This document shows positions 1 to 64,000 of a stretch of 64,000 nucleotides of DNA, in pieces (positions within the stretch are counted from its first letter, which is position 1; every line of letters starts with the position of its first letter). The DNA lies in assembly GCA_000004985.1 (NCBI GenBank), contig GG738898.1. The stretch is one strand, 5' to 3'. Under the pieces are notes generated by a model. That model did no database searches. It worked only from the letters and a program-made list of their open reading frames with translations, and was not told the DNA's origin. Source of the DNA: Naegleria gruberi. Taxonomy: Eukaryota. The position numbers and the translations under genes were made by a program.

Positions 1-530
1 TCAATGTTTATCAAACAAAGTTATTCGAAATATTCAATCTCTATATTTCCCAAATCTTTCATTACATCTCTAACTATTACTAAGCTACATTAAGAAAGAA
101 GCATTTCTAAACATTGACTTCAATTCGTTGACTTTCTATCCTAATTGTGACTGAAAGTCCACTCATTGAAATACAACTTGCGATCTATACTTGACTCTGC
201 ACAAACATTATGTTCCAGCAGAGTTGTACACAATTTTGGAAAACAACATTGCCATAACATATGTATCAGTAATAAGGATTGTTTGGTGAGGAGTGAGGAA
301 TATATGTAAGCGATTCTTTTATTTGGATCCCTATTGCTTACATTCAACATATTTGTAACAGAACTTCATGACACTTTTTACATCATTGCCACCTCATCAC
401 AATTTTGTAAACACATTCTCCACAACAACAACAACAGATCATCTTTGTCATCATCTTCCGATCAATTAAAAATAAATTCAATAAATTCTTTAGATGATGA
501 ACTTGTAAATTATTCATAGCAGCAAAAAAA

Positions 531-2611
531 ATGTGGAATATAATGGATCATATTTCGAGCGATCAGGCAAAGACCGTCACTGAGAAGGTTATTGATGAGG
601 AGGATGTTAGTAAATATTCGCATTGGTATTGTAGGGATGAAAGTCTTTTGAAGGAGGATGCGGAATCAAAGCCTAATGAAGAGGCCATCAGAAAAGTACA
701 AAATTCAATGATTTATTATTTGATCAGAGATGAAGAGACAAAATCGGATGCTGCTGATCAAAAACAACAAGTAGAAACAGAAACTGAAAAGACTAACGAT
801 GAAAACAATCAAGAAAAGAAAGAAGAAAACAAGGAAAAGAAAGAAGAAAAGATTCCGAATGATTTGTTTGAAATGGAAACAACTCAAGGAGAGGACGATC
901 TTGTTACGGTCAATTATAATAGATTGGGTCAGAAGGAAGAAGAGTTGGTCTATTTTACCATTCACATTCCAGATATTAAGAAGAAATTGTTGGTTTCTAG
1001 AGAATTACTATTGTTGGAAAGCAAGGTTTTTGAGGGAATGTTGAACAGTGAAATGTTGGAATCAAAATCAAATGAAATGACTCTCCAAAAGGAGCAAGCT
1101 CAAGAAGGTGAAAAATCATCATGTGAATACTTTGATTTGGCTATGGAATTTATTCATGTTGGAAAATTGGGTGTTTCCAAAACTTCATTCAATGAAAATG
1201 TTTCCAATATTATTGAATGGAAAGACTTGTTGGGTTTACTGAGAATTGCTGACGAATATCAAATTGAAAGTTTATCGAGAGCCATTTCAAGAGTTGTAAA
1301 TCAATTCAATGCTCTCACTATTGGAATTACTTGTTTGGAATTTTCAGCTGATTGTAAATCCATCATCTTGCCAAACGTGTGTGATAATTTGGCTTTCAAT
1401 CCAGCTTGCGTTGTATCGGATATGGTTTATTCTGGAATACCAATTGAAACTGCAAACCATGAAGAGGTTAACCAATACTTGGAAGATCCAAAACTTGCAC
1501 TCAAAGAGTATCCATTCCTCGATAGTAATTTAGCTCCTCCAACTTTGCACAAGATTCTTGCAACACCACTTGTGCAACCACTCGCAAAGATTATTATTTC
1601 ACTTCCAATTGAATTATTTGAAGGAATGATGACATCACCTTATTGCGCTCTTAAACAAGATCCAAAGATGGCATTCATTGTTTTGTGGATGCTTCAAGAT
1701 GTTGAGAATAGATATATTGATACTTTTAGATTATTGAAAAGTGTTGATTGGAGCTTGTGTGAAACTGAAATTCTCTACACACTCATCTACTTTGTATTTA
1801 TAGGAATTGGAAAAACATTGCCACAACATAAGAGTATTTGTGGAGAGGCTCACGACATGCTACACATGTCCATGTTTAGAAAAAATAATACTCTTTCTGA
1901 TGAGGATTGGTCAAACTATCTCACCAAATTATTTCCAGAAAGAGAACAAGGCAAAATCAGTCATCTACACAAGGAGTTGAGATTCTTGAATCTTGGAATT
2001 GATGCCTCTGGTAAAACAACACTTCTGTACAAACTTAAATTGGATGAGGTTGTCACAACTGTAAGTAATTTATGAGATTGTAATATTTCTTATAATTTAT
2101 AGATTCCAACCATTGGATTTAATGTAGAAACTGTAGATTATAAGAATGCCAAGATTACCATGGTAAGTTAAAGTATTGATTTTGTTATATTGACTTTAAA
2201 TAGTGGGATGTTGGTGGTGCTTACAAGCTTAGAGCTCTTTGGAGACACTATTACCAAAACACTAATGGCGTAGTTTTCGTTGTGGATTCTAATGATAGAG
2301 ACAGATTGGAGGAAGCAGCTGATGACCTCCACAAATTGGCTAAAGAAGACGAGCTCAAAGATTGTCCAATTTTAATTTTGGCTAACAAGCAAGACCTTCC
2401 AAATGCTATGAGTGTCGCAGAAATAGCAGACAAGATGAAATTAACTTCACTTTCACAAAAGAAATGGTTCATTCAAGCATGTTGCGCTCTGACTGGTGAA
2501 GGATTGTATGAAGGTCTGGAATGGGCTGTTGAATCATGTAATGTGAAACTTGTGAATACTCCAAAGGGTAATCTTCAAAAGTTCTCTCATTTCGGAACTA
2601 TGACATTTTAA
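531..2611 (+). CDS. BTB-domain/ARF-like small GTPase fusion protein. Exons: 531..2060, 2103..2162, 2204..2611.
   Basis: Exon 1 has an acidic/Lys-rich N-terminus and a BTB/POZ-like block (VYFTIHIPD...[19 protein letters not shown]...[13 protein letters not shown]). The ARF G1 motif [14 protein letters not shown] ends exon 1. The introns are gtaagt...tag (42 nt) and gtaagt...aatag (41 nt). Exons 2-3 read [20 protein letters not shown]|[16 protein letters not shown]...ILANKQDLP...CALTGEGL, which is ARF switch I/II with NKxD and SA(T) motifs. Stop TAA at 2609-2611. A-tract precedes ATG 531. Confidence 0.8.
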
Positions 2612-2788
2612 AGAACGCTTAATATATTTACTTTAATTTCTATTTACCGCAATTTATTTCCCCAAGTATCGAATAAGATGAAGTTGAGTTCTTACAAAGG
2701 AAATACTTTATTCTCTCGAAATGATTCGGTCAATATTAACACTAATGTGTACACTAAAAATTGATAATTTTGGATGATATTTCACAAC

Positions 2789-3193
2789 TTAACACCATCT
2801 AACACCTCCAGCACAACCATATCCGGCGCCATAACCATAACCACCATAATAAGGAACAGCTCCATATCCACCATAATATGGAACTCCATAACCTCCATAT
2901 CCACCATAGAATGGCATTGAGTAAGCACTTCCATAATTATTTCCATAACTTGTTGGACCAACATATGAAGATCCATAACTTGAGTATGGATTTGAGTTGA
3001 CAGCATTAATTTGATTCAAATAGGATTGAGTGTTTTGAGCATATTGATTGTAATTTCCTCCAGTGACTCCATAGTTAGAACCAGCACCTCCATATGAACC
3101 ATAATTGTTGCCATAATTGTTGCTATATTGGCAGTTGACCAAGCATGCAGCTAAGAGAAGAGTTGCGACAAGAGCAGTGATGAATTTGTTCAT
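2789..3193 (-). CDS. Small secreted Gly/Tyr/Asn-rich protein (signal peptide plus GYG repeats)
   Basis: ATG at 3193. N-terminal hydrophobic signal MNKFITALVATLLLAACLVNC, followed by YGGYG/NYG low-complexity repeats. Confidence 0.55.
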   Translation of the reverse strand: MNKFITALVATLLLAACLVNCQYSNNYGNNYGSYGGAGSNYGVTGGNYNQYAQNTQSYLNQINAVNSNPYSSYGSSYVGPTSYGNNYGSAYSMPFYGGYGGYGVPYYGGYGAVPYYGGYGYGAGYGCAGGVRWC

Positions 3194-3507
3194 TGTTTTG
3201 ATTTGTTTTTTATCTGAATTGAATGAGAATGAAAGTTTCTTGGTATTTATATGTTTGGAAAAATTGTTTTGGATGCTAACATCTTGTTTTCTAAATGTAA
3301 ATTGGACAAAATAGGAATGGTTGTTGTGGATTTTGTGTAATTTAGGATGATTTTGAAATGTAAATAGAAATTCGACTAAAATGTAATTATTCGATTAATG
3401 TAATTATCTGATCTTTGCAAATTTTTGATAGAATTATCTTGGTTGTTGCCAATATTTAGAATAATAATCACCACCAATGTCTCAACACTAGAATAAATTT
3501 ATTGAAT

Positions 3508-4020
3508 TTAAATAGTGTTGGAATTATCCTGATTAACTTCTAGTTGATTACTTTCTCTCTTCTTTGAAATGAACAAAGCATTCACAACCAAACAAAACAA
3601 TTCAAAGGACACAATAAAACTTGCAGGAAATCTAATTTCAAAATTATTTCCAAAACCATAGAACACGAAAGGAAAATCTCCAACAAGAATCGAAACAATT
3701 TGAAGAACAGACACACCACTCAATATGAAATAATTAACTCCTTCATGATGGAGAATGTAGAATAGACCAGCCAATAGAACCTTAATTATTAATGCAATAG
3801 TTTGAATGAAATTCTTCTCCTTATCACTTCCCAAAAACGTGTAACATACAAGCATTAGTAGCATGGAAAAAACTAAATATCCACTCTGTGGTAGTCGTTC
3901 TTGTTCCTTAATTTGGTTGCACTCTTGCTGATTGTTGCTAAGACTTGGTAGAGTTTGAGATTGTTCAACGTCTTTTGGATTGTTACTTTCATCAATTGAG
4001 AGCATAGTATTTGTTTGCAT
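3508..4020 (-). CDS. Small multi-pass membrane protein, paralog A of a tandem pair
   Basis: ATG at 4020. Predicted 4 TM helices. Shares the block TIALIIKxLLxxLxxI...NYFILxGVxxxQxVSILVGD with the 4143..4730 gene. Confidence 0.6.
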   Translation of the reverse strand: MQTNTMLSIDESNNPKDVEQSQTLPSLSNNQQECNQIKEQERLPQSGYLVFSMLLMLVCYTFLGSDKEKNFIQTIALIIKVLLAGLFYILHHEGVNYFILSGVSVLQIVSILVGDFPFVFYGFGNNFEIRFPASFIVSFELFCLVVNALFISKKRESNQLEVNQDNSNTI

Positions 4021-4142
4021 TCTTTTTTAATTATTATCTTTTTTTTATTTGAGGGTTTTGTTAAGAATTTATTCCAAAAGGTTCCATATGAACTTGTTTC
4101 TTCCTATTTAGTATTAATTACGCAGAAGTGAATAAAGTTCAA

Positions 4143-4730
4143 TTAGACTTGCTGTTGAGAAGGAATTGTGTTGTTGGTGTGAGCTATTTGCTTGGTTTCA
4201 CTCCTCTTCTTCTTTATCACCATTACAATGCTCAGTACCAAACTAAACAATTCCAAGGTCATCATTGAATAGATGGGAATGAGAACAGCCGTATCAAAAA
4301 CTCTTTCATTTGGAAAGAACATTATCAAAAACAAGAGTGAATCACCAACAAGAATCGAAACAAACTGAATGGCACACACTCCAATCAAGATGAAATAATT
4401 TCCAAAACTACAGATAATTACGCTCAGAGCAGAAAGTACAAGTTTGATTAACAGTGCAATAGTTCCAATGAATGCCTTCTCCTCAACACTACCCAAAAAC
4501 AAGTACACCACCAATAGAATGAGCATGACTACAACAAGACATGTTTGAATAATCCTCTCTGTGAGAATGTTAGTCAATAGAATCCTTTTCACCTTTTCTG
4601 CTTTGCTCTCTGACTCATGTTGTTGGATTAACAAATCTTCCAGTTGTGATTGAGGATAATGAGCTGCCATACCTCCTTGTGATTGGTCAGTATCTTCTTC
4701 ATCTTGTGAGTGGTTGTTGCTTGTTTGCAT
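4143..4730 (-). CDS. Small multi-pass membrane protein, paralog B of a tandem pair
   Basis: ATG at 4730. Same TM-core motifs as 3508..4020, with a longer acidic N-terminus. Confidence 0.6.
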   Translation of the reverse strand: MQTSNNHSQDEEDTDQSQGGMAAHYPQSQLEDLLIQQHESESKAEKVKRILLTNILTERIIQTCLVVVMLILLVVYLFLGSVEEKAFIGTIALLIKLVLSALSVIICSFGNYFILIGVCAIQFVSILVGDSLLFLIMFFPNERVFDTAVLIPIYSMMTLELFSLVLSIVMVIKKKRSETKQIAHTNNTIPSQQQV

Positions 4731-5947
4731 TCTTTTTGTACTTTTCTATTATTGAATTGTTCCATAGCATAGAATTTATGAGAGAAGTATATTGGATTGT
4801 TATTAGAAGGGTATGATAAAAATGTATTGGACTCGAAGTATCATTAGTAATTAATGAATCTAAAATGTTTCCATTTGCTCTCTTCTCATAGATCTAGTAT
4901 TTTTAAATACAATAATATTAATTAAATTAAAATTATTAATTAATACAAGTAGCTAAATAATATTGTTCTGGTTTTTTGAATAAAAGATAAAATTATGATA
5001 GATGTGATCATCTTTTCAGGGTCTCATGGAATTGTTTCTTCCAGTCAACAAGCGGGATGATCAGGTTTGGCTGGGGTTGCTATAAACATAGATCCTTACC
5101 GTTCTCCAGTCGGGGAAGAACAGCAATGGGCATGAATCCTAGTTGTGTGGGTATTAACCAGATGATGAATTCAACCTTTTCGGAGGCATCTTATTAAAAA
5201 TGAAGGAAATTGTTGTGGTTTGAATATTTTTTAATAATAATTGAAGTAATTTGGTATTTTGGAATATGATGAAGAACAAGTAAGAAAGATGAAGATAGGT
5301 TATTCGAGTAGTGGTTGTTTTTTTGTTTATTGTGGAAGTTAATCCAGATTGATGGTTGAATGGAAATCTAACCGTTACACAAAATTTAAATTAAATTTTA
5401 ATAAAATCAGAATTAATAAATTATTAGAATTAGAAAAAAATTCCTCTCCACACCTTCATCATGCCATCATAAATATTTTAGAAGACAATTTATGCCAATC
5501 AATTTTCACACTCACAGATGTGCCGATACCTCAATAAGCTCTCCATAGTTTCTTTTGGGACTGTAGTTTACAAACTTCAAAGACCTTTAAAAGAAGTGAT
5601 GATACTTCATCACCGAAGCTTCTCTTTCAACACACCTTTGCTTGATACCATTTAACTCACAAATAATCACAATAAGTTGAATCAACTTGTCATGTAATAG
5701 ATAACGAACAACACTATTAACAGCTCATGTTCATCATTCATTATCCATGTTCACAACATATTAAATTCATGCCAAATATTTTAACCATTTTCTTCTCAAA
5801 AAGTCTAAATAAGTCCATCAAATGTGCATGGTCTATTCCGAGAGCTAAGAAATTTAAAATAAAAAATCAAAAAAAAACATCTTTTTCATACAACACACTC
5901 ACAACAATCAAAGCTGTTGAATTAAAAAAGATATTACTAAATTATTA

Positions 5948-8450
5948 TTGAAAATGAGTCAACCACCTTCCGAACCAACTCAACCAGTATCATCATCACA
6001 GTATGTAGAAAGTCTACCAATTCCAGAGGAATCATCACCAAGATTTAGATCAAATTCAAGGTCTCGAGATGGACCACTCTCTCCTACCTTCCAAAAGATG
6101 CCAGCCGATGTTTGGGATTTATCCTCTGAACACCATTCGAAAAAAGCTTCTCTTCCAAAATCACCATCAAGCTTATTAAAGGGATCTAACTGCAATTTGC
6201 AACAAATTGGAAAAACCAACTCATCATCTCAAGTTACACATCATTCAAAGACAAAATTAACTTTGGACATTATTCGTAAATTGCCAAAAGCTGAATTGCA
6301 CAGACACTTGGATGGTTCTGTTCGTGTTGAAACCATCATTGAACTTGCCAAGGAACAAGGTGTCGATTTGCCATCATTTGATGTTGAAGAATTGAGAAAA
6401 CTTGTCTCTGTTACAAATGATTGCACTTCACTTGTTGAATATTTACGTGGCTTTGATATTTCCCTCTCTGTCATGCAAAAGAGATACAGTATCACACGTA
6501 TCATGTACGAAGTTTGTGAAGATGCTGGAANNNNNNNNNNNNNNNNNNNNNNNNNNNNNNNNNNNNNNNNNNNNNNNNNNAGGTATGAGACAAATGGATA
6601 GCAAGATTACCTTGCAACTTGCAGAAATTGCTTGGCGTTACAGAGACCGTGGTGTCTGTGCCTTTGACTTGGCTGGGCCAGAAAATGGCTTCTCCTCAAA
6701 GAACCATGCTTCTGCATTTGAATTAGTTCATCGTAAAATGTTGAACTGCACTCTTCACTCTGGTGAAGCCAGTGGTTGGGAATCTATTCAAGATTCAATT
6801 CGTTATTGTGGTGCTAATCGTATTGGTCACGGAACTCACTTGAAGGAAAATCCAGACCTCACTCAATATGTTGCCAATCACAGAATTCCAATCGAAATTT
6901 GTATCACCAGTAACTTGCAAACTAAGGCCATTCAAAAATTCGAAGAACATCCAGTTCGTGAATTCTTTGATTATGGTATTGTACTTGTTCCATGTACTGA
7001 TAATACTACTGTTAGTAATGTAACACTCTCTGAAGAATACTTGTTAATTCAAAACCAATTCGGATTTGATGTTAAGGAAATTGTCAAACTCATTGATTAT
7101 GGTTTCCGTTCTGCATTCTTGGACTTGTCTATTAAGAACAGACTCCGTGCTGATGCTCTCCATACCATTCAAGAAATCCTCTCCAGTGAAGGATACGACT
7201 TGACAAGTAGTTTCTCTGCCAAGTCTGCTGTTGATTTGGGCTTTGATTTCAACAATAGAGCTGAAATTCTCCCAGTTGACTATGATCTCTACAAGAATGA
7301 AACCATCAGACAATTCATCAATTCCATTCCAAAGGCTGATGTTAACTGTCGTTTCAATGGTTCAGTTTCTGTTGATACTTTGTGGACAAACTTGTCACAC
7401 GATGAATACTCTACCGATTTCCTCAATTTGGAATTGGAATTATTAGGATTGGGAAGAATTCACTCCAAGAATGAATTGGAATGTCTTATTAGACCACCTG
7501 GAGCCAAGCATGACAAGTCAACAATTGCTCGTGCCATTCAAGTCATGTCCTTGTTCTTACAAACTAAGAGTCAAATTATTCATGGTTGTGAAGATATTTT
7601 AGAAAAGGCTGCTGCTGAGCATGTCTTTTATCTTGAATTACAAGTGAGACCAACTATGCACACCAAGAGAGGTCTCAGTGCTCAAGAAGTTTTGGATGTC
7701 ATGGTTGTTACTATCAATGAATGCAGCAAGAGATATAATATTCAAGTTGGTCTCGTTGTTTATGGTGATTTTACTTCCGATGGTTTGGACCAATTGAAAG
7801 AACTTTCCCTCCTCACCATTAGAAATAAGAAGAATTTGGTTGGTTTTGGTTTCTTTGGATACAATGATGAAAAGGGTGCTATCCTCCCTGAATTAATCCC
7901 AGTTTTCAACATGTTGAAGAATCATCAAATTAACGTTTGCTGTTCTGCTGGTTTCTATAATCCTCTCAGTGTCATTCCTGCTATCCATGATGTTGGTGCT
8001 TCTAGATTGAGTGGTTGTTTCTCCATCCACTCTTCTCCATCTGTCATGAGCTACTTGTGTGACAATGGTGTTCCTATTGAAATTTCCATGACTGATACTT
8101 TGAAGAATCTCACAAAGGAAGTTAATGAATTTGCTGGATCTGCTGTCAGATTATTCTTGGATAGAGGTATCAAGGTTGCTCCATGTTCACTCGATTTGAC
8201 CTTGTACGATATGAATCGTTCTGAAAATATCTACTTGATGTCTAAGGAATGCAATTTGAGTTTGAACGAAGTTGTTCAACTCATGTTAATTGGTTTCCGT
8301 ATCTGTTTCCAAAACTATTGGACTCGTAAGGAAATGTTCATTGGTGCCTATCACACAATGTTGAAATTGGTTGATAATTTGAAACTCACATTTGACACTG
8401 ATTCATTCTCCCTCTTCTGTTCCTCATACAATCCAGCGGAAAAGGATTGA
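5948..8450 (+). CDS. Adenosine/AMP deaminase-family protein with tandem ADA-like domains. Spans the 50-N gap at 6531-6580, which causes an apparent frame change.
   Basis: Domain 1: LPKAELHRHLDGS (His-His metal site), LHSGEASG (HxGE), NRIGHG, VPCTDN. Domain 2 (about 7300-8450) has the same fold-order motifs but is degenerate: CRFNGS, CCSAGF, RLSGCF, SMTDT. The N-terminal 100 aa are Ser-rich. Stop at 8448-8450. Confidence 0.75.
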
Positions 8451-8694
8451 TTCTAAATTAACTTTAAATTATAAATATTTATTGTAAAAAATATTAACAC
8501 ATCATCATGGTGTCACTTCTTCTCAGTATTAAACTGAACAGTTATCTGTTAGGAATGCTTTCTCTCTTATACTATCTACTCTATTACTTTGGATCGAGAA
8601 AACCACAAATTCCGAATCAAAATCTTCTCGGAAAGAACAAACAACAAGCAAAGAATCTTCTCCAACAACACAAATTGGACAGCCATCACCAACA

Positions 8695-9537
8695 ATGGAT
8701 CCACTCACTGCTCAAATTCAATTCACAAAACGACCAATTCTCTACATGTCTCGTTTGGGAAAGGTTTTATTGTCTAACAAGTGGTTCCGAGTTGTGTGTG
8801 GAATTTTACTTTTGGCTGGTTGTGATGTTTTGGCTTGGATGATGACAGTTTCATGCTTGGTGGTGACTGGATTTGTGCTGTATGGAGTTTCCATGTTCAG
8901 AAAGAGAAAGGAATGTAGTATTGCGCATGGCAAAGACGAGCAAGATATTGAATGGTTGAATGAAACTCTTGGTGGCGATATTTCATTGGTGGATGATGCA
9001 CTTGGTCAAGTAATTGAGAGTTGTAAGAGTGAAAAGAAGAGTTTGATTATTGTGGGAGTTGGATTGGGAGCTGTTTTGAAGAGATTGGAAAAATTAAATC
9101 ACTTGATGGAACAATTCGAAAATGTGAAAGTTTTGGAACCAAATGAAACAATTATTAGAAAATGCAAGGAAATAGCAACAAGTAGTAAGATTGAATTTTT
9201 GAGCTGTGAATATTTGGATATTTCCAAATGTTCAGCCGATATTGTCATGTTACAAATGGAATATTTGAAGCATTTAGACAACAAGTCAATTGCTCAATTA
9301 ATTCAGAATTGCAGAAATATTGCAAAGGTTGGATTGATTATTGGTGATTTACAAAGATCAAATTTTATTGGCATGCTTACATTGATCAATGTTGGTTCCT
9401 GTATTTCTACTCATGATTTATTAACTTTGAGTGAGTGGAATAACTTTTTGAATCGCCAAGTTAAAGTGGAAACAAATCAAATCTCGAGTGTTTGGACATT
9501 CGGAAGAACTACCTTGATGGTGAGTGGAAATATTTAA
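8695..9537 (+). CDS. Hypothetical membrane-anchored protein with a Rossmann-like GxGxG motif
   Basis: ATG at 8695. Two N-terminal TM segments, then LIIVGVGLGAVLKRL. No confident family. Its stop overlaps the stop of the convergent gene 9534..10532. Confidence 0.45.
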   Translation: MDPLTAQIQFTKRPILYMSRLGKVLLSNKWFRVVCGILLLAGCDVLAWMMTVSCLVVTGFVLYGVSMFRKRKECSIAHGKDEQDIEWLNETLGGDISLVDDALGQVIESCKSEKKSLIIVGVGLGAVLKRLEKLNHLMEQFENVKVLEPNETIIRKCKEIATSSKIEFLSCEYLDISKCSADIVMLQMEYLKHLDNKSIAQLIQNCRNIAKVGLIIGDLQRSNFIGMLTLINVGSCISTHDLLTLSEWNNFLNRQVKVETNQISSVWTFGRTTLMVSGNI

Positions 9538-10532
9538 CAGCACTTTGAATCTTCAGTCAAGAGGCAAGTCTTCTTCACATAGTGATAGAGTATTTGAGAT
9601 TCTTCGTATCTGTATGATTTCCACGATTCTACTAACTGAGTGATCCATTCCTTGATTAATAATTGTTCAGATTCAGTTAGTGAATTGTCTTGAATGAAAG
9701 ATTCAAAGAAGCTCTGATTTTCCAAGTATTTAATTGGACAATCTCTTAGTGAAATCCATTCTTCTATCATATTCTCTTTCATAGCTTGGTTCAATTGAGC
9801 AGAGAGTTTGCTCTTTAGAGATTCCACCAACTTTCCAAAATTCATACCGATTGGAATAATTCGATTTGTCAATTGGCAATGCCTTTCCAGCGATAATTCA
9901 AAAACTCTTTCCATAGAATCTAATGAATCCACAAATAAATCCTCCAAACCTTCGCACACTACATCATCCAACAATACTACAGCTCGATAGGCAAACCAAT
10001 TTCCAATCTCTGGATGAAAACTCAAATACGAAATTCCATTCTCATAAAAAGCAAAACCAGAAACCTGGCCAGCTACTTGAATGGCGACTCTCGGATAATT
10101 TCCAATAAATTCATGGCTGTAAAATGTTGAAGTTGGTTGTTTTTCATCACAACTTTCCATTACTTTTTTCACACAATCCATCGTATAGGAATCGAGTGGA
10201 TTCTTCTGCTGTAAATTTCCATTCTTATCAATCAAATGATTCTCCACAAGATGACCCTTGAATTTAGGCCATAAATTCTTTGTATTTCCAATCAAAATGG
10301 CTACACAATCATCATCGGAATTTGAATTTTTCTTTAATTTTTCATACGGTTTCAACAATGTTTCTGGAGTTTTCTGTTGTGATTTATAATATTGATTGTA
10401 TCTGGAGAGTGGAAATGGTTGGAAAATATCAAAACCACACTCGGCAAGTTTAGCTTTGGCTTGTGTTAAAAAATTACGAGCTTGACATGCTTTCATTTTT
10501 TTAATTTGGGTTTTGTTGTAATCCAAACTCAT
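9534..10532 (-). CDS. MMACHC: MMACHC (cblC)-like cobalamin-processing protein
   Basis: ECGFDIFQPFPLSRYNQ aligns with human MMACHC CPFGFEVYPFQVAWYNE. HPEIGNWFAYRAVVLLDDV aligns with HPRFGGWFAIRGVVLLPGI. ATG at 10532 overlaps the upstream stop (ATGA). An alternative start is Met14. Confidence 0.75.
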   Translation of the reverse strand: MSLDYNKTQIKKMKACQARNFLTQAKAKLAECGFDIFQPFPLSRYNQYYKSQQKTPETLLKPYEKLKKNSNSDDDCVAILIGNTKNLWPKFKGHLVENHLIDKNGNLQQKNPLDSYTMDCVKKVMESCDEKQPTSTFYSHEFIGNYPRVAIQVAGQVSGFAFYENGISYLSFHPEIGNWFAYRAVVLLDDVVCEGLEDLFVDSLDSMERVFELSLERHCQLTNRIIPIGMNFGKLVESLKSKLSAQLNQAMKENMIEEWISLRDCPIKYLENQSFFESFIQDNSLTESEQLLIKEWITQLVESWKSYRYEESQILYHYVKKTCLLTEDSKCC

Positions 10533-11617
10533 TCCAGGAATGAAAACACAACTTCCAATACCTCACCTGGCAAATCACCAATTAATGGAGCATGTCTATT
10601 GGCAATCAGTAGCAGGAGATTAATCATTGCTCTCTTCTCCTTTGAGAAATGTTGATGCAATTCTCGCATCCAGTAAACACCTTTAAAAACTGGATATTGA
10701 TTCGAATCAAAACCAGATTCATTCGAGGTGAATTTGGCTCTATCATTGCTCACTGATAAGATCTTCTTACTGGATCTTCTTGAAGGACAGTTCGCTTTTA
10801 TATCCAAATTCTCAGAAGAAATTCCAAAATTCTTCACTCTATCATTATCCCACTTCAGGTATGGCAAATAAATCAATGCATGATTATTGAAAATATGGTA
10901 TAATTCTGGATCAAAAAAGAATTGACTATCAGTTTGCCCCTTTCCCTGTAAAAGCAATAGATTTTTTCTGGAACACATTTCTACATGATTATCAGAAAGA
11001 GCTACATTCCAAACTGACATTTGGCTCATAAATCCTTCATAATAGCCACTACCTGGGTGGCCTATCATAGAATATCCAATACAGAGCTTATTTTGCAGAG
11101 GTGGATCCAACATCTTCAAATCACTCAAATGCACCACGTCCAATTCTCCATTAATATAAAATCTCATTTCTCCCTTCTTAAAAGTCACACAACAATGATT
11201 CCACTCCCCAATTCTAACACTCCTTCGACTGCTCACACAATTGACCCCCACAGCAACATCATCCCTTCTCGAACCAAGAAACCTCACCTTATCCATATGC
11301 AAATCAAAACCAAAGCCTGCAAAATTCTCTCCAGCCACAGAAGAATCAAAAATTCTAATATCTCCATGTTTTGTAGGATGAACCCAAGCCATCATGGTCA
11401 ACTCATCAAAAGGCTGGATCATCATCTCGGAGGGAACTTTCATTTCATAATACAAATTAACCTCAGAACTAAACTCGAACACACTATTAATTCCCGAGTG
11501 ATTCATATCATGTAAATCTTCATCATCTTGTTGTCTGGTGCTGTCGTTGTAGAGGGCTCCTACAAACAAGGCTCTTACAAAGTTTGAGTTGGAAACTTGA
11601 TGGGCTCGTCGACTCAT
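10529..11617 (-). CDS. Concanavalin-A-like (LamG/SPRY-type jellyroll) domain protein with a C-terminal F-box-like motif
   Basis: ATG at 11617. Jellyroll-type block ...WVHPTKHGDIRIFDS...GFGFDLHMDKVRF...GEWNHCCVTFKKGEMRFYINGEL. Ends ...LPGEVLEVVFSFLE, which looks like an F-box start, immediately before TGA at 10529-10531. Confidence 0.55.
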   Translation of the reverse strand: MSRRAHQVSNSNFVRALFVGALYNDSTRQQDDEDLHDMNHSGINSVFEFSSEVNLYYEMKVPSEMMIQPFDELTMMAWVHPTKHGDIRIFDSSVAGENFAGFGFDLHMDKVRFLGSRRDDVAVGVNCVSSRRSVRIGEWNHCCVTFKKGEMRFYINGELDVVHLSDLKMLDPPLQNKLCIGYSMIGHPGSGYYEGFMSQMSVWNVALSDNHVEMCSRKNLLLLQGKGQTDSQFFFDPELYHIFNNHALIYLPYLKWDNDRVKNFGISSENLDIKANCPSRRSSKKILSVSNDRAKFTSNESGFDSNQYPVFKGVYWMRELHQHFSKEKRAMINLLLLIANRHAPLIGDLPGEVLEVVFSFLE

Positions 11618-11761
11618 TTTTTTTATCTCTTAATTTCTCTTGATTTGGAAAGTTTACAATGAACTTTGAAATTGGTTGAGAGGTCAGTAGAGAGATTTGA
11701 ATCAAATTATTTTAAAATTTGTTCATAATCGATTGAATCGTTTAATGATATATTAAATATT

Positions 11762-12663
11762 TTACAATTTCTTTTCAATTCTAAAAGAGGAAATTAATTG
11801 AGTGACCTCTTCATTATTATAAGATTTGAATTGACCACTCCATTCCATTGGGAAACGATCCACCAAGCATGCAAGAATTTCACCAATCTTTTCAGGACTT
11901 TCCAATTCCTTATTTTCATGCAAGTTGACGAAATTTTTGTAATCCTTCATTGATTCCACATTTCCTACTGTTCTAATTTGTTCTTGCATTTGAGTATCGA
12001 CAACTCCTGGTCTGATACTCAATATTCCGACTGGTTTCTCTTGTTTTCTCTCCTCCAAATCGAGACACATTCCAAAATGATTGAGAGCTGCCTTTGAAGT
12101 GCAGTAAGCTGACCATCCATCGATAGCTCTTGTGGCTGCTCCACTGCTTACTAAGAGGATTCTTCCACCATCTGGCGATTTTCTCAATTCTGGAAGACAG
12201 TAATGACACAATTGCATGACACTGATCAGATTGACTTGAAAAACTTGATTCAAATCAGTAGCTTGTTCATGATTCCATTGAGAAATATTCTGAATAGGTC
12301 CAATCACTCCTGCATTGCACACCAATCGATCCACTCTCTTAAAATTCCTCATTGCAAAATTAAATATTTCCAAAGATGGATCTTTACACTATTATCATGT
12401 GATGAAACTTTTTCCACAATTTTATCACTCTCCCGATCAATGAATAATTCAACGGTAGAAGAACAGGTAGGTTGTGATAAATCCACACAGATGGCTGCTG
12501 CTTCACCTCCGAGTTGGTGAATATCCTTCAGAGAATTTTCTAATTTTTCTTTGTTGGATCCTGTTATGACAACTGTGTGTCCATGCAAACAGGAGAGTGA
12601 CTTGGCAATGTGCAATCCGATTCCTCTCGATGAGCCAGTTACAATGGAAACTAGTTTTTGCAT
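11762..12663 (-). CDS. Short-chain dehydrogenase/reductase (SDR). Exons: 12388..12663, 11762..12337.
   Basis: Exon 1 carries TGSSRGIG (TGxxxGxG). The intron is gtaaag...tttaag (50 nt). Exon 2 carries RVDRLVCNAGV (NAG) and YCTSKAA (YxxxK). Phases are consistent. Confidence 0.75.
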
Positions 12664-12744
12664 TTTTTCTTTTGCGAATTTGAAGATTAAAAATTAGATT
12701 TGTTTATTTGCCAGATTTATATTTTTAGTGTGAAAATACTAATA

Positions 12745-15532
12745 TTACAAAACAAAATTGAGAAGGACAATCAAGAAGGCACCAATAAGGAGTGAATAGA
12801 AATTCTTAGGTGCCTTGCTGAGGACCATTTCCAATTCTGTTTGTTGGATATTGAAAGTGCTTGAAATGACCATACTGAAATTTTGATCGCCGACATTGTT
12901 TTCATTTGCCATGACGTTTACAGTGCAAATGTCACTCTTAGTAGTAAAGTACACCTGTTCGACAGTATTAACCTTGTCCAACATTCCATTCCCTAAATAT
13001 TCTTCACCACCCGTACAATGAACAGAAAGATCCAAATCATTGATTAATTTGGTAACATTGGAAGTCATGTCTGATTGAGAAGCTCTATCATACCATGTAA
13101 GAGTAATCTTGATAGCATTCCTAGCTTCGAAAAGGAAGGTATAGGATTTCTTTTGTCCTGGTGAAATTGGTTGTCTATTCAAAACTCTGAGAGTATCTGG
13201 ATTGGAGAATTTCATAACAGTGTCCAAACTAACTGTACCATAACCATAAATAGGATTTGGAGAAGAATAACTTGAAATATCAATGGAAGGATCAGTGAGA
13301 GATGAATAGATGGCACCTTCAACTGGAAGTGCAGAGTGAATAAGGAAGGCCTTAATCAAAGTACCTGACACACTCAATGTTTCATTCTCTCCCAAAGTGT
13401 TATTCAAATTGAAATATCTCAAACGTTCATAATTATTAGCAGTGAGATATTCTCTAACAAGTGCAGCCGAACCCGACTAAATAACACCATGTGCCAAATT
13501 CAGTAAATACAATAACTTATTAAAGTAAAAAATAATAGAAATAACATACGACACCTGGTGTTGACATTGATGTTCCGCTCAATGCCACAAAGTCACAAGT
13601 TGATCCACTCTTTGCAGACATTATGAAATGACCTGGGGCCATAACATCTGGCTTGTTTCTTCCATCCATGGTTGGACCTTTTCCTGAGAAGAGAGGCATT
13701 CCCATACTGAAAGTTGAATACTTGCTTTCACATTTGGAGGCACTCATTGAGGTAGAATTACAATAGGATGTGTAATAGTTGTGAACTGCTCCGACAGAGA
13801 GTAAATTCTTGGCTGTTGCTGGAGCTGAAATACTTTCTAAAAGTGAAATATTGCCACTGTTACCTGAAGCTTGGACAATAATCATGTCATCGTGGTCATA
13901 GAGGAATTGATCCATCAAACTTGCTTGGTCACTGTAGCCAAGACATTGTTGGTGACATTTCACACCCTTCTCTGCCATGCATTCAGTGTCATTGACTATG
14001 GCTCCTCTTTGTCCATTCTGTTTCAATCGGTAACAAACTCTGTTATAGTCGCAAGAGTAACTTGAAGGTTTGCATCCCCAAGAGTTGGAGTGAATTCTAG
14101 AGCCAGCCAAATTGTAAGCTCTATTTAACATTCCTTGTAAATCATAGTTTGATGCCACAGAACCATCAGCACTTGAAGAGAAATCAATCACATAGAGTTT
14201 TGCATTCTTGGCCACACCATTTCTTTTCGACATTGAACTGGAAGGATATCTAGATGACAAATCACCAGCAATAATACCAGCAACGTGTGAGCCGTGTCCA
14301 TTGGTATCAATCATGTCCATTCCTTCAATACCAACAACCTTTTTATGATTGAAATTAATGGATGTATAGTTGGTTGCATTCTTATCGTAGAATAAACAGT
14401 GCTCTACAGAAATTCCTGTATCAATATAGGAAACAATTTGATTCTTTCCTGTAATTCCGTTATCCCAAATGGTTGATCCTAATTCTTCAATTCTTCCTCC
14501 TTGAACAACATTGTTCATTCCCTCATCGAAGAGTTGAGTTTCAGTAGCTCTGGAAACATGGATAATTGACTCATCAGAGGAAAGTTGTTCATAGAGAGAT
14601 TGGGCTAATTGTACATTCAAATTCTCAAGCATTCTTCTATTTCTTGTTGGTTCAGACTCCACTTCAATGAATTGATTTGGGCTCAATGAAAATAACTTAT
14701 TTCTTGGGTGGAGGAGTTGAGTGAGTGAAAAATCAAACTTTCCGCTCAATTCCTTATTCATCCATTCAGTATTGGATTCAAAGGTTGATTCTAATCCTCT
14801 CACTCTGGACAATTCACTTTCAGACATACTCCTTACAGTGGTTCTCACTCGCTTGTTTACTTCTCCCTTTAACCAATTCGAAAGCTTTCTCTCTGAAAAT
14901 CCATGAGATGTTTCAATCAAGAGTGGAGCTCTACTCAATGATAAAACATCACTAATAGGAATTGAAATTCTATGAGAGGAAGGAACTCTCTTAATCCACT
15001 CAATATTCAATGATTTCATTCTTGATGAAGCCAAAGAGAGAATAACCTTCGGAGTTGCTAGTACCTTAAAGATTCTATTGTTTGTTCCGTATTGTGGTAC
15101 AAAGTTCTTGTCAAAGTTTGATGTTTTCTTCATCAAATCATTTTCCTTATTATCATCGTTGTTTTCAAAGGCAAGAGCTATTTGTTGGAGAAGTGAATCT
15201 TTCAAAAGGACTCCATCAGCAATTTTAATATAAGTCAATAAGTAATCATTCGGTCTATCAAAGAGCATTGCTTTGTATTGTTCAATATTAGAACTAATTG
15301 AAGTTGAAGCAACTTTCACTTGTATCTTTGTTTGATGATGAAAGGAGAGAAATAATTTGGCCAAACAAGGACCCACCGATTCAAATCTTGATATTTCTGT
15401 TGCATTTACATTCCCCAACAGACAGAACAACACAACGATCATCATCATTGCAACAATTAAAAAAGCAGAAGTAACACCTCTTCCGCTGTTGTTACTCGTC
15501 CTCATCCTCTTCTTCTTCTCTAATATCTCCAT
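12745..15532 (-). CDS. Subtilisin-like serine protease (peptidase S8) with N-terminal signal/TM. Exons: 13550..15532, 12745..13476.
   Basis: Catalytic triad contexts DTGISVEHC, HGSHVAGIIAG and GTSMSTPGV|SGSAALVREYL, where the Ser motif spans a 73-nt intron (gtatgt...tttag). ATG at 15532. Confidence 0.85.
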
Positions 15533-15735
15533 GAAATGTAATATATTATAATTTAATCACCACAGAATCGTATGTTGATTATATTTTAAGGAAATAAGGT
15601 TGCGATTCAGTTTGGGCGATTTTTTTCAAACTTTTGAATGGTTTAAGGCAAGAACCAAAAATACTTATTTAGCTACGAAAAATGTCAAAACCTTACTGAA
15701 TAACATGTATTGGAAAGCAATTTTCTATAATTTAT

Positions 15736-16933
15736 TTATTGCTTCTTTGCTTTTTGCTTCTTTTCTATAAGAGCAAATTCCCTTATCATTTGAGATGCCA
15801 TTTCATCAAAATGTGTTGGGTTGTGCTTCTTAACTTGGTCATCAGATGATAATTCTTTCATTACATTTGAAATTTTCGTTTCCACCTGTTCCCAGTCCTT
15901 ATTAAAGAGTTGAAGAACAGATTTTTTGTAAGTTTCCACAATTGCTTTTGCCAATTCATCCAAAAGAGCCTCATTACTAATCATATCTTTTCTCACTTCC
16001 ATTGGTATTTCTATTTGGAGAGCTGGCATTCCTAACATGACTGATTGATGACTTATTGTTGTCACTGTATTTTCACCCCAATATCCATGCAAGTGTGGTT
16101 CACTGTCAATGGTCAGTTTCATTCCAGAATAGGTCCTATTGCATGTTGAAACAGCAAGTTGAATATTATCACAAAGATCCTTCTTGAAATGTTGAAACCC
16201 TTTCAAATCTTTCCATAATACTTCCATTGGTTTAGTTCCAATATCGAGATTTCTGTCATTTTTTGCATTTGCCTTACCATGAAGGTCAACATGTAAGGTA
16301 GGAAATCCTGAATATTGATTCTTCATCTTGAGAAGGAATAAGTGGAATGGTGAACTCATAAATTGCTTTTCCACAAGATAATTAGGATCCAAATTACTCT
16401 TATCCTATCATTTGCAATACGATCAATGTCAATTAAAATTACAAAATACAAACCTTTGCTTTTGCAGTTTTAGGATTCCACATGATGAAACTTCCCTCAA
16501 TTCCCAAATATTTCTTCACATGCAAAGAAAGAAGCAGACAAATTTCATTGGTATATATTTCTTTAGCATGAACACTCTCTTCTTTCTTTGAAATTGCTCC
16601 TCCTCTATAAACTTGCAATCCGTGAGGTGCTGAAAACAATATCGGACCAGCCAAGTGATCAATATGATTTGAATATTCAGCATCACCCGAAGAAGAAGCA
16701 TCCAATTTAATACTATATAAATCATGTTCAGTAGATGTTACCTGTGCCTTTTTACTCGCCTTAGTAGATTTACTAGTATCATCACTCGTCTTCGGAACCT
16801 TAGTTGAATTCTTATTCTTCTTTGATGATTTGTTGGATGATGAATCATTTTCAATTTTAATATATAATGCGGTATTCTCTGTTATGTTGCTGCTCTTCAT
16901 GGCTTTTGAAGGTTTGCTTGAGCTGGTGCCCAT
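15736..16933 (-). CDS. N-formylglutamate amidohydrolase-like (FGase/zinc amidohydrolase-type) protein. Exons: 16454..16933, 15736..16404.
   Basis: MGTSSSK N-terminus (myristoylation-type MGxxxS). SAPHGLQ and HVDLHGK motifs resemble FGase PHxG / DxH. Intron gtttgt...gatag (49 nt). Family call is tentative. Confidence 0.5.
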
Positions 16934-16981
16934 TTTTCTTCTTTCTTTTTAATGTTGTTAAGGAGAGCGAATGACTGTGGG

Positions 16982-17637
16982 GCAGAACCTTTAGAAAATA
17001 TAAATTGTAATATTTATTAACGTCTCTTGTATCGTAAAGACCTGAGAGACGAGGTCTACAACCAGTACGTTTCGGATCAGCGTTTAAGTGTTATGGGTTG
17101 ACGCTAAGTGGTTGTTTAGACTGGGCCTGCCTGTGGTAGGCAGAGAGGTATTTCCTGTTAATAGTGAAGCTTGCATTGGGACGGTAGTACCACACTGAGT
17201 TCTTGTACAAATAAATAGCTAGTGCTTTGTAGACTTCTAGGGCCACATTCTTAGGTAGTCTTTTGCGCTTAGACCAGTTAAGTCATTACGGGAGCAACGA
17301 CCATCAAATTCTATCCTAAGTTGAGAGGATTCTGAGACATCAGGAGGGAATCTGTAGTTTCACCCTTGAGCGCCTTATTTATCATGGCTCTTGCGATTTT
17401 TTGGGTGATAGGAGAGCATCTACGCTTGAGAGGTATCTAGGTACAGAAAGCACTTCAGAGATAATATTACGTTCCTCATTGGACCGAGTCTCAAGTGTTT
17501 TGGTCTGAAATTTAGTAATCTGGATTCAACTTTTAAGAGAACCTTATCATCGGAGGGAGACCAAGACATGTTATTAATAAAGGAGGTGTAGATACTCTAA
17601 CGGATTATTCTCAGAACTGAACCTTTAGAAAAAATCC
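16982..17637. repeat. ORF-free, GC-enriched block (about 42% GC) of about 620 bp bounded by 14-bp direct repeats (gaacctttagaaaa at 16986-16999 and 17619-17632)
   Basis: Exact direct repeat seen in sequence. No ORF of 60 aa or more on any frame in 16934-17960. Lies in the 1.35-kb intergenic region upstream of tRNA-Asp. Confidence 0.5.
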
Positions 17638-18076
17638 AAATAACATGTTAAGAAAACTAATAAACAGATGATGAAAATTAACAGACAACATTATCATGCC
17701 AAGTGATCAGTACTAAACATGAATTGTTAGGAGGTATAGTATACTTCAAAAAGGTAAAAAGGCATGGGTGGAGTTTCGCCACCAACACTTCAGAGAAATG
17801 AGCTGATCGTGATGTTAGAATTACACTACATGCCTCAAATACAATTCAATTTCACAACCTATCTTACCTTCAGTTTGTTTTAAATGTTCACTTCATTATG
17901 GTATTATTCTTTTCTTAAACTACTCTGAAGGTTCAAAACACACTATTAGTTATTTAACTGATGTCTAATGTACTTCAAGTTCTAAAATACCATGACATAA
18001 CATTAGTTTCTATAAGAAATGAACTTTTTTTAATTTCTAAATTTCCAAACCACAACCCAAGTTCACTTTGGCCACT

Positions 18077-18141
18077 CTTCACTGTTCATGCAGTCAAAGA
18101 CTGCAGCGGGATAGTCGTCATATTCCTGGCAGGCTTCCCGT
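18077..18141 (+). repeat. 65-bp repeat unit, copy A. Inverted partner at 22805..22869.
   Basis: cttcactgttcatgcagtcaaagactgcagcgggatagtcgtcatattcctggcaggcttcccgt matches the reverse complement of 22805-22869 at 60/65 positions. Confidence 0.8.
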
Positions 18142-18281
18142 TTCGTTTTGTAATTGAAATCATTATTCGAACAAACACAGCTTGACAGTCAATCTAATTT
18201 CAAAAAAGAATATCTATTGGTTAGCTCAAGTAACTGCTTTTCACTAAGGCCATGTAAGGAATCTTTGTATCATGTATGTAA

Positions 18282-18352
18282 TCGGGTGTGGTATAGTGGT
18301 AGCATTCCAGACTGTCACTCTGGCGACCCGGGTTCAATTCCCGGCACTCGAG
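18282..18352 (+). tRNA. tRNA-Asp (anticodon GUC)
   Basis: Acceptor TCGGGTG/CACTCGA (one G-U pair), D-loop AGTGGTA, anticodon stem CCAGA/TCTGG, loop CTGTCAC, T-arm CCGGGTTCAATTCCCGG, discriminator G. D-stem is imperfect. Confidence 0.8.
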
Positions 18353-18750
18353 ATTAATTTTTGCCTCTATCTCTCTATTATTTGAATTTTTCTTTTTTCA
18401 TCATTGAAGGAATGATATTTAATCTAGCTAAATATCAATTTTCAAAGTTTCATCTCTTAAAACTGCAGAGAAAATAATCAAAGATTTGTTACCCATCAGT
18501 TTCCTTTAAAAATATTTCAAGTTCCAAGTTCCTTGCCTATCTTTCAAATTATTTCCGCTTATCAATCAAACTCGAAATAATTCTATTGGTTGATTCACCA
18601 CCAATCTTTCAAAATTGTCTCCTTTCTACTCTCAATTTGCAACAAGTTCACTTTAAATTAATTATAAATACTTTACTGTATTCGAAACTTTTGAAAAACA
18701 AAAACAAAACAAATAGCTAAACAACTAAAACAACTCAAAACAAATCAAAA

Positions 18751-19203
18751 ATGATGCTTAATTGTCAATTCAGTGATGAAATTATCAAAACCTATGAAGA
18801 AATGAGAATGGGAAAGGGTTCGAATAAGGATAAAAAGTTCCTAGTATTGAAAATGCAAGAAAGTTCCATTCAAATAGATCAAGAATTGACTCAACTCTCT
18901 TCATTGGATGAATTGACTTCTAATCTTCCACCAAAAAATTCTCGTTTCATTTGCTATCATTTAAGTTTCGAAATGCCATCTCAAAACGAAACTTGTCAAA
19001 TCAGAGAAGGAATCAGAACTAAAATGATGTTTCTCACATGGTGTCCAAACGAAACCAATGTTAAGGAAAAGTTTCAAGTTGCTGCCACTGTCAAAACAGT
19101 TAAACAAAAATTAAATGGTTTGAGTGCAACTATTCACTGCTCAACCAAGAGTGAAATTGATGAAAAGTCAATGATTGAAAAATGTTTAACTTTTATGAAA
19201 TGA
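18751..19203 (+). CDS. ADF-H domain protein (cofilin/ADF/GMF family)
   Basis: Single exon with ATG at 18751. KMMFLTWCPNETNVKEKFQVAATVKTVKQKLNGL matches the cofilin core [31 protein letters not shown]. Confidence 0.7.
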   Translation: MMLNCQFSDEIIKTYEEMRMGKGSNKDKKFLVLKMQESSIQIDQELTQLSSLDELTSNLPPKNSRFICYHLSFEMPSQNETCQIREGIRTKMMFLTWCPNETNVKEKFQVAATVKTVKQKLNGLSATIHCSTKSEIDEKSMIEKCLTFMK

Positions 19204-19337
19204 TAATAGACATGCAAACAATAATGTAAATAAATGTAAATAACAAATAGATAATTAATCAATTATAGAATTATATTCAAACAATCTAAAAGAATAAAAA
19301 GTACCATGTTGAATCTTACAAGTTTGTTTGTTTTTAT

Positions 19338-19874
19338 TTACAATTTGCTAGATAACCAATCTAAACCTTCAAATAAACCAGTGCCATTCATTGCGCTACA
19401 TGGTTGTATATACCAATCTTGTTTGATTGAATTTAATTGCAGAATCTTGGCAAGATCTGTAACATTGGCAGCTCTTGGTAAATCTTGCTTATTAGCCCAC
19501 ACCAATAACTTGGCATTTGATAGAGATGGATCTTCCATTACTTTATGCAATGTTTCCGAAACTTCTTCAAATCTCTCTCTATCATTCGAATCGACAATGA
19601 ATATCACAGCATCTGTTCCATTATAATAATGTCTCCATAAGGTTCTAATCTTATCCTGACCACCAATATCAAACACTCTGAATTGAACTCTCTTATATTG
19701 AATCACTTCGGCATTGAAACCAATAGTAGGTATAGTATTGACATTCTCATCTAATTGAATCTTGTACAGTGTTGATGTTTTACCAGCTGCATCCAAACCT
19801 AAGAAGAGAATTTTTGCTTGTTTGTTTTCGAATAGGGATAAGTTCTTTATCATGTTAGAAAGTAATTGACCCAT
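19338..19874 (-). CDS. ARF-like small GTPase (ARL), intronless
   Basis: MGQ N-terminus (myristoylation), [35 protein letters not shown] and CSA motifs. Confidence 0.85.
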
Positions 19875-20113
19875 TTTTGTGTATTAGTATATTAGTTATT
19901 GTAGTAGATTGAAGTATTGTTGTTGTTTTTTTTCAATTTGTTGTTGTTTTCAATCAAGTTCTCTTCCATGCTTGTTTTAAAGTGAAATCCACGCCATTAT
20001 ATCATTTTTTGTAAACTTGAAAAATGTCGTCATCAGCAACAGATAAAAATAGAATGTGCCAGAGCTCTGTGTTGCAATTTTAAAGACAATCACGGAATAA
20101 ATTTATCAAGTTA

Positions 20114-22344
20114 TTACTCAGAAGTATTATCATTAATTTCTGCCATTATTGAATCGATGGAACTTTTTGGTTCATTAAGGACCGATAATATTTCCTCATC
20201 TTTTTGAAAAGTAGTATCGAGATGTTCATAAATTTCATCATATTTACGAATGACCATCTTGATTATTTCCTTGTCTATTAATAAGGATCTACAACTCAAA
20301 TAAGCACGAGGAAATTTCTCTAATATTGGAAGCATAAATTCCTTGTCGTCTAAATCCTTGGTTTCCAAATAAAGCAATAAACCTATATCCTTGGATTTAA
20401 ATATTCCACTCCTTACTAATTCTCTATTTGGTTTTGTAATGTATCCTGAACCAATTAATTTTTTTAAATGCTTTGCTTGGAATTCATCATCAAGTTTTAA
20501 ATCTTTGGATAATCGAGGAAAGTAGGTATGATTCAGATAAGTTTCAATTATTATTTGATTATTTCTTAAATTATTGCATGATAGATTTTCATATAGAGCA
20601 GGATATATTTCAATTATTTCATTTACCAATTCAATGTCATCTGAACATTTTTGCATCAATTCATTTCCTTGTTCTTTCACTTCAATGGCATGAATCAAGT
20701 GAGAGAAACCCTGTTTATCAAGGCGCAAGTTCTTAATAAAATCCAAACCAATGTTGGAAATATTAATTGTAGAATCTTTCAAAAAACTTGATGTAAAATA
20801 CCCTTTTTTGGTACGAGTAATAATTTTCAATATGAAATCTGCGTCGTGTTGATAGTAAAACAACTCAGGCAGTGGTACACCCAACAATATTAAATCTAAC
20901 ACTCTTTCTTTTGAAATATTTTCAAACAATTCCTGTTTGAAATGTGTGTGATAATTTTCACTCAAACAATTCAATATTTTTTCTATTTCTTCACTTGAAA
21001 ACTTGTCTGATAATATTTTTCTGAGAATATCTCGATCCATTTTTCTTCTATCTTCCAAAGTAAAATATAAACTAGGTGTTATTACCTGTACCAATGAGTC
21101 ATGATCCAAATGGTCCTTCAAATTATGGAAAGTCTTGGAATTTTCTGTAATTATCTCTATAAAAAAATCTTGAGTTTTAAGATCTTCAGGTAGACAATTA
21201 AAATTTGAATCAAAATCACGTTGTGATTTGCAGCCTTTCATTGCAAGTTTGGCAAATAATCTATCTTTTAAACTACTCTCACTTAAGGATGCATAAAAAG
21301 TCGGATCTACTTCCAAAATTTCCTTTGCATATTGTTGTTCATATTTAAATCTTAACTCATCTGAACTGATGTCAGTGATAAACTTTGGATTTTTCTCTAG
21401 TACATATTGAATTATTTCTTCATCATCTCGGTAACTACAATGCTGGAAACATTCTTCCACTTTTTTGATGAATGAAAATACAATATTTCTATTAAATTTG
21501 TACTTGAAAGGAAAGTAATTAAAAAATAGAGAGTCATACTCTACTAATATTTCCAACTGACTCTCGCTTAACTTTTCCATCTCTATCTGGATTCTCTTTC
21601 CTGTATTATATTGTACATTTCTAAGCACATGAACGTCTATGAGTTGTGAAATTAAGGACTTAAACTTATCTATGCAAGCCTTATTTCTGTTTTGAAATAT
21701 TAATACTGATCTGACATCTCTTATTGACTTTCTAACTATATTTTCATCCAACAAATCGTCAGGAACCATTTCGAAAATACGGTGATTGTTATCCAATACT
21801 TTGTAAATAAAGCGCTTATTTTTGTTGTAAGGGCAAAATTTTAAACAATTTGGGTTCATAACACAAGCATGCAAGTACTTATCCCACTGCGTTCTGTTTT
21901 TTGGATCTTTAAATGCTATGGTAGTTGCAAGTGAAATATCAGCCAATACATTCATCATTTTCATTCTTGTTGGGAGAGTTGAATTTTTAAGACTAGTAAT
22001 AATTTCTTTCAAAAGAGGAGTACTATTGATAGTGGTTTTGTTGGATAATCGTTCAAGTGTTACACCTAGGGCGTACAAATCAGTTTCAGTTTTGAAAGGA
22101 AACTCTAGTAAACCTCTTTTTTCGGTGTTAAAGTATTTTTCAATTTCTGGATCGTAATATTGCTCAGTTCCAGTTTTGAATTGGTAGGGCTTGTATGAGT
22201 TTTTCTTAAAAGATACTCCAAAGTCTGTCAATACTACATAAATATTAGAATCAGTAATTTCCTTCACGAGTATGTTAGCAATTTTGACGTCTCGATGACA
22301 TAGTTCCTGTTCTGAAATATATTTAATAGCACTTGAAATTGACA
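20114..22344 (-). CDS. Protein kinase (5' partial, N-lobe lost in the 50-N gap at 22345-22394) with a roughly 600-aa C-terminal extension of unknown function
   Basis: Frame directly after the gap reads SISSAIKYISEQELCHRDVKIANILVKE...TDFGVSF, which is the catalytic loop HRDxKxxN plus DFG. The upstream ORF 22449..22760 (acidic, about 100 aa) may be a 5' exon or a separate small gene. Confidence 0.6.
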
Positions 22345-22804
22345 NNNNNNNNNNNNNNNNNNNNNNNNNNNNNNNNNNNNNNNNNNNNNNNNNNTCTCTG
22401 CTTCAGGTAATTGTACTTTGTTTTCAATATCAATATTAACATCGTCCATTAGCTTTTCTTTTTCGGAATAGCTTGTTCATAGGTTGGACTTTCTGGCATA
22501 AAAAAGTGAGTTGGGCCACTGGTAGGTTCATCAGCTTGGTCATCCTTGTTTCCTTCTACTGTTGTATCATCCTCTTCATCAGAATATTCTCTTTCTCTCT
22601 TGTTGAAAGAATTTAACATTTTAAAGATTTTTTTTAATTTTAAATTATCTTGTGAAATCATCTCACTTTTCCAAGTTGTCAACTTGCTCATCCTGCAGCT
22701 TAGAATTTGAAATAAACTAAAATAAAATAAATTAATCCAAGCAATAAACAACGTATCCATTCCAGCTCTTGCTCTATTAAGCTACATTTCGATTATTAAT
22801 TTGG

Positions 22805-22869
22805 ACGGGAAGCCTGCCAGGAATATGGCGACAATCCCGCTACAGTCTTTGACTGTATGAACGGTGAAG
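22805..22869 (-). repeat. 65-bp repeat unit, copy B. Inverted partner of 18077..18141.
   Basis: The reverse complement equals copy A except for 5 mismatches. Confidence 0.8.
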
Positions 22870-23300
22870 GCAACGAATCTATTGATTGTTGGTTCAGTAA
22901 GTTTGTTGTTTAGAAAAGCTTGCTTCGTGACCATTTATTTATCACCTTTGAATTTAATCTATTTGGAAAGTGAAACTTGTGGTTGATCAATAAATGATCA
23001 AATTTCGAATTTAAGCGGCCAGTGGTTCAAATAATATTTAGACAATTGGGTATTAAAGCTCAGGGGCTGAACCACCTTAATGGTGAAACAGCCTGGAACC
23101 TGCTTTGAAGGATGTAAATCTTTATCCACAGCAGTTAAAAGAGTCTCCTTAATAGTAAACAACCCAAACAATTTGGATAAGATTGAATTTACAAGTTTTT
23201 CAATAAAGTTCTTTAAATTGGCCAATTTTCTTCACATATTTGTACATTTCCATTTCAATATTGTCAAACGCGGCAGCAATTCACATTTGTTTGGTCCCAT

Positions 23301-24450
23301 CTATTTGAATGAAAATAAAGCATCAGAAAATGGAGAAGCATTCAGTGAAAATGATTTGAGATTTTTGATAAAGTAAATCTCACTCTTTCCAACTTGTTTG
23401 GTGAACTTGTTTCTAAATATTAAGGCATGCCAAGGACCAAGTGAAAATTGTTGATCTTCATATTCTACCTTATGAAAATATCCTACCTTGTCCAAATCAT
23501 CTTTTACAGATCCGTAAAATATAAAATGAGTAGGTGTTCGGAGAGCAGTACAAATACTTCCACATTCAATATCAAGAACTCCTGTTACTTTGACTTCACA
23601 AAAGGTACCTTCTATATCTATAACATCTCCATTTGCACATTGATTGTAATTGTTGAGTCCTCTTGTAAATACCTGTCCGTTTTCTAATAGAACCGCACAA
23701 TGTCCATAACCTGATGAAACCTTCTTGATTCCACTATTAAAGAGTGGAGTAGCAACCTCAACAGTAACTCCAAGTTCATAAGATGCAAATCCATAATGGG
23801 AATCCTGTGTGGCGCCATCCTTAATAATGTAGAATTTGTTATTTTCCAAAACAATAATTTGTAAATCTCTGCAAAAACATGAAAATAGCTTGACTGGTGA
23901 TGGATCATTAATTACAACTTCTTTAGGATCTACATTAAACTGTTTCTTAATAATTTTCCCCTCAGTAGTTTGAACCATTATTATGTTCGACATTAGTCCA
24001 CTTCCAATCACTCTAATTTGTGAAGATCTCAATAAAGAAGCAAGACAGCGATCCAGTCTTGACATCAAACTGATACAATCTTCCATCCATCATTTCAAAC
24101 AATAGTCCATTATTATTCAGCAAGACTACTCTCTTCATCAATCGTGACCAATAAGGTTCTGCTCTAGGTGTCATCTGATTGAACAATACTTCAAAAACAT
24201 ATTTCTTTTCCATGAAAAACCACCTCGATTCACTTCCTTCAAAAAAGTACAATGAATAGGGTTTAGATTCACCACCCGAACAAACCATAGAGAGTGGTAA
24301 TTCATCATGTTCTCCGATCTGATCATCCAAAACCCCAGAAACAAAGGAATCCTTTCGCAATACAATGGAGGGAAATACTTGCGAGTTGTCTACACCACGT
24401 AAATTGGCTCCATGAGCGCCATCACAGTAGAGTTTGTATTTTTCATTCAT
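23301..24450 (-). CDS. RCC1-repeat (beta-propeller) protein. Exons: 24077..24450, 23301..24027.
   Basis: RCC1-like blade YGHCAVLLENGQVFTRGLNNYNQ. Probable ATG at 24450, preceded by an A-tract. The frame change between the two ORFs is resolved by a 49-nt intron (gtatca...attgag). An alternative 19-nt intron was rejected. Confidence 0.55.
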
Positions 24451-24980
24451 TTTTTTAATGACTTGATCAAGTATTAATAGATTATTCAAGTCCTAACTAG
24501 CCGTTACGAATTACAAATTATTAACAAAAATTTAAAAATAACAAACAAGTACATTTTGTTGAAGGAGAAAAGGATTTTGGAAATGATAAAGTACTCTTTC
24601 TATTAATATGGGATGTGGCTTTGAACATTTTTTGATTATGAAGATCTATGTAGGAGTTTTAGGTTGATGTGAATGATGAGAGAAGCACACCCACCTAGTC
24701 ATTTCAAGGACAGAATTTTGCGGCAATGTATGAAGTAACCTCATTCCGGAGTATTATGAAGTAAAGTATTCAACAAACTCTTGTGAATTATTTAATTAAT
24801 TCTCAACAAGTTACAAGGCAGTGAAGAATGATTATCTACAAGTAAAGAGGTTAATAAATTTAATATGAAACGATTTTAAAATCACCAAATTTCGTTCCTT
24901 TGCTGTCGTTCATTAAACAAAAATTAACAATTTATTATTCTGCCAGATTATTGAAAATTAATGGAAACAAGAATTATTTA

Positions 24981-27900
24981 TTAATATTGGTAAAACACAA
25001 CAATAGCTAACAAGAAAGAAATTAAACAAGACAAGTTAACAGCTGGAGCCATACTAATCTTGGTACTAGATATTGGATCTGTCGTAGTAGATTGGATCAA
25101 AACGTAAATTCCGGTGCTTTTGACTGAAGCAGTGACTGTACCATCAGTTCCCAAAACAACTGTGCATCCAACATCTAAAAGATTACTAGTTGTTGGATCA
25201 ATCTTCTTACAAGAGGTAATTGTTCCTGCAACAGATCTACTAGACAAACCCTTTGTTTCAAATACCAAATCAGCAATAACAGAATTGGAGGAAACTGATA
25301 TTACACTTGTATCATTGCTAAGGGAGAATTCCATAGACTTGGTGACAGCATTTGAAATTGCTGTAGAGGAGGCAGTTTTGACAACAAGGTGAACAGACTT
25401 GGTATTGGCTAGTTCTGAGAGAGCAGAAACACCACTCTTGAACATTATTTGATTCTTTCCTGTTGTTGTTTGAACCAAATTGTTCAATGTCACAATATTG
25501 ACCTTTCGTGAAACTGTGGTGACTCCATTAGCTGTTACTGTGGCAGCTGGACCATCAGGAACAGAGTCCTTAGTCTTTAATGTGGCAACACTAGCAAATA
25601 CTTTATCCAAGTTTGCGATATCAGCATTACTGAATACTCTCTTGGTCACACCTTTCTTCACAATGTAATCAAGGAAATTGTTTGCAGTACTGGTTGTGCC
25701 TTCAATAGCAGAATTGGACAAACTGGCAGATGAGCTCTTGACAACTGCTGAAGTCGTCTTGGCCAAATTCTCTACGACCTTAGAAGTCGTAGAATCACTA
25801 ACAAGACCTTTAGCAACAGAAGCAGAAACAGAGGCAGTAAATGACAAACTATTTTCAGCAGAAGCAGACGAAACTGAAGTGACAGCCTCAGCCTTGGCTT
25901 GTTGATTCAAGAAGGCTTCTGTAATTGAGGAAGCAGCTTGTTGAATAGCAGCTTTTTGTTCTTCTGATGGATTATCTATTGAACCAATGACCGACATGAC
26001 AGAGGAAGCAGCTGCCAAGGTAACAGTATCCTTACCAGATGCAATGACTGACAATGCGCTTGTGGCAGCAGCTGCACTTAGTTTAGTAATGGTTACAGTG
26101 GTTTCTGATTCAGAGGCAGCTCCAAGTGAGTCATAAACAACAGCCTTAACTCTCAATGAGGTACCAGAGGCAGGTTGTGGAAGTTGGACCGAGGCACTTT
26201 GTCGTTCACTCTTTTCAGTAAAGGAATTCCATTTAGTGGAAGCAGAATCATAGTAGAAGAATTGGAATTTCAAAGGAGTTTGAGGATCAGACCAACCATT
26301 ACCACACTTCAAATCGAATGAATCACTCAAAGCAACACCAATTTCTGGATAAACTTCAAATGTTCCCTTTGTAGGTGGAGAATTTACAGTGAAGGTCAGA
26401 GAGGCAATACCAGATTTATCTCCATCATCAACAAGGAGTGTAACAACATAGGAAGCACCTGATACAAGGTTAGCACTTGGAATTGTGAGAAGTGATGCCT
26501 TGGATTCGTCACCAGTTTCAGACACCCAGGAGAAACTTGGTGATAATAATTTGTCCAAAGTATTGTATGTGAGATACAAATCCTTTGTTGGATCCACAGT
26601 TGTCAAGTCAACATTTGAAATAATAGAAACTCTAATAATCTTATCCTTGGCACTATCAATTAGAGAAATAGTCAAGGTGGCCTTGGCCTTTCTGGAACCC
26701 TTAGTTGCAACAGCTGTAAATGTGTAAGTACCAGAAGAGAAAGAGGCCCTAAATGTAGAAGCATCTTCAGGACTGCTTGGACAATTTAATCCAGTAGAAT
26801 CCACACAATTTGTGGAGAGAGACAACACATCTTGCGTATTACTAGGATCCTTTACACTGATAGAGAATTCGATTGGGTCATCCTTTGATTGAGTAATATC
26901 TGGAACACTGAAAGAAACCAAGATTGGTTGAGCCTCAGCTGTAACTTTAACAGTGGTAGTTACTGGTTCTGCTACATCAGCAGTGGCCTTAATTACAAAG
27001 AAATAGTCTCCTTCCAAGTTAATATTGGTATAACCAGATCCAAGAATCATCATGTTGTTATTGACAGAAGTTGACAATGATGAAACCTTAGAAACACTTC
27101 CATCAAGGGTAAACGTATAAGTTGTTGAACCAGTGCCATTGTAACACACAGGGAAGGAAATTACAGGAGTAATCAAACCAATTGATCCAATCAAATACTT
27201 GATTGAAAGTCCTTCCTTAACACTGAGTGTTGGTGCAGCCTTGGCAATTACTGTGAAAGAGATAGACTTGAAAGAAGTTAATCCGAATGCACTCGAAACA
27301 GCTACCTGAATTGAGTAGATTCCAGCAGATAGTCCAGCAGTTCTCATATTAATTTTATATCCACTCTTTTGAGAAGAAATGAGGCTGGACAACTTGCTTT
27401 GGTCTTCAGAGGAAGGCCCATTAGTACAAGTCCAAGAGAATGTAAGAGGGCGACGATCCAATGAAACGGAATCAAAAGCGTTCAATGATAATACGTCACA
27501 TTGAGATACTAATGTCTTGTCAGAAGTCAAAGAAGCAGTTGGAGCAATAGCAACAAATTCACCAGCATCAATAGAAACTGCAAGGGTCGAATTATTATCT
27601 CCCATAAGGGAATAGACACTCAATATATTACCAGTAACTATTGAGGCTCCAGCTCCTAAAACAATTTCTAGGGATGATTTTCCATCCATATTACATTGTG
27701 GACCAGAACCAAGCTTATCCAAATTGGAAATTATTTGAGAGCAAGGAACTTGTTTTTTCACAGTGTTGTAAATTTTTGCAGTGATTCTATCTCCATTGGC
27801 ATTGAATTTGAAGGAAGTGGTATCAACCTTATAATTACAAGCGTCACCTCTGAACCCATTCAAACATTTTCCAGGGATACAATTGAAAGCAGGGTCATAA

Positions 27901-30900
27901 TTACCTGTACAATAACATGTACCCGTCTTTGTGCAGGTACCATGTGAATTACAAGTGGTTGCAGCAGAACAAGCAATATCACATTTATCTCCAACAAATC
28001 CACTCTTGCAAGAAGAACAAAATTCTCCATCAAAATTTCCATTACAAACACATTTGAAATTGGAATCACAAGAACCATGAGAGTTACAAGTTTCTGTTGG
28101 TGAACACATTGCAGTTGAGCAAGTTTCTCCTGAATATGCTGGACTGCAGCTAGTGCAGGTATTATTCTTATTATTCCAATTGGCAACACATTCACATGTA
28201 TTTGGAGCAATACATTTTCCTCTAGTGCTTCCACCACAAACATTGCTGTCACTCTTTGGAATACCGTAACAGGAAAAGCTTTGACAAATTGATCCAGAGT
28301 ATCCAGACCTACATGAACAATTATTAGGAGCAGTACATTCACCTCTGCTACCACACACAGAACTATCAGTTGCAGGAGTATTATAACAAACAGGTATGTC
28401 ACACTTGGATCCCATATAACCAGTCTTACAAGATAAACAGAATGTAGAAGGATCAAAATTACCCTTACAAATACATGTATCAGTGGCATTACATGCACCA
28501 CGCAAAGAACATCCTCCCAAAATTTCACTCTTACCATTACATGTTGGATTATCACATTTAGCACCTGTTGAGCCAGATTTACAAATGCAAGTATCTGGGG
28601 CAACACATGAACCCTTTCCAGAACATACAGATGCATCACTATTAGTCTTTGAGAAACATACTGGTTTTTCACAATTAGTTCCATCATAACCAGTTACACA
28701 ACGACAAACATCTTGAGAAATACAAGAACCCTTACCAGAGCAAACATCATAGGCTTTTGCCAATTTTCCAAAGCAAGTAGTGGTGTCTGGAAGATAAAGT
28801 CCATAATGACAACTTGATTCTGGGAAATAGCTACATGACTCATTCTTTGGTAATGACCAGAAAGCACTGGCTTGGTCGTACATTACTTCACAGGCAGCTC
28901 TACAGAATGGAACAGAATTGGCTGTGGTGTTTTTGCACGACATGAAAGTTCTGTAACATGCATTTCTTTTGATATGAATCAAACAATCGGCAGTAACGCA
29001 GTTAGGATTGTACAATGATCCCATTTGGAATGTTGAATTAGCTTGAGCATCCAATTTAGCAAGATTTGCAGCAAGGAAAATAGAGGCTTCACCTGCACTC
29101 TTTGCTCCTGACATTAAATTCAAATTGTACAATGGTAAAATGACGTCAGCAGCATAACAGAATGGAGTAGAAGAGGAAGACATTTCATTGATACAAGCTG
29201 GAGTAAGTGAGAAGGAGGTCTTTTCACAATTGTTACCTTCATATCCAGAATCACATATGCATCTTCCATTCTTACAAGTACCGTGGTCAGAACAGGAAAC
29301 ATCATAGCATTGATCAACATAATTAATCTCTGATGAGCAACCCTCATTGTCATTCAAAGAACCACACAAAGTTTCCAGAGAGTTATTTCCAACTAAATAA
29401 GGCATCAACATAGTTTCGCATGCACTTTTACAGATTGGATTGTATACTCCTTTAACAAGTTCAGTAACCCAAGAGCACATTGGGAAATGTGAATAGCAAG
29501 AATATCTCTTGTAGACCAGACGACAAGCTTCTGTGGTACATGCAATCATGAGTTGTTCGGCCATTGTACGAGATGACTGATCCAAAACTTTGAGAGCAGC
29601 AATTCTGACCTGTGGTACTGCAACCTCACCTGTATAATTTGCTAACAGATTATATCCGTCTTGTGACAAGTACTGCATTATATAGTGTTCAACACCAGCA
29701 GCTACACAAAAAGGTGTGTTTGCGGCTTGCATGCCAGTGTAACAAGTGACAGCAGCATATTTTGAACAGGTTGGACCATAATAAAAGTAATCTGGTGTGG
29801 ACTGACAAATACATTTTCCGGCAAGACAAGTTCCATTAACACATTGGTTATTACATGAATCTGTTTCAGTGTCATTTACAATCACCAAGTCTTGGCACAT
29901 AGTCCCAGTGTATCCTGTGTCACAAGAGCATTTTCCTTCCAAACAAGTTCCATTATAACATTTTATGCTAAAACAAAGATCTGTTTGATTTTTGACTACA
30001 TCTGATTGATCACACAATGTTCCAATGTAACCAGAGTCACAATTACAAACACCCTCAATACATTTTCCATGTACACATACAATATCTTTACACTTATTTT
30101 GAGTGGAGGTGTTGTTTGTGCTTGTATCATTTGATGGAATAGTATTATTATTGGAACTTGGGAGAGTTGAATTTGAGGTTGTCGAATTTGAGGAACTATC
30201 AGGACTGGTTCCATTGTAAGTTTGAGTACTGTTACTTGTACTATTATAATCAGTAATATTAGAGGAGTTTGGGCTTGTTGGATCCCTGCTTGTGTTGTTT
30301 GTGGCTGTGTCATTGGATAATGTAGTATTTTTTCCATGGGAGCTATCAAAACTAGTTCCATTATTTCCTTGAGTATTGTTGCTACTAGTACTATTGTGGT
30401 TAGTAATATTAGTGGAGCTTGGACTTGATGGATCAATATTCGTGTTGTTAGTAGTTGTTGTGTTATTGGATAAAGTGGTATTACTTGTATTGGTTGTGTT
30501 GCTGGTTGTTGAAGCATTGGCAACTGTGTCAGTATTGACAGAAGGTTCTAAAAGTTTCAATTCACAGAAAGTTCCATTATATCCCTGTCCACAAACGCAA
30601 ACGTTATCAGTGGTACAATTACCATGAGAGTTACAAACAAAAGAATCATAGGAACGTGTTCCATTACATACATAATAACTTGATGAACAATCGCTTCCAT
30701 AGAAAGATGCCTTACATGAGCAACCAGAAAAAGTGCAATTACCATTTCCTGAACAAGCAAGTTTTGATGATTGGGGAATGTCATTACAAATAGCTTCATT
30801 TTCACAAAAAGTTCCATTGTAACCAGCTTTGCATAAACATTGATTAAGGCCTATACATTGACCATTTCCAGAACAAACATTGTCCTCTGTTTCCAACAAT

Positions 30901-32426
30901 CCATTACAAACATAGTGAGTGAATTGACATTCTTGTCCATATGCCAATGTAGTTCGTGGTTCTGATGAAGTACCAATTGAGAAGACAACTGCTCCCTTAG
31001 AGTTATAAATCCTAAAAGTACCATCATTTCCAAAGTTAAACATTGGTGGGGTGTTTGCACCCACACCATGACAAAAATCGTTTTCAAGGTTCAAAATACT
31101 ACTATCGAAAGTGGTAGTGAAGAAATAGCCTTCACGTGTTATCCAAAAATATTCAATGGGAGTAAACTCCCCTTCTAAAATTCTCCACAATTCCTTTCCA
31201 CCACATTTAGAGACAACTCTAGTGCTGGTGTCATTGTTTTCATTAAGATAATACTCAACACCCAAAGTGCAGTTACCATTTGATGATGTAAGGTATAGAT
31301 TTGTATTGCTATCAAAATTAATATGATGGTCTCCATTCGCAACAATCATTTGATCATTTGTGCAACTACATAAAGAACTATTGAGACAAGAACCACGATA
31401 GTGGCATGACTTGGCACTTTCACAAACAAAGTCATATATTTCACAATTCGAACCAGTGTAGCTCAAATTGATACAATCACACGTGTCATCAGCAGTACAT
31501 TTTCCAGCGCCACTACAAACATTCGGATCGGATTCAGAAACATTGAAACATGAAAAATGGCAATCAGGATAGTGACCTCCAGTACAAGTACAATTATTCG
31601 TTGCAACACAAGTGCCTTTTCCATTGCATACCTTAGAATTGCTTGCATCATATCCAAAACAAACATGTTTTGAACAATCAGAGCCTCCCCATACTTCTGG
31701 TGAGTTACATTTACAACCACTTTCTGTACATATTCCTCTTCCATTACAAACAGTTGGATCAGTACTAACAATGTTATCGCAATAATGTAATGGTTCTTCA
31801 CATGTTGTTCCATTAAAATCTTGCCATTGGATGGACGAATCAAAGAATCCTGTTGACCAACATTCCTTACCTGTGGAATCATAGACTGTAAATAAGGCAT
31901 CCTTTCTGAAGAAGGAATAGAATGGAGCAACTCCTTCACATGGAATTGAAGTGTTGCCATCCTTATTGACAAGTGGAGAACAATTATTCACATCCAGCGA
32001 ATTATCATTTGTTAAACCACACACTGCAACGGAGCCATCAGGTTTGAGAGTTAGTAAGTTTTGACCTATTCTTAAATGTTGAGTGTGGATGTTGTTTTCT
32101 TTCACTTTAATCATAACGATTTGATTGTCTGCAGTGATTCTTGAGAGCCAAGAAACACCATCTCTTTCATAGTACATTGGTTCATCACTTTGCAACCAAT
32201 AGTATTGTGCAGTGCCATTAGCTAGCTTTGTATTAGAGTTTGCTCCATATGAAAGAGTAGTAAGGCACCGACAACTATTCCCTTCTGGATTACAGAATCC
32301 TCTTCCGTTACACGATTCTGGTCCGGTACACTTGAATGAAGTACCACCATTCACCAAGCCTACCAACAACAATGAAAGCACTCCAAGGAGAAGTACACCT
32401 TGAATTTTCCCCAATGCGAGAGTCAT
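24981..32426 (-). CDS. Giant (2481 aa) secreted or membrane-anchored EGF/tenascin-like repeat protein with a mucin-like Ser/Thr/Asn tract and a C-terminal hydrophobic anchor
   Basis: Single 7.4-kb exon. N-terminal signal MTLALGKIQGVLLLGVLSLLLVGLVNG. Dozens of Cys-rich EGF-like units (CxCxxGYxGxxC), an NTSNTT... glycosylation-rich linker, a Thr/Ser/Val/Ala-rich C-terminal half, and the terminal hydrophobic LSCLISFLLAIVVFYQY. Confidence 0.8.
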   Translation of the reverse strand: MTLALGKIQGVLLLGVLSLLLVGLVNGGTSFKCTGPESCNGRGFCNPEGNSCRCLTTLSYGANSNTKLANGTAQYYWLQSDEPMYYERDGVSWLSRITADNQIVMIKVKENNIHTQHLRIGQNLLTLKPDGSVAVCGLTNDNSLDVNNCSPLVNKDGNTSIPCEGVAPFYSFFRKDALFTVYDSTGKECWSTGFFDSSIQWQDFNGTTCEEPLHYCDNIVSTDPTVCNGRGICTESGCKCNSPEVWGGSDCSKHVCFGYDASNSKVCNGKGTCVATNNCTCTGGHYPDCHFSCFNVSESDPNVCSGAGKCTADDTCDCINLSYTGSNCEIYDFVCESAKSCHYRGSCLNSSLCSCTNDQMIVANGDHHINFDSNTNLYLTSSNGNCTLGVEYYLNENNDTSTRVVSKCGGKELWRILEGEFTPIEYFWITREGYFFTTTFDSSILNLENDFCHGVGANTPPMFNFGNDGTFRIYNSKGAVVFSIGTSSEPRTTLAYGQECQFTHYVCNGLLETEDNVCSGNGQCIGLNQCLCKAGYNGTFCENEAICNDIPQSSKLACSGNGNCTFSGCSCKASFYGSDCSSSYYVCNGTRSYDSFVCNSHGNCTTDNVCVCGQGYNGTFCELKLLEPSVNTDTVANASTTSNTTNTSNTTLSNNTTTTNNTNIDPSSPSSTNITNHNSTSSNNTQGNNGTSFDSSHGKNTTLSNDTATNNTSRDPTSPNSSNITDYNSTSNSTQTYNGTSPDSSSNSTTSNSTLPSSNNNTIPSNDTSTNNTSTQNKCKDIVCVHGKCIEGVCNCDSGYIGTLCDQSDVVKNQTDLCFSIKCYNGTCLEGKCSCDTGYTGTMCQDLVIVNDTETDSCNNQCVNGTCLAGKCICQSTPDYFYYGPTCSKYAAVTCYTGMQAANTPFCVAAGVEHYIMQYLSQDGYNLLANYTGEVAVPQVRIAALKVLDQSSRTMAEQLMIACTTEACRLVYKRYSCYSHFPMCSWVTELVKGVYNPICKSACETMLMPYLVGNNSLETLCGSLNDNEGCSSEINYVDQCYDVSCSDHGTCKNGRCICDSGYEGNNCEKTSFSLTPACINEMSSSSTPFCYAADVILPLYNLNLMSGAKSAGEASIFLAANLAKLDAQANSTFQMGSLYNPNCVTADCLIHIKRNACYRTFMSCKNTTANSVPFCRAACEVMYDQASAFWSLPKNESCSYFPESSCHYGLYLPDTTTCFGKLAKAYDVCSGKGSCISQDVCRCVTGYDGTNCEKPVCFSKTNSDASVCSGKGSCVAPDTCICKSGSTGAKCDNPTCNGKSEILGGCSLRGACNATDTCICKGNFDPSTFCLSCKTGYMGSKCDIPVCYNTPATDSSVCGSRGECTAPNNCSCRSGYSGSICQSFSCYGIPKSDSNVCGGSTRGKCIAPNTCECVANWNNKNNTCTSCSPAYSGETCSTAMCSPTETCNSHGSCDSNFKCVCNGNFDGEFCSSCKSGFVGDKCDIACSAATTCNSHGTCTKTGTCYCTGNYDPAFNCIPGKCLNGFRGDACNYKVDTTSFKFNANGDRITAKIYNTVKKQVPCSQIISNLDKLGSGPQCNMDGKSSLEIVLGAGASIVTGNILSVYSLMGDNNSTLAVSIDAGEFVAIAPTASLTSDKTLVSQCDVLSLNAFDSVSLDRRPLTFSWTCTNGPSSEDQSKLSSLISSQKSGYKINMRTAGLSAGIYSIQVAVSSAFGLTSFKSISFTVIAKAAPTLSVKEGLSIKYLIGSIGLITPVISFPVCYNGTGSTTYTFTLDGSVSKVSSLSTSVNNNMMILGSGYTNINLEGDYFFVIKATADVAEPVTTTVKVTAEAQPILVSFSVPDITQSKDDPIEFSISVKDPSNTQDVLSLSTNCVDSTGLNCPSSPEDASTFRASFSSGTYTFTAVATKGSRKAKATLTISLIDSAKDKIIRVSIISNVDLTTVDPTKDLYLTYNTLDKLLSPSFSWVSETGDESKASLLTIPSANLVSGASYVVTLLVDDGDKSGIASLTFTVNSPPTKGTFEVYPEIGVALSDSFDLKCGNGWSDPQTPLKFQFFYYDSASTKWNSFTEKSERQSASVQLPQPASGTSLRVKAVVYDSLGAASESETTVTITKLSAAAATSALSVIASGKDTVTLAAASSVMSVIGSIDNPSEEQKAAIQQAASSITEAFLNQQAKAEAVTSVSSASAENSLSFTASVSASVAKGLVSDSTTSKVVENLAKTTSAVVKSSSASLSNSAIEGTTSTANNFLDYIVKKGVTKRVFSNADIANLDKVFASVATLKTKDSVPDGPAATVTANGVTTVSRKVNIVTLNNLVQTTTGKNQIMFKSGVSALSELANTKSVHLVVKTASSTAISNAVTKSMEFSLSNDTSVISVSSNSVIADLVFETKGLSSRSVAGTITSCKKIDPTTSNLLDVGCTVVLGTDGTVTASVKSTGIYVLIQSTTTDPISSTKISMAPAVNLSCLISFLLAIVVFYQY

Positions 32427-32682
32427 GATGAGGCTTTGAGAATTTTTTTAAGGGTATTTTTATAATGCACAAGTTCATTGCATATTGGTGAGAAGCAGAA
32501 TAGATATCCAGTAGTGTGCCAAGAATAGAAAGTTGATCCAAGAAGGAGGATTTTAAACAATTTGCTTAATTCTCTCTGAAAATATAGCAGATCTTGGTTA
32601 TAATCTTTTTGCATGGATAAATTAACCATCAGCTTTCATTGTGTAGAGCTGGTCTGTTCCTTTCGTTTTTCACTTTAAAAAA

Positions 32683-33873
32683 ATGGTGAAACTTGTTTCC
32701 ATTGCCACTTGTTGCTTGATCACTCTCTTTTTCTATCAAGCTGTGGTCAACTGCCAACAATATGTAAGCAAGACAGTTTATTACACCTCTGAAAATTGCA
32801 CAGGAGTTGAATATGCCACTTTCTACGTTGCTTCCCCATCTGTATGTACCTACACAACTCCAGCAGACAAATGTGCCACCCTTCATCAAGCAGACAACAC
32901 TACAATCTATTTCAAATATGAATGTGCTGCAGAGGTTCCAACTGTGGCATTATCAAACACATTCAATGCCTATTTATGGAAGAACACAACTGGAATGTGC
33001 GTTGGTAAACCGAATTCAGTCCAAATCACTCCTATCAATAAGTGTGTGCAAAATTTTGGGTCGAGTTTTTATGTTTTCATTGGAAGTACTGAAATGACAT
33101 ACTATTCTGATAGTCAGTGTACAAAAAAGATGTATTCCCTGTCGTTTGAATTGAACAAGTGTTTGACTGGATATTTCATGCAAATTATTGGAGGAAGTTT
33201 ACCTCAACCTTCTCCAACTCCAAATCCTCCAACTCCAGTTCTACAACAATATGAAAGATTGATGTTTTATAATGGAAGTGTTCAAGGAGGATCTTCTTGC
33301 TTGAATGGAGTTAGTGGTCAAGTTTATAGACCTAGTGTAAATAATTCATGTGAAAGTGTCAATTGTCAAGGTGGTTCAAATGGAATTTACCAAAGAAAGG
33401 ATTGTACAACTTCTATCCCAACTGATCCAGCAACTGGTACTTTTCACATAACTACCTATTCAGATCAATCTCTCTGCACCTTACAGAAATCCTTATTGAA
33501 ACTAGAAGTTTATCCAATTGACTCATGTTCTCCATACTCACCACAGGAGAATAATTCAACAACAGTTTTTCCTCAAATTTATATCAAATCAGATGGATGT
33601 AAAACATTAAGAAAGTTCAATGATTCCTCCTGTTCACAACTCCTTGCACAATTTGACTTGAGTGCTAACTTGAATATTTGTGGTTACGGTGGTGTTAAAT
33701 ACACATGTAAGTCAAATACTGGAGGTGGTGGTGGAGGTGGTGGAAATAATGGAGGAATTACTGGAGGAAATAGCACAAGAGCAAACTCTTCCTCTACTTT
33801 CCATCTAAATTCATTCTTTTCCCTTGCCTTAATTTTATTCGCAACCATGCTTGGAATGCTTTCATCACTGTAG
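32683..33873 (+). CDS. Secreted Cys-rich protein with a poly-Gly tract and a GPI-anchor-like C-terminus
   Basis: Signal MVKLVSIATCCLITLFFYQAVVNC. Two related Cys-patterned modules. GGGGGGGGNNGG followed by hydrophobic FFSLALILFATMLGMLSSL. Confidence 0.65.
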   Translation: MVKLVSIATCCLITLFFYQAVVNCQQYVSKTVYYTSENCTGVEYATFYVASPSVCTYTTPADKCATLHQADNTTIYFKYECAAEVPTVALSNTFNAYLWKNTTGMCVGKPNSVQITPINKCVQNFGSSFYVFIGSTEMTYYSDSQCTKKMYSLSFELNKCLTGYFMQIIGGSLPQPSPTPNPPTPVLQQYERLMFYNGSVQGGSSCLNGVSGQVYRPSVNNSCESVNCQGGSNGIYQRKDCTTSIPTDPATGTFHITTYSDQSLCTLQKSLLKLEVYPIDSCSPYSPQENNSTTVFPQIYIKSDGCKTLRKFNDSSCSQLLAQFDLSANLNICGYGGVKYTCKSNTGGGGGGGGNNGGITGGNSTRANSSSTFHLNSFFSLALILFATMLGMLSSL

Positions 33874-34173
33874 GACATGAAAAGGGTAATACATAAATTC
33901 TAATTGTCTGTACATGCCATTCATTAGCCATAATTTCAAAGATGTCATTTGCCAAAGTCCATTCATTCAATAAAACCACTCTTTGAAATCATTTGGAATG
34001 CTCACTGTAGATGTATCCGTTGTGAATCACATATCCCACCCAAAAATCTTCAATACCTTTATAATAATTTTCCAAGATCTCATCCCAATTCTGAATTGTT
34101 TAACATTTTCACTTCTAGAACGAAGCAATTTCTAGCTAATGAACTTGGAAATTGCAAAGAACTTAAAAAAAAA

Positions 34174-36640
34174 ATGTCTTCATCATCCACCACGCGAATT
34201 GTTATTGGTGATGATTTTGGAGGCGATAACGACACGAAGAACAACAAGAATGGATCATCATCATCGGATGAATCCACATCAGAATTACATGATTTGGCAC
34301 AGATTCTTAGGCTCATGTTGATCGCCGAGAATGAAAATGCCTTTAGGGATGTTAATGTTGAAACTCTTGAACAAATGATCATGATGAATGATGAGAGGGA
34401 TTTGATTGCGAGCTTTGAGATGGTGAGTGGAATGAGACCAAGTTCTAGGGTGAATGTTCAACAAATTAAAGAGGAATATAAGAAGAGTAAGAAAATTCCT
34501 TCTTCTTCTACTCTTAATAATAGTGATAGTATTATTATTGTTGATGATGAGGAGAAGAGCAAGACGGATAACCTAGTTGTGGTTGAAAATCAACATCCGA
34601 TTGCTGATGATTCTATTGAAATTATAATGGAAGATTCTGGTGTAAGAATTCCAGAACCACCAGTATTGGAAGTGGAACAAATTCCTATCGCTGTTCAAAT
34701 GAAGTTGAGAGTGTTAAAGTTAAAATTGAACGATGCAGAACTTTTGAAGGAATATTCAGATCATCAACTTGCACAAGTATTGGCAGAACATGAAAATAAT
34801 GTGCAATCTTCAGCTGATTATATCATGCAACAGTATGTCAAGAAGACTGTGCAGAGTACTCTATCCGATAGTGATTCTGAGGACACTGGTAAATATTCAC
34901 AATTCACAAAGGATGTTTTGAGAAAGAGATTGAAAATGGGTGGATTTACCGAATATGAAAATGCAACTGATGAAACGCTATCTATTCTGCTTGATGTTGG
35001 AGGTGGTGATGTTGAATGTGCATTGCAGAATATCAGAGGAACAAATTCAGGAACACCTAATGTTATTCATACTGCAAGATACATTTCAGATCCTAATTTA
35101 CCATGGGACAAAAATCCAACAAAACCAATAACGGAAGAGGGTAAAGAGGCATTACAAAAGGAAGGAAGATCTGTAACCACCATTAATCAACTTCCTTATG
35201 ATACTCTTGAACATGTAAGTTTTAATTCATCAAAATTTGGTTGACACTTTACATAGGTTTTTGAATATTTGGGAAGAAAAGATGTTCTGGTTTCGTCCTC
35301 TGTAAATCAATATTTCAATAAGGTATCAGGCTCTGATTATTTTTGGACTACTAAACAAGAAAAAGGAAAAGCTGGATTGATTGACAATTACGAAATGGAA
35401 AGATATAACACCTTTACAAAAAATCAAACACATTACGGGAATTGGAAACTTTGGAGATTAGATAATTTATTTTACACAAAAATTAAGCAACCACCATATG
35501 TTACCACAGAAAAAGAAGTGACAGAAGAGTCACCAATAATAGAATTAGAGGATGGAAGACCACCATTCAAACAAAAGTATGCTAAATACAGAAAACAAAA
35601 ATTGATTAGAGAAAGAGTTGATATAATAGAAAAGAAAATACGAGATAGCAAATTTAATGAACGACAAAATGTTGGATATGAATTTGGAGAGCATGTATAC
35701 AGATCTTGGATTGGATTTTTAGTGGTACTGGCAATTTCAGCCATTATAGGACTTATATTAGTCCCACTTTCTATGGACGAGTTTATTCCAAACGATATTG
35801 GCACCTACTATTGGTTGATTTCATGGTTGAGTCTTGGTGTTATCACAATTCCTTACTTTTACATAATGTTATTCCATCACTCACACAGATTTGATTTCTA
35901 TCCTATTTGGAGTAAGAGACAGTTGAATGGTGAGGAAAGAATGGATCATGGAGGTGAAATGTTCATTCTCTTCTCTTCAACATGGACTTGGCTTCCATAC
36001 ATTTTCCTTGTTGCAGGTCTGAAATATGCAGTCTATGCGGAGCAACCAATATTGAGCTATATTGCCATTCCAGGGTACGTGTTGGCCATGATGTCTTTCT
36101 TTTGCAGTGCACCAACTTTAGGATCAACGTAAGTTTTTCTTTGTTTGTGTGAAATAACACCCTCAAAGGTTAAAAGGTAGTGATAAGGAGCGAGCAGCAT
36201 TCTTTATTTCTTCATTCTTCTATGGAACCATGTTACTTTCCCTGCAGGTATTCCTCATATTACTCTTTGCTAAAATTGATGGCTTAGAATATGCACTCAA
36301 TATTCCATTCTCAATAGTGTTCATTCCAGGATATGTTTCGTTATTGTGCTTCCCAATGGGATTTTTCTTCACTGCCTTTTTTGCCATGGTAATGGGATCT
36401 GACAGTTGGTGGTCAGCATTATTGTCAGCTTCAGGTTTTGGATTTGTTGTAGCACTCGTTATCAGTCCTCTCTTAATTACAGCTCCATTTGTGGCAGCTG
36501 TTTTGGACTCGTTCATTCTCCAATCCATTTTCCCATTCGTTGCGATCTTTTCCATTACCTATGGACTGGGTATTATAATTCTATGCATTGCTTTGTCTGT
36601 TGTTTGCTTCATTATGTGTGTTTGTAGAGATTATGATTAA
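34174..36640 (+). CDS. UBA/CUE-like domain plus multi-pass membrane domain protein. Exons: 34174..35214, 35257..36128, 36181..36640.
   Basis: A-tract before ATG 34174 (the ORF is open from 33949). Two UBA/CUE-like helical motifs (LAQILRLMLIAENENAF.., LAQVLAEHENNVQSSADYIMQQY). Introns gtaagt...acatag (42 nt, phase 0) and gtaagt...aaaaggtag (52 nt, phase 2). The TM region contains an internal repeat (IAIPGYVLAMMSFF / VFIPGYVSLLCFP). Confidence 0.6.
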
Positions 36641-37087
36641 ATTATTGAAATCTTTGTTTCAGCATCAATTTATTTGGAACGTTTCAACTTGATGCCTTAA
36701 AATATCTATTTATGACATTACACAGTATTTCTAATAGTTGTGAAGAATAACACTCTGGAAAGAAAGAATAATCAAGGAAATCAGAGGAATCAAGCCGAAT
36801 TCTAAACCTTAATTACCCATTGTTGTGGATAGGGTCGTGTTGCCAACTCTATTCGAAACAGCACACACAAATTATTCAATTTATAATTGAAATTTATCCA
36901 TAGATATTTATCAGATCAAATCTGATTACATTGCCGATTAATGGTGGAGAAACCTGAACTATTCAACGAAACTAGTCAATTCAAAGATTATTCTCAATCA
37001 GATCCAAAATTTGCCATTTATCTCTCATGTCAACATTGTGTGATATAATTTCTAACATGTCATTACACTTTGAGATTCGACTTTGAG

Positions 37088-37130
37088 ATTGGCTCAGATT
37101 TATGTTTTTACAAAATAAATCTGAGCCAAT
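37088..37130. other. Perfect 16-bp inverted repeat (hairpin) with an 11-nt loop in the intergenic region
   Basis: attggctcagatttat-gtttttacaaa-ataaatctgagccaat. Adjacent direct repeat ctttgagatt appears twice. Confidence 0.7.
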
Positions 37131-37408
37131 AATTTGTATTACAATAAAGTTGTCAATTAATTGATTGATTCATTTCAATCTAACATCAATTCAATTAACC
37201 ATGCCANNNNNNNNNNNNNNNNNNNNNNNNNNNNNNNNNNNNNNNNNNNNNNNNNNNNNNNNNNNNNNNNNNNNNNNNNNNNNNNNNNNNNNNNNNNNNN
37301 NNNNNNNNNNNNNNNNNNNNNNNNNNNNNNNNNNNNNNNNNNNNNNNNNNNNNNNNNNNNNNNNNNNNNNNNNNNNNNNNNNNNNNNNNNNNNNNNNNNN
37401 NNNNNNNN

Positions 37409-37986
37409 ATGATAAAAGAATAAAGAATAGACCAATTTCAAGTTATCACCAGAATGGAGAAATAACTTGTTTAGAACGATCCTCAAATGGCCTGTTAGCA
37501 AGTGGTTCAACAAATAATTGTGTTAATGTTTGGGATGAAAGATCCTATAACAAGCCATTAAGCATCTACAAACATCCTAGTGTTGTTGAAAGCATGGCTT
37601 GGACAACAAGCAACATTCTATCAACTGCAATGAATAGAGAAGGAAGAGTTTTATTTTGGGATATTTCAACAGGTAATCTTTCATCAAATTTGCATACTAT
37701 TGACACACGTAGAGCAATTTCCTCTCTCGTTTGGTCAGGAAAGGATATTATAACATCATATAAGGAGTGTTTTTATATTCAATTGTGGGATGGTTTTGAC
37801 CAATCTCAAAAAAACAAATATCAAGCTTGTTTTTTGAAAACACCAAAAAATACCTATTTAACATATGGTCCAGAATCTTCCCTACTAATTGGTGCATCTT
37901 ACAATCAAATATTGTGTTGGTCATGTGAGGATAAAACAAAGAAAACCAAAATAATTGATTCATCCTTCTTAAGAATGTTAAGATAA
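37409..37986 (+). CDS. WD40-repeat protein (5' partial, start lost in the 202-N gap at 37207-37408)
   Basis: WD-like units ...LASGSTNNCVNVWD..., ...REGRVLFWDISTG..., ...IQLWDG... Stop at 37984-37986. Confidence 0.6.
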
Positions 37987-38054
37987 TGTTGTTGTCTCCT
38001 TGTATGAGTTGTTTTGTTTCAAGAAAAAATCAAGATGTTAATAAATTCCAATTT

Positions 38055-40052
38055 TCATTGTAAATCAGAAACATAGGTATTCATGGGCAATTTGCAGACT
38101 CCTTGTTTTTCCAAATATATTTCCTGATTGGCTCTATATCTTGGTGTGAAAAGAAATGAAAGTTTTTCATTCGATTTGATGGCATTAAAAGATGTTTCAC
38201 TCAAATGAACTTGTCCTGGTTGACCTGTTGCTTCTATTAATTGTGTTACCAAAACATCACTTCCAAACAAGTCATATGTTCTCTTCATATGTCCAACTAC
38301 AGCTGCTGTCACTCCTCTATGTGAGGTGTGAATACCAATTCTAACCTGTAATGAAGAATCTCCAATCAGATCTGAATTTTTCGAAACCAATTGTTCCAAT
38401 TCTTGAATCATTGACAATCCTGCTCGAACGCAACACATTGTTCCATTGGTACTTGGTATTTCATTTGTGGGTGAGGTTAACATGTTATTTACATTGGAAT
38501 TTGTCTTGGAAATTTGTTTCTTATTATTAGTGGATGAATCATTATCCAATCCAGAAGCAACAAAATAACAATCACCAATAGTCTTGATCTTTTCCAGTGT
38601 TGAATTATGTTGTTTCGAATAAACAATATCATCAAAGCATGAGAAAATATCATGCAACATATGTACAACAATTGAAGGTGATTTTCCATTGGCAAGCTCT
38701 GTAAAACCCACAATATCACAATACATCATTGTGCAATTCTGTAACTCATCAATGACCTTCTCTCCTGCAGTCAACCGATGAACAATATTCTTTGGAAAGA
38801 TCTTTTCCGTAATTTTAGTAATTTGCTCCTCATGTGTAACCATTGATTTGGTATCTCTCACAAATGCAACAAAAGATGATTTCTTACTGATTGGATCAAT
38901 AATTTCTGAAACTCTCAATTCAATTGGAATGGGTTTTCCCTCTTTAGTTTGACCTTTCACAGATCTAACACAATCTACGACTCGTTTCTCTCCGGTTGTC
39001 AAGTATCTCTTCAGGAAATCATCATGGTTCATTCGAATTTTAGGTGTGCACAACATTTTAACATTCTTTCCAATGACTTCCTTTTTAGAATAGTGAAATG
39101 TGGCAGTGGATGCCGAATTGAATATTTGAATAGTTCCCTGTTCATTGATGGAAATAATTGGAATGACTGAAATCTCTGTAATGGCTTCTCCAAATTGAAT
39201 AGATGCCAATTTCTTGATATCTTCCTCACTTTGTTCTAATTGGTTAATGTAGGCAGCAAAGTGAAGTTGTTCTAATTTTCTAAAAACCATCATTTTCAAC
39301 TTGATTGGGAATGCTTTCTTTTGTAAAGTGTTTTTTCCATTTAGGAATCGTGTTTTCATGACTTCTTTCTTTCTTCGTTCCTTTTCTTGTTGACTCACAA
39401 GTACATATGGAATTTTCAAATCTTTCATAGATGTTGACAAGCTCACTGACATGTTCAAATCCAATGATGTATCACCAATGAAATCTTCAATGGCTCTCTT
39501 GATTTCCATGGTTGATTCATGAGATAATAACTCACTCAAATATTCTCCCATGACTGCCAGAGAATAAAATCCAAACACTTCCTCTGCCTGATTATTAAGA
39601 TATTCAATAGTGAGATTGCTATCGAATACAATAATTGGACAACCACACGACTGAAACTGTTCTACCAAATCGTTCAGTAATGAGTATTCCTCAAGAGTTG
39701 TAATTACAAATGCCTCCTCTTCCATTTCATTTCTCTCTGCCTCTGAAGTGCTATCAGTACTGTATTCGGATGATTTATAAGTGCTCGAATAGTTGGATGT
39801 TGACGCAATACTGGAACTATTACTGATTGTACTGTTGGTCTTGTTTAGTTTGCTCAACATTCGAGAGCTTATACCTCTGGAATTGTTGTGTTGTAGCTTT
39901 GCTTGTAAGTTTGGTTTCGAATTGAATTTTGAAGAGCTGACATTGCGTTTGTTTAGTGTTGCCAAGGAGTGTGTGTTTTGATTGGCGACCTCATCTCCAT
40001 CATTATCATTAGTTGTTGGTTTGATAGGAACTAGCTTTTGTTTGCTGGACAT
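38055..40052 (-). CDS. PAS-PAS-class III nucleotidyl (adenylyl/guanylyl) cyclase
   Basis: ATG at 40052. Ser-rich N-terminus. Two PAS-like blocks. Cyclase motifs MMYCDIVGFTELAN, KTIGDCYFVASGL, RIGIHTSHRGVTAAVVGHMKRTYDLFGSDV. Both metal-binding Asp residues are present. Confidence 0.8.
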   Translation of the reverse strand: MSSKQKLVPIKPTTNDNDGDEVANQNTHSLATLNKRNVSSSKFNSKPNLQAKLQHNNSRGISSRMLSKLNKTNSTISNSSSIASTSNYSSTYKSSEYSTDSTSEAERNEMEEEAFVITTLEEYSLLNDLVEQFQSCGCPIIVFDSNLTIEYLNNQAEEVFGFYSLAVMGEYLSELLSHESTMEIKRAIEDFIGDTSLDLNMSVSLSTSMKDLKIPYVLVSQQEKERRKKEVMKTRFLNGKNTLQKKAFPIKLKMMVFRKLEQLHFAAYINQLEQSEEDIKKLASIQFGEAITEISVIPIISINEQGTIQIFNSASTATFHYSKKEVIGKNVKMLCTPKIRMNHDDFLKRYLTTGEKRVVDCVRSVKGQTKEGKPIPIELRVSEIIDPISKKSSFVAFVRDTKSMVTHEEQITKITEKIFPKNIVHRLTAGEKVIDELQNCTMMYCDIVGFTELANGKSPSIVVHMLHDIFSCFDDIVYSKQHNSTLEKIKTIGDCYFVASGLDNDSSTNNKKQISKTNSNVNNMLTSPTNEIPSTNGTMCCVRAGLSMIQELEQLVSKNSDLIGDSSLQVRIGIHTSHRGVTAAVVGHMKRTYDLFGSDVLVTQLIEATGQPGQVHLSETSFNAIKSNEKLSFLFTPRYRANQEIYLEKQGVCKLPMNTYVSDLQ

Positions 40053-40504
40053 TGGTGTTTTTTCTTTGTTATTCGAAATTGAACATCACCACAGAGCACT
40101 GCCACTATTTCCCCAACACGGCCAGTACACACCAACTGAGATAGAGATAGATGCTCTAATGCAGAAGGGTCAAAAATGTATCACATTTGTTCCAAATTAA
40201 TGAGCTTGCCCAGAATATTTAAGTTCTCTCTACATGCTGACCAAAAAGATGATGTATGTTGAGTGAATTTATCCACATGTAATTGACAACACATCACGAG
40301 TTGTAAGATGGAGAGTACTTGATATCTTTCGATAACTATCAAATTATGATGTGTTGTTGTGATTTCTACTGATGTTTGGTTGCTTTTGTAGAAAATTATG
40401 AAGAGGTGTTTGGTTTGATGTCTATCAGTTGTAATCAACCTAAATTGGCTAATAATTAACCACTCAATTGTTTAAGAAAGCAATTGAGAGCTGGTTGTGT
40501 ATTT

Positions 40505-41725
40505 TTAAAGATTGCTATAGTAATTTTCATAATAATCATCAACATTCTCATAGCTATAGATATACTGAGAATCGGTAAAATCTTCCTCCCTCTGACTGTC
40601 ATCCAAATAATCTTTAAATACATTGAGAAATGGCTCAATGTTTCCATCTGGATTATGACCTTTCTTTGAGTTGTGATCTTCAATAATGGCAAAGTAAATT
40701 CTATCGAAATAACCTTCATACTTTTCCAGTTGAGTTTTAAAAGCTTTTGCCATCTGATTAGGGTTATTCTTAAAGGCCCCACATCCAAACGCAGACAATA
40801 CCAAATTTCTAACACCATTCAAAATGGCCACCTTGAATATTGCCTCAATAGTTCCATTGTTTCGTCCATCAATTTTTTCTGTATTTTTCGATTTGTTTGG
40901 TACAGCAGCTGCAGTAATGACATCCAATAATCTTGGAACTTGCAAGAGTGGATAACCTTTTGCTTCGCACCCTCTGAAAAACAATACATTTGGTGAGAAG
41001 CATGCACTCTCATGCCCAATAGGATAGCTCCACTTTCTATGTTTATCCAATTGATCAACCTTATTATCCAAACATTGATACAAGTTAGATCTTCTGAATA
41101 GATTTTCCTCCTGAGCTCCACCTATTTTCATTCAAATAACTTGGTTATTAAACTACTTACAACCTGATTGATAACCACCTCCAGGAGTATTTGGATTGGC
41201 CATATTGAGAATGGCTACTCTCTCATTTTGCATCTTTCCACTCTTTACCAATTCATCCTGGATCTTGAATGCAACATCCACACAATCTCCATTAATTACC
41301 AAAACTCTAGTCTTTTCCTGAATACTATTATCAGAAGAATTCAATGTAGGAATCACCTGCCCCTCATTTCTAATAAACAGTGTTCCAACACTCGACTGAA
41401 TCATCAACTCTTCCTTCAATGAAACCTTTTCTACAATTTCATCATCATCAATTCGATTTTTAGAATTTCTATGATTTTTAAAATTGTACAAATAGTATTG
41501 ATCCCTACAAATATCAATCGTTTGTCTCTGAACAAGTATTCGGAGCCTTTTAATTTTCTTATAATCAGCCTTTTCTAGACAATCATCATATTGATTTCGG
41601 AATTGAGAGGGATCATAGGGATAGGTATTAAAAGTTGAATGTTTCTTGTGGAAATCATCAACTTGAAAGAAAGAGGTGGGACAATTCGAGTGTTTTTTGG
41701 TGGAGAAATTGTTGGAGGTGATCAT
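40505..41725 (-). CDS. Microbial-type poly(ADP-ribose) glycohydrolase (DUF2263/TIGR02452-like macro-fold). Exons: 41161..41725, 40505..41121.
   Basis: The PARG signature spans the 39-nt intron (gtaagt...aaaatag, phase 1): ILNMANPNTPGGGYQSGC|GAQEENLFRRSNLYQCL, matching GGG-X6-8-QEE followed by (L/S)xRSSxLY. ATG at 41725. Confidence 0.75.
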
Positions 41726-41842
41726 TGTTGTGATTTTTTTAACTTTGTTTGTGACTGTTGTCGATTTTGAAATTGATTTTGTAACAGTTCAACTATTCAA
41801 TAACTTTAGTTCTCGATGAAGAGTGTAAAGAATGAATGTGAA

Positions 41843-41885
41843 GCGTCGATGGTTTAGTGGTAGAATACGGCGTTGCGGTCGACGC
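41843..41885 (+). other. tRNA-like mini-helix / truncated tRNA pseudogene (acceptor plus D-arm only)
   Basis: GCGTCGA tggtttagtggtagaatacggcgttgcgg TCGACGC is a perfect 7-bp acceptor-like stem enclosing a canonical D-loop (AGTGGTAGA). There is no T-arm. It sits 210 bp from the 5S gene. Confidence 0.3.
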
Positions 41886-42092
41886 AGTCAGAAGTAAATT
41901 TTTAGATAGCTGTATGCACTCTGCTCTTACTATTTTAGAAATCAGTTTCATGCATGTATTTACGTAAATGGGCAAATTTTTAGGTATTGAATAAGTATAA
42001 TTATTGAAAAAATAATCTCGGCTTGATCCTCATTTTTTACTGAAATAGTCCACCTCAAAAAAATTTTGAAAATGCATTTCATACTAAACTGC

Positions 42093-42097
42093 AAAAA
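42093..42097 (-). terminator. Pol III oligo-T terminator of the 5S gene
   Basis: TTTTT immediately 3' of the 5S end. Confidence 0.5.
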
Positions 42098-42215
42098 GAC
42101 TACAGCACCACAGGTTCCCAAGTTGTCTCCAACCTCAGTACTGATGTGGCTCGACGATGCTTAACTTCTCAAATCGGACGGGATGAGGTGCATTCATCGT
42201 GATATGGCCGTAGCC
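42098..42215 (-). rRNA. 5S ribosomal RNA gene
   Basis: Minus strand reads GGCTACGGCCATATCACGATGAATGCACCTCATCCCGTCCGATTTGAGAAGTTAAGCATCGTCGAGCCACATCAGTACTGAGGTTGGAGACAACTTGGGAACCTGTGGTGCTGTAGTC. Boxes A and C are conserved. The 3' half is near-identical to Dictyostelium 5S (from memory). Followed by TTTTT. Confidence 0.9.
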
Positions 42216-42644
42216 ATCCATTACATTAAAATATGCAATTTCAATACGTTTTACAATTTTGCAACAATGGTAACAACCAAATTTTGAGCTAATTCGTTTA
42301 AACTGTTGTACCCACCACCAAAGGAATAATAAAATATTGTAATTGAATATTCTATTCAATATTCCTTTTTCTTCCTTGCTTCCTTTTCGCCAGAAGGAAT
42401 TTTATGGCTTTTTTAAACCACCGTACATAAAAAAATAATTTGCCGCTCTTTTTGCACTCCAAAAGGCAAGTTGAATCTTAACTCTCGCATGATAAGCAAG
42501 TTGTATTGTTTTACTGTGTAGTTTAGCACAGTACTGCGGTGCCGGATTTTCTTCGAAGGCATGACCACAATGAGCTCATACCAATCAATGTAACCCAACA
42601 CAAACCTTTCGAAATATTCAACAACAATAGAAAAAAAAAATATC

Positions 42645-44012
42645 ATGACTACTTCCACCACTGTTCTTACATTAATGGAAGATATTTCCAATGATAATAC
42701 TGGTAGCAATGCTGCTGCTGCTCTTAGAAAGCAACCTGCTGTTAATGATGAATTGATTATGAAGAATGTTACTACTACTAGCAATAATAGTAACAAACTT
42801 ATTATCAAGGCAACTTATGAACCAACAGAGGAGTACTTGAGAAAGGTTAAATATGCTGATGAGAATCAACTCTTCCTTTCTGAGAAGGATACTCGTTTGG
42901 CTGTCAAGTCTATTAGAAATACCATCAAGAATGAAGAAGCTCGTTTGAGAAAGAGACATTCTTTCCTTCAATATCAAGATTTGTTAGGATTGACCATCTT
43001 TTTGACAAGTCTTTTGACTATTGTTGGTGTTTCTGCCTTGTATTTGAAGGGAAATCTTCATTGGGCTCTTGCTGTTCCTTTGCTTGCTCTTCCAATTTCT
43101 GTCTTGCATGAATTGGAGCATGATTTGATTCACAATTTGTACTTTAAGACTCACCAATGGGTTCAACATGTTATGTACTTTTTCATTTATCTTGCCAAAT
43201 GTCATGCTTTGCCATGGTACAGAAAGTATGTCCATCTTCGTCATCACGTAACTTCTGGTTCCAAGAGAGACTTTGAAGAAAGAGCTATTGGTGGCGGTTT
43301 GGAAGCTGGCTTTTTGAGATACTTGCTCACTACCAGTCCATGGGCTGTCTTTTTAGCAATTACAGATGTCAAGAGGGATAATCCACAAGATTTCAGTGTC
43401 TTTCTTGCTCTACTCACCAATGCACCTTCCATGATTGGTTTCACTGTTCTCTGGTTTGTATTCACTGCGTACTTGTTCATGTTTGGTGGTTTTACCTTCT
43501 TGTCCACCTACTTGCCAATTGCTTTCTGGCCTTTAGTTAGAGATTTGAGTGTTATTATTGTTTTACCAAATCTTGTTAGACAAACTTGTTTGAATTTGAT
43601 GGCCAGTTATTGTCACTATTATGGAGATGTTCCAGAAGGTGATGTTTTCTATCAAGGTTTGTATTCTTTTATTTTCATAACATTCCAATAACTTTTCATT
43701 ATTTACTTTATTCGAATCTAATTGTGAACAGGACAAGTTATTGATCACTGGTCCATGATTCCATTCCAATTATTCAGTTTCAACTTTGGATCCTCACACA
43801 TTATTCACCACTTTGTTCCAAATCAACCATTCTACATTCGTGAGGCAATCTCAAGAAAGGCCAATGCTGAAATGATTAAACAAGGTGTCAGAAATAATGA
43901 TTGGGGAATTGTTGCTCGTGCCAATCGTTTCCATGACAAATCCAAGCATTTGCTTGAAGCTGACAAGACTCAAGTGATCCCAGCTGATCAATGGGTCAAT
44001 TTGAAGTATTAA
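42645..44012 (+). CDS. Membrane fatty-acid desaturase/hydroxylase-family (His-box) protein. Exons: 42645..43656, 43732..44012.
   Basis: His boxes HELEHDLIH, HLRHHVT and, in exon 2, HIIHHF. Multiple TM segments. 75-nt intron gtttgt...tgaacag (phase 1). A-tract before the ATG. Confidence 0.7.
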
Positions 44013-44334
44013 TTTCATCATTTGTATGATGTAATACTTCTTTTTTTTGTAATGGTTGTATTCATGTTAATTAGTTTTTGTAATAAATATTCAAACCATT
44101 AACAAAAAGCTTTAATTAAAACATACTTCTTCAAGATGGAACAAAAATGGAGAAAATAACAAAATCGGACCGATGATAAGGAAGGTCAAATTGCGAATGG
44201 ATTAAGTTCACAACCAGGAAATTCTGCTCTTTCAATTTACAATGATATTTCATTTGGAATTTCAATTAAACGCATCCATCCTTCGACCCAATAATTTGTG
44301 CATTGCCAAAATTATTTAAGAATTTGTTCCAAGA

Positions 44335-45111
44335 ATGCAATTTTCAAACATAAAGAAAATGCAAAACACAAGAACACTCTTACTGGGCAATAATGCTCCC
44401 ATTAGAAACAATTTACAGGCCAGATTAGGATCCTCTGCAATGGTTGCTGGAGAATCTGATGATTATGAACAAATAGTTAAATCTATTACGACAATAATTG
44501 TAACGAGTATTGAATTGAACACTCAGCACGAACAAGTACTGCAACTAATTCTCAACACGAGCACGAATCACTTATCAATCATTAGAATTGTGTCATTACA
44601 AGATTCGTTACTGACTAGATCAACCAATTCACTGGAGAAAATTCTAAGAAATGGTCAATTGAATGGATTGATGGATGTGATCACTATTCATGCTCCATTC
44701 TTCTATGAAGATCTGATCACTGACAGAGATTCATTCTTCATTAATGACATAAATACTACTTTGCATATTGTAAAATACTATGGAGATGGCGACATGAGAC
44801 TGCCAATCATTTCAAGAGGTGATTTGATTTCATACATTGAATGTTGTTTGGTGCTACTCAATGAAAATCATATTGCAACGACTGAGAAGAAACACTTGTA
44901 CATCAGAGGCGATCTCATTCGATTGGAATATATCATTGCAACTCTCTTTGGAAGAGGATTTCAATATGAAAATGTGAGTGGAAGACCAGGAGAGGAACGA
45001 CTTGCAGTGAAATGCTCTCGTCTTGTACAAAAGTATGAAAGTGTGCGAGTGGATAATCTCCTCTTTCCTTCAGTGCATCCATTGAGATGGATTGAATTTC
45101 TCTCTCACTAA
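44335..45111 (+). CDS. Hypothetical protein (258 aa), no confident family
   Basis: Intact ORF with ATG at 44335. No recognisable motif from sequence alone. Confidence 0.4.
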   Translation: MQFSNIKKMQNTRTLLLGNNAPIRNNLQARLGSSAMVAGESDDYEQIVKSITTIIVTSIELNTQHEQVLQLILNTSTNHLSIIRIVSLQDSLLTRSTNSLEKILRNGQLNGLMDVITIHAPFFYEDLITDRDSFFINDINTTLHIVKYYGDGDMRLPIISRGDLISYIECCLVLLNENHIATTEKKHLYIRGDLIRLEYIIATLFGRGFQYENVSGRPGEERLAVKCSRLVQKYESVRVDNLLFPSVHPLRWIEFLSH

Positions 45112-45244
45112 TATTATAAATCCTAACTTGATATTCAACAATTTTTCATTCAATATATATTTCCACAAACTAATTGTTCCACCAATTCCAAATCCAAAAT
45201 TACTAGAAATACTATTATATTTTAAAGTATTATATTTAATTAGG

Positions 45245-47160
45245 TTACATTCGTTTAGATTTTTGTTGTTCTTTCACTTCCTCAACCTTATCATACCAAG
45301 CATCTACTCCATTACTCAAATCTTCGAGTTGATATGTTCTTCCAGGCTATTATTATGTGAATATTCCAATAAAACTATTACAATATACTTACTGTTTGAA
45401 TGTGGAACTCTCTCGAATTTTTCTTAACAACATATAATTCATTACTCCATGGTATGATACCCTTTACAATCATCTTTTCTGGGTCAATATAGAGGATACG
45501 AGGTTTATCCGTCAGTATGAGTTGTCTCTTCTTGGCAGTGAATCTTCTTCTCTTAATGACCAATGCAGTATAGACAACATTTTCATTCTTCATCAAGAAT
45601 TTACTCCATCTATCATTTAAAGAGACTGTCAAATCACTACTAGAAGCTCCCGATATTGTGCTTCTCAAATTTCCATCCAGAACAATGCCAGAAGTAGTTG
45701 GTGAAGGAGAAGATGAAGATGCAGTGCTCACTGAAGAGCGGAAATTTCTTACATTGGTATCAATACTGTCATTTGAGACATGAGATCCATTGATAAATGA
45801 AAGATTAGGACCTGCATATCTTTCATTAATGAGTGGTGGAACCATTTGTTGGAGAACATCAAAATTAATTCCCTCAAAGAATGGATGTTGTTTGAGAGAG
45901 CTCATTCCTCCTCTTTGTCTACTTCCTAATCTATTTTCTGCTTCAAATGCACAAACTTGTCTTATAAAATCAACTGCAACTGGATCCAAATCTTCTTCAT
46001 CGTCAATTATCAATCCTTCTCTTTCTATTGCTGTAATCTTTTGGAAAATTAAATATTGTGACTCTCCATCGAATAATTGTTTACCAGTCAAAAAATTATA
46101 TAAAATACAGCCAAGTGCCCAAATATCTGAACTTTCAGATTGTGGCAAATCTTTAAGAATTTCTGGAGAAACATAGTGAGCTGTACCAACAAAAGTACCT
46201 TTCACATAAAGAACTGGTTCTTCAAATTCTTCGCCATCAGATGTTAGTGGTTTTGTCAACTTTAAAATCTTGGCAGTACCAAAATCTGTTATTTTCAAAT
46301 GTAAATCTTCACTCAAAATTAAATTTTCCGGCTAGTTTTCAACAATTGCATATTAGAATCAATATACGAAACTAGAAGAAACCTACTTTTAAATCTCTGT
46401 GCAATATATTCTTCGAGTGTATATGTTCAAGACCCATTATCAATTCGGCCATATAGAATCGTGAAGCATCTAACGAAAGTGGTCCATACTTTTCTATTAT
46501 TCCTGCTAATTCGCCTCCAGGAGCCAATTCCAACACAAAATCTGTTTTTTTCAAAGTATGACGTTAAGTTATATATTTAATTTATATATGATGATATGAT
46601 GATGAACGTAATAATTATTATAATATTAAAGAGTATTATATAGTATTATATTGTAATAAAAATCAAAAAGTTGTTATAATGTTGATGATGATGATGAAAA
46701 TATTCATATTTGGTTATTCCATCATCCACGCAAAAACAAAAAATCATATATAATAGTTTTTTGATCGGTATTATAAACATGTATATTCATCCGCCAGAGT
46801 TTCATCATTACCATCATCATCATTAAAATTATTAAATAATATATTAAATAATATATTAAATATTAAATATATGAATAAATATCACAAAGCCTTTGAAAAA
46901 AACAACAACCTACACAAATGATCCTTATCCTGATAGGTACAAAACAATGAAATTATATTCGGATGACTCAACATGTTGAGAACTTCCTTCTCCATCTTGA
47001 CCGTATTGATTTTCTTCTCCTTAATGACGAAATCCTTCTTGATGACTTTTGTGGCGTAGTGTGTGCCGGATTTCTTGTATTTGGTTAGGAAAACTTCGCT
47101 GTAGGCTCCCTTGCCGAGTTGTTTGAGAAAGTCAAAGTCTTCTCGTGTGTATTTGGACAT
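45245..47160 (-). CDS. PDK1: PDK1-type AGC protein kinase with C-terminal PH domain. Exons: 46914..47160, 46387..46541, 45393..46331, 45245..45346.
   Basis: FDFLKQLGKGAYSEVFL..YATKVIKK; DKDHL|YFVLELAPGGEL; HRDLK|PENLILSEDLHLKITDFGTAK; SFVGTAHYVSPEIL; YLIFQKI. PH-domain match RRRFTAKKRQLILTDKPRILYIDPEKMIVKGIIPWS and, in the last exon, PGRTYQLEDLSNGVDAWYDKVEEV. Introns are 371, 55 and 46 nt (GTAGGT, GTAGGT, GTAAGT donors). Confidence 0.85.
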
Positions 47161-47873
47161 TTTTTTTTTTGTGTTATTGCTTAAATGTTGCCGTTGTGAA
47201 GTTGGACGAAAGTGGACGAATTTTTCTAGAGTGGACTTTTTGGGTTTTTGACAAGTTGAATTACGAGAATGTTTTCTTATCTTGGAAATATAGGAAAGGA
47301 GTGTTTCGGAAGAGAATGATAGATCTGGTTGAATGTAGTTCCAAAGCATTTCCACAAAAGTTTATTCGAAACTATAGAAAATATTAAAAATATCAACAGA
47401 TCTATTGTTTTTATGCAAAATGATACATCTATATCTTTGCAGAAATTGGATTTTCAATTTAAAACCTAACAAACTTTCATTCTTTTCCTCAATTTTTGTT
47501 TTAAAAAGAGTTTCGTATCTCTATTGAGCTCCTTAGTGAACAAGAAATTTAAATCTCTTTTGTATAAACATTACCATTGATGTTTCTTCCATAAAATTGC
47601 ATTTGACAGAGTCCATATTTTGATTTTGCTTTACAATTCAAAAACTTGCAAGACCAATAAATCTCTCAAAGATGTTGATTTACTATTTTTAGCTCGCAAA
47701 TTGAAAAAAAAAGTTTAAACGTTCATTGACAATTTTTCTCTCCATGGAATTTATTCAATCTTCTTCTTGTAAATAATAGAACACACATCAGCAATATATT
47801 AAAACAACGACAACAAATATTTGTAGTAGTAACTTTATATTAGTAATTATTAATTTATTAATCGTCTGAGAAA

Positions 47874-48470
47874 ATGATTGGAAAGTTGTTAATGAAAAAG
47901 CAGAGTAGAACCAATTTACTGGATAATTCATCATCACCCTCTAGTAATACTGTTATTCATTCTAATCCTTCGTCACCTTCATTAGATCTTCATTCTAATT
48001 CTTTTCATCACCATCAACAGGAAGCAGCAACATTTGTCAATTTGGTGGTGGATCAGAGTAAGGATTCATCTTCTCTAGAAAAGCAAAAGCGAATAGAAAA
48101 GCTCAAGATACAATATCCCAAATTGTTTGAGGAGGTTTTTGAGGAGGAAGATGAGGCTGACATTTGTCCAATTTGTTTGGAGTTGTATACGAGGGATAAT
48201 CCTCAGATATTGTGCAAGTGCTCTCATGGATTTCATTTTCAATGTAGTGAGGAGTGGAAACAACGTTCGAATGAATGTCCTGTTTGTTTCAGAAAGTTGA
48301 TTTACATGTATGAGGATGAAGAGTTGCCACCAGTTGAAAAGAATCGAAATGAAAAGAAGCAAAACCCAACAATCATGATGAGGGAACCTCTCTATTATAG
48401 TGAAGATAGACCAAGAAGAGGATTCTTTGGAACTATACTTTCAAAGTATGTAATAATTGTCAGTGATTGA
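47874..48470 (+). CDS. RING-H2 finger E3 ubiquitin ligase-like protein
   Basis: CPICLELYTRDNPQILCKCSHGFHFQCSEEWKQRSNECPVC is a C3H2C3 RING-H2 pattern. ATG at 47874. Confidence 0.75.
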   Translation: MIGKLLMKKQSRTNLLDNSSSPSSNTVIHSNPSSPSLDLHSNSFHHHQQEAATFVNLVVDQSKDSSSLEKQKRIEKLKIQYPKLFEEVFEEEDEADICPICLELYTRDNPQILCKCSHGFHFQCSEEWKQRSNECPVCFRKLIYMYEDEELPPVEKNRNEKKQNPTIMMREPLYYSEDRPRRGFFGTILSKYVIIVSD

Positions 48471-48637
48471 AATTTACATTTTTCTGTTGTTTAGATTATG
48501 TTGCTGTTGCTTTTAATTATGCGAGCTCAATATGTATTATTGAGATATTAACCTATTTCTATTTATTGTTCATTTCAAACTATTGCAATTTAACACTATG
48601 GATATTATAAGGATTGTGGGCACTTTTCAAATTACTA

Positions 48638-48838
48638 TTATTTTTCAGTATTAATATTGCTTGGCCTTCTGTATTCCTTCTGAAAATTTTTAAATTGTTT
48701 CCAAACACCACAATCTTCTGAATGTTGTTCATTTTCATTGTTCATAAACTTTGGTTTGTAATCCTTGACGATTCTTTCAACATCGTAATTCTTGTATACG
48801 TACAAGCCACTTGCAAATCCAGCAAGAAAGCACCACAT
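48638..48838 (-). CDS. Small (66 aa) hypothetical protein with an N-terminal hydrophobic segment
   Basis: ORF with ATG. FLAGFASGLYVY looks TM-like. No family assigned. Confidence 0.3.
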   Translation of the reverse strand: MWCFLAGFASGLYVYKNYDVERIVKDYKPKFMNNENEQHSEDCGVWKQFKNFQKEYRRPSNINTEK

Positions 48839-49063
48839 TTTATTCTATTCAATTGATTTATTAAGGAGGTATTTTTTTGTGAATTACATTGCTACTTGAC
48901 AGATTAACTATTTATACTTTCTGTAATCTTTGAAAATGATTGAATTATAGGATTGTGAATTTTTGATAGAGGTCAATCTGAAACACGTGTTCTGTTTGGA
49001 ATCATAAATAGAAGCGCACATTAAGCAAACTGTGTTGGAAAATTGAATCAAATTGATAGGTCC

Positions 49064-49546
49064 TTATTCATTCTTTAAGAGTTTATGAATGTGTTGTTGT
49101 AAGGTTACAATATCCTGAGTCAATTCATCAATTCCATCCTTTGCATTGGTTCTGGAATTATCATCATCTGATTGTTTGCTATAATCACCATTTTTAATCT
49201 GATCAATTTCACTTGTTGTAGCAACCTTTCTAATACCTGAATGATATTCCAAATCTCTTTGTAACAATTCAATAGTGTGATCCTTTTTGAGTAATTCAAT
49301 TTCATGTTGATGGTGCACTTGGAGAAGATGAATTTCAAACTCCCTTTGGAGTAGCACAATCTGATGATGAGCATTTTCCAATTGCTTTCTTAATTCACTG
49401 ATAAGAAGTGAATTATCAGCCAATGAATCATTCAATAATTCAATTGAAGATACCGATGATTGCATTCCCATCATAGGATAATTTTCCTTAATGGAAAAAC
49501 AGCAGTTAGTTAGAGTTTCATCTTGCTCTTTTGTTTCAACGATCAT
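49064..49546 (-). CDS. Hypothetical coiled-coil protein (160 aa)
   Basis: ATG at 49546. Heptad-like Leu/Gln/His-rich repeats. Confidence 0.4.
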   Translation of the reverse strand: MIVETKEQDETLTNCCFSIKENYPMMGMQSSVSSIELLNDSLADNSLLISELRKQLENAHHQIVLLQREFEIHLLQVHHQHEIELLKKDHTIELLQRDLEYHSGIRKVATTSEIDQIKNGDYSKQSDDDNSRTNAKDGIDELTQDIVTLQQHIHKLLKNE

Positions 49547-49881
49547 TTTTGTGAGTTTCTTTAAGGTTAATTGAGGATATTTTTTAAATATGAAAATTCT
49601 TCAACAGCTCTTTCACACTGTAATACATCTTATCGGCATGTATCTCTTTAAGAATTGAATTAATTGCTGTTATTTGGTGGAAACTAAAGCTCTATTATTT
49701 ATTTGGCAACGTAAATCACATGGTTTTACAATCAAACACAATATATACAATAAGCAAATACTACTTACCTTTTCAATGTAATGAATTGTTCAAGCATAAC
49801 CAGAATAATGCTCGATTTCAATTATTTCATCAAAGAATCCTTCCCAACTAACCGTTACTCAAACTTAAAATTTGAAAAAAA

Positions 49882-51868
49882 ATGCCGCCAAAAAAAAGTA
49901 AATCTGTTGCTGTTGTTGATAATGAAAATTCTTCATCACCAACCAAGAGAGTTTCCTGTGCAAAGAGTTTTCTTTTTTCTCATGATGAGAGAGGACACAT
50001 CTGGAGGAATTTAATCAATTGGTACGATAATAATAAGAAGGATTTACCTTGGAGAAAAACAATTAAAAGTGCCGATGATGAAGATGATGATGTAAAGGCT
50101 ACGGAAGAACTTCATCAGAGAGCCTATGAAGTGCTGGTGAGTGAGATTATGTTGCAGCAAACTCAGGTAGAAACAGTCAAGACTTACTTTCTCAAGTGGA
50201 TGAAAAGATTTCCGACAGTTAAGGATTTGGCTGATGCTACTGTTGATGATGCTGTTGGAATTTGGAGTGGTCTTGGTAAGTTTTATTCAATGATTTATCA
50301 ATATTAATTTGAATATATATTTAACTATTTAATTATTGCCAATAATATTAAATATATTAAAATTGAAACTCTTTGGAAAATTAATTTATATTAATATTAA
50401 TATTATAATAGGATATTACAGAAGAGCCAGATATTTGTACAATGCTGCAAAGTATATAGTGGAAAAGATTAACAAACCAATTAAAAACGAGGAAATAATA
50501 TCCGATGATGAAGATGATGATGAGGAAAAGAAACGAATCATTTACAAATTACCAGACAATGTGAAGGATTTAATGCAATTACCAGGTGTTGGAAGGTATA
50601 CTGCTGGAGCTATCGCTTCCATTGCATTTTCAAGGACTGCCTCTGTGGTGGATGGTAATGTTTTTCGTGTATTTGCCAGATTAAAGAGGATTGAGGAAGA
50701 TATTGCAGTTAACAAGACAGCCAATACTGTATTTTGGCCAATGGCAGACAATTTAATTCAACACTATAGAGATATTGAAGATACAGTGCTGGAGAAGGAA
50801 GATTTGGAACTCAAACATAGATACAATGTGACTGGAGATTTTAATCAGGCTGTTATGGAGCTGGGAAGAACAGTATGCATTCCAAGAAATCCTAAATGTA
50901 CAGAATGTCCTCTTGCTGAGGTTTGTGAGGCAAATAAGGCATTGGAAAAGGAGGAAATTGCCACTGTTGAAATTTATCCAGTGAAAAACAAAAAGACCAA
51001 AAAGAGAACTCAAGTTGTTTCATGTTGCATTTTCTATAAGGAGGGAGATGTTGATAGTTGCCTCTTTGAAAAACGACCAAAGGAGACTCTATTGGGTGGA
51101 ACGTGGCATTTTCCATTTGTTATCATTCAAGATACCAAAGCAGAGGAAGAAGAAAATGAAGAAGATAGTGAGGATGAAGAGGGATCTAAAAAGAAGAAAC
51201 CAAAAAAGCAAGCCAAAAAGACTAAGGCAACAACAAAAGCAGCAGCCTCCTCATCTGAATCAGAACATTTTATCAAACTGAAAGAATTTCTTGTGAAGGA
51301 GGGATTTGTTCAAGACAAGTCGATACCTTTCGAATATCATGCCAGTGTGGATCATGTATTTACTCATATCAATCAGACAAATCATATTTACAGTTGCAGT
51401 GACAAGTATCTGATAAAGGATTTGGAAGATTCAAACAGTGAAGAAGATCAATGGAAGTGGTTTGCAAACTCACAAAGAAAGAGCCAAGGTATTTCAACTG
51501 TTGCCTCAAAGATTTTCAAACAATTCAAAAAGACTTTCAAGAATCAAGATGCTTCACCAATCACTCCTCCAAAGGTCAGATTCAAGACTAAATCTCCATT
51601 CAAATCAACAAGTGCAGAGACAAAGGAAGAAAATTCAGAATCATCTAGTTCTGATGAAGAAGTAATGAAGGATGATGAAGTTGTGAGGATAAGTAAACAG
51701 GAAGTAAAAGAGAAAGTCAAAGATGAAATTAAGCAAGTCAAGATGGAAACTAGACTGTCCAAAAGAGTTGCTAAAAGAACAAGTGAAGAATCAGCCAATC
51801 AATCTGCCAATGAAACACCATCTAAGAAGAAGAAACAAACCAGCATTTCTTCATTTTTCAAGAAATAG
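49882..51868 (+). CDS. MUTYH: MutY/MUTYH adenine DNA glycosylase with a C-terminal MutT/NUDIX-like domain and a Lys/Glu-rich tail. Exons: 49882..50275, 50412..51868.
   Basis: LVSEIMLQQTQVETVKTYFLKWMKRFPTVKDLADA..IWSGLG|YYRRARYLYNAAK (136-nt intron, phase 1). HhH-GPD LPGVGRYTAGAIASIAF, VDGNVFRVFAR. 4Fe-4S motif CIPRNPKCTECPLAEVC. Confidence 0.9.
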
Positions 51869-51937
51869 TAACTAGTGAATGTAAATAAACCCTTAATTTA
51901 TTTCTTAAAGGTTTTTTTTAATTCAGAATTTAATCTT

Positions 51938-54900
51938 CTAATGATGATTTGGATCAAAAACGATTGGACCAATACAATTGACAAGATTTTGGTAATTAGG
52001 ATCACGAGTATTGTTTGCATGACTTGCACTGGCCTTTTTCTTTTCACAGGCCTTTCCCAACATCATCATTAAAAGTTCCTTTGAAAGATCTTCATCAGAT
52101 TCATCATCTGGAGCAATCATTTCGAATACTCTTTCCATAATGGAAGGATACAAACGTAAAAGATCGTATGAATCTACAGAATGACCGTACATGGCCTCAT
52201 CGAATGGTTCTCCTTCTCCATAACTGTCACAATCAGGAGCAACAAAGCATAATGGTAAGACACTTTCAATAAATCTCAAAATACAATGTTGATGACTTGT
52301 AAGACCAGTAATTTGCCATGTTGGATGTAATTCATCATCTTTTTCTTGGTCATATCTTTGAGAAGATAATTCTGCTTGTCTCTTTCTTGCATCCTCCTCT
52401 TCAGTTTCATTAAAGAGTTTTTTCACACGATTGGCTTCAGATCTTTCAATTTTAGAAATTATCAATTTGACACAAGTATCATGGAAAATGTAGAGGAATC
52501 TCTTGTGTTTTCTTTCAGATGAAGGAATGGACTTGATCTCAGGGAGATGTTGATACAATGCTTGTTCAGTCATTTTAAAAACACCCAATGCTTTCATAAA
52601 AGATTTCTCATTAACCTCTTGCATTTGCTTCTTTGTGAGCTTGGTAACTCCTTCAATGTAGAGAATTGGAAGATCATTTTGAGGAGCACACTTGCAAATT
52701 CTATCAGAATGTCCAGTACAGCATTTTCTATAAAGATCATGAAGGGACATGTCCGACAAGTGAAGGAATTTACAATTCTTTCCATTACCACATGATTGAA
52801 TAGAACTGTGCTTCATGCAAACCTCGGTCTTTTTTTGAGGAGCTTGAGGTTCAGGAATAATTTCTACAACTTCCTTCTTTTTGCTCTTTGGTGTGGTGAG
52901 TGGAGGAAATTCGTCAGGATGTTCCTGTTGATACTTGATATAGAATGATCTGTCGTGTGAGTATGGGCAAATTCCAGATCCAAATTTACACTTTCCTTTA
53001 AAGTGATCTCTACAAGGTTTGTTATAACCCTCCTCTTTAGCTTCAGTTTTAGTTTTGGTTTCAACCTTTTCCACTTTCTCAGGTTCAGGTTTTTCCTTCT
53101 CTTCCTTTTTAGGTTGTGGTGTTGGTTCATTCTTCTTCTTGTTCTTATTTTTCTTGGAATTTTTGGAAGAAACTGGTTGTGTTTGGGTTTGTTTTTTGGT
53201 AGTCTTTTCACTTGATTGAATTTCTGCAGGAACACTCTCAAGCACACTGAAAGAGTTTGATGAAGATGCTAATGGTATCTTGTCTGGAATTTCCTCGAGG
53301 ACTTTCTTCTTCTTACCAGAAGATGAGGTTGTAAACGAATTATTTTTGGATTTGGAAGAAGTGTCCAAATTTCTCAAATATTCCAACTCAAATTCTCTTT
53401 GAAGCTTTTTAGCCAACTCTTCATCAAGTTTCTCTTGTTCACTCTTTTCCTCCTTCTCTAGTTTTGGTGTTTCCACGAGCGGCTTTACTTCCTGGGCAGC
53501 TTTGGCTTTATCATTCTTTTTCTTGGATTTGGATTTTTGTGAAACTGGTTGTGGCTCTGGTTTTTTCTTGGCTGACTCCTTATTCTTATCACTAGGTGTT
53601 GTAGAATTGATTTCAGGGGTGCTGACTACTGTTNNNNNNNNNNNNNNNNNNNNNNNNNNNNNNNNNNNNNNNNNNNNNNNNNNNNNNNNNNNNNNNNNNN
53701 NNNNNNNNNNNNNNNNNNNNNNNNNNNNNNNNNNNNNNNNNNNNNNNNNNNNNNNNNNNNNNNNNNNNNNNNNNNNNNNNNNNNNNNNNNNNNNNNNNNN
53801 NNNNNNNNNNNNNNNNNNNNNNNNNNNNNNNNNNNNNNNNNNNNNNNNNNNNNNNNNNNNNNNNNNNNNNNNNNNNNNNNNNNNNNNNNNNNNNNNNNNN
53901 NNNNNNNNNNNNNNNNNNNNNNNNNNNNNNNNNNNNNNNNNNNNNNNNNNNNNNNNNNNNNNNNNNNNNNNNNNNNNNNNNNNNNNNNNNNNNNNNNNNN
54001 NNNNNNNNNNNNNNNNNNNNNNNNNNNNNNNNNNNNNNNNNNNNNNNNNNNNNNNNNNNNNNNNNNNNNNNNNNNNNNNNNNNNNNNNNNNNNNNNNNNN
54101 NNNNNNNNNNNNNNNNNNNNNNNNNNNNNNNNNNNNNNNNNNNNNNNNNNNNNNNNNNNNNNNNNNNNNNNNNNNNNNNNNNNNNNNNNNNNNNNNNNNN
54201 NNNNNNNNNNNNNNNNNNNNNNNNNNNNNNNNNNNNNNNNNNNNNNNNNNNNNNNNNNNNNNNNNNATTAAAAGTTGTCCTCCATTTGGGTTATTGTTCA
54301 TTAAACCACCACTAGCCGAGTTACTCACTCCAAGACCATTGTTGCCTGTTGTATTAAATCCAACAAGATTATTTCCACCACCAATATTATTATTCCATCC
54401 AAGAGCACTATTTGTATTGCCCATAGATAGATTTAGATTATTAAATTGTTGTTGTTGCTGTTGTTGAAAGGCTCTATTTCCAAAATCATTGTGAAATGAT
54501 GATAACAGGGAGCTAGAAGGATTGTTCAAATTATTGACCAATCCGCCATGTAAACCACTACTTCCACCAGTGTTTAAATTACCAGTCAGGCCATTATTAA
54601 AGGAGTTGTTACCCAAATTATTATTCACAAGGCCATTGTTGACCATATTTCCCATGGGAGGAGCATTCATTACATGATTCCTTGTGCCAATAGGTTCTGT
54701 TGTAGAGGAACCCAACAAGGACAATCCAAATGGATTTGAATTTGTATTTGTCAAATTACTATTGGATAAATTATTATTATTTCGTAAGAGATTGCTTGCT
54801 AAATTGTTATTATTACTCGGAGAATGAGAGAATAACTTGTTATTTCCCAATAATTGAAAGCCATCATTATGTGGATTATTCGTTGATATTGGTTGTTGTT

Positions 54901-55372
54901 GAGAAAGATTCAACAGAGAGTTATTATTATTCGTATTATTGTTTGTATGTGGCTGTACAAAGTGAGAATAATTCATTCCTGGAATGAGATTATTTCCTCC
55001 CAGAATTGAATTGTTGTTGTTATTATTATTATTACTATTAACATTATGATTGGTATTAGTGTAGAATAGACTACTTTGAAATCCATTCATCATTCCGTTC
55101 GTTGCTGCTGTTGGAGATGAAAGACTTGAATTTGGTGTAATATTATTATTATTTGGTTGTTGTTGATGAAGGCTATCGAGGAGACTTTTTCTATTGTTAT
55201 TCATCATGATGGAGGATGGGGAGGAATTATGTCCAATGATACCTTGTTGTACACCAACATTCAAATGAGGTGTTGTCTGTTGTGTTGGTGGTGCTCCCGA
55301 GATTGCATGTTGTTGTTGCTGATGATTTGGATTTCCAAAGGGATGAAATCCTGCTGTTGAAGGATTGAACAT
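51938..55372 (-). CDS. Tandem CCCH zinc-finger protein with a long N/Q-rich prion-like N-terminal region. Interrupted by a 633-N gap at 53634-54266.
   Basis: ATG at 55372. Poly-N/Q tracts. C-terminal CRDHFKGKCKFGSGICPYSH and CMKHSSIQSCGNGKNCKFLH (C-x8-C-x5-C-x3-H, twice), plus a conserved-looking C-terminal domain. Confidence 0.65.
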   Translation of the reverse strand: MFNPSTAGFHPFGNPNHQQQQHAISGAPPTQQTTPHLNVGVQQGIIGHNSSPSSIMMNNNRKSLLDSLHQQQPNNNNITPNSSLSSPTAATNGMMNGFQSSLFYTNTNHNVNSNNNNNNNNSILGGNNLIPGMNYSHFVQPHTNNNTNNNNSLLNLSQQQPISTNNPHNDGFQLLGNNKLFSHSPSNNNNLASNLLRNNNNLSNSNLTNTNSNPFGLSLLGSSTTEPIGTRNHVMNAPPMGNMVNNGLVNNNLGNNSFNNGLTGNLNTGGSSGLHGGLVNNLNNPSSSLLSSFHNDFGNRAFQQQQQQQFNNLNLSMGNTNSALGWNNNIGGGNNLVGFNTTGNNGLGVSNSASGGLMNNNPNGGQLLXXXXXXXXXXXXXXXXXXXXXXXXXXXXXXXXXXXXXXXXXXXXXXXXXXXXXXXXXXXXXXXXXXXXXXXXXXXXXXXXXXXXXXXXXXXXXXXXXXXXXXXXXXXXXXXXXXXXXXXXXXXXXXXXXXXXXXXXXXXXXXXXXXXXXXXXXXXXXXXXXXXXXXXXXXXXXXXXXXXXXXXXXXXXXXXXXXXXXXXXXXXXXXXXXXXXTVVSTPEINSTTPSDKNKESAKKKPEPQPVSQKSKSKKKNDKAKAAQEVKPLVETPKLEKEEKSEQEKLDEELAKKLQREFELEYLRNLDTSSKSKNNSFTTSSSGKKKKVLEEIPDKIPLASSSNSFSVLESVPAEIQSSEKTTKKQTQTQPVSSKNSKKNKNKKKNEPTPQPKKEEKEKPEPEKVEKVETKTKTEAKEEGYNKPCRDHFKGKCKFGSGICPYSHDRSFYIKYQQEHPDEFPPLTTPKSKKKEVVEIIPEPQAPQKKTEVCMKHSSIQSCGNGKNCKFLHLSDMSLHDLYRKCCTGHSDRICKCAPQNDLPILYIEGVTKLTKKQMQEVNEKSFMKALGVFKMTEQALYQHLPEIKSIPSSERKHKRFLYIFHDTCVKLIISKIERSEANRVKKLFNETEEEDARKRQAELSSQRYDQEKDDELHPTWQITGLTSHQHCILRFIESVLPLCFVAPDCDSYGEGEPFDEAMYGHSVDSYDLLRLYPSIMERVFEMIAPDDESDEDLSKELLMMMLGKACEKKKASASHANNTRDPNYQNLVNCIGPIVFDPNHH

Positions 55373-55439
55373 TTTTTTGTGTATGTTTTACAATTTTAAT
55401 TAATATTATTTGGTAAGGAGTATTTGAAAACAATGTTAT

Positions 55440-57846
55440 TTATTCCAATTGATCAAAGAGATCATTATCACCAATCTTTTCATCCTCACTCTCTTCTTGA
55501 ATGACAGCAGCAATAACGGCTTCAGTGAGGAATTTCTTGGCTTCATCTTCTGTTACCTCACTTTCATCACATTCATCTTGAGTGATGAGGGAAATGTTAT
55601 TTTGTACAATGAAGGAACACCAGAAATCTTCTCTCTTACCCTTAGAATAGGATTGTTTGAGTTTCTTTAAGAAGTTATTGAACTGATTAGGTTCAGCTTC
55701 TCTGATACAACCTTCTCTCAATGTCTTGATACAGGCCAAGACTTTTTCATAGTATTGATCTTCAATAGAATCATTGACCAATTTAAATATGACAACTTGC
55801 ATTTCTTGAATGGCTTTATCGACCATATCCACATCCTTTCTGTTGAGCATTTCTGAGAAATCCTTTGTTGGATTTGTTGTCTTGACAGAGTTGGCTTGTT
55901 CCATAAATAAATTATTAAGACCAACACGTTGTTGTACTTCATTGAATTGAGCATCACTCATACCATCATAGGCACCATCCTTGAGACGTTTAACAACCTG
56001 TCCAACATGATCTGATTCCAGAAGGGCTGTGCCTTGTACATTTTCTGCTACTTCTTCCAAATTGTAAGAATCGAGTGTAATTTCATTTTCTCCCATAGCA
56101 AACCAATATTTTCTCTTTCCTAGTTTTGAGTCAGCTTCAACTTCCTTAGTTGGGAATAGTGATTTGAATTTAAGTCTATGTTCCTTAGTTTTTTCCATTA
56201 ATTTGTAATAGAATGATTCTGGATTCATTTCAGGATAACAAAACTTTGTAATGAGTGGTTCAACAGGAGGCAGTGGATCATTAGGTTTGAGAGCTCTCAC
56301 ATGAAGACAATCATAAAAGTGTTGTACAAGTGGATTATAAATACAGGTTGGTTTCATAGCTTCGGATTTTTCACCATTCTCATCTTCATCAGCATCCATC
56401 AAGTCCATTGATTTGATTAAATCTTCAGCTGCTTGAAGTTGTTCCTCAGAATGTTTAACTGTAGAGAAGGATTTGAATGGATACTCTCTGATATCTTCAG
56501 CAAATGGAAGTGCATTGAAATATAAACATTCAGAATTTGTACCAATGTGTGGGTACAAGAATCCAAGTTTAGGTTCAAGATCGTCTCTATATACATATGT
56601 AATAATCATGACCATTTCCAATTCAGAAAGGGCTCTGATAAATGATGATAATGCAATTTGTGCAAATGGATCATCTGGTTTGGCAATGAATGAATAGGTT
56701 TCTGCCATAAAGTGAGATCTATCTATATTCTTTTCATCTGTAAATCCCAATACAGTAATACCCTTAGATGATTTGTATTTGAGTGCCTTTTCGTTAACAA
56801 TATTGAAAGGAACAAAGTTTTTACCATACTTGTATGCTTTAACAGTCTTATCCTTTTCAATTTGATTATCTGGATCATCGTATGAATAGTAACATCTTTC
56901 CATTTGAACATCTCCATCACCACCTGTGTTGGCTCTTCTAGAAACAAGGGAGAGACGTTTAGCTGTTGGAAGAGAGGTCTTTTCGGTTTTTTTGTAAACC
57001 CAAACTGGTATCTTGATATTTCCTGCAATATCTAAATTTCCTCTAAAGGTTGTTCTTGACAAGACCTTTTTACTCTTGAATAGTAAAAGAGTATCGATGG
57101 CTTGTTGAATTGGAATTACAATACCACCAACATTTTTACACATATCACATAAGAAGATTTCATTTCTCAATTTTGGTGTCTTTCCAACAATCTTTCCATT
57201 ATCATCTTCAAGTTTAACTTCTGTATTTACAAAATCCAAACCAATAACATTAACTTTAACATCTTGATTCCTCATTCCTTGATAAATATTTTCTCTAGTG
57301 TCATTATCAACTGAAATTTCAGTTCCACCAGCATCTGAAACAATAACAATTCTCTTGGCATATTTACGTTTACCACATCTGTCCTTGATCATGTCTGTTG
57401 CAACAATAACAGCATCAAATAAATCACCTTCAGGTGACATTCCGATAGTGTCAATATTAATACTATCAACAATTTTAAAAAGATCCAATGATACCGTATC
57501 AATAGCTTGTTCAATATAAATATTTTCATATTCTCCTTCGTATTCATCATTGAGATGATTTTTAGTTTTCTTTGTACCAACAAGAACAAATCCTACTTCA
57601 TCCTTTGGACTATATCTCATCTGTTTCATTCGAATGATAAATAGATATTGATCGTGATGATGAATTTGGTGATGATAATGAATTTCCTATTATTAAATTA
57701 CTAACCTTCATTTTGATGAGAAGAGTAATGGCTCTTTTAGCCTTCTCAAATTCATCCCGCGATCTTGTTCCCAACGATTTACCAACATCAAATATAATAA
57801 CCAAGGCTTCTTTAGCTGGTGGAGGTGCAACCGAAGAAGCGCTCAT
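55440..57846 (-). CDS. XRCC5: Ku80 (XRCC5)-like DNA end-binding protein. Exons: 57706..57846, 55440..57620.
   Basis: Exon 1 MSASSVAPPPAKEALVIIFDVGKS...FEKAKRAITLLIKMK (vWA start). 85-nt intron gttagt...aaacag. KAYKYGKNFVPF aligns with GFRYGSDIVPF. SECLYFNALPFAEDIREY aligns with YECLVYVQLPFMEDLRQY. QFNNFLKKL and ISLITQDECDESEVTEDEAKKFL match the Ku80 C-terminus. Confidence 0.85.
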
Positions 57847-58123
57847 TTTTTTGTTTTTTGAATTTTTTAAATTAAAACGGATTGTTTTTATTTTCTTTTA
57901 AATGGTGGAAAATATTTGGCGCCAAAGTTTTCCTTTCAATAGTTGAACAAAAAACAATGGATTCAAGTCGGTTGGTTTATTAAGGTGGGACGAATTGAGA
58001 ACATAGAGAAATGACCGTGAAGGAGCAATCCTTGAATCAGTAAAACAAAAAAATATAGTATGAATATAGTATGAAACTATTTCTTCATCAGTTTTATTCG
58101 ATAGTACAACAAATGATGATCTG

Positions 58124-58740
58124 ATGGTCGGAATAGGTTCCCCATTTCCTGATGATATTTGTTATGAAATTGCATCATTTCTTGATTCTTGGTTTATTTT
58201 GAAAAATTGTTTATTAATTTCCAAACAATGGTTTCGAATAATCAAAGAAAATGCGAAACTTTCTCTCACCTTTACCAAATGCATCACCAACCAATCTATT
58301 GAACTATTTTCCCATAGTCCTTTTTTAAAGAATTTAATTTTCTTGAATGTTGAAAGTGTTGGAGGAAATTTCTGGAATTCTCTTTCATTGATTAAAGATT
58401 TAAAAACTTTATTCATAGGACGTGAAAATGTTTGTTTAGATAATTTGAAAATATTGAGAGAATTGAAACAGTTAACGAAACTTGAGATTAAGAAGCTGTC
58501 ATGAAGGAGCAAAGGCAATTGGTGAATTGAATCAATTGACTGAACTTGTAATTGAAAATAATGGAATTAGGAATGGGGGAGCTGGTGCTATTGGTGGATT
58601 TTCTCAATTGAAATCGCTGAATATTAAACATAATTGTTTAGATTAAGAAGGAGCCAAAATATGATAAGAGAAATGAAACAAGTCTTTTCAAATGATGAAT
58701 TTATCCAGTGCGTTCAAGTTGAAGAGGATTTAGAATAAGA
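58124..58740 (+). pseudogene. Decayed paralog of the F-box/RNI-like LRR gene at 59983..61053 (intact 126-aa N-terminal ORF, then frameshifted LRR remnants)
   Basis: The N-terminus PFPDDICYEIASFLDSWFILKNCLLISKQWFRIIKE parallels FSDDICFEISTFLDSWIVLNYCTKISSQWFRVIKE. Downstream frames still spell GAKAIGELNQLTELVIENNGI.NGGAGAIGGFSQLKSLNIKHNCLD..EGAK, with stops and shifts. Confidence 0.5.
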
Positions 58741-58759
58741 AAAGTTAGTTTATTATGAT

Positions 58760-59782
58760 TTAGACGAATTTTCCCTTTGTAAGAGAATCCATTAGTGTAT
58801 CTTGAGGTAAATTCAATTCCTTCTCAATAACTTCAACACCCATTTCGTCTTCATCTTCTTTCGAATCTATCATGTACGAATCAACTTCTTCATGAGCTTC
58901 TTGTTCCAATTCCAAACTCCATTGTTGAACAGTTCTATCATTTGAGTCGAGTGTTGTTCCTATCAATAATAATTGCATTTCCTCAATGCTTAATAAGGAA
59001 GGTGGGTTTGCAGAGTGAAACTTTCTCTCACCGAAAATCTTTTTAATTTCCTCTTCCTTTCCATGAATTGAAATATCTTCTCTTGGATTGTACAAGTTTG
59101 AAGTACTTTGACCTTTCGAATAGTTTAGATTAGTTTGAGGATTTTTTACACTCACTACCATCGTACCAGCATGTTCAATTCCAAATTGAGTTTGAATCTT
59201 GTTTGGAGATTCATTTTCTAAGAATTTCGGAAATTCAATCACATACGAAAGGTGAGTATGATTCTGATTGTGTTCAATCAATTCATACAATCCGAAAGCA
59301 AGTGGTCTACTCGAGTGAATGACTCTATCTCCTCTCGTAAAGGTTTCATAATGTTCTTCTGACAAACTTTCGTTTACAATCGAATCAATAGACGAATCTA
59401 CTTGACTCACAATAGCAAGTCTTTTCTCTCCCTGTTTAGGAAGTGTCTTCTTTGGAATAATAATCACTCTATTCTTCAATTCTCCTTGAGATTGATCTGG
59501 TTTCAGTACCATTAAGAGTTTCTGAACTTGATCCAAATTGTTGACATGTTCTTGCATGACTTTTGGCTTGTAAAAGAAGTAAATATGACCAAATTCTAAG
59601 AGTTTAACGTTGATATGTTGAGGTTGTTGATTGGGAATTTCGATTCGAGGTGATTGTTCAGTGGATTGATTCGAATAGCTGGACGATTCATGTTGTGGAA
59701 CGAGGTTGAGTGGATGTTTGGTATGCTCCTTGTTGTAGTGAGCATGTTTTGGATGATACATGTAGGGATAGGTTGGATTCAT
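58760..59782 (-). CDS. Hypothetical conserved-looking protein (340 aa), family not recognised
   Basis: ATG at 59782. Blocks LLEFGHIYFFYKPKV and RPLAFGLYELIEH. No assignment. Confidence 0.4.
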   Translation of the reverse strand: MNPTYPYMYHPKHAHYNKEHTKHPLNLVPQHESSSYSNQSTEQSPRIEIPNQQPQHINVKLLEFGHIYFFYKPKVMQEHVNNLDQVQKLLMVLKPDQSQGELKNRVIIIPKKTLPKQGEKRLAIVSQVDSSIDSIVNESLSEEHYETFTRGDRVIHSSRPLAFGLYELIEHNQNHTHLSYVIEFPKFLENESPNKIQTQFGIEHAGTMVVSVKNPQTNLNYSKGQSTSNLYNPREDISIHGKEEEIKKIFGERKFHSANPPSLLSIEEMQLLLIGTTLDSNDRTVQQWSLELEQEAHEEVDSYMIDSKEDEDEMGVEVIEKELNLPQDTLMDSLTKGKFV

Positions 59783-59982
59783 TTTTTTCTGGCAGTTTTT
59801 ATTAGAAATATTGAGTTTGGATTTTGAGAATTATTAGAAATTATCCTTATTTGGAAAATTCCAAAATTAGTCGTTCATCATAAATCAGAACTTATTACAA
59901 GAGAGAGGAGGATGATGCAGCTGTCAACTAATATACTATTCCTTCAACAATTAAAATTTTTATTAGAAATTATTAAAAAAAA

Positions 59983-61053
59983 ATGGACGAAACCATCACA
60001 ACCAATTCACACACCGACTCGACACATATTTTCTCCGATGATATTTGTTTTGAAATTTCCACGTTTTTAGATTCGTGGATAGTCTTGAATTATTGCACAA
60101 AAATCTCCTCACAATGGTTTCGGGTTATCAAGGAACGGTGCAAATTTTCTCTCAATTTCGAACATAAAATTAATAATGAACGAGTTGATTACTTGATGAA
60201 AAGCGAATTTTTGGATAATATTATGGAGGTTACAGTTGAGAATCCAGGATTAATTGCAGATGTTCGATTTTTACAAGCTGTGAAAAAATTAACACGGCTC
60301 TCAATTGACTATAATCGAGTTGGAGTGGAAGGAGCAAGTTTTATTGGGGAAATGAAAAATTTAACATCACTTTCAATATTATTTAATGGGATTGGACCAG
60401 AAGGAGCTAAATCAATAAGTAAATTGGAAAATCTGACAAGTCTTTTCATTAATGTCAATCAATTGGGATCAGAAGGAACAAAGTCTATAAGTGAATTGAA
60501 GCAATTGACATGTTTGGATATTAGTGGAAATCATTTGGGACCAGAGGGTACAAAGTATATTGGTAAACTGACTCAATTGACTCAATTAATTATTTGTAAT
60601 AATGAAATTTATTCAGAGAGATTAAAATTTATAGGTGAGCTTAGACAGCTGACAATTCTTAATGTCAGTTACAATTATATTGATTCAGAGGGAGCTAAAT
60701 ATCTGAGTGAAATGAAGCAATTAACCACTCTACGTATTGATTCGAATAATATTGGACCAGAAGGAGCCAAATCAATTTGTACTTTACAAAATTTAACAAA
60801 TTTAAATGTCGATTCGAATGCAATTGGAGATGAAGGAATTCTATCCATAAGTGAAAAGATGAAAAATCTCAAGTATTTGAATGCTTCCATGAATGGAATT
60901 GGAGATGAAGGAGCTCAATCAATTCTCTCAATGACTCAACTGACGAATTTGAATATAAGTTGTAACAAGATTGGAGAAAATGTATTGAAACTATTTGGTG
61001 GAATGAAACAATTGGTAATATTAGAAATAGGTTTCAATAAGAGTGATTATTAA
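59983..61053 (+). CDS. F-box-like plus RNI-type leucine-rich-repeat protein
   Basis: A-tract before the ATG. N-terminal F-box-like motif. About 11 tandem 28-aa LRRs of the form L(T/S)xLxIxxNxIGxEGAKxISEMKQ. Confidence 0.75.
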   Translation: MDETITTNSHTDSTHIFSDDICFEISTFLDSWIVLNYCTKISSQWFRVIKERCKFSLNFEHKINNERVDYLMKSEFLDNIMEVTVENPGLIADVRFLQAVKKLTRLSIDYNRVGVEGASFIGEMKNLTSLSILFNGIGPEGAKSISKLENLTSLFINVNQLGSEGTKSISELKQLTCLDISGNHLGPEGTKYIGKLTQLTQLIICNNEIYSERLKFIGELRQLTILNVSYNYIDSEGAKYLSEMKQLTTLRIDSNNIGPEGAKSICTLQNLTNLNVDSNAIGDEGILSISEKMKNLKYLNASMNGIGDEGAQSILSMTQLTNLNISCNKIGENVLKLFGGMKQLVILEIGFNKSDY

Positions 61054-61596
61054 CGAATTGTATATGAACTGATGATGATTATTCCACACTTTCCATATTG
61101 TACTCTCACACACAAACATTCAAAAAATGTTCAAACGTGTTGACTTGATTGAAATGTTTTTTTGTGCGATTTCTTCACTTTCCTTAACAAGACTCATGAT
61201 TAAATAATTTATTTTTGGGTTTTTTCCCCAATTTCCGTGAAGTATTACGTAAACGTGTTAAAACACACCAAATTACCCACACACCAACGCAACACTGAAA
61301 AAAATGTTGTTCAACAATGAGACTCTTGATACAGAGAGTGTTTTTCATTGGTGTGGCATTATTTCTCTTTCGTGGATGATGATTGTGTTTTTCTTCTCTA
61401 AAAAGTCTACCCTGTTTTCCCATCATGAAAAGTTTGCCTTCTCCTTTGGTAGTCTCTTGGAAAGTGCTCGAAGGAATTCTGTAGATCGTTGAGATGGTGG
61501 GAATGTGTTGTTTTTGTGCTCGGATTCATTAGATTTATGGAAATTAGCTTGATCTTTCTATGTTTTTGCATTTGTGAGAGAGTTGTTCATAAATTG

Positions 61597-62943
61597 ATGA
61601 TGGAGATTGAGGATGGAAAAGCCAAATCATCACAAAAAGAAGAAGTGATGACTCGCTTAGAGAAATCAAGTGGAAAATTGCAGAGAACGAACGAAGCATT
61701 GCAAGAACAATTGAAACAGGAAAGAAACAAAGCAGAAGAGCAATACCAAAAGGCAAAACAAGAATTTGAGCAGATTCGTCTTGCAATAGATTCTTGTAAA
61801 AAATCCACGACAAGAAATGATCAACTATTCGCATTGTTAAAGGATGGTTTAGAACAAAAGGTTGAAATATTGCAAGAACAATTGGCTCAGGAAGTTGAAA
61901 AAACTTTGAATCTTGTTGATGATCTGGCACGCAATGAGAAGGAGTGCACTAAACATAGAAATATGAATGAGAATCTCAGTGAAAAAATCAATGAATTGCA
62001 AGATGAAAACAAATCATTGATTCAATCCTCTGAAAAAGATAAGGCAGAATTGAATCTGTTGAATCAATTGTGTGAAGAATTGAGGGAAAAGAATGAAATT
62101 GTTCAAAAGACAGTTCAACTAAATGAAGACCAATTTCAAATGCTGAAAGAACAACAAACTGAGAATTTGAAAAATCTGGAAGAAACTCGTTCTTGGTACA
62201 ATGCACTTATTTCTACAAAAGAAAGTCTTTTTGAATCACGTAAAAATTCGTATCAAAAAATAATTACCGTGCTTGAAAATCAAATTGAGAGTGCAACGAA
62301 AAATATGAAAGAACAAGAGAAGAAAAGTGCCAAATATAAAAAGGCATATTTGGAATTAAGGCAAAAAAACGAGCAGTTGGAAGGGGAAATCAAAGTTTTA
62401 ACACATGCCTCACAAGATAGAGATTTATTGAGAGACAGAGTGGTTGAATTGACCAAAACGGCTGAGAATGAAATGTTGCTTACTACTCAAAACATGGAGA
62501 AGTTAATGACAAGATTTGGTAATTTAGATGAAAAGAGCACTCAACTTGAAACAAGTGAACTCAAAGCTTGTTATGAACGTGATAGATTTGCTGAAGAAAA
62601 CAAGGAATTGAAAAACAAGGTTTCTGATTTAAATAGCAAGTACGAAACACAAATGAAATTGGTGAATGAATTGACTAGTCAACTAAAGTCCTTGAAAAAA
62701 AAGAAGAATGATTATAAGGAAAGCTCAAAAAGAAATCAAGAATTGGTTTTGGAATTGGAAGAGCAAGTCAATAGACAGAATTCTCTGAATTCAATTGCAT
62801 CACCAATTAAGGAAATTCTTACAAATATTGGAAATGATTCACAACAAGAAATTGAAGATCAATCGTTGTGCAATATTTTGTTATCTACTTCCAATCAAAA
62901 CGAAAACAACCAAAATTCACATCATAACACAACTACTGAATAA
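61597..62943 (+). CDS. Long coiled-coil protein (about 448 aa from ATG 61597; the ORF is open from 61489)
   Basis: Continuous heptad-rich Glu/Lys/Gln/Leu sequence with a Q/N-rich C-terminus. The upstream in-frame extension is hydrophobic and may be UTR. Confidence 0.5.
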   Translation: MMEIEDGKAKSSQKEEVMTRLEKSSGKLQRTNEALQEQLKQERNKAEEQYQKAKQEFEQIRLAIDSCKKSTTRNDQLFALLKDGLEQKVEILQEQLAQEVEKTLNLVDDLARNEKECTKHRNMNENLSEKINELQDENKSLIQSSEKDKAELNLLNQLCEELREKNEIVQKTVQLNEDQFQMLKEQQTENLKNLEETRSWYNALISTKESLFESRKNSYQKIITVLENQIESATKNMKEQEKKSAKYKKAYLELRQKNEQLEGEIKVLTHASQDRDLLRDRVVELTKTAENEMLLTTQNMEKLMTRFGNLDEKSTQLETSELKACYERDRFAEENKELKNKVSDLNSKYETQMKLVNELTSQLKSLKKKKNDYKESSKRNQELVLELEEQVNRQNSLNSIASPIKEILTNIGNDSQQEIEDQSLCNILLSTSNQNENNQNSHHNTTTE

Positions 62944-63029
62944 TCACTGAAAATATAAAAATCCTCTCATTGTAATCTTATTCGAATCTAAATCAAAATG
63001 ATGAACTTGGCAAAAAAAATTTAAAAAAA

Positions 63030-64000
63030 ATGGCTCAACATCTACCACACGAATTATTGCACCACATTTTCACATTTCTTCCCAAACACACGGATCACGA
63101 TATTTTACGAGTCTGTAAAAATTGGCATGATTTAACAAATTATGAAATGTTTTGGTTTTCCACTTTGAAATTTCTAATAGCGCACGAATTTTACAAAATT
63201 CAACAAGAAATTGAGGAATTTAAATGGGTGATGAATGAATTGATTGATTTGGAAGTGGAGAGGAAAATGTACTTGTCAAGATTGAGATGGAAAGAGAAAG
63301 TTTTGATTATTGACAGAATGCCATTGAAAAAGAGAAGACAATTGAGTGAAATTTATGGAGATTCGTATAGGAGAGCAACTAGACAGTTTGTAGAGGAAAA
63401 TAGGAGAAGAGATTTACTGTTGGAGGTTATTCGAATGTTAACACAATATCAAATGAATGAAACTAATAAGGGAACGACAATTTGGAAGAAAGTAATCAAA
63501 TTATTAGAAAGTAATCAGAAATATTCTCTCAAGTCAATTGGAAAAATGAAATTTGGTAAATTAAGTTTAGCAGATATTTTCTCTTCGTATTTCGTGCTCA
63601 ATATTAGAAACAGAGATTATAGAACTAGAGATTTGACAGAGATTTTGGATTTTTTATTTAATAAGTGTGAAATTTCAGTACTGAAATGTATAGAGGGTTT
63701 GTTTCGAATGGGTCATTATTCGATTTTTGATAATGAGGAGCTAGGATTACTTCAAAAGTTCAAAAGAGAGTTGAGTGATCGTAAGGGATTTGGAGTTTCG
63801 AATAATTTCTTGAAAACTCTGTTTTCCCGTGCTGACTTGAGAAAGCTACAACATTTAGAGCTTTCGACCAAGTTTGTAGAGTTGGTAAAGAAACGAAACC
63901 CTGAACGATTTAGAAAATACTTACTGGAACCGCACTTTAATAAGTTCATTAGCCAAGCTAATGGATCTTGGGAATCTTTCGAATTTTATTTCAAGACATT
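63030..64000 (+). CDS. F-box protein (3' partial, runs off the window end)
   Basis: A-tract before ATG 63030. LPHELLHHIFTFLPKHTDHDILRVCKNWHDL is an F-box consensus. The frame stays open to 64000. Confidence 0.65.
   Translation, partial: MAQHLPHELLHHIFTFLPKHTDHDILRVCKNWHDLTNYEMFWFSTLKFLIAHEFYKIQQEIEEFKWVMNELIDLEVERKMYLSRLRWKEKVLIIDRMPLKKRRQLSEIYGDSYRRATRQFVEENRRRDLLLEVIRMLTQYQMNETNKGTTIWKKVIKLLESNQKYSLKSIGKMKFGKLSLADIFSSYFVLNIRNRDYRTRDLTEILDFLFNKCEISVLKCIEGLFRMGHYSIFDNEELGLLQKFKRELSDRKGFGVSNNFLKTLFSRADLRKLQHLELSTKFVELVKKRNPERFRKYLLEPHFNKFISQANGSWESFEFYFKT

What the first reader, a model, noticed from the sequence alone, without database searches (positions are those of the whole stretch)
531..2611. 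BTB-ARF fusion GTPase with the catalytic Gln replaced by Ala (DVGGA)
Exon 1 encodes a BTB/POZ-like domain plus the P-loop. Exons 2-3 complete an ARF-type G domain, but switch II reads [16 protein letters not shown] instead of WDVGGQDKIRPLWRHY. Loss of the catalytic Gln predicts a GTPase-deficient, constitutively GTP-bound or scaffold-like protein. A BTB domain N-terminal to an ARF domain is reminiscent of atypical RhoBTB proteins (where the BTB domain is C-terminal to a Rho domain) and may link an ARF-like switch to Cullin-3 ubiquitin ligases.
Basis: partly seen in the sequence, partly recalled or inferred. Interest (0 to 1): 0.55.

Follow-up and report, generated by a model that had tools for sequence, protein, structure and literature searches.

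The report
Naegleria BTB–ARF GTPase lacking catalytic glutamine
This is a real, already annotated and catalogued Naegleria gruberi gene (NgrArf1k) that joins a ubiquitin-ligase-adaptor-type BTB–BACK module to an Arf1-like GTPase whose hydrolysis residue is replaced by alanine; it is a good curiosity, but the fusion and its link to ubiquitin are already published.

Summary
Exons 531-2060, 2103-2162 and 2204-2611 (introns of 42 and 41 nt, GTAAGT…TAG) encode 665 aa. This is identical to Naegleria gruberi XP_002672337.1, "ARF/SAR family small GTPase". The C-terminal domain is a strong Arf match (231 bits, about 66% identical to N. gruberi Arf1a). G1, G2, G4 and G5 are intact, but switch II reads [16 protein letters not shown], with Ala536 (GCT, 2219-2221) in place of Arf1 Gln71. 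An independent metagenome contig carries the same codon.

The BTB call is weak for this protein alone (22-24 bits against a cut-off of 20.5). A family profile makes it solid (SPOP E=1.6e-8). A confident AlphaFold model matches BTB–BACK modules of Cul3 adaptors (KLHL11, KBTBD2/4, SPOP), and the Cul3-contact φ-x-E motif is present (M175-L-E177).

Vargová et al. 2021 already list this protein as NgrArf1k, "Arf1 + BTB", and already propose that ARFs were recruited into ubiquitin circuits.

I did not find the following reported:
- The BACK-like domain.
- Restriction of the family to Naegleria and Willaertia.
- Repeated replacement of the catalytic Gln (A, N, L, G, T, S, C) in at least three lineages, while some paralogues keep it.

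GTPase deficiency and Cul3 binding remain inferences.

The parts
531..2060 (+). Exon 1 (codons 1-510): N-terminal region, BTB, BACK-like domain, start of the G domain including the P-loop
   Evidence: ORF and splice donor GTAAGT at 2061. The product equals XP_002672337.1.
2061..2102 (+). Intron 1 (42 nt, GTAAGT…TAG, phase 0)
   Evidence: Read-through meets a stop codon. This intron is absent from homologue L001.
2103..2162 (+). Exon 2 (codons 511-530: [20 protein letters not shown]; switch I and interswitch)
2163..2203 (+). Intron 2 (41 nt, GTAAGT…TAG, phase 0, immediately before the Trp of WDVGG)
   Evidence: The same intron position occurs in L001, L003 and both Willaertia paralogues on L002.
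2204..2611 (+). Exon 3 (codons 531-665 plus TAA): switch II to the C-terminus
618..722 (+). N-terminal motifs conserved across the family, of unknown role: SHWYC (residues 30-34) and [12 protein letters not shown] (residues 53-64)
939..1298 (+). BTB/POZ domain (residues 137-256)
1053..1061 (+). φ-x-E motif candidate (M175-L176-E177 within [12 protein letters not shown])
   Evidence: It aligns with SPOP HEMEESKKN and KLHL11 GQFSESRSG. The motif is defined in PMC3616122 and PMC10564622. It is conserved in 10 of 13 family members.
1299..1940 (+). 3-box / BACK-like all-helical domain (residues about 257-470)
1956..2536 (+). Arf-type G domain (residues 476-641, interrupted by the two introns). P-loop at 1995-2021, NKQD at 2384-2395, CCAL (G5) at 2480-2491.
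   Evidence: Pfam Arf 231 bits. E=2e-72 to ARF1 structures. 66% identity to NgrArf1a. Coordinates.
2204..2251 (+). Switch [18 protein letters not shown]. Relative to Arf1: Q71A, D72Y, I74L, P76A.
2219..2221 (+). GCT = Ala536 at the position of the catalytic Gln (Arf1 Gln71)
   Evidence: The same codon is present in independent contig L003.
2537..2608 (+). C-terminal tail (residues 642-665) with the conserved SHFG motif (nt 2585-2596)
   Evidence: Related (S/T)HFG, YFG, RFG or IFG motifs occur in the Naegleria paralogues.

Best explanation
Shown: this is the Naegleria gruberi gene NgrArf1k (XP_002672337.1). It belongs to a family found only in Naegleria, Willaertia and unnamed metagenome contigs. 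The family shares one architecture, in this order:
- a low-complexity N-terminus with two conserved motifs;
- a BTB domain;
- a 3-box/BACK-like helical domain;
- an Arf1-derived G domain;
- a short tail.
The G domain keeps every nucleotide-binding motif and an Arf1-like switch I and interswitch. It has no myristoylated N-terminal helix, and Ala replaces the catalytic Gln.

Inferred:
1. The G domain still binds guanine nucleotide but cannot carry out ArfGAP-assisted hydrolysis. It therefore sits mostly GTP-bound, like an Arf1 Q71L mutant.
2. The BTB-BACK module dimerises and binds a Cul3-type cullin through the φ-x-E motif and the 3-box.
3. The Arf-like domain occupies the place of the Kelch or MATH substrate-binding domain of classical Cul3 adaptors. 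It therefore serves either as a nucleotide-state-dependent receptor that brings Arf partners (effectors, GAPs) to the ligase, or as a regulator of the adaptor.

My estimates: identity and architecture about 0.97; hydrolysis-deficient about 0.8; binds a cullin about 0.55; Arf domain acts as the substrate receptor about 0.3. The single confidence value given (0.5) is for the mechanism as a whole.
For: - Exact match to the reference protein, and the window is N. gruberi.
- Arf domain: 231 bits, E=2e-72 to ARF1 structures. It is 66% identical to NgrArf1a, the least diverged G domain of the family (tied with Willaertia P0010 and the partial L001) although it lacks Gln.
- G1 GIDASGKTT, the switch I Thr, DVGG, NKQD and CCAL are all intact.
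- The Gln to Ala change is confirmed in a second assembly.
- Replacing this Gln is the classic way to make GTP-locked Arf/Arl mutants, and Arl13b lacks it naturally (PMC6140319).
- BTB.
- BTB-BACK fold like the Cul3-bound adaptors KLHL11, KBTBD2, KBTBD4 and SPOP.
- The φ-x-E motif is present and conserved in 10 of 13 members.
- Nine cullin-family genes are reported in Naegleria (PMC9928731).
- The same ubiquitin link has been proposed in the literature for BTB- and F-box-ARFs (PMC8358228).
- The Gln is replaced by seven different residues across the family, while G1 (the P-loop) is kept in all and G4 (NKxD) in nearly all.
Against: - No biochemical or expression data were available for any family member.
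- For this sequence alone the BTB Pfam score is only about 2-4 bits above the cut-off, and single-sequence phmmer against PDB is not significant (E about 0.9).
- The Foldseek TM-scores for BTB-BACK are modest (0.4-0.5) with high rmsd. The helical domain is therefore BACK-like rather than a proven BACK domain.
- I did not show that N. gruberi has a Cul3 orthologue as opposed to other cullins.
- Two paralogues that keep Gln (NgrArf1c/P0157 and N. lovaniensis P0013) have lost the φ-x-E motif, so cullin binding is not a family-wide constant.
- Some GTPases without the Gln still hydrolyse GTP with a GAP that supplies the catalytic residue.
Confidence: 0.5

Rival explanations
1. It is still a working switch. 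The G domain cycles between GDP and GTP, and hydrolysis is catalysed by a dedicated GAP that supplies the missing catalytic residue in trans (as RapGAP does for Rap) or by a substitute residue within the protein.
For: The G domain is strongly conserved (66% to NgrArf1a) and all nucleotide-binding motifs are intact. This argues for continued dependence on nucleotide. Paralogues that keep Gln exist in the same genomes.
Against: No Arf-family precedent for trans-supplied catalysis was found in this work. The position varies freely across the family (A, N, L, G, T, S, C), which looks like loss of constraint rather than a new catalytic residue. The neighbouring switch II residues are changed as well (D72Y, I74L, P76A).
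Confidence: 0.15
2. It is a pseudo-GTPase scaffold. The Arf-like domain no longer depends on nucleotide state and serves only as a fixed protein-binding or structural module.
For: Several paralogues are visibly degenerate. NgrArf1j has a shortened switch II and an altered switch I. N. lovaniensis P0012 has EVGG and NMQD. N. fowleri P0163 lacks a recognisable NKxD.
Against: In this gene G1, G2, G3 (DVGG), G4 and G5 are all canonical, and the domain is the least diverged of the family (tied with Willaertia P0010 and the partial L001). That would not be expected if nucleotide binding were dispensable.
Confidence: 0.15
3. The BTB-BACK module has nothing to do with cullins. It simply dimerises or oligomerises the protein, giving a bivalent Arf-like module (for example for membrane or cytoskeleton tethering).
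Against: The best sequence and structure matches are all Cul3 adaptors (SPOP, KLHL11, KBTBD2/4, KLHL22, KEAP1), not BTB-ZF proteins. The φ-x-E motif and a 3-box-like hairpin are present.
Confidence: 0.25
4. It is an artefact or a pseudogene: a wrong gene model, an assembly error at the Ala codon, or a decaying duplicate.
For: None beyond the unusual residue.
Against: The reading frame is intact with canonical splice sites, and the intron position is shared with homologues in other species. The model is identical to RefSeq. An independent contig has the same codon and only 4 substitutions plus one 6-nt (two-codon) insertion. Domain conservation is strong.
Confidence: 0.02

Closest known systems
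NgrArf1k / the BTB-containing Arf1 paralogues of Naegleria gruberi (Vargová et al. 2021, Genome Biol Evol, PMC8358228, Supplementary Table 1)
   Same: It is the same protein. XP_002672337.1 is listed as NgrArf1k, class Arf1, extra domain 'BTB', not myristoylated. NgrArf1j and NgrArf1l are listed alongside it. The paper interprets BTB- and F-box-ARFs as recurrent recruitment of ARFs into ubiquitin-dependent circuits.
   Different: The main text never uses the words 'glutamine' or 'switch II', so the Gln substitution is not discussed there. The BACK-like domain is not flagged for the Naegleria proteins. NgrArf1c (XP_002679438) is not flagged as having a BTB domain, although it belongs to the same family.
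BTB-BACK-Kelch / KBTBD / MATH-BTB (SPOP) substrate adaptors of Cul3-RING ligases
   Same: It has a BTB domain followed by a 3-box/BACK-like helical domain, and it has the φ-x-E motif. These adaptors are the best sequence and fold matches.
   Different: An Arf G domain takes the place of the Kelch propeller or MATH domain. Cullin binding has not been tested. Sequence identity is only 11-25%.
TRIM23 / ARD1 (RING-B-box-coiled-coil E3 with a C-terminal ARF domain)
   Same: An Arf-type G domain without N-myristoylation sits at the C-terminus of a ubiquitin-ligase component. The source paper cites TRIM23 as the precedent.
   Different: TRIM23 is animal-specific. It carries its own RING domain rather than a cullin-adaptor module. 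From my own knowledge, not tested here, its ARF domain keeps the catalytic Gln.
RhoBTB proteins
   Same: An atypical small GTPase domain and a BTB domain lie in one polypeptide, linked to Cul3 (from my own knowledge).
   Different: The GTPase is of the Rho family and is N-terminal. There are two BTB domains, placed C-terminally, and no BACK domain in the same position. This is an independent fusion: an analogy, not homology of architecture.
Arl13b and other small GTPases that naturally lack the switch II Gln
   Same: It is an ARF-family G domain with intact nucleotide-binding motifs but without the catalytic Gln (PMC6140319).
   Different: Arl13b is an ancient ciliary paralogue with a coiled-coil tail that acts as the Arl3 GEF. 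The present protein is a young Arf1 derivative with a different partner domain.
Malawimonas californiana Rab-BTB-BACK-Arf protein (Vargová et al. 2021, Fig. 8A)
   Same: BTB and BACK domains lie upstream of a C-terminal Arf domain.
   Different: It has an additional N-terminal Rab domain and comes from an unrelated lineage. Homology of the fusion with the Naegleria family was not tested.

Membership tests
ARF family (Pfam PF00025), Arf1 group | Significant match to the Arf profile over the whole G domain | tested here: met
   231.4 bits against a cut-off of 22.3, profile positions 8-173 of 174. E=2e-72 to ARF1 chains.
ARF family (Pfam PF00025), Arf1 group | Nucleotide-binding motifs G1 (GxxxxGKT), G2 Thr, G3 (DxxG), G4 (NKxD), G5 (CAx) | tested here: met
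   GIDASGKTT, the PT of [17 protein letters not shown] and CCAL.
ARF family (Pfam PF00025), Arf1 group | Catalytic switch II glutamine (Arf1 Gln71, DVGGQ) | tested here: not met
   Ala536 (GCT, 2219-2221). Confirmed in contig L003.
ARF family (Pfam PF00025), Arf1 group | N-terminal Gly2 myristoylation and an amphipathic helix at the protein's N-terminus | tested here: not met
   The G domain starts at residue about 476 of 665, and the protein begins MWNIM. The published table lists it as not myristoylated.
ARF family (Pfam PF00025), Arf1 group | GTP binding and GAP-stimulated hydrolysis | not testable with these tools
   Requires biochemistry.
BTB/POZ domain (PF00651) | Profile match above the gathering threshold, and a BTB fold | tested here: met
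Cul3 substrate adaptors (BTB + 3-box/BACK) | φ-x-E motif in the α3-β4 loop | tested here: met
   M175-L176-E177 aligns with the motif region of SPOP and KLHL11. Motif definition. Family conservation.
Cul3 substrate adaptors (BTB + 3-box/BACK) | 3-box / BACK helical hairpins directly after the BTB domain | tested here: met
   Model pLDDT 84. Foldseek to KLHL11 BTB-BACK gives E=2e-5 over 318 columns, TM 0.40/0.50. KBTBD4 and KBTBD2 score similarly. The match is moderate, and Pfam finds no BACK domain.
Cul3 substrate adaptors (BTB + 3-box/BACK) | Physical binding to Cul3 and assembly of an active ligase | not testable with these tools
   Only indirect evidence: nine cullin-family genes are reported for Naegleria (PMC9928731). 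A Cul3 orthologue was not identified here.
RhoBTB | N-terminal Rho-type GTPase followed by tandem BTB domains | tested here: not met
   The GTPase is Arf-type and C-terminal, and there is a single BTB domain.
TRIM23/ARD1 | RING, B-box and coiled-coil upstream of the ARF domain | tested here: not met
   Pfam finds no RING or B-box match.

The most novel reading that the evidence does not exclude
The Naegleria/Willaertia BTB-BACK-ARF proteins are cullin-3 substrate receptors that use a hydrolysis-dead, permanently 'on' Arf1 mimic as bait. In this way they deliver Arf1 effectors or ArfGAPs to the ubiquitin ligase. The loss of the catalytic Gln in at least three separate lineages (to A, N, L, G, T, S or C), with the nucleotide-binding motifs mostly retained, would reflect repeated selection for the GTP-locked state rather than decay.
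Probability: 0.15. Interest if true: 0.6.

Novelty: already known. Interest (0 to 1): 0.3.

Why it matters
If the inferred mechanism is right, this family would be a natural example of a small-GTPase domain reused as the substrate-recognition or regulatory head of a cullin-RING ligase. It would tie membrane-traffic signalling (Arf1) to protein turnover in a lineage that includes the pathogen Naegleria fowleri, which has its own family members. The repeated natural replacement of the catalytic Gln also amounts to a ready-made series of "Q71X" variants for studying what an Arf domain does when it cannot be switched off. As it stands, the gene, the BTB-Arf fusion and the ubiquitin hypothesis are already on record. 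The added value is a refinement (BACK-like domain, φ-x-E motif, pattern of Gln loss), not a discovery.

Tried and rejected
- The first two word-indexed protein searches returned almost nothing. (full length) was probably swamped by low-complexity words. One search (N-terminal half) found only the 98%-identical metagenome call. The N. gruberi paralogues were not retrieved this way. They came from the paper's supplement and from the exhaustive HMMER search.
- I suspected that the second Arf hit in the window (19356-19826, minus strand), together with the long ORF upstream of it, was the paralogue NgrArf1l. Reading it showed a plain single-domain Arf1b-type gene with Gly2 and DIGGQ, next to an unrelated kinase-like ORF. 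No other BTB-ARF lies in the window.
- The full-length AlphaFold model with 6 sequences was poor (pLDDT 58), so I did not use it for fold searches. A model of residues 125-482 with 15 sequences was good.
- Single-sequence phmmer of the BTB region against PDB was not significant (E about 0.9). Only the profile search was.
- Pfam finds no BACK, RING, F-box or Kelch domain.
- I rejected an alternative splice that restores Gln. The Ala codon lies inside exon 3 and there is no in-frame CAA or CAG nearby.
- I rejected sequencing error and pseudogene status.
- The third fold search (AlphaFold database) was not run.

Full report
**What is in the sequence.** The window is Naegleria gruberi NEG-M. Two long intron-less ORFs elsewhere in it are exact matches to XP_002672407.1 and XP_002672408.1.
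- exon 1, 531-2060;
- intron 1, 2061-2102 (42 nt);
- exon 2, 2103-2162;
- intron 2, 2163-2203 (41 nt);
- exon 3, 2204-2611.

Both introns are GTAAGT…TAG and phase 0. Reading through either one meets stop codons, and an in-frame TAG lies just upstream of the ATG. The 665-aa product is identical, end to end, to XP_002672337.1 / EFC39593.1 / D2VUA2, which is annotated "ARF/SAR family small GTPase". The gene model is therefore the reference model.

**The G domain.**
- Residues 476-641 match Pfam Arf at 231 bits (cut-off 22.3) and ARF1 crystal structures at E about 1e-70.
- The domain is 66% identical to the N. gruberi housekeeping Arf1a and 62% to human ARF1.
- G1 (GIDASGKTT), switch I ([13 protein letters not shown]), DVGG, NKQD and CCAL are canonical.
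- Switch II reads [16 protein letters not shown], that is Q71A, D72Y, I74L and P76A in Arf1 numbering. The Ala codon is GCT at 2219-2221.
- A metagenome contig from a different study (L003), with 4 substitutions and one 6-nt (two-codon) insertion, has exactly the same switch II. The substitution is real.
- The G domain is internal, so there is no Gly2 myristoylation site and no N-terminal amphipathic helix at the start of the protein.

**The N-terminal half.**
- For this protein alone, Pfam BTB passes only narrowly (22.4 bits for the whole protein and 24.2 for the fragment, against a cut-off of 20.5). Single-sequence phmmer against PDB is not significant.
- Family-level evidence settles the question. 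A profile of three family members hits the SPOP BTB domain at E=1.6e-8. Ten of 15 members match Pfam BTB, best E=6.6e-10.
- An exhaustive HMMER search of 1.84 billion representatives found 646 proteins at E<1e-3. Beyond the family itself, the ones I inspected are ordinary multi-BTB proteins.
- An AlphaFold model of residues 125-482 with a 15-sequence alignment is confident (pLDDT 84, pTM 0.81).
- Foldseek against PDB puts the BTB-BACK modules of Cul3 adaptors on top: KLHL11 in complex with Cul3 (E=2e-5, 318 columns), then KBTBD4, KBTBD2 and SPOP.
- The architecture is therefore BTB + 3-box/BACK-like helical domain + Arf. The Arf domain stands where Kelch or MATH domains stand in classical adaptors.
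- The φ-x-E motif is the main Cul3 contact in SPOP, KLHL3, KLHL11 and KEAP1 (PMC3616122, PMC10564622). It aligns with M175-L176-E177 ([12 protein letters not shown] against SPOP HEMEESKKN and KLHL11 GQFSESRSG).
- The motif is conserved in 10 of 13 family members.

**The family.**
- The exhaustive search gave 13 proteins below E=1e-30. All the named ones are from N. gruberi, N. lovaniensis, N. fowleri or Willaertia magna. The rest are unnamed metagenome calls.
- N. gruberi has at least four members: NgrArf1c, j, k and l.
- The intron just before the Trp of WDxGG is shared by the window gene, L001, L003 and two Willaertia genes. This supports a single origin.

At the catalytic position:

| Residue at Arf1 Gln71 | Members |
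|---|---|
| Gln kept | NgrArf1c, N. lovaniensis P0013, Willaertia P0002, Willaertia P0010 |
| Ala | NgrArf1k |
| Asn | NgrArf1l |
| Leu | NgrArf1j, N. fowleri P0163 |
| Gly | L001 |
| Thr | N. lovaniensis P0012 |
| Ser | N. fowleri P0015, N. lovaniensis P0021 |
| Cys | Willaertia 011871 |

- In a bootstrapped NJ tree, NgrArf1k and NgrArf1l are sisters (100%). They sit inside a 100%-supported clade that also holds the Gln-keeping NgrArf1c and P0013.
- The family derives from Arf1, so the Gln must have been lost at least three times and probably about five. This tree is only a distance tree, and its deep nodes are unsupported.
- NgrArf1k has the least diverged G domain of the family (tied with Willaertia P0010 and the partial L001), even though it lacks Gln. 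That argues against simple decay.

**How it most likely works.**
- Shown: the architecture, intact nucleotide-binding motifs, loss of the catalytic Gln, a BTB-BACK fold of the Cul3-adaptor type, and the φ-x-E motif.
- From established knowledge: replacing this Gln is the standard way to obtain GTP-locked Arf/Arl proteins, and Arl13b lacks it naturally (PMC6140319).
- Inference: the protein is a dimeric, cullin-binding adaptor whose Arf1-like head is largely stuck in the GTP form. It either recruits Arf partners to the ligase or regulates the adaptor.
- Rivals, scored separately in the report: a switch served by a GAP that supplies the catalytic residue in trans; a nucleotide-independent pseudo-GTPase; a BTB module used only for oligomerisation.
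- The last rival is helped by the fact that two Gln-keeping paralogues have lost φ-x-E, and by my not having identified a Cul3 orthologue. Only "nine cullin-family genes" are reported for the genus (PMC9928731).

**Comparison with what is known.**
- Vargová et al. 2021 (PMC8358228) list exactly this accession as NgrArf1k: class Arf1, additional domain BTB, not myristoylated. NgrArf1j and NgrArf1l are listed alongside it.
- Their text states that BTB- and F-box-containing ARFs, like TRIM23, indicate recurrent recruitment of ARF proteins into ubiquitin-dependent circuits. It also mentions a Malawimonas Rab-BTB-BACK-Arf protein.
- The words "glutamine" and "switch II" do not occur in the main text. 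NgrArf1c is not flagged as having a BTB domain.
- I did not find these points reported: the Gln substitution and its recurrence, the BACK-like domain, the φ-x-E motif, and the conserved N-terminal ([17 protein letters not shown]) and C-terminal (SHFG) motifs.
- RhoBTB is an analogy only. It has a different GTPase family, the opposite domain order and tandem BTB domains.

**Verdict.** Novelty is low, because the gene and the fusion are on record. Interest is modest (0.3).

Noticed in passing
window 19341-19873 (-): An intron-less, canonical single-domain Arf ([10 protein letters not shown]…, Gly2, [16 protein letters not shown]) lies 17 kb from the BTB-ARF gene. It is an Arf1b-type paralogue, probably NgrArf1b3 / XP_002672405.1 of the Vargová table. 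It keeps the catalytic Gln.
   Followed up: partly
window 2789-3193 (-): A 134-aa ORF converges on the 3' end of the BTB-ARF gene. It has a signal-peptide-like start (MNKFITALVATLLLAACLVNC) followed by Gly/Tyr/Asn-rich low-complexity sequence, and may be a secreted or wall-type protein.
   Followed up: no
window ~22345-22394, and ORF 20114-22267 (-): A run of N (assembly gap) interrupts the 5' part of a long ORF whose N-terminal end looks like a protein kinase catalytic loop (HRDVKIANILV … DFGVS).
   Followed up: no
window 618-632, 687-722 and 2585-2596 (+): Three short motifs outside the recognised domains are conserved across the Naegleria/Willaertia family: SHWYC (residues 30-34), [12 protein letters not shown] (residues 53-64) and a C-terminal (S/T)HFG (residues 658-661). 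Their roles are unknown.
   Followed up: partly
L002 402-2314 and 6001-8238 (Willaertia magna contig JBEGDK010000036.1): Two BTB-BACK-ARF paralogues sit 3.7 kb apart on one contig. One keeps Gln (WDVGGQDKIRPLW). The other has Cys and a degenerate switch I/II (WDYGGCSEMRSLW). The NCBI model of the second (P0008) is truncated at the intron.
   Followed up: partly
P0157 (N. gruberi XP_002679438.1 = NgrArf1c) and P0013 (N. lovaniensis): These two paralogues keep the catalytic Gln but have lost the φ-x-E motif in the BTB domain. NgrArf1c is not flagged as BTB-containing in the published table, although the N-terminal family profile hits its cluster representative P0014 (about 99% identical over exon 1) at E=1e-36.
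   Followed up: partly
L001 (metagenome contig ERZ27315067 k141_1470276) 1911-3749: An unnamed homologue (36% identical overall) has Gly at the Gln position (WDVGGGDKIRPLW). It lacks intron 1 but keeps intron 2. The source organism is unknown, presumably another vahlkampfiid.
   Followed up: partly

Follow-up and report, generated by a model that had tools for sequence, protein, structure and literature searches.

A single plus-strand gene of Naegleria gruberi was found to encode an adenosine deaminase (ADA) in tandem with a degenerate domain of the same fold, with a disordered, Ser-rich extension in front, then an ADA domain complete in its catalytic residues (D1) and, after a short linker, a further domain of ADA fold (D2). 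The gene lies in the window, which means the whole analysed stretch of 64,000 nucleotides from contig GG738898.1 (assembly GCA_000004985.1), and its motifs and tandem architecture are far beyond chance. Probably this one gene specifies the extension, a zinc-dependent ADA as D1, the linker and D2 as the non-catalytic partner of D1. Few metallo-enzymes have been studied as closely as ADA, and the plain name "adenosine deaminase" is all the annotation that the tandem proteins have; what is new is a large protist family with a conserved dead copy fused to a live ADA. The features of the gene are listed below with their positions in the window.

5954..8450, plus strand: whole coding sequence of the tandem ADA/pseudo-ADA protein, from open reading frames, with the assembly gap as the sole interruption
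5954..6262, plus strand: Ser-rich N-terminal extension (amino acids 1-103, from composition and alignment)
6065..6121, plus strand: motif RDGPLSPT...P(A/S)DVWDL within the disordered extension, conserved in 5/5 aligned heterolobosean sequences
6263..6529, plus strand: N-terminal part of D1 (PF00962 positions 1-81, E 3.6e-18)
6299..6316, plus strand: HRHLDG of D1, two zinc-ligand His and the ribose-binding Asp, read directly
6531..6580, no strand: 50-N assembly gap within D1 (PF00962 profile positions 82-136 missing)
6582..7187, plus strand: C-terminal part of D1 (PF00962 positions 137-324, E 1.8e-46; TIGR01430 160 bits)
6756..6767, plus strand: HSGE of D1, zinc-ligand His and catalytic Glu (H, G and E invariant in 75/75 homologues)
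6819..6833, plus strand: RIGHG of D1, catalytic His (R, G, H and G invariant in 75/75 homologues)
6996..7004, plus strand: TDN of D1, zinc-ligand Asp followed by Asn (D and N invariant in 75/75 homologues)
7188..7307, plus strand: linker between D1 and D2, open frame with no stop
7308..8378, plus strand: D2, putative ADA-fold pseudo-enzyme domain (PF00962 60.1 bits, E 2.5e-16)
7344..7364, plus strand: NCRFNGS, counterpart of HRHLDGS (first His to Asn, second His to Arg at codon 7350-7352, Asp to Asn)
7938..7955, plus strand: CCSAGF, counterpart of TLHSGE (zinc-ligand His to Ser, catalytic Glu to Phe)
8004..8021, plus strand: RLSGCF, counterpart of RIGHGV (catalytic His to Gly)
8184..8195, plus strand: CSLD, counterpart of CTDN (zinc-ligand Asp to Leu)
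8217..8219, plus strand: D2-specific Arg (Arg in 65/74 D2 sequences; invariant Leu in D1)

The coding sequence starts with the ATG at 5954 and ends with the stop at 8450, and the start at 5948 given in an earlier note on this DNA is an in-frame TTG upstream of the true one. Its translation was 100% identical to the N. gruberi protein P0001. The 50-N run was described in the same note as interrupting the first domain with an apparent frame change; its position is exact, and the frames before and after it (5954+3k and 6582+3k, respectively) are different. Since exactly 50 amino acids stand at the gap position in three relatives (N. fowleri, Willaertia and a metagenome contig resembling Naegleria), some 148 nt (50 codons, holding the second and the third barrel strands) are missing here, and the apparent shift of frame is artefactual. 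The hidden stretch is expected to resemble N/LDGVKYLEVRFSPILHT..GLSLSSVMEAVVAGRVMAEMNLGI.CRIIVS (~50 amino acids, in frame), and the expected protein has ~864 amino acids (192 + 50 missing + 622). The N. fowleri protein (P0002) is continuous across the gap position, and the gene is a single intron-less ORF in both the metagenome contig (L001, 2652 nt) and Willaertia (L002, 2700 nt). In the public N. gruberi model (789 amino acids) the gap was bridged by a false intron, owing to which ~75 residues are missing from the catalytic domain. Across the D1-D2 junction (about 7150-7340) the sequence is complete and the frame open, and the gap, being located within D1, is unable to conceal a boundary between D1 and D2, so that no gene boundary of the kind raised in the note separates the two halves. 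The linker is 88% identical to that of N. fowleri and 10-27% identical outside Heterolobosea, and its equivalent at 497-510 in the N. fowleri model has low pLDDT. The genes adjoining the tandem ADA in N. gruberi are unrelated eukaryotic genes, and no functional link was obtained from them.

The motifs HRHLDGS, HSGE, RIGHG and TDN, which had been ascribed to the first domain, were all located in the translation of D1, by which D1 carries four zinc ligands (His, His, His and Asp) together with both catalytic residues, Glu and His. The two His and the Asp of HRHLDG are invariant in 60/60 homologues covering the position. The N-terminal part of D1 comprises the substrate lid helix and the first barrel strand, which bears the metal-binding HxH. 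PF00962 (gathering score 27) gave 66.2 bits for the N-terminal part and 159.2 bits for the C-terminal part, respectively. Because the gap splits D1, the pieces in the window are singly below the TIGR01430 cut-off (216.55); the complete N. fowleri orthologue scored 372.7 bits. Profile positions 82-136 of the barrel fall in the gap here, the full barrel is found in relatives, and the D1 model of N. fowleri was superposed on solved ADAs, 6n91 among them, with a TM of 0.94 and an rmsd of about 2 A. D1 is close to the bacterial-type Add (TIGR01430/PF00962) and is 35% identical to the Vibrio cholerae ADA (6n91) with the catalytic residues all present. TDN in place of the usual TDD (Asp-Asp) is a subfamily trait common to related single-domain ADAs (for example NTDN in P0093, named as Cloacimonetes) and not a defect. 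The protein is not a member of the ADGF/ADA2 (CECR1) family (TIGR01431 40.3 bits for the window piece and 64.9 bits for the orthologue, cut-off 315), nor an AMP deaminase (PF19326 14.9 bits vs 27; TIGR01429 15.9 bits vs 726). Most likely D1 does the chemistry, with deamination of adenosine to inosine for purine salvage as the predicted activity.

A second ADA-like unit, as proposed in the note, was recognized downstream by sequence and by structure in agreement. Besides PF00962, D2 was matched by TIGR01430 (72 bits, E 3.5e-20) and by the sequence of 6n91 (E 4.7e-10), and the alignment of D2 with D1 by hhalign ran end to end over 339 columns (probability 100%, E 5.6e-57). The AF2 model of D2 (pLDDT 91.8, pTM 0.90) had the same ADA 6n91 as its best Foldseek match (E 1.3e-15, TM 0.86). 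The second half thus scores as an ADA of the amidohydrolase fold.

For the pairing of motifs between D1 and D2, the profile-profile alignment was used together with the alignment of D2 to 6n91. The strings CRFNGS, CCSAGF and RLSGCF, which had been quoted as mutated counterparts, are present in D2. At the eight key positions D2 has N, R, N, S, F, G, L and D for H, H, D, H, E, H, D and N, respectively; 0/4 zinc ligands are kept, and both catalytic residues, Glu and His, are gone. Among 81 columns invariant in D1, 51 are lost in D2, including the lid-helix residues and the Asp of FDLAG. Lacking the four zinc ligands, the Glu, the His and the residues that hold adenosine, D2 would not be capable of deamination by the mechanism of the family. 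With the junction open, D2 ADA-like and the ligands and catalytic residues absent, the view of an enzyme/pseudo-enzyme pair in one polypeptide stands.

Comparison with orthologues, which the note had recommended, revealed the same degenerate D2 in relatives. It was found in 75/75 homologues that were compared, which belong to Heterolobosea, Metamonada and Amoebozoa (Dictyostelium among them), with at most one of the four zinc ligands in each, and the tandem is thereby specific neither to Naegleria nor to amoebae in the narrow sense. Derived residues of D2 are common to the homologues, namely Arg for the second His (64/75) and RxSG (66-68/75). D2 is 81% identical to that of N. fowleri. The dN/dS values against the metagenome sequence L001 were about 0.17 for D2 and 0.105 for D1, which are rough values because dS was saturated (1 or more), two short segments giving no value, and on this comparison D2 appears to be under purifying selection. 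D2 changes much faster than D1, as judged by the median pairwise identity (31% vs 55%). Homology, loss of the catalytic residues and selection are all found together in D2, which on sequence data may be called a pseudo-enzyme. In an exhaustive search, D2 was located C-terminally, in the second half of the protein, in every strong full-length match, these proteins being 700-830 amino acids long, and both domains are carried by complete transcriptome-derived ORFs of other protists. Short matches were considered as free-standing D2 and rejected, since they start within D1 or the linker and are therefore fragments. One parabasalid-like protein of 386 amino acids (P0139) resembles a free-standing D2 and is possibly a truncated gene model.

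As for the role of D2, a non-catalytic structural or regulatory partner of D1 is the most likely one that we infer. D1 would deaminate adenosine to inosine in purine salvage, and D2, keeping the barrel fold with no catalysis and held by purifying selection, would act as a covalent pseudo-dimer partner by which D1 is stabilised or regulated. The full-length N. fowleri model had a pTM of 0.82 with 158/899 residues disordered, which is near the ceiling for a single rigid body, and from this single AlphaFold value D2 is predicted to be packed rigidly on D1. An origin of the tandem as an artefact, by merging of adjacent ADA genes, by misassembly at the gap or by a recent Naegleria duplicate in neutral decay, is very improbable. 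An assembly gap does lie within the gene and the public gene model is wrong around it, but the gap is in D1, about 600 nt upstream of the junction, and the junction itself is sequenced open frame; moreover, the single intron-less ORF in relatives, the two domains in transcriptome-derived complete ORFs of other protists, the same degenerate D2 in three eukaryotic supergroups and the dN/dS of D2 (about 0.17) all stand against it. The gain of a different, metal-independent catalysis by D2, which would make the protein a bifunctional enzyme, is hardly to be expected. The barrel of D2 is intact and a handful of conserved polar residues are its own, but no conserved constellation like a catalytic site was found in D2, and its only three invariant columns (K, E and R) are each conserved in D1 too, which suggests structural roles for them. 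The faster evolution of D2 than of D1 likewise speaks against a new catalytic site.

An allosteric ligand sensor, in which the emptied pocket with its new Arg binds an anionic effector and tunes D1, is an unlikely though not negligible role for D2, and it is a refinement of the partner role rather than a contradiction of it. For it speak the residues conserved in D2 at former active-site positions, namely the Arg in place of the second zinc-ligand His (64/75), the Arg in place of the invariant Leu just past the last barrel strand (65/74) and, in most members outside Naegleria, a Lys or Arg in place of the lid-helix Phe (59/74), as well as the purifying selection on D2. The lid position is Ile in Naegleria, however, the pocket of D2 is mostly variable with no consensus where the third zinc-ligand His and the catalytic Glu stand in D1, and internal salt bridges made by the Arg residues could just as well occupy the space vacated by the metal. 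Regulation by ATP, GTP and phosphate is seen in AMP deaminase, another member of the superfamily. It is only tentatively suggested that D2 may serve solely as an allosteric sensor, formed out of a disabled active site, with an Arg-bound nucleotide or phosphate switching D1 on or off. If so, free-living and anaerobic protists of many kinds would have a regulated ADA for which animals, fungi and bacteria have no known counterpart, and its module would come from very early eukaryote evolution or would have been spread between supergroups by gene transfer. Apart from this, the residues conserved in D2 on its own account (two Arg, one Asp, Ser-Gly and Phe) could mark a new binding site, in which case D2 would be more than a structural element.

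The internal duplication suggested for the two halves is plausible and stays unproven, for the D2 profile scores single-domain ADAs as well as D1 (medians of 214 bits for related single-domain ADAs and 195 bits for D1 domains, respectively); as these ranges overlap, duplication and fusion of two paralogues are inseparable with the present data. The related single-domain ADAs (P0087-P0120, a few of them named as Cloacimonetes) are 45-50% identical to D1 and have NTDN as D1 does. Few of them have a source name, and those that do are bacterial. The C-terminal tail common to D1 and D2 was tried as a marker of duplication and rejected, for the closest single-domain relatives have it as well, and it shows no more than that the two halves are of one subfamily. 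The architecture would have arisen once, before the tandem was acquired or inherited by Heterolobosea, Metamonada and Amoebozoa, and D2 would already have been dead by the time of that spread or inheritance.

In contrast to the single-domain ADAs of about 340-360 amino acids, the tandem protein is enlarged by a disordered segment at the N-terminus and by a second domain of ADA fold, which is dead. The same D1-linker-D2 plan is found in the Dictyostelium discoideum protein P0049 (773 amino acids), which we take to be the product of ada (DDB_G0287371), and in other protist proteins of ~750 amino acids called "adenosine deaminase". The Dictyostelium D2 is likewise degenerate (HCRFDG, FAGK, RLSGAF and CSFR). 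Proteins of this type, orthologous or closely homologous to the Naegleria one (36% identity across 94% of the query), differ from it in having no Ser-rich extension and in a D2 where the first His and the Asp are still present, of which Naegleria has neither. In a PDB search with the full-length N. fowleri model, no chain extended over both domains (best query-normalised TM 0.36). Weaker matches in sequence and fold were given by ADA2/CECR1 (3lgd), the CRISPR-associated Cad1 (9c67 and 9ebt) and AMP deaminase, which are oligomeric, pairing of ADA folds being common in the family; every copy in them is catalytic, however, and their extra domains are of unrelated folds.

Inactive amidohydrolase barrels without metal ligands are known in Pseudomonas PyrC' and in the DHOase-like domain of yeast Ura2, which are structural partners kept as an obligatory subunit or a fused domain of an active enzyme; they belong to another family of the superfamily, and what they accompany is aspartate transcarbamoylase, an unrelated enzyme, instead of an active copy of their own fold. 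In ADAT2/ADAT3 (Tad2/Tad3) an active deaminase is combined with a homologous subunit missing a catalytic residue, but the fold is that of cytidine deaminase, unrelated to the ADA barrel, the pair consists of two polypeptides and the substrate is tRNA. The ADAT2/ADAT3 heterodimer is mentioned in PMC8217354. In the literature searched, neither a description of the tandem or pseudo-enzyme architecture nor a characterised protein of the tandem family came up, and the Dictyostelium gene appears there just as "ADA", with its role unknown and the second domain unmentioned. With Dictyostelium and Naegleria the family has two model organisms among its members, besides relatives of two pathogens (N. fowleri and Histomonas), and it adds a clean natural enzyme/pseudo-enzyme pair to the amidohydrolase superfamily. 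As a variant of a known enzyme it does not overturn what is known about ADA; D2 is a feature missing from the host enzyme and could matter for selective inhibition.

A Ser-rich extension had also been noted ahead of the domains, and its first 103 residues are indeed 23% Ser. It is found only in heterolobosean members, is predicted to be disordered (pLDDT of about 30 over the equivalent residues 1-128 of the N. fowleri orthologue), and is 56% identical to that of N. fowleri, vs 89% for D1.

The gene was read on the plus strand of N. gruberi nuclear DNA (34% G+C in the window) as two open pieces separated by an assembly gap, and the encoded protein was 100% identical to the public N. gruberi protein P0001. 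The pieces were as follows:

5954-6529, plus strand: first ORF piece, from ATG 5954, 192 codons
6531-6580: run of exactly 50 N between the two pieces
6582-8450, plus strand: second ORF piece, to TGA 8448-8450, 622 codons in another frame than the first, no internal stop

Of the span 5948-8450 given to the gene in the earlier note, the end at 8450 was retained and the start was moved, 5948 being an in-frame TTG upstream of the ATG. The gap does interrupt the first, catalytically complete adenosine deaminase (ADA) domain (D1), where positions 82-136 of the family profile PF00962 are absent, and it lies about 600 nt upstream of the junction with the second, degenerate domain (D2). Since this junction and the linker (about 7150-7340) are sequenced and form an open reading frame, no boundary between D1 and D2 can lie hidden in the gap. 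Exactly 50 residues separate the flanking ...CEDA(x) from GMRQ(M/L)DSK in the N. fowleri orthologue (P0002), in L001, a metagenome contig resembling Naegleria, and in L002, from Willaertia magna, and the whole gene is a single intron-less ORF in the latter two (2652 and 2700 nt, respectively). As bases 6530 and 6581 are already sequenced parts of the first and the last of these 50 codons, about 148 nt are missing; the length of the 50-N placeholder is arbitrary, and the apparent frame change attributed to the gap is accounted for because 148 equals 1 and 50 equals 2 modulo 3. The true N. gruberi protein is expected to have about 864 aa. The P0001 model (789 aa) places an 'intron' across the gap (GT at 6498, AG at 6624), so that SIT is followed directly by QIAWRY, and thereby leaves out about 75 residues of D1, the catalytic domain. 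Three further assembly gaps were present in the window at 22345-22394 (50 N), 37207-37408 (202 N) and 53634-54266 (633 N), and ORFs across them, e.g. 51938-55372 (minus strand), are unreliable as read.

The presence of two ADA units is well beyond chance. The matches to PF00962 were as follows, and the NCBIfam adenosine deaminase models gave the same result:

N-terminal part, residues 111-191: profile positions 1-81, E 3.6e-18
start of the C-terminal part (D1): profile positions 137-324, E 1.8e-46
second half (D2): profile positions 74-309, E 2.5e-16

A D2 profile derived from 74 homologues was aligned end to end with the D1 profile (probability 100%, E 5.6e-57, 339 columns, 22% identity), and D2 was aligned with V. 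cholerae ADA (PDB 6n91) at E 4.7e-10. D2 as encoded in the window was modelled with AlphaFold (pLDDT 91.8, pTM 0.90), and the best matches of this model to solved structures were all adenosine deaminases, with 6n91 at the top (E 1.3e-15, TM 0.86). The second half thus scores as amidohydrolase superfamily, contrary to the refuting outcome named in the earlier note. All motifs quoted in the earlier note were found in the translation, and its pairing of them was reproduced by both the D2-to-D1 profile alignment and the D2-to-6n91 alignment; they are listed here together with CSLD of D2:

6299-6316, plus strand: HRHLDG, D1
6756-6767, plus strand: HSGE, D1
6819-6833, plus strand: RIGHG, D1
6996-7004, plus strand: TDN, D1
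7344-7364, plus strand: NCRFNGS, D2
7938-7955, plus strand: CCSAGF, D2
8004-8021, plus strand: RLSGCF, D2
8184-8195, plus strand: CSLD, D2

Across 75 aligned tandem homologues, no variation was seen at the key positions of D1: both β1 His together with the Asp, His and Glu in HSGE, the catalytic His in RIGHG, and Asp followed by Asn in TDN. Single-domain ADAs related to D1 likewise carry Asn for the usual second Asp (P0093, named as Cloacimonetes, reads NTDN), which marks this Asn as a trait of the subfamily. The intact N. fowleri orthologue passed the adenosine deaminase model TIGR01430 (372.7 bits; equivalog cut-off 216.55) and was 35% identical to 6n91, and its modelled D1 fitted solved ADAs with TM 0.94 and an rmsd of about 2 Å. 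By sequence and model, D1 looks like a working adenosine deaminase; within the bacterial-type ADA family it is unexceptional.

D2 belongs to the same fold family by homology but fails its defining catalytic features. At eight key positions D1 has H, H, D, H, E, H, D and N, whereas the window's D2 has N, R, N, S, F, G, L and D, so that all four zinc ligands and both the catalytic Glu and the catalytic His are missing; across the 75 homologues, D2 keeps at most one of four zinc ligands and at most three of the eight positions. Among 81 D1-invariant columns, 19 are kept, 11 partly kept and 51 lost in D2, the losses including residues that hold the nucleoside, namely the hydrophobic ones of the lid helix and the Asp of FDLAG. 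The retained residues (PK.D, GS, LQ, Y.E...P..H, the R of RxxG and PIR..D), all common to D1, read as fold scaffolding. Specific to D2 are Arg for the second His (64/75 homologues; codon 7350-7352), Ser-Gly for Gly-His (66-68 of 75), a conserved Asp (codon 7779-7781) and Arg in place of an invariant Leu of D1 (65/74; codon 8217-8219). From the sharing of these derived states it follows that the ancestor common to all these proteins already had a degenerate D2. The tandem architecture and the loss of catalysis in D2 are almost certain, in line with the enzyme/pseudo-enzyme pair on one polypeptide that had been suggested.

Named full-architecture homologues were found in Heterolobosea (Naegleria, Willaertia), Metamonada (Anaeramoeba, Paratrimastix, Blattamonas, Histomonas, Aduncisulcus) and Amoebozoa (Dictyostelium, Polysphondylium, Heterostelium, Tieghemostelium, Physarum, Pelomyxa, Arcella, Stereomyxa), and complete transcriptome-derived ORFs place both domains on one polypeptide in several of them. 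In an exhaustive D2-only search of 1.84 billion representative proteins (E <= 1e-30; 32 clusters), D2 lay within the C-terminal half of a 700-830-aa protein in every full-length cluster; shorter matches, considered as free-standing D2, were fragments beginning within D1 or the linker. P0139 (386 aa, parabasalid-like) begins with Met and contains nothing but a degenerate domain of the D2 type (DCRLIGS, FVGE, RISGGF, CSIH); either it is a pseudo-ADA that stands alone, or the gene model is truncated. P0121 (1324 aa) carries, ahead of the tandem ADA, a weak HD_4-like stretch and a stretch resembling PfkB, the sugar/adenosine kinase family (25.4 bits; cut-off 25.8), and is either a merged gene model or a fusion that would tie the tandem ADA to phosphorylation of adenosine.

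D2 has diverged more quickly than D1 (median pairwise identity 31% and 55%; identity to N. fowleri 81% and 89%, respectively) and is clearly constrained nonetheless, dN/dS against L001 being about 0.17 for D2, 0.105 for D1 and 0.29 for the N-terminal extension (rough values, as dS is saturated). The D2 profile scored D1 domains and the closest single-domain ADAs about equally (median 195 and 214 bits), and the C-terminal tail of the latter is common to D1 and D2, which places both domains in the same ADA subfamily. In these single-domain proteins (P0087-P0092, P0096; 352 aa) the tail reads ..KG[LF]xxxx[DE]Y[IV] and resembles the tandem-family tails IL..EGYD.S..YY (D1) and L...GF........F (D2). 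The internal duplication put forward earlier is the simplest reading of these sequences. Fusion of two paralogues would be a less simple alternative, and the D2-profile scores do not discriminate between the two.

The full-length N. fowleri model had a pTM of 0.82, which is near the maximum because just 741 of the 899 residues are ordered, the 158 disordered ones being the first 128, a loop of 14 residues in the linker, and the C-terminal tail. D1 and D2 are accordingly expected, at the level of the model, to form one rigid body rather than two beads on a string. No chain spanning both domains was found among solved structures (best query-normalised TM 0.36). D1 would deaminate adenosine, and D2 is probably a non-catalytic partner packed on D1 as a covalent pseudo-dimer that would stabilise or regulate it. 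A more specific form of this role, sensing of an anion or nucleotide by D2 through its new Arg residues, seems unlikely, and a new catalytic activity of D2 is very improbable. That the tandem is an artefact, or D2 a recent duplicate evolving neutrally, is practically ruled out.

The extension preceding D1 is Ser-rich, as had been noted (residues 1-103: 23% Ser, 55% S+P+T+K+Q), predicted to be disordered and present only in heterolobosean members. It is poorly conserved save for RDGPLSPT..P(A/S)DVWDL (6065-6121), kept in 5/5 heterolobosean sequences amid the fast-evolving Ser-rich stretch and possibly a phospho-regulated or docking motif.

The tandem proteins are labelled 'adenosine deaminase' in databases, and the Dictyostelium gene DDB_G0287371 is cited, in the portion of the literature available, as an ADA of unknown role. 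No description of the dead second domain was found in a full-text literature search of incomplete coverage, so that an earlier description is possible. The nearest analogies to the D1/D2 pair are the inactive dihydroorotase-like partners PyrC' and the Ura2 domain, of the same superfamily as ADA, and ADAT2/ADAT3, an active/inactive deaminase pair with a fold unlike ADA.

No purine-metabolism link was seen among the downstream neighbours (8695-32426):

8695-9537, plus strand: weakly methyltransferase-like (22.1 bits; Pfam cut-off of 27 not reached)
9534-10532, minus strand: MMACHC-like, convergent with the preceding ORF, 3' ends overlapping by 4 nt
10529-11617, minus strand: Laminin_G_3 protein
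13520-15532, minus strand: subtilase
24981-32426, minus strand: REJ/EGF-repeat protein, 2481 aa

Follow-up and report, generated by a model that had tools for sequence, protein, structure and literature searches.

Two open reading frames (ORFs) lying in tandem on the minus strand of a Naegleria gruberi contig share the four nucleotides ATGA, so that the stop codon of the first overlaps an ATG at the head of the second. The upstream ORF encodes a Laminin G-like (LamG) protein and the downstream ORF a homologue of MMACHC. This raises the question of what the overlap represents: a single fused gene hidden by an error or read by a frameshift, a pair of genes coupled in translation, or two separate genes of which the second has been given too early a start. 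The DNA that we analysed, here called the window, is a stretch of 64,000 nucleotides from N. gruberi NEG-M (contig GG738898.1), with a G+C content of about 34% and four runs of N, typical of a draft assembly. The reading that we prefer, with a probability of roughly 0.85, is that the ORFs are two independent, intronless tandem genes, that the LamG protein ends naturally with FSFLE followed by the stop, and that MMACHC begins at Met13 of its longest ORF.

Results and Discussion

The two reading frames and their junction

The features of the locus are as follows.

10529..11617, minus strand: LamG gene (Laminin_G_3 / ConA-like), 362 aa and a TGA stop
10529..10532, minus strand: ATGA tetranucleotide, made up of the LamG TGA (10531..10529) and the upstream in-frame ATG (10532..10530); ATAA in the sister strain
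9534..10532, minus strand: longest MMACHC ORF, 332 codons, beginning with ATG 10532..10530 and reading MSLDYNKTQIKKMKACQ...
10497..10528, minus strand: spacer of 32 nt, separating the LamG stop from the probable start of MMACHC
9534..10496, minus strand: homologue of MMACHC (cblC-type cyanocobalamin reductase), 320 aa counted from Met13 (ATG 10496..10494) and a TAA stop
9534..9537, both strands: TTAA, the overlapping stops of MMACHC (minus) and the convergent ORF 8695..9537 (plus), 4 nt

The domains originally predicted for the two ORFs, ConA-like and MMACHC, are both borne out by Pfam matches above the cut-offs: Laminin_G_3 (PF13385) at residues 69-212 of the LamG ORF with 65.9 bits (cut-off 27.6), and PF16690 at residues 100-198 of the MMACHC ORF with 38.4 bits (cut-off 27). 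The LamG product is 100% identical to N. gruberi NEG-M XP_002672401.1, and its C-terminus is LPGEVLEVVFSFLE, followed by the TGA at 10531..10529. Neither the 332-aa nor the 320-aa MMACHC product was found in the public protein collections searched, which suggests that the NEG-M reference protein set lacks an annotation of this gene.

On the minus strand the junction reads ...GTG TTT TCA TTC CTG GAA TGA GTT TGG ATT..., and the predicted stop/start overlap is indeed present, at 10529..10532. The overlapping ATG starts one base before the LamG TGA, and the MMACHC frame is -1 relative to that of LamG. There are 1029 copies of ATGA in the window, slightly below the number in shuffled sequences, and a second long ORF (531..2075) likewise ends with ATGA. 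The overlap is no commoner than chance predicts; by our own estimate from base composition, a coincidence of this kind should arise in a few per cent of tight tandem pairs, the factors being an A in front of the TGA (about 1/3), a frame that fits (1/3) and a run of 11 codons without a stop (about 0.44, with stops at about 7% per codon). It is because the 11 codons between the overlapping ATG and Met13 happen to contain no stop that this ATG resembles a start. The overlap is thus only apparent, an artefact of choosing the longest ORF in a compact genome, and the ATG that overlaps the LamG stop would be an incidental, strain-specific in-frame triplet.

Comparison with a sister strain

A search with the MMACHC homologue led to a protein of 320 aa that is 99% identical to it (P0003), encoded on two independently assembled contigs from the run ERR1078381, one of 4.5 kb in an ENA metagenome assembly (L002) and one in a Logan assembly (L003). 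Over 4.5 kb, 35 substitutions and a few indels separate the ENA contig from the window, a divergence of about 0.8%. None of the indels falls within 9534..11617, and the two genes align co-linearly and without gaps, which means that the -1 frame relation is reproduced from the independent reads of another strain. The genes lie at 44..1132 and 1165..2127 of this contig, with MMACHC called from Met13 and a spacer of 32 nt, and the TTAA overlap of the MMACHC stop with that of the convergent ORF is also present.

The junction is where the two strains part. It reads CTGGAATGAGTTTGG in the window and CTGGAATAAGTTTGG in the sister strain, with a substitution at window position 10530 that gives GAATAAG: the LamG stop is kept (TGA to TAA), while the overlapping ATG has become ATA. 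MMACHC of the sister strain can therefore begin only at Met13, equivalent to 10496..10494 in the window. As the overlapping ATG is dispensable within the species, it is neither a functional start nor part of a coupling device. Metagenome scans with the MMACHC alignment and with a DNA pattern of the junction gave no further strains or closer species, and no contig turned up when the LamG and MMACHC products of the window itself were looked up as exact proteins.

The start of MMACHC

Met13 is preceded by aaattaaaaaaATG, giving the context AAAAAA-ATG. An A in all six positions before the ATG was seen at 7 of the 24 first ATGs of long ORFs, that of the LamG gene included, as compared to only 0.54% of all 2579 ATGs in the window. 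The orthologues start behind the same run of A, gaaaaaaATG in N. fowleri and taaaaaaaATG in N. lovaniensis, and their N-termini align with Met13 and not with Met1, the overlapping ATG. These two proteins are 40-41% identical to the query over 91-92% of its length in BLASTP and carry the UniRef name cyanocobalamin reductase.

The human protein, MMACHC or CblC (cyanocobalamin reductase/alkylcobalamin dealkylase), has an equivalent N-terminal length if the Naegleria protein is counted from Met13, and in the profile alignment its residue 10 stands opposite position 13 of the Naegleria protein profile. This profile matches the human MMACHC structures 3SC0, 3SOM and 9MRS with E = 3.6e-4, including the conserved hP.fGgWFa.R core; a single-sequence phmmer search with the MMACHC homologue gave no PDB match. 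The Naegleria homologue differs from the human protein in being very divergent, with Naegleria-specific insertions and a C-terminal extension.

One of the options in the original prediction was that of two genes with MMACHC initiated at an internal Met. The ATA of the sister strain, the A-run in front of Met13 and the N-terminal length of the orthologues all speak for it, with the correction that the Met is residue 13 and not 14. Translation of MMACHC would accordingly begin at 10496..10494, with an ATG that follows seven A in a row and lies 32 nt after the LamG stop.

It is conceivable that, in NEG-M only, some MMACHC is made from Met1 with a 12-residue extension, MSLDYNKTQIKK, and that the two genes in this strain truly overlap by 4 nt. 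Met1 is in frame with no stop before Met13, and scanning ribosomes would reach it first if transcription in NEG-M starts upstream of 10532. The start context of Met1 is poor, though, with one A in six positions (cctggaATGa), the triplet is ATA in the sister strain and the extension has no counterpart in the orthologues, and we regard such a product as unlikely. A Met1 isoform, if minor, is compatible with the two-gene explanation.

Transcription units in a compact locus

If the genes are independent, MMACHC would have a transcript of its own, with its promoter and start site inside the 3' part of the LamG coding sequence or in the spacer, and the LamG mRNA would receive its poly(A) tail after cleavage within the spacer or shortly past it. 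An ATTAAA (10505..10500) lies in the spacer, 24 nt after the LamG stop, and the seven A (10503..10497) that end the spacer immediately precede the ATG. Within 60 nt downstream of the stop, hexamers resembling AATAAA or ATTAAA were seen for 8 of 24 stops, as against about 9% of random 60-nt windows. The two transcription units would then abut or overlap slightly, as expected in a compact locus.

The DNA that MMACHC has to itself amounts to 32 nt upstream and -4 nt downstream. Other spacers in the window are 67 nt for a tandem pair (55440, 55372) and 68-69 nt for two convergent pairs, most being 70-300 nt; the 32 nt between LamG and MMACHC fall below those of 67-69 nt, and no other clear tandem spacing in the window is as short. 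The pair represents the extreme of the normal compactness in the window. It resembles the tandem genes of compact protists, which lie a few tens of bases apart with UTRs or promoter within the neighbouring gene. A search of the literature on bicistronic transcripts and on the lengths of UTRs and intergenic regions in Naegleria yielded nothing specific.

The short spacer, on the same strand and with no room for a conventional promoter and UTRs, could also be taken as a sign of a bicistronic mRNA, from which MMACHC would be made by termination-reinitiation at the overlapping AUG or at Met13, or by leaky scanning. The ATGA in NEG-M does resemble prokaryotic or viral stop-start sites, and it shares both the tetranucleotide and the -1 frame relation with prokaryotic operon coupling. 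Unlike such operons, this is a nuclear gene pair of a eukaryote, its ATG is not conserved within the species, and the true start of MMACHC has its own A-rich leader 36 nt downstream. The absence of the overlapping AUG from the sister strain counts against a bicistronic mRNA, as does the fact that the adjacency of the two genes is not kept in other Naegleria. Upstream of MMACHC there is, in N. fowleri, a divergent PPP5 gene at a distance of 326 nt and, in N. lovaniensis, a same-strand gene of 2317 aa at 166 nt; neither is LamG. The synteny of MMACHC to which the original prediction had turned is thus not found, the orthologues being stand-alone genes with different neighbours in both species.

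Reinitiation after an ORF of 362 codons is inefficient in eukaryotes, which also speaks against a bicistronic mRNA, and it is implausible that ribosomes would reach MMACHC by leaky scanning, given the many AUGs of the LamG ORF. A TURBS motif is defined by a UGGGA that lies a short way before the stop/start and is complementary to 18S rRNA; reading the 170 nt before the LamG stop, we saw no UGGGA. The folding of the junction RNA was unremarkable and no better than that of shuffled sequences (z = -0.19). A scan for bacterial promoters and terminators showed no enrichment, and is not relevant to a eukaryote. The Heterolobosea have a conventional gene organisation with about two genes per directon and without polycistronic architecture (preprint 10.64898/2026.07.29.740908), which is a further argument against a shared transcript. 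Taken in this broad form, bicistronic expression of the pair appears very unlikely, and slightly more so in the specific form of a natural bicistronic nuclear mRNA from which MMACHC is reinitiated 32 nt after the LamG stop without trans-splicing.

The coupling or frameshifting that the original prediction also considered thus finds no support, with an overlap that is not conserved within the species, no structured RNA and, as described below, no slippery heptamer.

The C-terminus of the LamG protein

The end of the LamG ORF had been thought to look like the first third of an F-box, with its remainder in the +1 frame at the beginning of the MMACHC ORF. Alignments of relatives place this stretch within a conserved module, for which two features are given.

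10532..10672, minus strand: conserved C-terminal module of the LamG protein (W316...E362)
10532..10573, minus strand: last helix of the module, the 'F-box-like' stretch

The module follows the pattern W-x4-H-x2-F-[PS]K..R...LLL...LPxE-hh-xx-hh; in the three small relatives described below LLL is followed by 10-14 residues and then [LI]P-x-[ED]-[IL][IL]-x-x-[IV].

The only close relative of the LamG protein, P0002, is 43% identical to it and comes from a metagenome contig (L001). It ends with LPSELIQVILSFIM-TAG (...HANLPSELIQVILSFIM-TAG), at a position homologous to the end of LamG. Downstream of it there is no MMACHC; instead a convergent 2OG-Fe(II) oxygenase gene ends 6 nt away, so that further exons would not fit. 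Among 1.84 billion representative proteins, a profile search revealed three small LamG relatives, P0021, P0038 and P0056; the search with the full-length LamG profile was dominated by giant proteins with multiple LamG domains, and 3305 LamG-containing proteins were found. The three small relatives share the C-terminal module and stop 4-8 aa after its last helix, and together with P0002 the range is 0-8 aa. After the LP there are 12 residues in N. gruberi LamG and 12-20 in the four relatives, and the three-helix unit of an F-box, which takes about 40-50 residues after the LP, was found neither in LamG nor in any of the four.

Profile comparisons gave the same picture. No F-box profile matched at E <= 10 the C-terminal 56 aa, the read-through in the LamG frame, the C-terminus of P0002 or two hypothetical fusions into the MMACHC frame, and the whole LamG protein had no F-box match in Pfam at E <= 1. 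A profile of the five C-termini compared with the PDB at E <= 10 found no F-box chain and nothing relevant, a word-indexed search with the alignment of the module gave no match, and the module has no match in Pfam and belongs to no named family. An AF2 model of the LamG protein, made from a two-sequence alignment, had a pLDDT of 31, too low for the model to be of use.

The LPxE-hydrophobic helix of LamG does resemble helix 1 of the F-box (PF00646 / PF12937). It also resembles the poxviral PRANC, a truncated F-box-like domain placed C-terminally, as the LamG helix likewise lies at the extreme C-terminus. Unlike the F-box, the LamG family lacks helices 2 and 3, and the helix is preceded by the conserved W-x4-H-x2-F...LLL. 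Judged by these sequences, the LPxE helix forms the native C-terminal end of an unnamed module and is not a truncated F-box, and there is no support for an F-box whose remainder would lie in the +1 frame. A downstream exon that would complete an F-box was considered as well and rejected; the MMACHC ORF and the convergent gene occupy the DNA in which it would have to lie, and the homologue P0002 ends at the same point.

Splicing, frameshift and recoding

A cryptic intron of 77 nt could in principle join LamG codon 350 in frame to MMACHC residue 15 and produce a minor fusion isoform without the C-terminal helix. Its boundaries would be CCAG/GTGAGG at about 10567 and AAAG/ at about 10491 (the slash marking the splice site); the GT...AG and a phase of 1 on both sides can be read from the sequence, and short introns of about 40-75 nt are present in the window. 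A match of frame, which one in three would show, is unremarkable when there are several AGs to choose from, and the GTGAGG...AAG of the cryptic intron differs from the two real introns that we inspected (GTATGT...TAG and GTAAGT...TAG). The intron would moreover remove a stretch whose protein sequence is conserved among four distant relatives, P0002 lacks a GT at the site equivalent to the donor, and no orthologue is a fusion. We consider this isoform highly improbable.

A LamG/F-box/MMACHC fusion hidden by a 1-bp assembly error or by a programmed -1 frameshift is barely credible: the ORFs abut with a -1 frame offset and LPxEVLxxVFSFL resembles helix 1 of an F-box, but two independent assemblies keep the frame relation with no indel, the LamG relatives terminate at the same point with unrelated genes downstream, the F-box profiles matched in no frame or fusion, and the orthologous MMACHC proteins stand alone. 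The assembly error put forward in the original prediction is refuted by the indel-free assemblies and by the distant LamG relatives that stop there. Upstream of the overlapping ATG only 10 codons are open in the MMACHC frame, and on reading these last 10 LamG codons we saw no slippery heptamer of the type X XXY YYZ; nor does the folding reported above point to a stimulatory RNA structure at the junction. Recoding of TGA was rejected, as the long ORFs in the window end normally at standard stops, and so was +1 frameshifting of the Euplotes type, for which both direction and motif are wrong.

Significance of the overlap

A bicistronic mRNA would, if true, mean operon-like coupling in a cellular eukaryote, of a lineage thought to be strictly monocistronic. 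With two independent genes, the biological importance of the LamG/MMACHC overlap is little, and the question of how a gene with 32 nt and -4 nt of private DNA accommodates its promoter and 3' end concerns Naegleria transcription units in general and is not specific to this site. The value lies in the annotation: MMACHC of N. gruberi should start at 10496..10494, giving 320 aa, and not at the overlapping ATG. The locus also illustrates that, where a eukaryotic genome is compact, the longest-ORF rule can make two genes seem to overlap when they do not, and that one polymorphism within the species suffices to resolve it.

The LamG protein and its C-terminal module

The LamG protein (XP_002672401.1), whose gene adjoins MMACHC, ends in a module that is also found in four of its distant relatives (P0002, P0021, P0038 and P0056).

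10532..10672, minus strand: unnamed C-terminal module

The architecture is that of small proteins with a single LamG domain followed by the module at the C-terminus, which has the pattern W-x4-H-x2-F-[PS]K..R...LLL...[LI]PxE-hydrophobic helix, and then the stop. The module had no sequence match in Pfam or PDB, and its terminal helix mimics helix 1 of an F-box.

MMACHC and the convergent ORF

The LamG gene is annotated in NEG-M. The reference protein set of N. gruberi NEG-M appears to lack the MMACHC gene (9534..10496, minus strand). A collection of 15 billion proteins has no entry for its product, either as 332 aa or as 320 aa, and the sole N. gruberi-like match there was the metagenome copy, P0003. 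The N. lovaniensis annotation of MMACHC (P0005, 8001..9612 on contig L007) is a spliced model of 472 aa. Its tail, about 180 aa of low-complexity sequence, is lacking in the N. fowleri and N. gruberi proteins, and this gene model is probably over-extended.

At the 3' end, the MMACHC stop overlaps the stop of a convergent ORF (8695..9537, plus strand) in a TTAA palindrome at 9534..9537, and the sister-strain contig L002 has the equivalent overlap between genes at 1165..2127 and 2124..3158. The convergent ORF is 344 aa in L002 as compared to 280 aa in the window, where there is also a separate 111-aa ORF (8507..8842) in another frame. The strains differ by one 2-nt indel and two of 6 nt at about 8485..8660 (L002 2990..3185), just upstream of the ATG at 8695, and this stretch is either a non-coding leader or contains an error in one of the assemblies. 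Within 8695..9537, 7 of the 13 substitutions change the amino acid.

Gene models and start sites

Two very short spliceosomal introns were observed, and an intron seems to interrupt the SDR gene (11762..12663) as well.

~13478..13552, minus strand: ~75 nt, GTATGT...TTTAG, subtilisin-like gene
~41121..41159, minus strand: ~39 nt, GTAAGT...AATAG, macro/PARG-like gene

There are four assembly gaps (N-runs).

6531..6580: N-run
22345..22394: N-run
37207..37408: N-run
53634..54266: N-run

Three of them fall within long ORFs (6417..8450, 37201..37986 and 51938..55372), and the gene models of these three are therefore incomplete.

Many genuine starts in the window can be recognized by at least six consecutive A immediately 5' of the ATG: such a run precedes 7 of 24 long ORFs as compared to 0.54% of all ATGs. 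Three examples are given here.

11618..11624: A-run before ATG
34165..34173: A-run before ATG
59975..59982: A-run before ATG

The A-run before the MMACHC ATG is also present in N. fowleri and N. lovaniensis. Such runs are a useful signal for calling starts in Naegleria annotation.

Follow-up and report, generated by a model that had tools for sequence, protein, structure and literature searches.

Bacterial-type poly(ADP-ribose) glycohydrolases (bactPARGs) form a family whose definition goes back to Slade et al. 2011 (cited in Rack et al. 2020, PMC7050489), and their mechanism and motifs have been described by Rack et al. 2020 (PMC7050489), Cho et al. 2019 (PMC6445106) and Zaja et al. 2012 (PMC4030884). 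The family prototype is the enzyme of T. curvata (TcPARG; 3SIG/3SIH), and a second solved member is that of D. radiodurans (DrPARG, DRB0099; 5ZDA-5ZDG), which lacks both the N-terminal helix and the Arg cap and exhibits endo-activity (Cho et al. 2019, PMC6445106). In particular, the choice between exo- and endo-activity is set by a C-terminal ribose cap, which in TcPARG (Arg268/Asp261) makes for an obligate exo-glycohydrolase; this element is variable within the family and absent in DrPARG (PMC6445106). The hydrophobic patch of the diphosphate-binding loop has been defined as G[A,V][F,Y] (Rack et al. 2020, PMC7050489). Besides cleaving poly(ADP-ribose) (PAR), bacterial-type PARGs also strip ADP-ribose from RNA 2'-OH groups and from 5'-phosphate ends (PMC11833690). 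As for their occurrence in eukaryotes, bactPARGs have been reported from all supergroups except Plantae (Perina et al. 2014, PMC4245714, section 3.2), in a set that includes filamentous fungi, Adineta vaga, Monosiga, Bigelowiella and Naegleria gruberi with up to seven members (PMC4245714). Three of these N. gruberi bactPARGs possess the full GGG-X6-8-QEE motif, and the same authors note the presence of PARP-family genes in this organism and call the functionality of its bactPARGs speculative (Perina et al. 2014, PMC4245714).

The gene studied here lies on the minus strand of a 64-kb window, by which we mean the whole stretch of 64,000 nucleotides of N. gruberi DNA that was analysed and whose numbering is used throughout. 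Very probably, the locus is a native two-exon gene, NAEGRDRAFT_72608, encoding a 393-aa single-domain microbial-type PARG (DUF2263/PF10021/TIGR02452), and it is one of several paralogues in N. gruberi. Along its whole length of 393 aa, the protein that we obtain by splicing shows 100% identity to the annotated XP_002672409.1 (EFC39665.1, NAEGRDRAFT_72608, UniProt D2VUB9), whose public entry is titled "predicted protein [Naegleria gruberi]", and close relatives in UniRef already carry the name "Microbial-type PARG catalytic domain-containing protein". As it contains the full motif, NAEGRDRAFT_72608 is evidently one of the N. gruberi copies of Perina et al.; neither its accession nor its locus tag was found mentioned in our literature search or in the supplement to that paper. 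The finding is, in other words, correct and already known, since the gene model is public and the family in N. gruberi was published in 2014, and it carries little significance beyond confirmation. The N. gruberi gene belongs to the eukaryotic bactPARG set of Perina et al. 2014 (PMC4245714) and differs from it in nothing categorical; the Pandoravirus bactPARG copies are grouped with the same eukaryotic set.

The gene is read as follows, all coordinates being on the minus strand. Exon 1 (41725-41161) begins with the ATG at 41725 and encodes residues 1-188 and the first base of the Cys189 codon, that is, a helical extension at the N terminus, the macrodomain's first half and the catalytic loop's GGG (codons of G182-G184 at 41182-41174). 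The intron (41160-41122) is 39 nt long, of phase 1 and 23% GC, and runs GTAAGT...AATAG (GTAAGTAGTTTAATAACCAAGTTATTTGAATGAAAATAG); it interrupts the Cys189 codon as T/GT, between GGG and QEE, and, if translated through, would contribute two in-frame stops, TAG and TGA. Exon 2 (41121-40505) supplies the last two bases of Cys189 and residues 190-393, followed by a TAA stop at 40507-40505. It carries the codons of Q192-E193-E194 (41113-41105), the diphosphate-binding loop G301-C302-G303-A304-F305 (40786-40772), a conserved DHNS-K-HNP-GN-PF segment and a Tyr/acidic C-terminal tail. Without splicing, the ORF from the ATG at 41725 hits a TAG directly after ...PGGGYQSGCK, and the other ORF, closed by the TAA at 40507-40505, opens with MKIGGAQEENLFRR... 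The spliced CDS of 1182 nt, by comparison, gives the full 393 aa, with ...ILNMANPNTPGGGYQSGC contributed by the first exon and GAQEENLFRRSNLYQCL... by the second, or, read contiguously, ...ILNMANPNTPGGGYQSGCGAQEENLFRRSNLYQCL...; the corresponding nucleotide sequence is ...CAATCAGGTT before the exon-exon junction and GTGGAGCTCAGG... after it. In the spliced protein, the signature consists of G182-G183-G184, seven residues (YQSGCGA) and Q192-E193-E194, and the span that encodes this GGG-X7-QEE, with the intron inside, covers 41182-41105. The two-exon structure, the coordinates, the peptide and the length and position of the 39-nt intron had all been given in a preliminary description of this DNA, and each proved right when we re-read the minus strand, as did the statement that the intron falls within the catalytic signature, where it splits the codon of Cys189.

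The family assignment is unambiguous by profile. In Pfam, the protein matches PF10021, the microbial-type PARG catalytic domain, with 94.9 bits against a cut-off of 23.5 (E 7.9e-27), and at E<=1 this is the only match in the Pfam search, with neither a canonical PARG family nor a Macro family appearing. In NCBIfam, TIGR02452 is matched with 140.3 bits against a cut-off of 50 (E 8.3e-41) over profile positions 50-257 (208/266). Since both scores lie far above their cut-offs, the match is far beyond chance. The earlier claim that this is a bacterial-type (DUF2263/TIGR02452) PARG and not a canonical one is therefore upheld, and the suspicion of an unrelated macro-domain family, for which an HMM check had been proposed, finds nothing in its favour: PF10021 is the best profile, the Macro family is not matched and structures of the MacroD kind are far weaker matches. 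A phmmer search of PDB sequences returned only bacterial-type PARGs (T. curvata 3SIG, E 8e-17; D. radiodurans 5ZDx, E ~1e-15). In these alignments, PGGG-x7-QEE aligns to the bacterial QEE and GCGAF to the GCGVF of TcPARG and DrPARG, and E194 falls on the catalytic Glu that was altered in 3SIJ, the structure of the catalytically inactive E115A form of the T. curvata enzyme. The diphosphate loop G301-C302-G303-A304-F305 fits the published patch definition. What is more, 22 columns are invariant across 59 homologues and all of them are present in the N. gruberi protein, among them D147, G183, G188, A191, Q192, E193, E194 and G301-C302-G303. That all invariant residues are kept, in both halves of the gene, argues for a probably functional enzyme and against a decaying copy. 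As to the ribose cap, E336/D337 align near the conserved cap Asp, in alignments to both solved structures that end at residue 335-339.

The AlphaFold2 model, built from the 59-sequence alignment, has a mean pLDDT of 89.1 and a pTM of 0.91. Searched with Foldseek against the PDB, this model finds 3SIH, 3SIG and 3SIJ as its best matches (E 3e-16, target-normalised TM 0.77-0.78), followed by DrPARG, and the top 13 PDB matches are all either TcPARG or DrPARG (E 3e-16 to 8e-11). MacroD2, YmdB and AF1521 come in at E ~1e-5 with a query TM of ~0.3, about 10 orders of magnitude weaker than TcPARG, and no canonical PARG structure is among the best 50 matches. With TcPARG, the Naegleria protein would thus have in common the predicted macrodomain fold (Foldseek E 3e-16, target TM 0.77), and it shares the GGG-X-QEE loop, in which E194 equals E115, the GCG(A/V)F loop and a likewise single-domain architecture with a small N-terminal helical extension. 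It differs in that identity is only ~25%, in that the protein is ~115 residues longer and in that its gene has an intron; the extra residues comprise an N-terminal segment, insertions at 82-97 and 120-139 and the Tyr/acidic C-terminal tail. DrPARG belongs to the same family and has the same catalytic motifs (phmmer E 1e-15; Foldseek E 5e-13), but, unlike it, the Naegleria protein retains a long N-terminal helical region. With the canonical PARGs (human, Tetrahymena), finally, GGG-X6-8-QEE, a proposed oxocarbenium mechanism and the macrodomain core are common property (PMC7050489), whereas the accessory domain and the tyrosine clasp are missing from the Naegleria protein. Namely, membership of the canonical family is recognised by a profile match together with a fused accessory (B) domain, and the Naegleria protein has neither.

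Two further features set the heterolobosean proteins apart as a matter of observation. The Naegleria and Willaertia proteins have a common Tyr/acidic C-terminal tail (residues ~373-393 here, window 40508-40570, minus strand), for instance YIYSYENVDDYYENYYSNL or FDYDYDNM..Y..Y.NL, and, at residues ~14-45, common N-terminal C-P-x-S-F-F and Y-D-P-x-Q-F motifs. Both the tail and the N-terminal motifs are absent from the bacterial structures, and the model predicts them with fairly high confidence.

What, then, speaks for the splice itself? A canonical GTAAGT donor and a TAG acceptor bound the 39 nt, and their excision yields an ungapped alignment with both intronless Willaertia homologues as well as the exact GGG-X7-QEE spacing. 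The public N. gruberi gene model uses exactly the same splice, so that the annotated protein is reproduced residue for residue. A 31-mer across the exon-exon junction had 0 exact matches in JGI metagenome and metatranscriptome contigs. The splice is thus a prediction backed by canonical sites, homology and the public gene model. To place its length in context, the 64-kb window was scanned for GTAAGT-type introns joining long open frames. The candidates (GTAAGT/GTATGT...YAG), all inferred from sequence, lie at 35215-35256 (42 nt), 36129-36180 (52 nt), 50276-50411 (136 nt) and 2061-2203 (143 nt) on the plus strand and at 13477-13549 (73 nt) and 29968-30080 (113 nt) on the minus strand. The 42- and 52-nt candidates have the same GTAAGT...TAG ends as the 39-nt intron. 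Given these other candidates of 42-143 nt, a length of 39 nt is at the short end of the range and is not anomalous here, and the candidates suggest that very short introns (~40-50 nt) are probably normal in the N. gruberi genome. The candidate at 50276-50411 stands before a MutY-like (HhH-GPD + NUDIX_4) ORF.

Comparison with relatives adds a second aspect. The N. lovaniensis homologue has a 79-nt phase-1 intron that splits, as G/GT, the Gly before the Cys (L001:3614-3692), one codon upstream, and a second intron of 128 nt within the SAFG/CGAF diphosphate loop (L001:4032-4159). A Naegleria-like contig from a metagenome (L004) encodes a product with 79% identity to the N. gruberi paralogue; there, a phase-2 intron of 57 nt splits, as GG/A, the Gly after the Cys (L004:260-316). 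Both Willaertia copies are intronless. In the three Naegleria-lineage homologues the introns lie at -2, +1 and +5 with respect to the Cys codon's first base, i.e., at three different sites within 7 nt of catalytic-loop coding sequence, with boundaries uniquely set by GT..AG. Such clustered but non-identical positions, which are of minor interest for intron evolution, could reflect intron sliding or recurrent gain at one hotspot. A metagenome scan with the heterolobosean alignment returned 80 loci, all at <=43% identity, and no further Naegleria-lineage genes.

As regards relatives at the protein level, the nearest are the N. gruberi paralogue NAEGRDRAFT_65063 (51% identity), N. lovaniensis C9374_013900 (52%) and two Willaertia magna proteins (51% and 44%). 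Ranking below the Heterolobosea, metagenomic and EukProt sequences are followed by Adineta, Balamuthia, Anaeramoeba and Pandoravirus, and these in turn by bacteria. Among the best 120 matches there is no protein from N. fowleri, as against two from N. gruberi, one from N. lovaniensis and two from Willaertia; the subfamily may have been lost from this pathogenic species, or it may merely not be annotated or not be in the database. The 64-kb window contains a single bactPARG copy. Its immediate downstream neighbour is a 665-aa PAS-PAS-adenylate/guanylate cyclase (38055-40052, minus strand; PF00989, PF00211), an architecture that is heavily expanded in Naegleria. Upstream, ~370 nt from the PARG start codon, lies a complete 5S rRNA gene (42097-42215, minus strand; Rfam RF00001, 105 bits). 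Further neighbours include a REJ/EGF giant receptor, a WD40 protein, a PDK1-like kinase, a RING protein and a MutY-like glycosylase. An ADP-ribosylation gene cluster was sought around the PARG gene and none was found, the neighbours being unrelated eukaryotic genes, as is to be expected in a eukaryote without operons.

Could the two ORFs be unjoined, with the 39 nt an in-frame insertion containing stops and the locus a disrupted pseudogene? The length of the intron is indeed a multiple of three and very short, and the junction 31-mer found no JGI match. Against this stand the canonical GTAAGT donor and TAG acceptor, the restoration of exact signature spacing and of an ungapped alignment upon excision, the presence of every invariant residue in the two halves, the short introns of two Naegleria-lineage homologues a few nucleotides from the same site, and the other candidate introns (42 and 52 nt) that bridge long open frames in the window. 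Taken together, these observations leave us to regard a pseudogene as very improbable. To the notion that a bacterial contaminant, or a very recent bacterial insertion, has found its way into the assembly we attach practically no credence, even though the family is predominantly bacterial. Namely, the intron is of spliceosomal type, the GC content of the gene (0.34) is that of its flanks (0.33-0.38), eukaryotic genes and a 5S rRNA gene surround it and the annotated protein sits on a 310-kb contig; moreover, there is a paralogue in the same genome, and the nearest relatives are heterolobosean (44-52% identity), while named bacteria reach 39-41% over ~51-69% of the query. On these grounds contamination is rejected, and the preliminary description was right to call the gene native. 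How a native gene of this family came to be in Naegleria is a different matter. One reading, to which we accord slightly less than an even chance, is that the heterolobosean genes go back to a single ancient transfer, from bacteria or by way of giant viruses, into a heterolobosean ancestor and that introns were gained later in Naegleria. The patchy eukaryotic distribution of a mostly bacterial family speaks for such a transfer, as does the favour that reviews show to repeated lateral transfer of ADP-ribosylation genes (PMC8120803). The Naegleria introns are non-identical in position, and no intron is present in the Willaertia copies or in a related metagenomic copy, which is consistent with late gain; the Willaertia copies in particular tip the balance slightly toward introns having been gained late, within Naegleria. 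That said, a neighbour-joining tree (59 sequences, 302 well-occupied columns, Kimura-corrected distances, 100 bootstraps) unites the five heterolobosean proteins in a clade with 100% bootstrap that is not nested inside any named bacterial group, and the deeper nodes on the path have 9-16%, i.e., less than 20%. What is more, the nearest non-heterolobosean matches include eukaryotic sequences (EukProt, and a 60-kb JGI contig with Ras, PP2C, BTB and eIF-2B genes), and the family occurs in five of six supergroups (Perina et al. 2014, PMC4245714). As an alternative origin, the family may have been inherited vertically from an early eukaryote and then lost many times; an ancient acquisition with later intron gain and a retained eukaryotic lineage had both been named in the preliminary description.

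Taking the locus to be a native gene for a microbial-type PARG, one can model the action of its product on the characterised T. curvata and D. radiodurans enzymes. By this analogy, the macrodomain cleft would bind the terminal ADP-ribose of a poly(ADP-ribose) chain, and the G-A-F patch of the diphosphate loop would strain or bend the distal ribose in the direction of the catalytic loop. In QEE, the second Glu (E194) would then serve as the acid/base, protonating the leaving group and activating water against an oxocarbenium intermediate. The ribose-ribose O-glycosidic bond would thereby be cleaved and ADP-ribose freed from the end of the PAR chain, and PARP-made poly(ADP-ribosyl)ation in the amoeba would be reversed. 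The PARP-family proteins of N. gruberi mean that a substrate for a PAR eraser exists. At the same time, given that bacterial-type PARGs also act on RNA and on 5'-phosphate ends, protein-linked PAR need not be the physiological substrate. It is conceivable, yet in our estimate unlikely, that the protein has the same fold and catalysis and that its substrate is ADP-ribosylated nucleic acids, i.e., RNA 2'-OH and 5'-phosphate DNA/RNA ends. An example might be the detoxification of ADP-ribosylating toxins of bacterial prey, which might also explain why there are several paralogues. The family is multi-copy in N. gruberi and is found in other bacterivorous amoebae (Balamuthia, Anaeramoeba, Willaertia) and in Pandoravirus, both of which agree with a nucleic-acid substrate; however, sequence does not separate the two activities and the characterised enzymes perform both, no toxin or ART partner gene was found nearby, and the N. 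gruberi PARPs need an eraser. Somewhat less likely still is the broader proposition that the heterolobosean bactPARGs constitute a distinct eukaryote-adapted subfamily whose main role is nucleic-acid de-ADP-ribosylation and not the erasure of PARP signals. The marks of such a proposed subfamily would be the N-terminal C-P-x-S-F-F / Y-D-P-x-Q-F module, the Tyr/acidic tail and several paralogues per genome. In any case, the newly found de-ADP-ribosylation of RNA and DNA by bacterial-type PARGs raises the question of a role for it in bacterivorous amoebae.

Two minor observations may be added. A metagenome contig (ERZ27315067 k141_178385; L005:3001-3870 and downstream) contains a heterolobosean-like bactPARG homologue, 49% identical, with an in-frame stop at a conserved Gly (RNI*SIEAIL vs RNxG[ST]IEAIL), after which the frame is conserved; the stop could be a sequencing error, the mark of a pseudogene or a reassigned stop codon. 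In the N. gruberi window, between the PARG gene and the 5S gene, there is a tRNA-like hairpin of 44 nt (41843-41886, plus strand) with a perfect 7-bp acceptor stem and a D-arm (GCGTCGA-TG-GTTTAGTGGTAGAAT...TCGACGC-A) and without anticodon and T arms. It scores 19.6 bits against the Rfam tRNA model, whose threshold is 29 bits (E 0.14), has a fold z-score of -4.2 and may be what is left of a truncated tRNA, or else an element derived from a tRNA.
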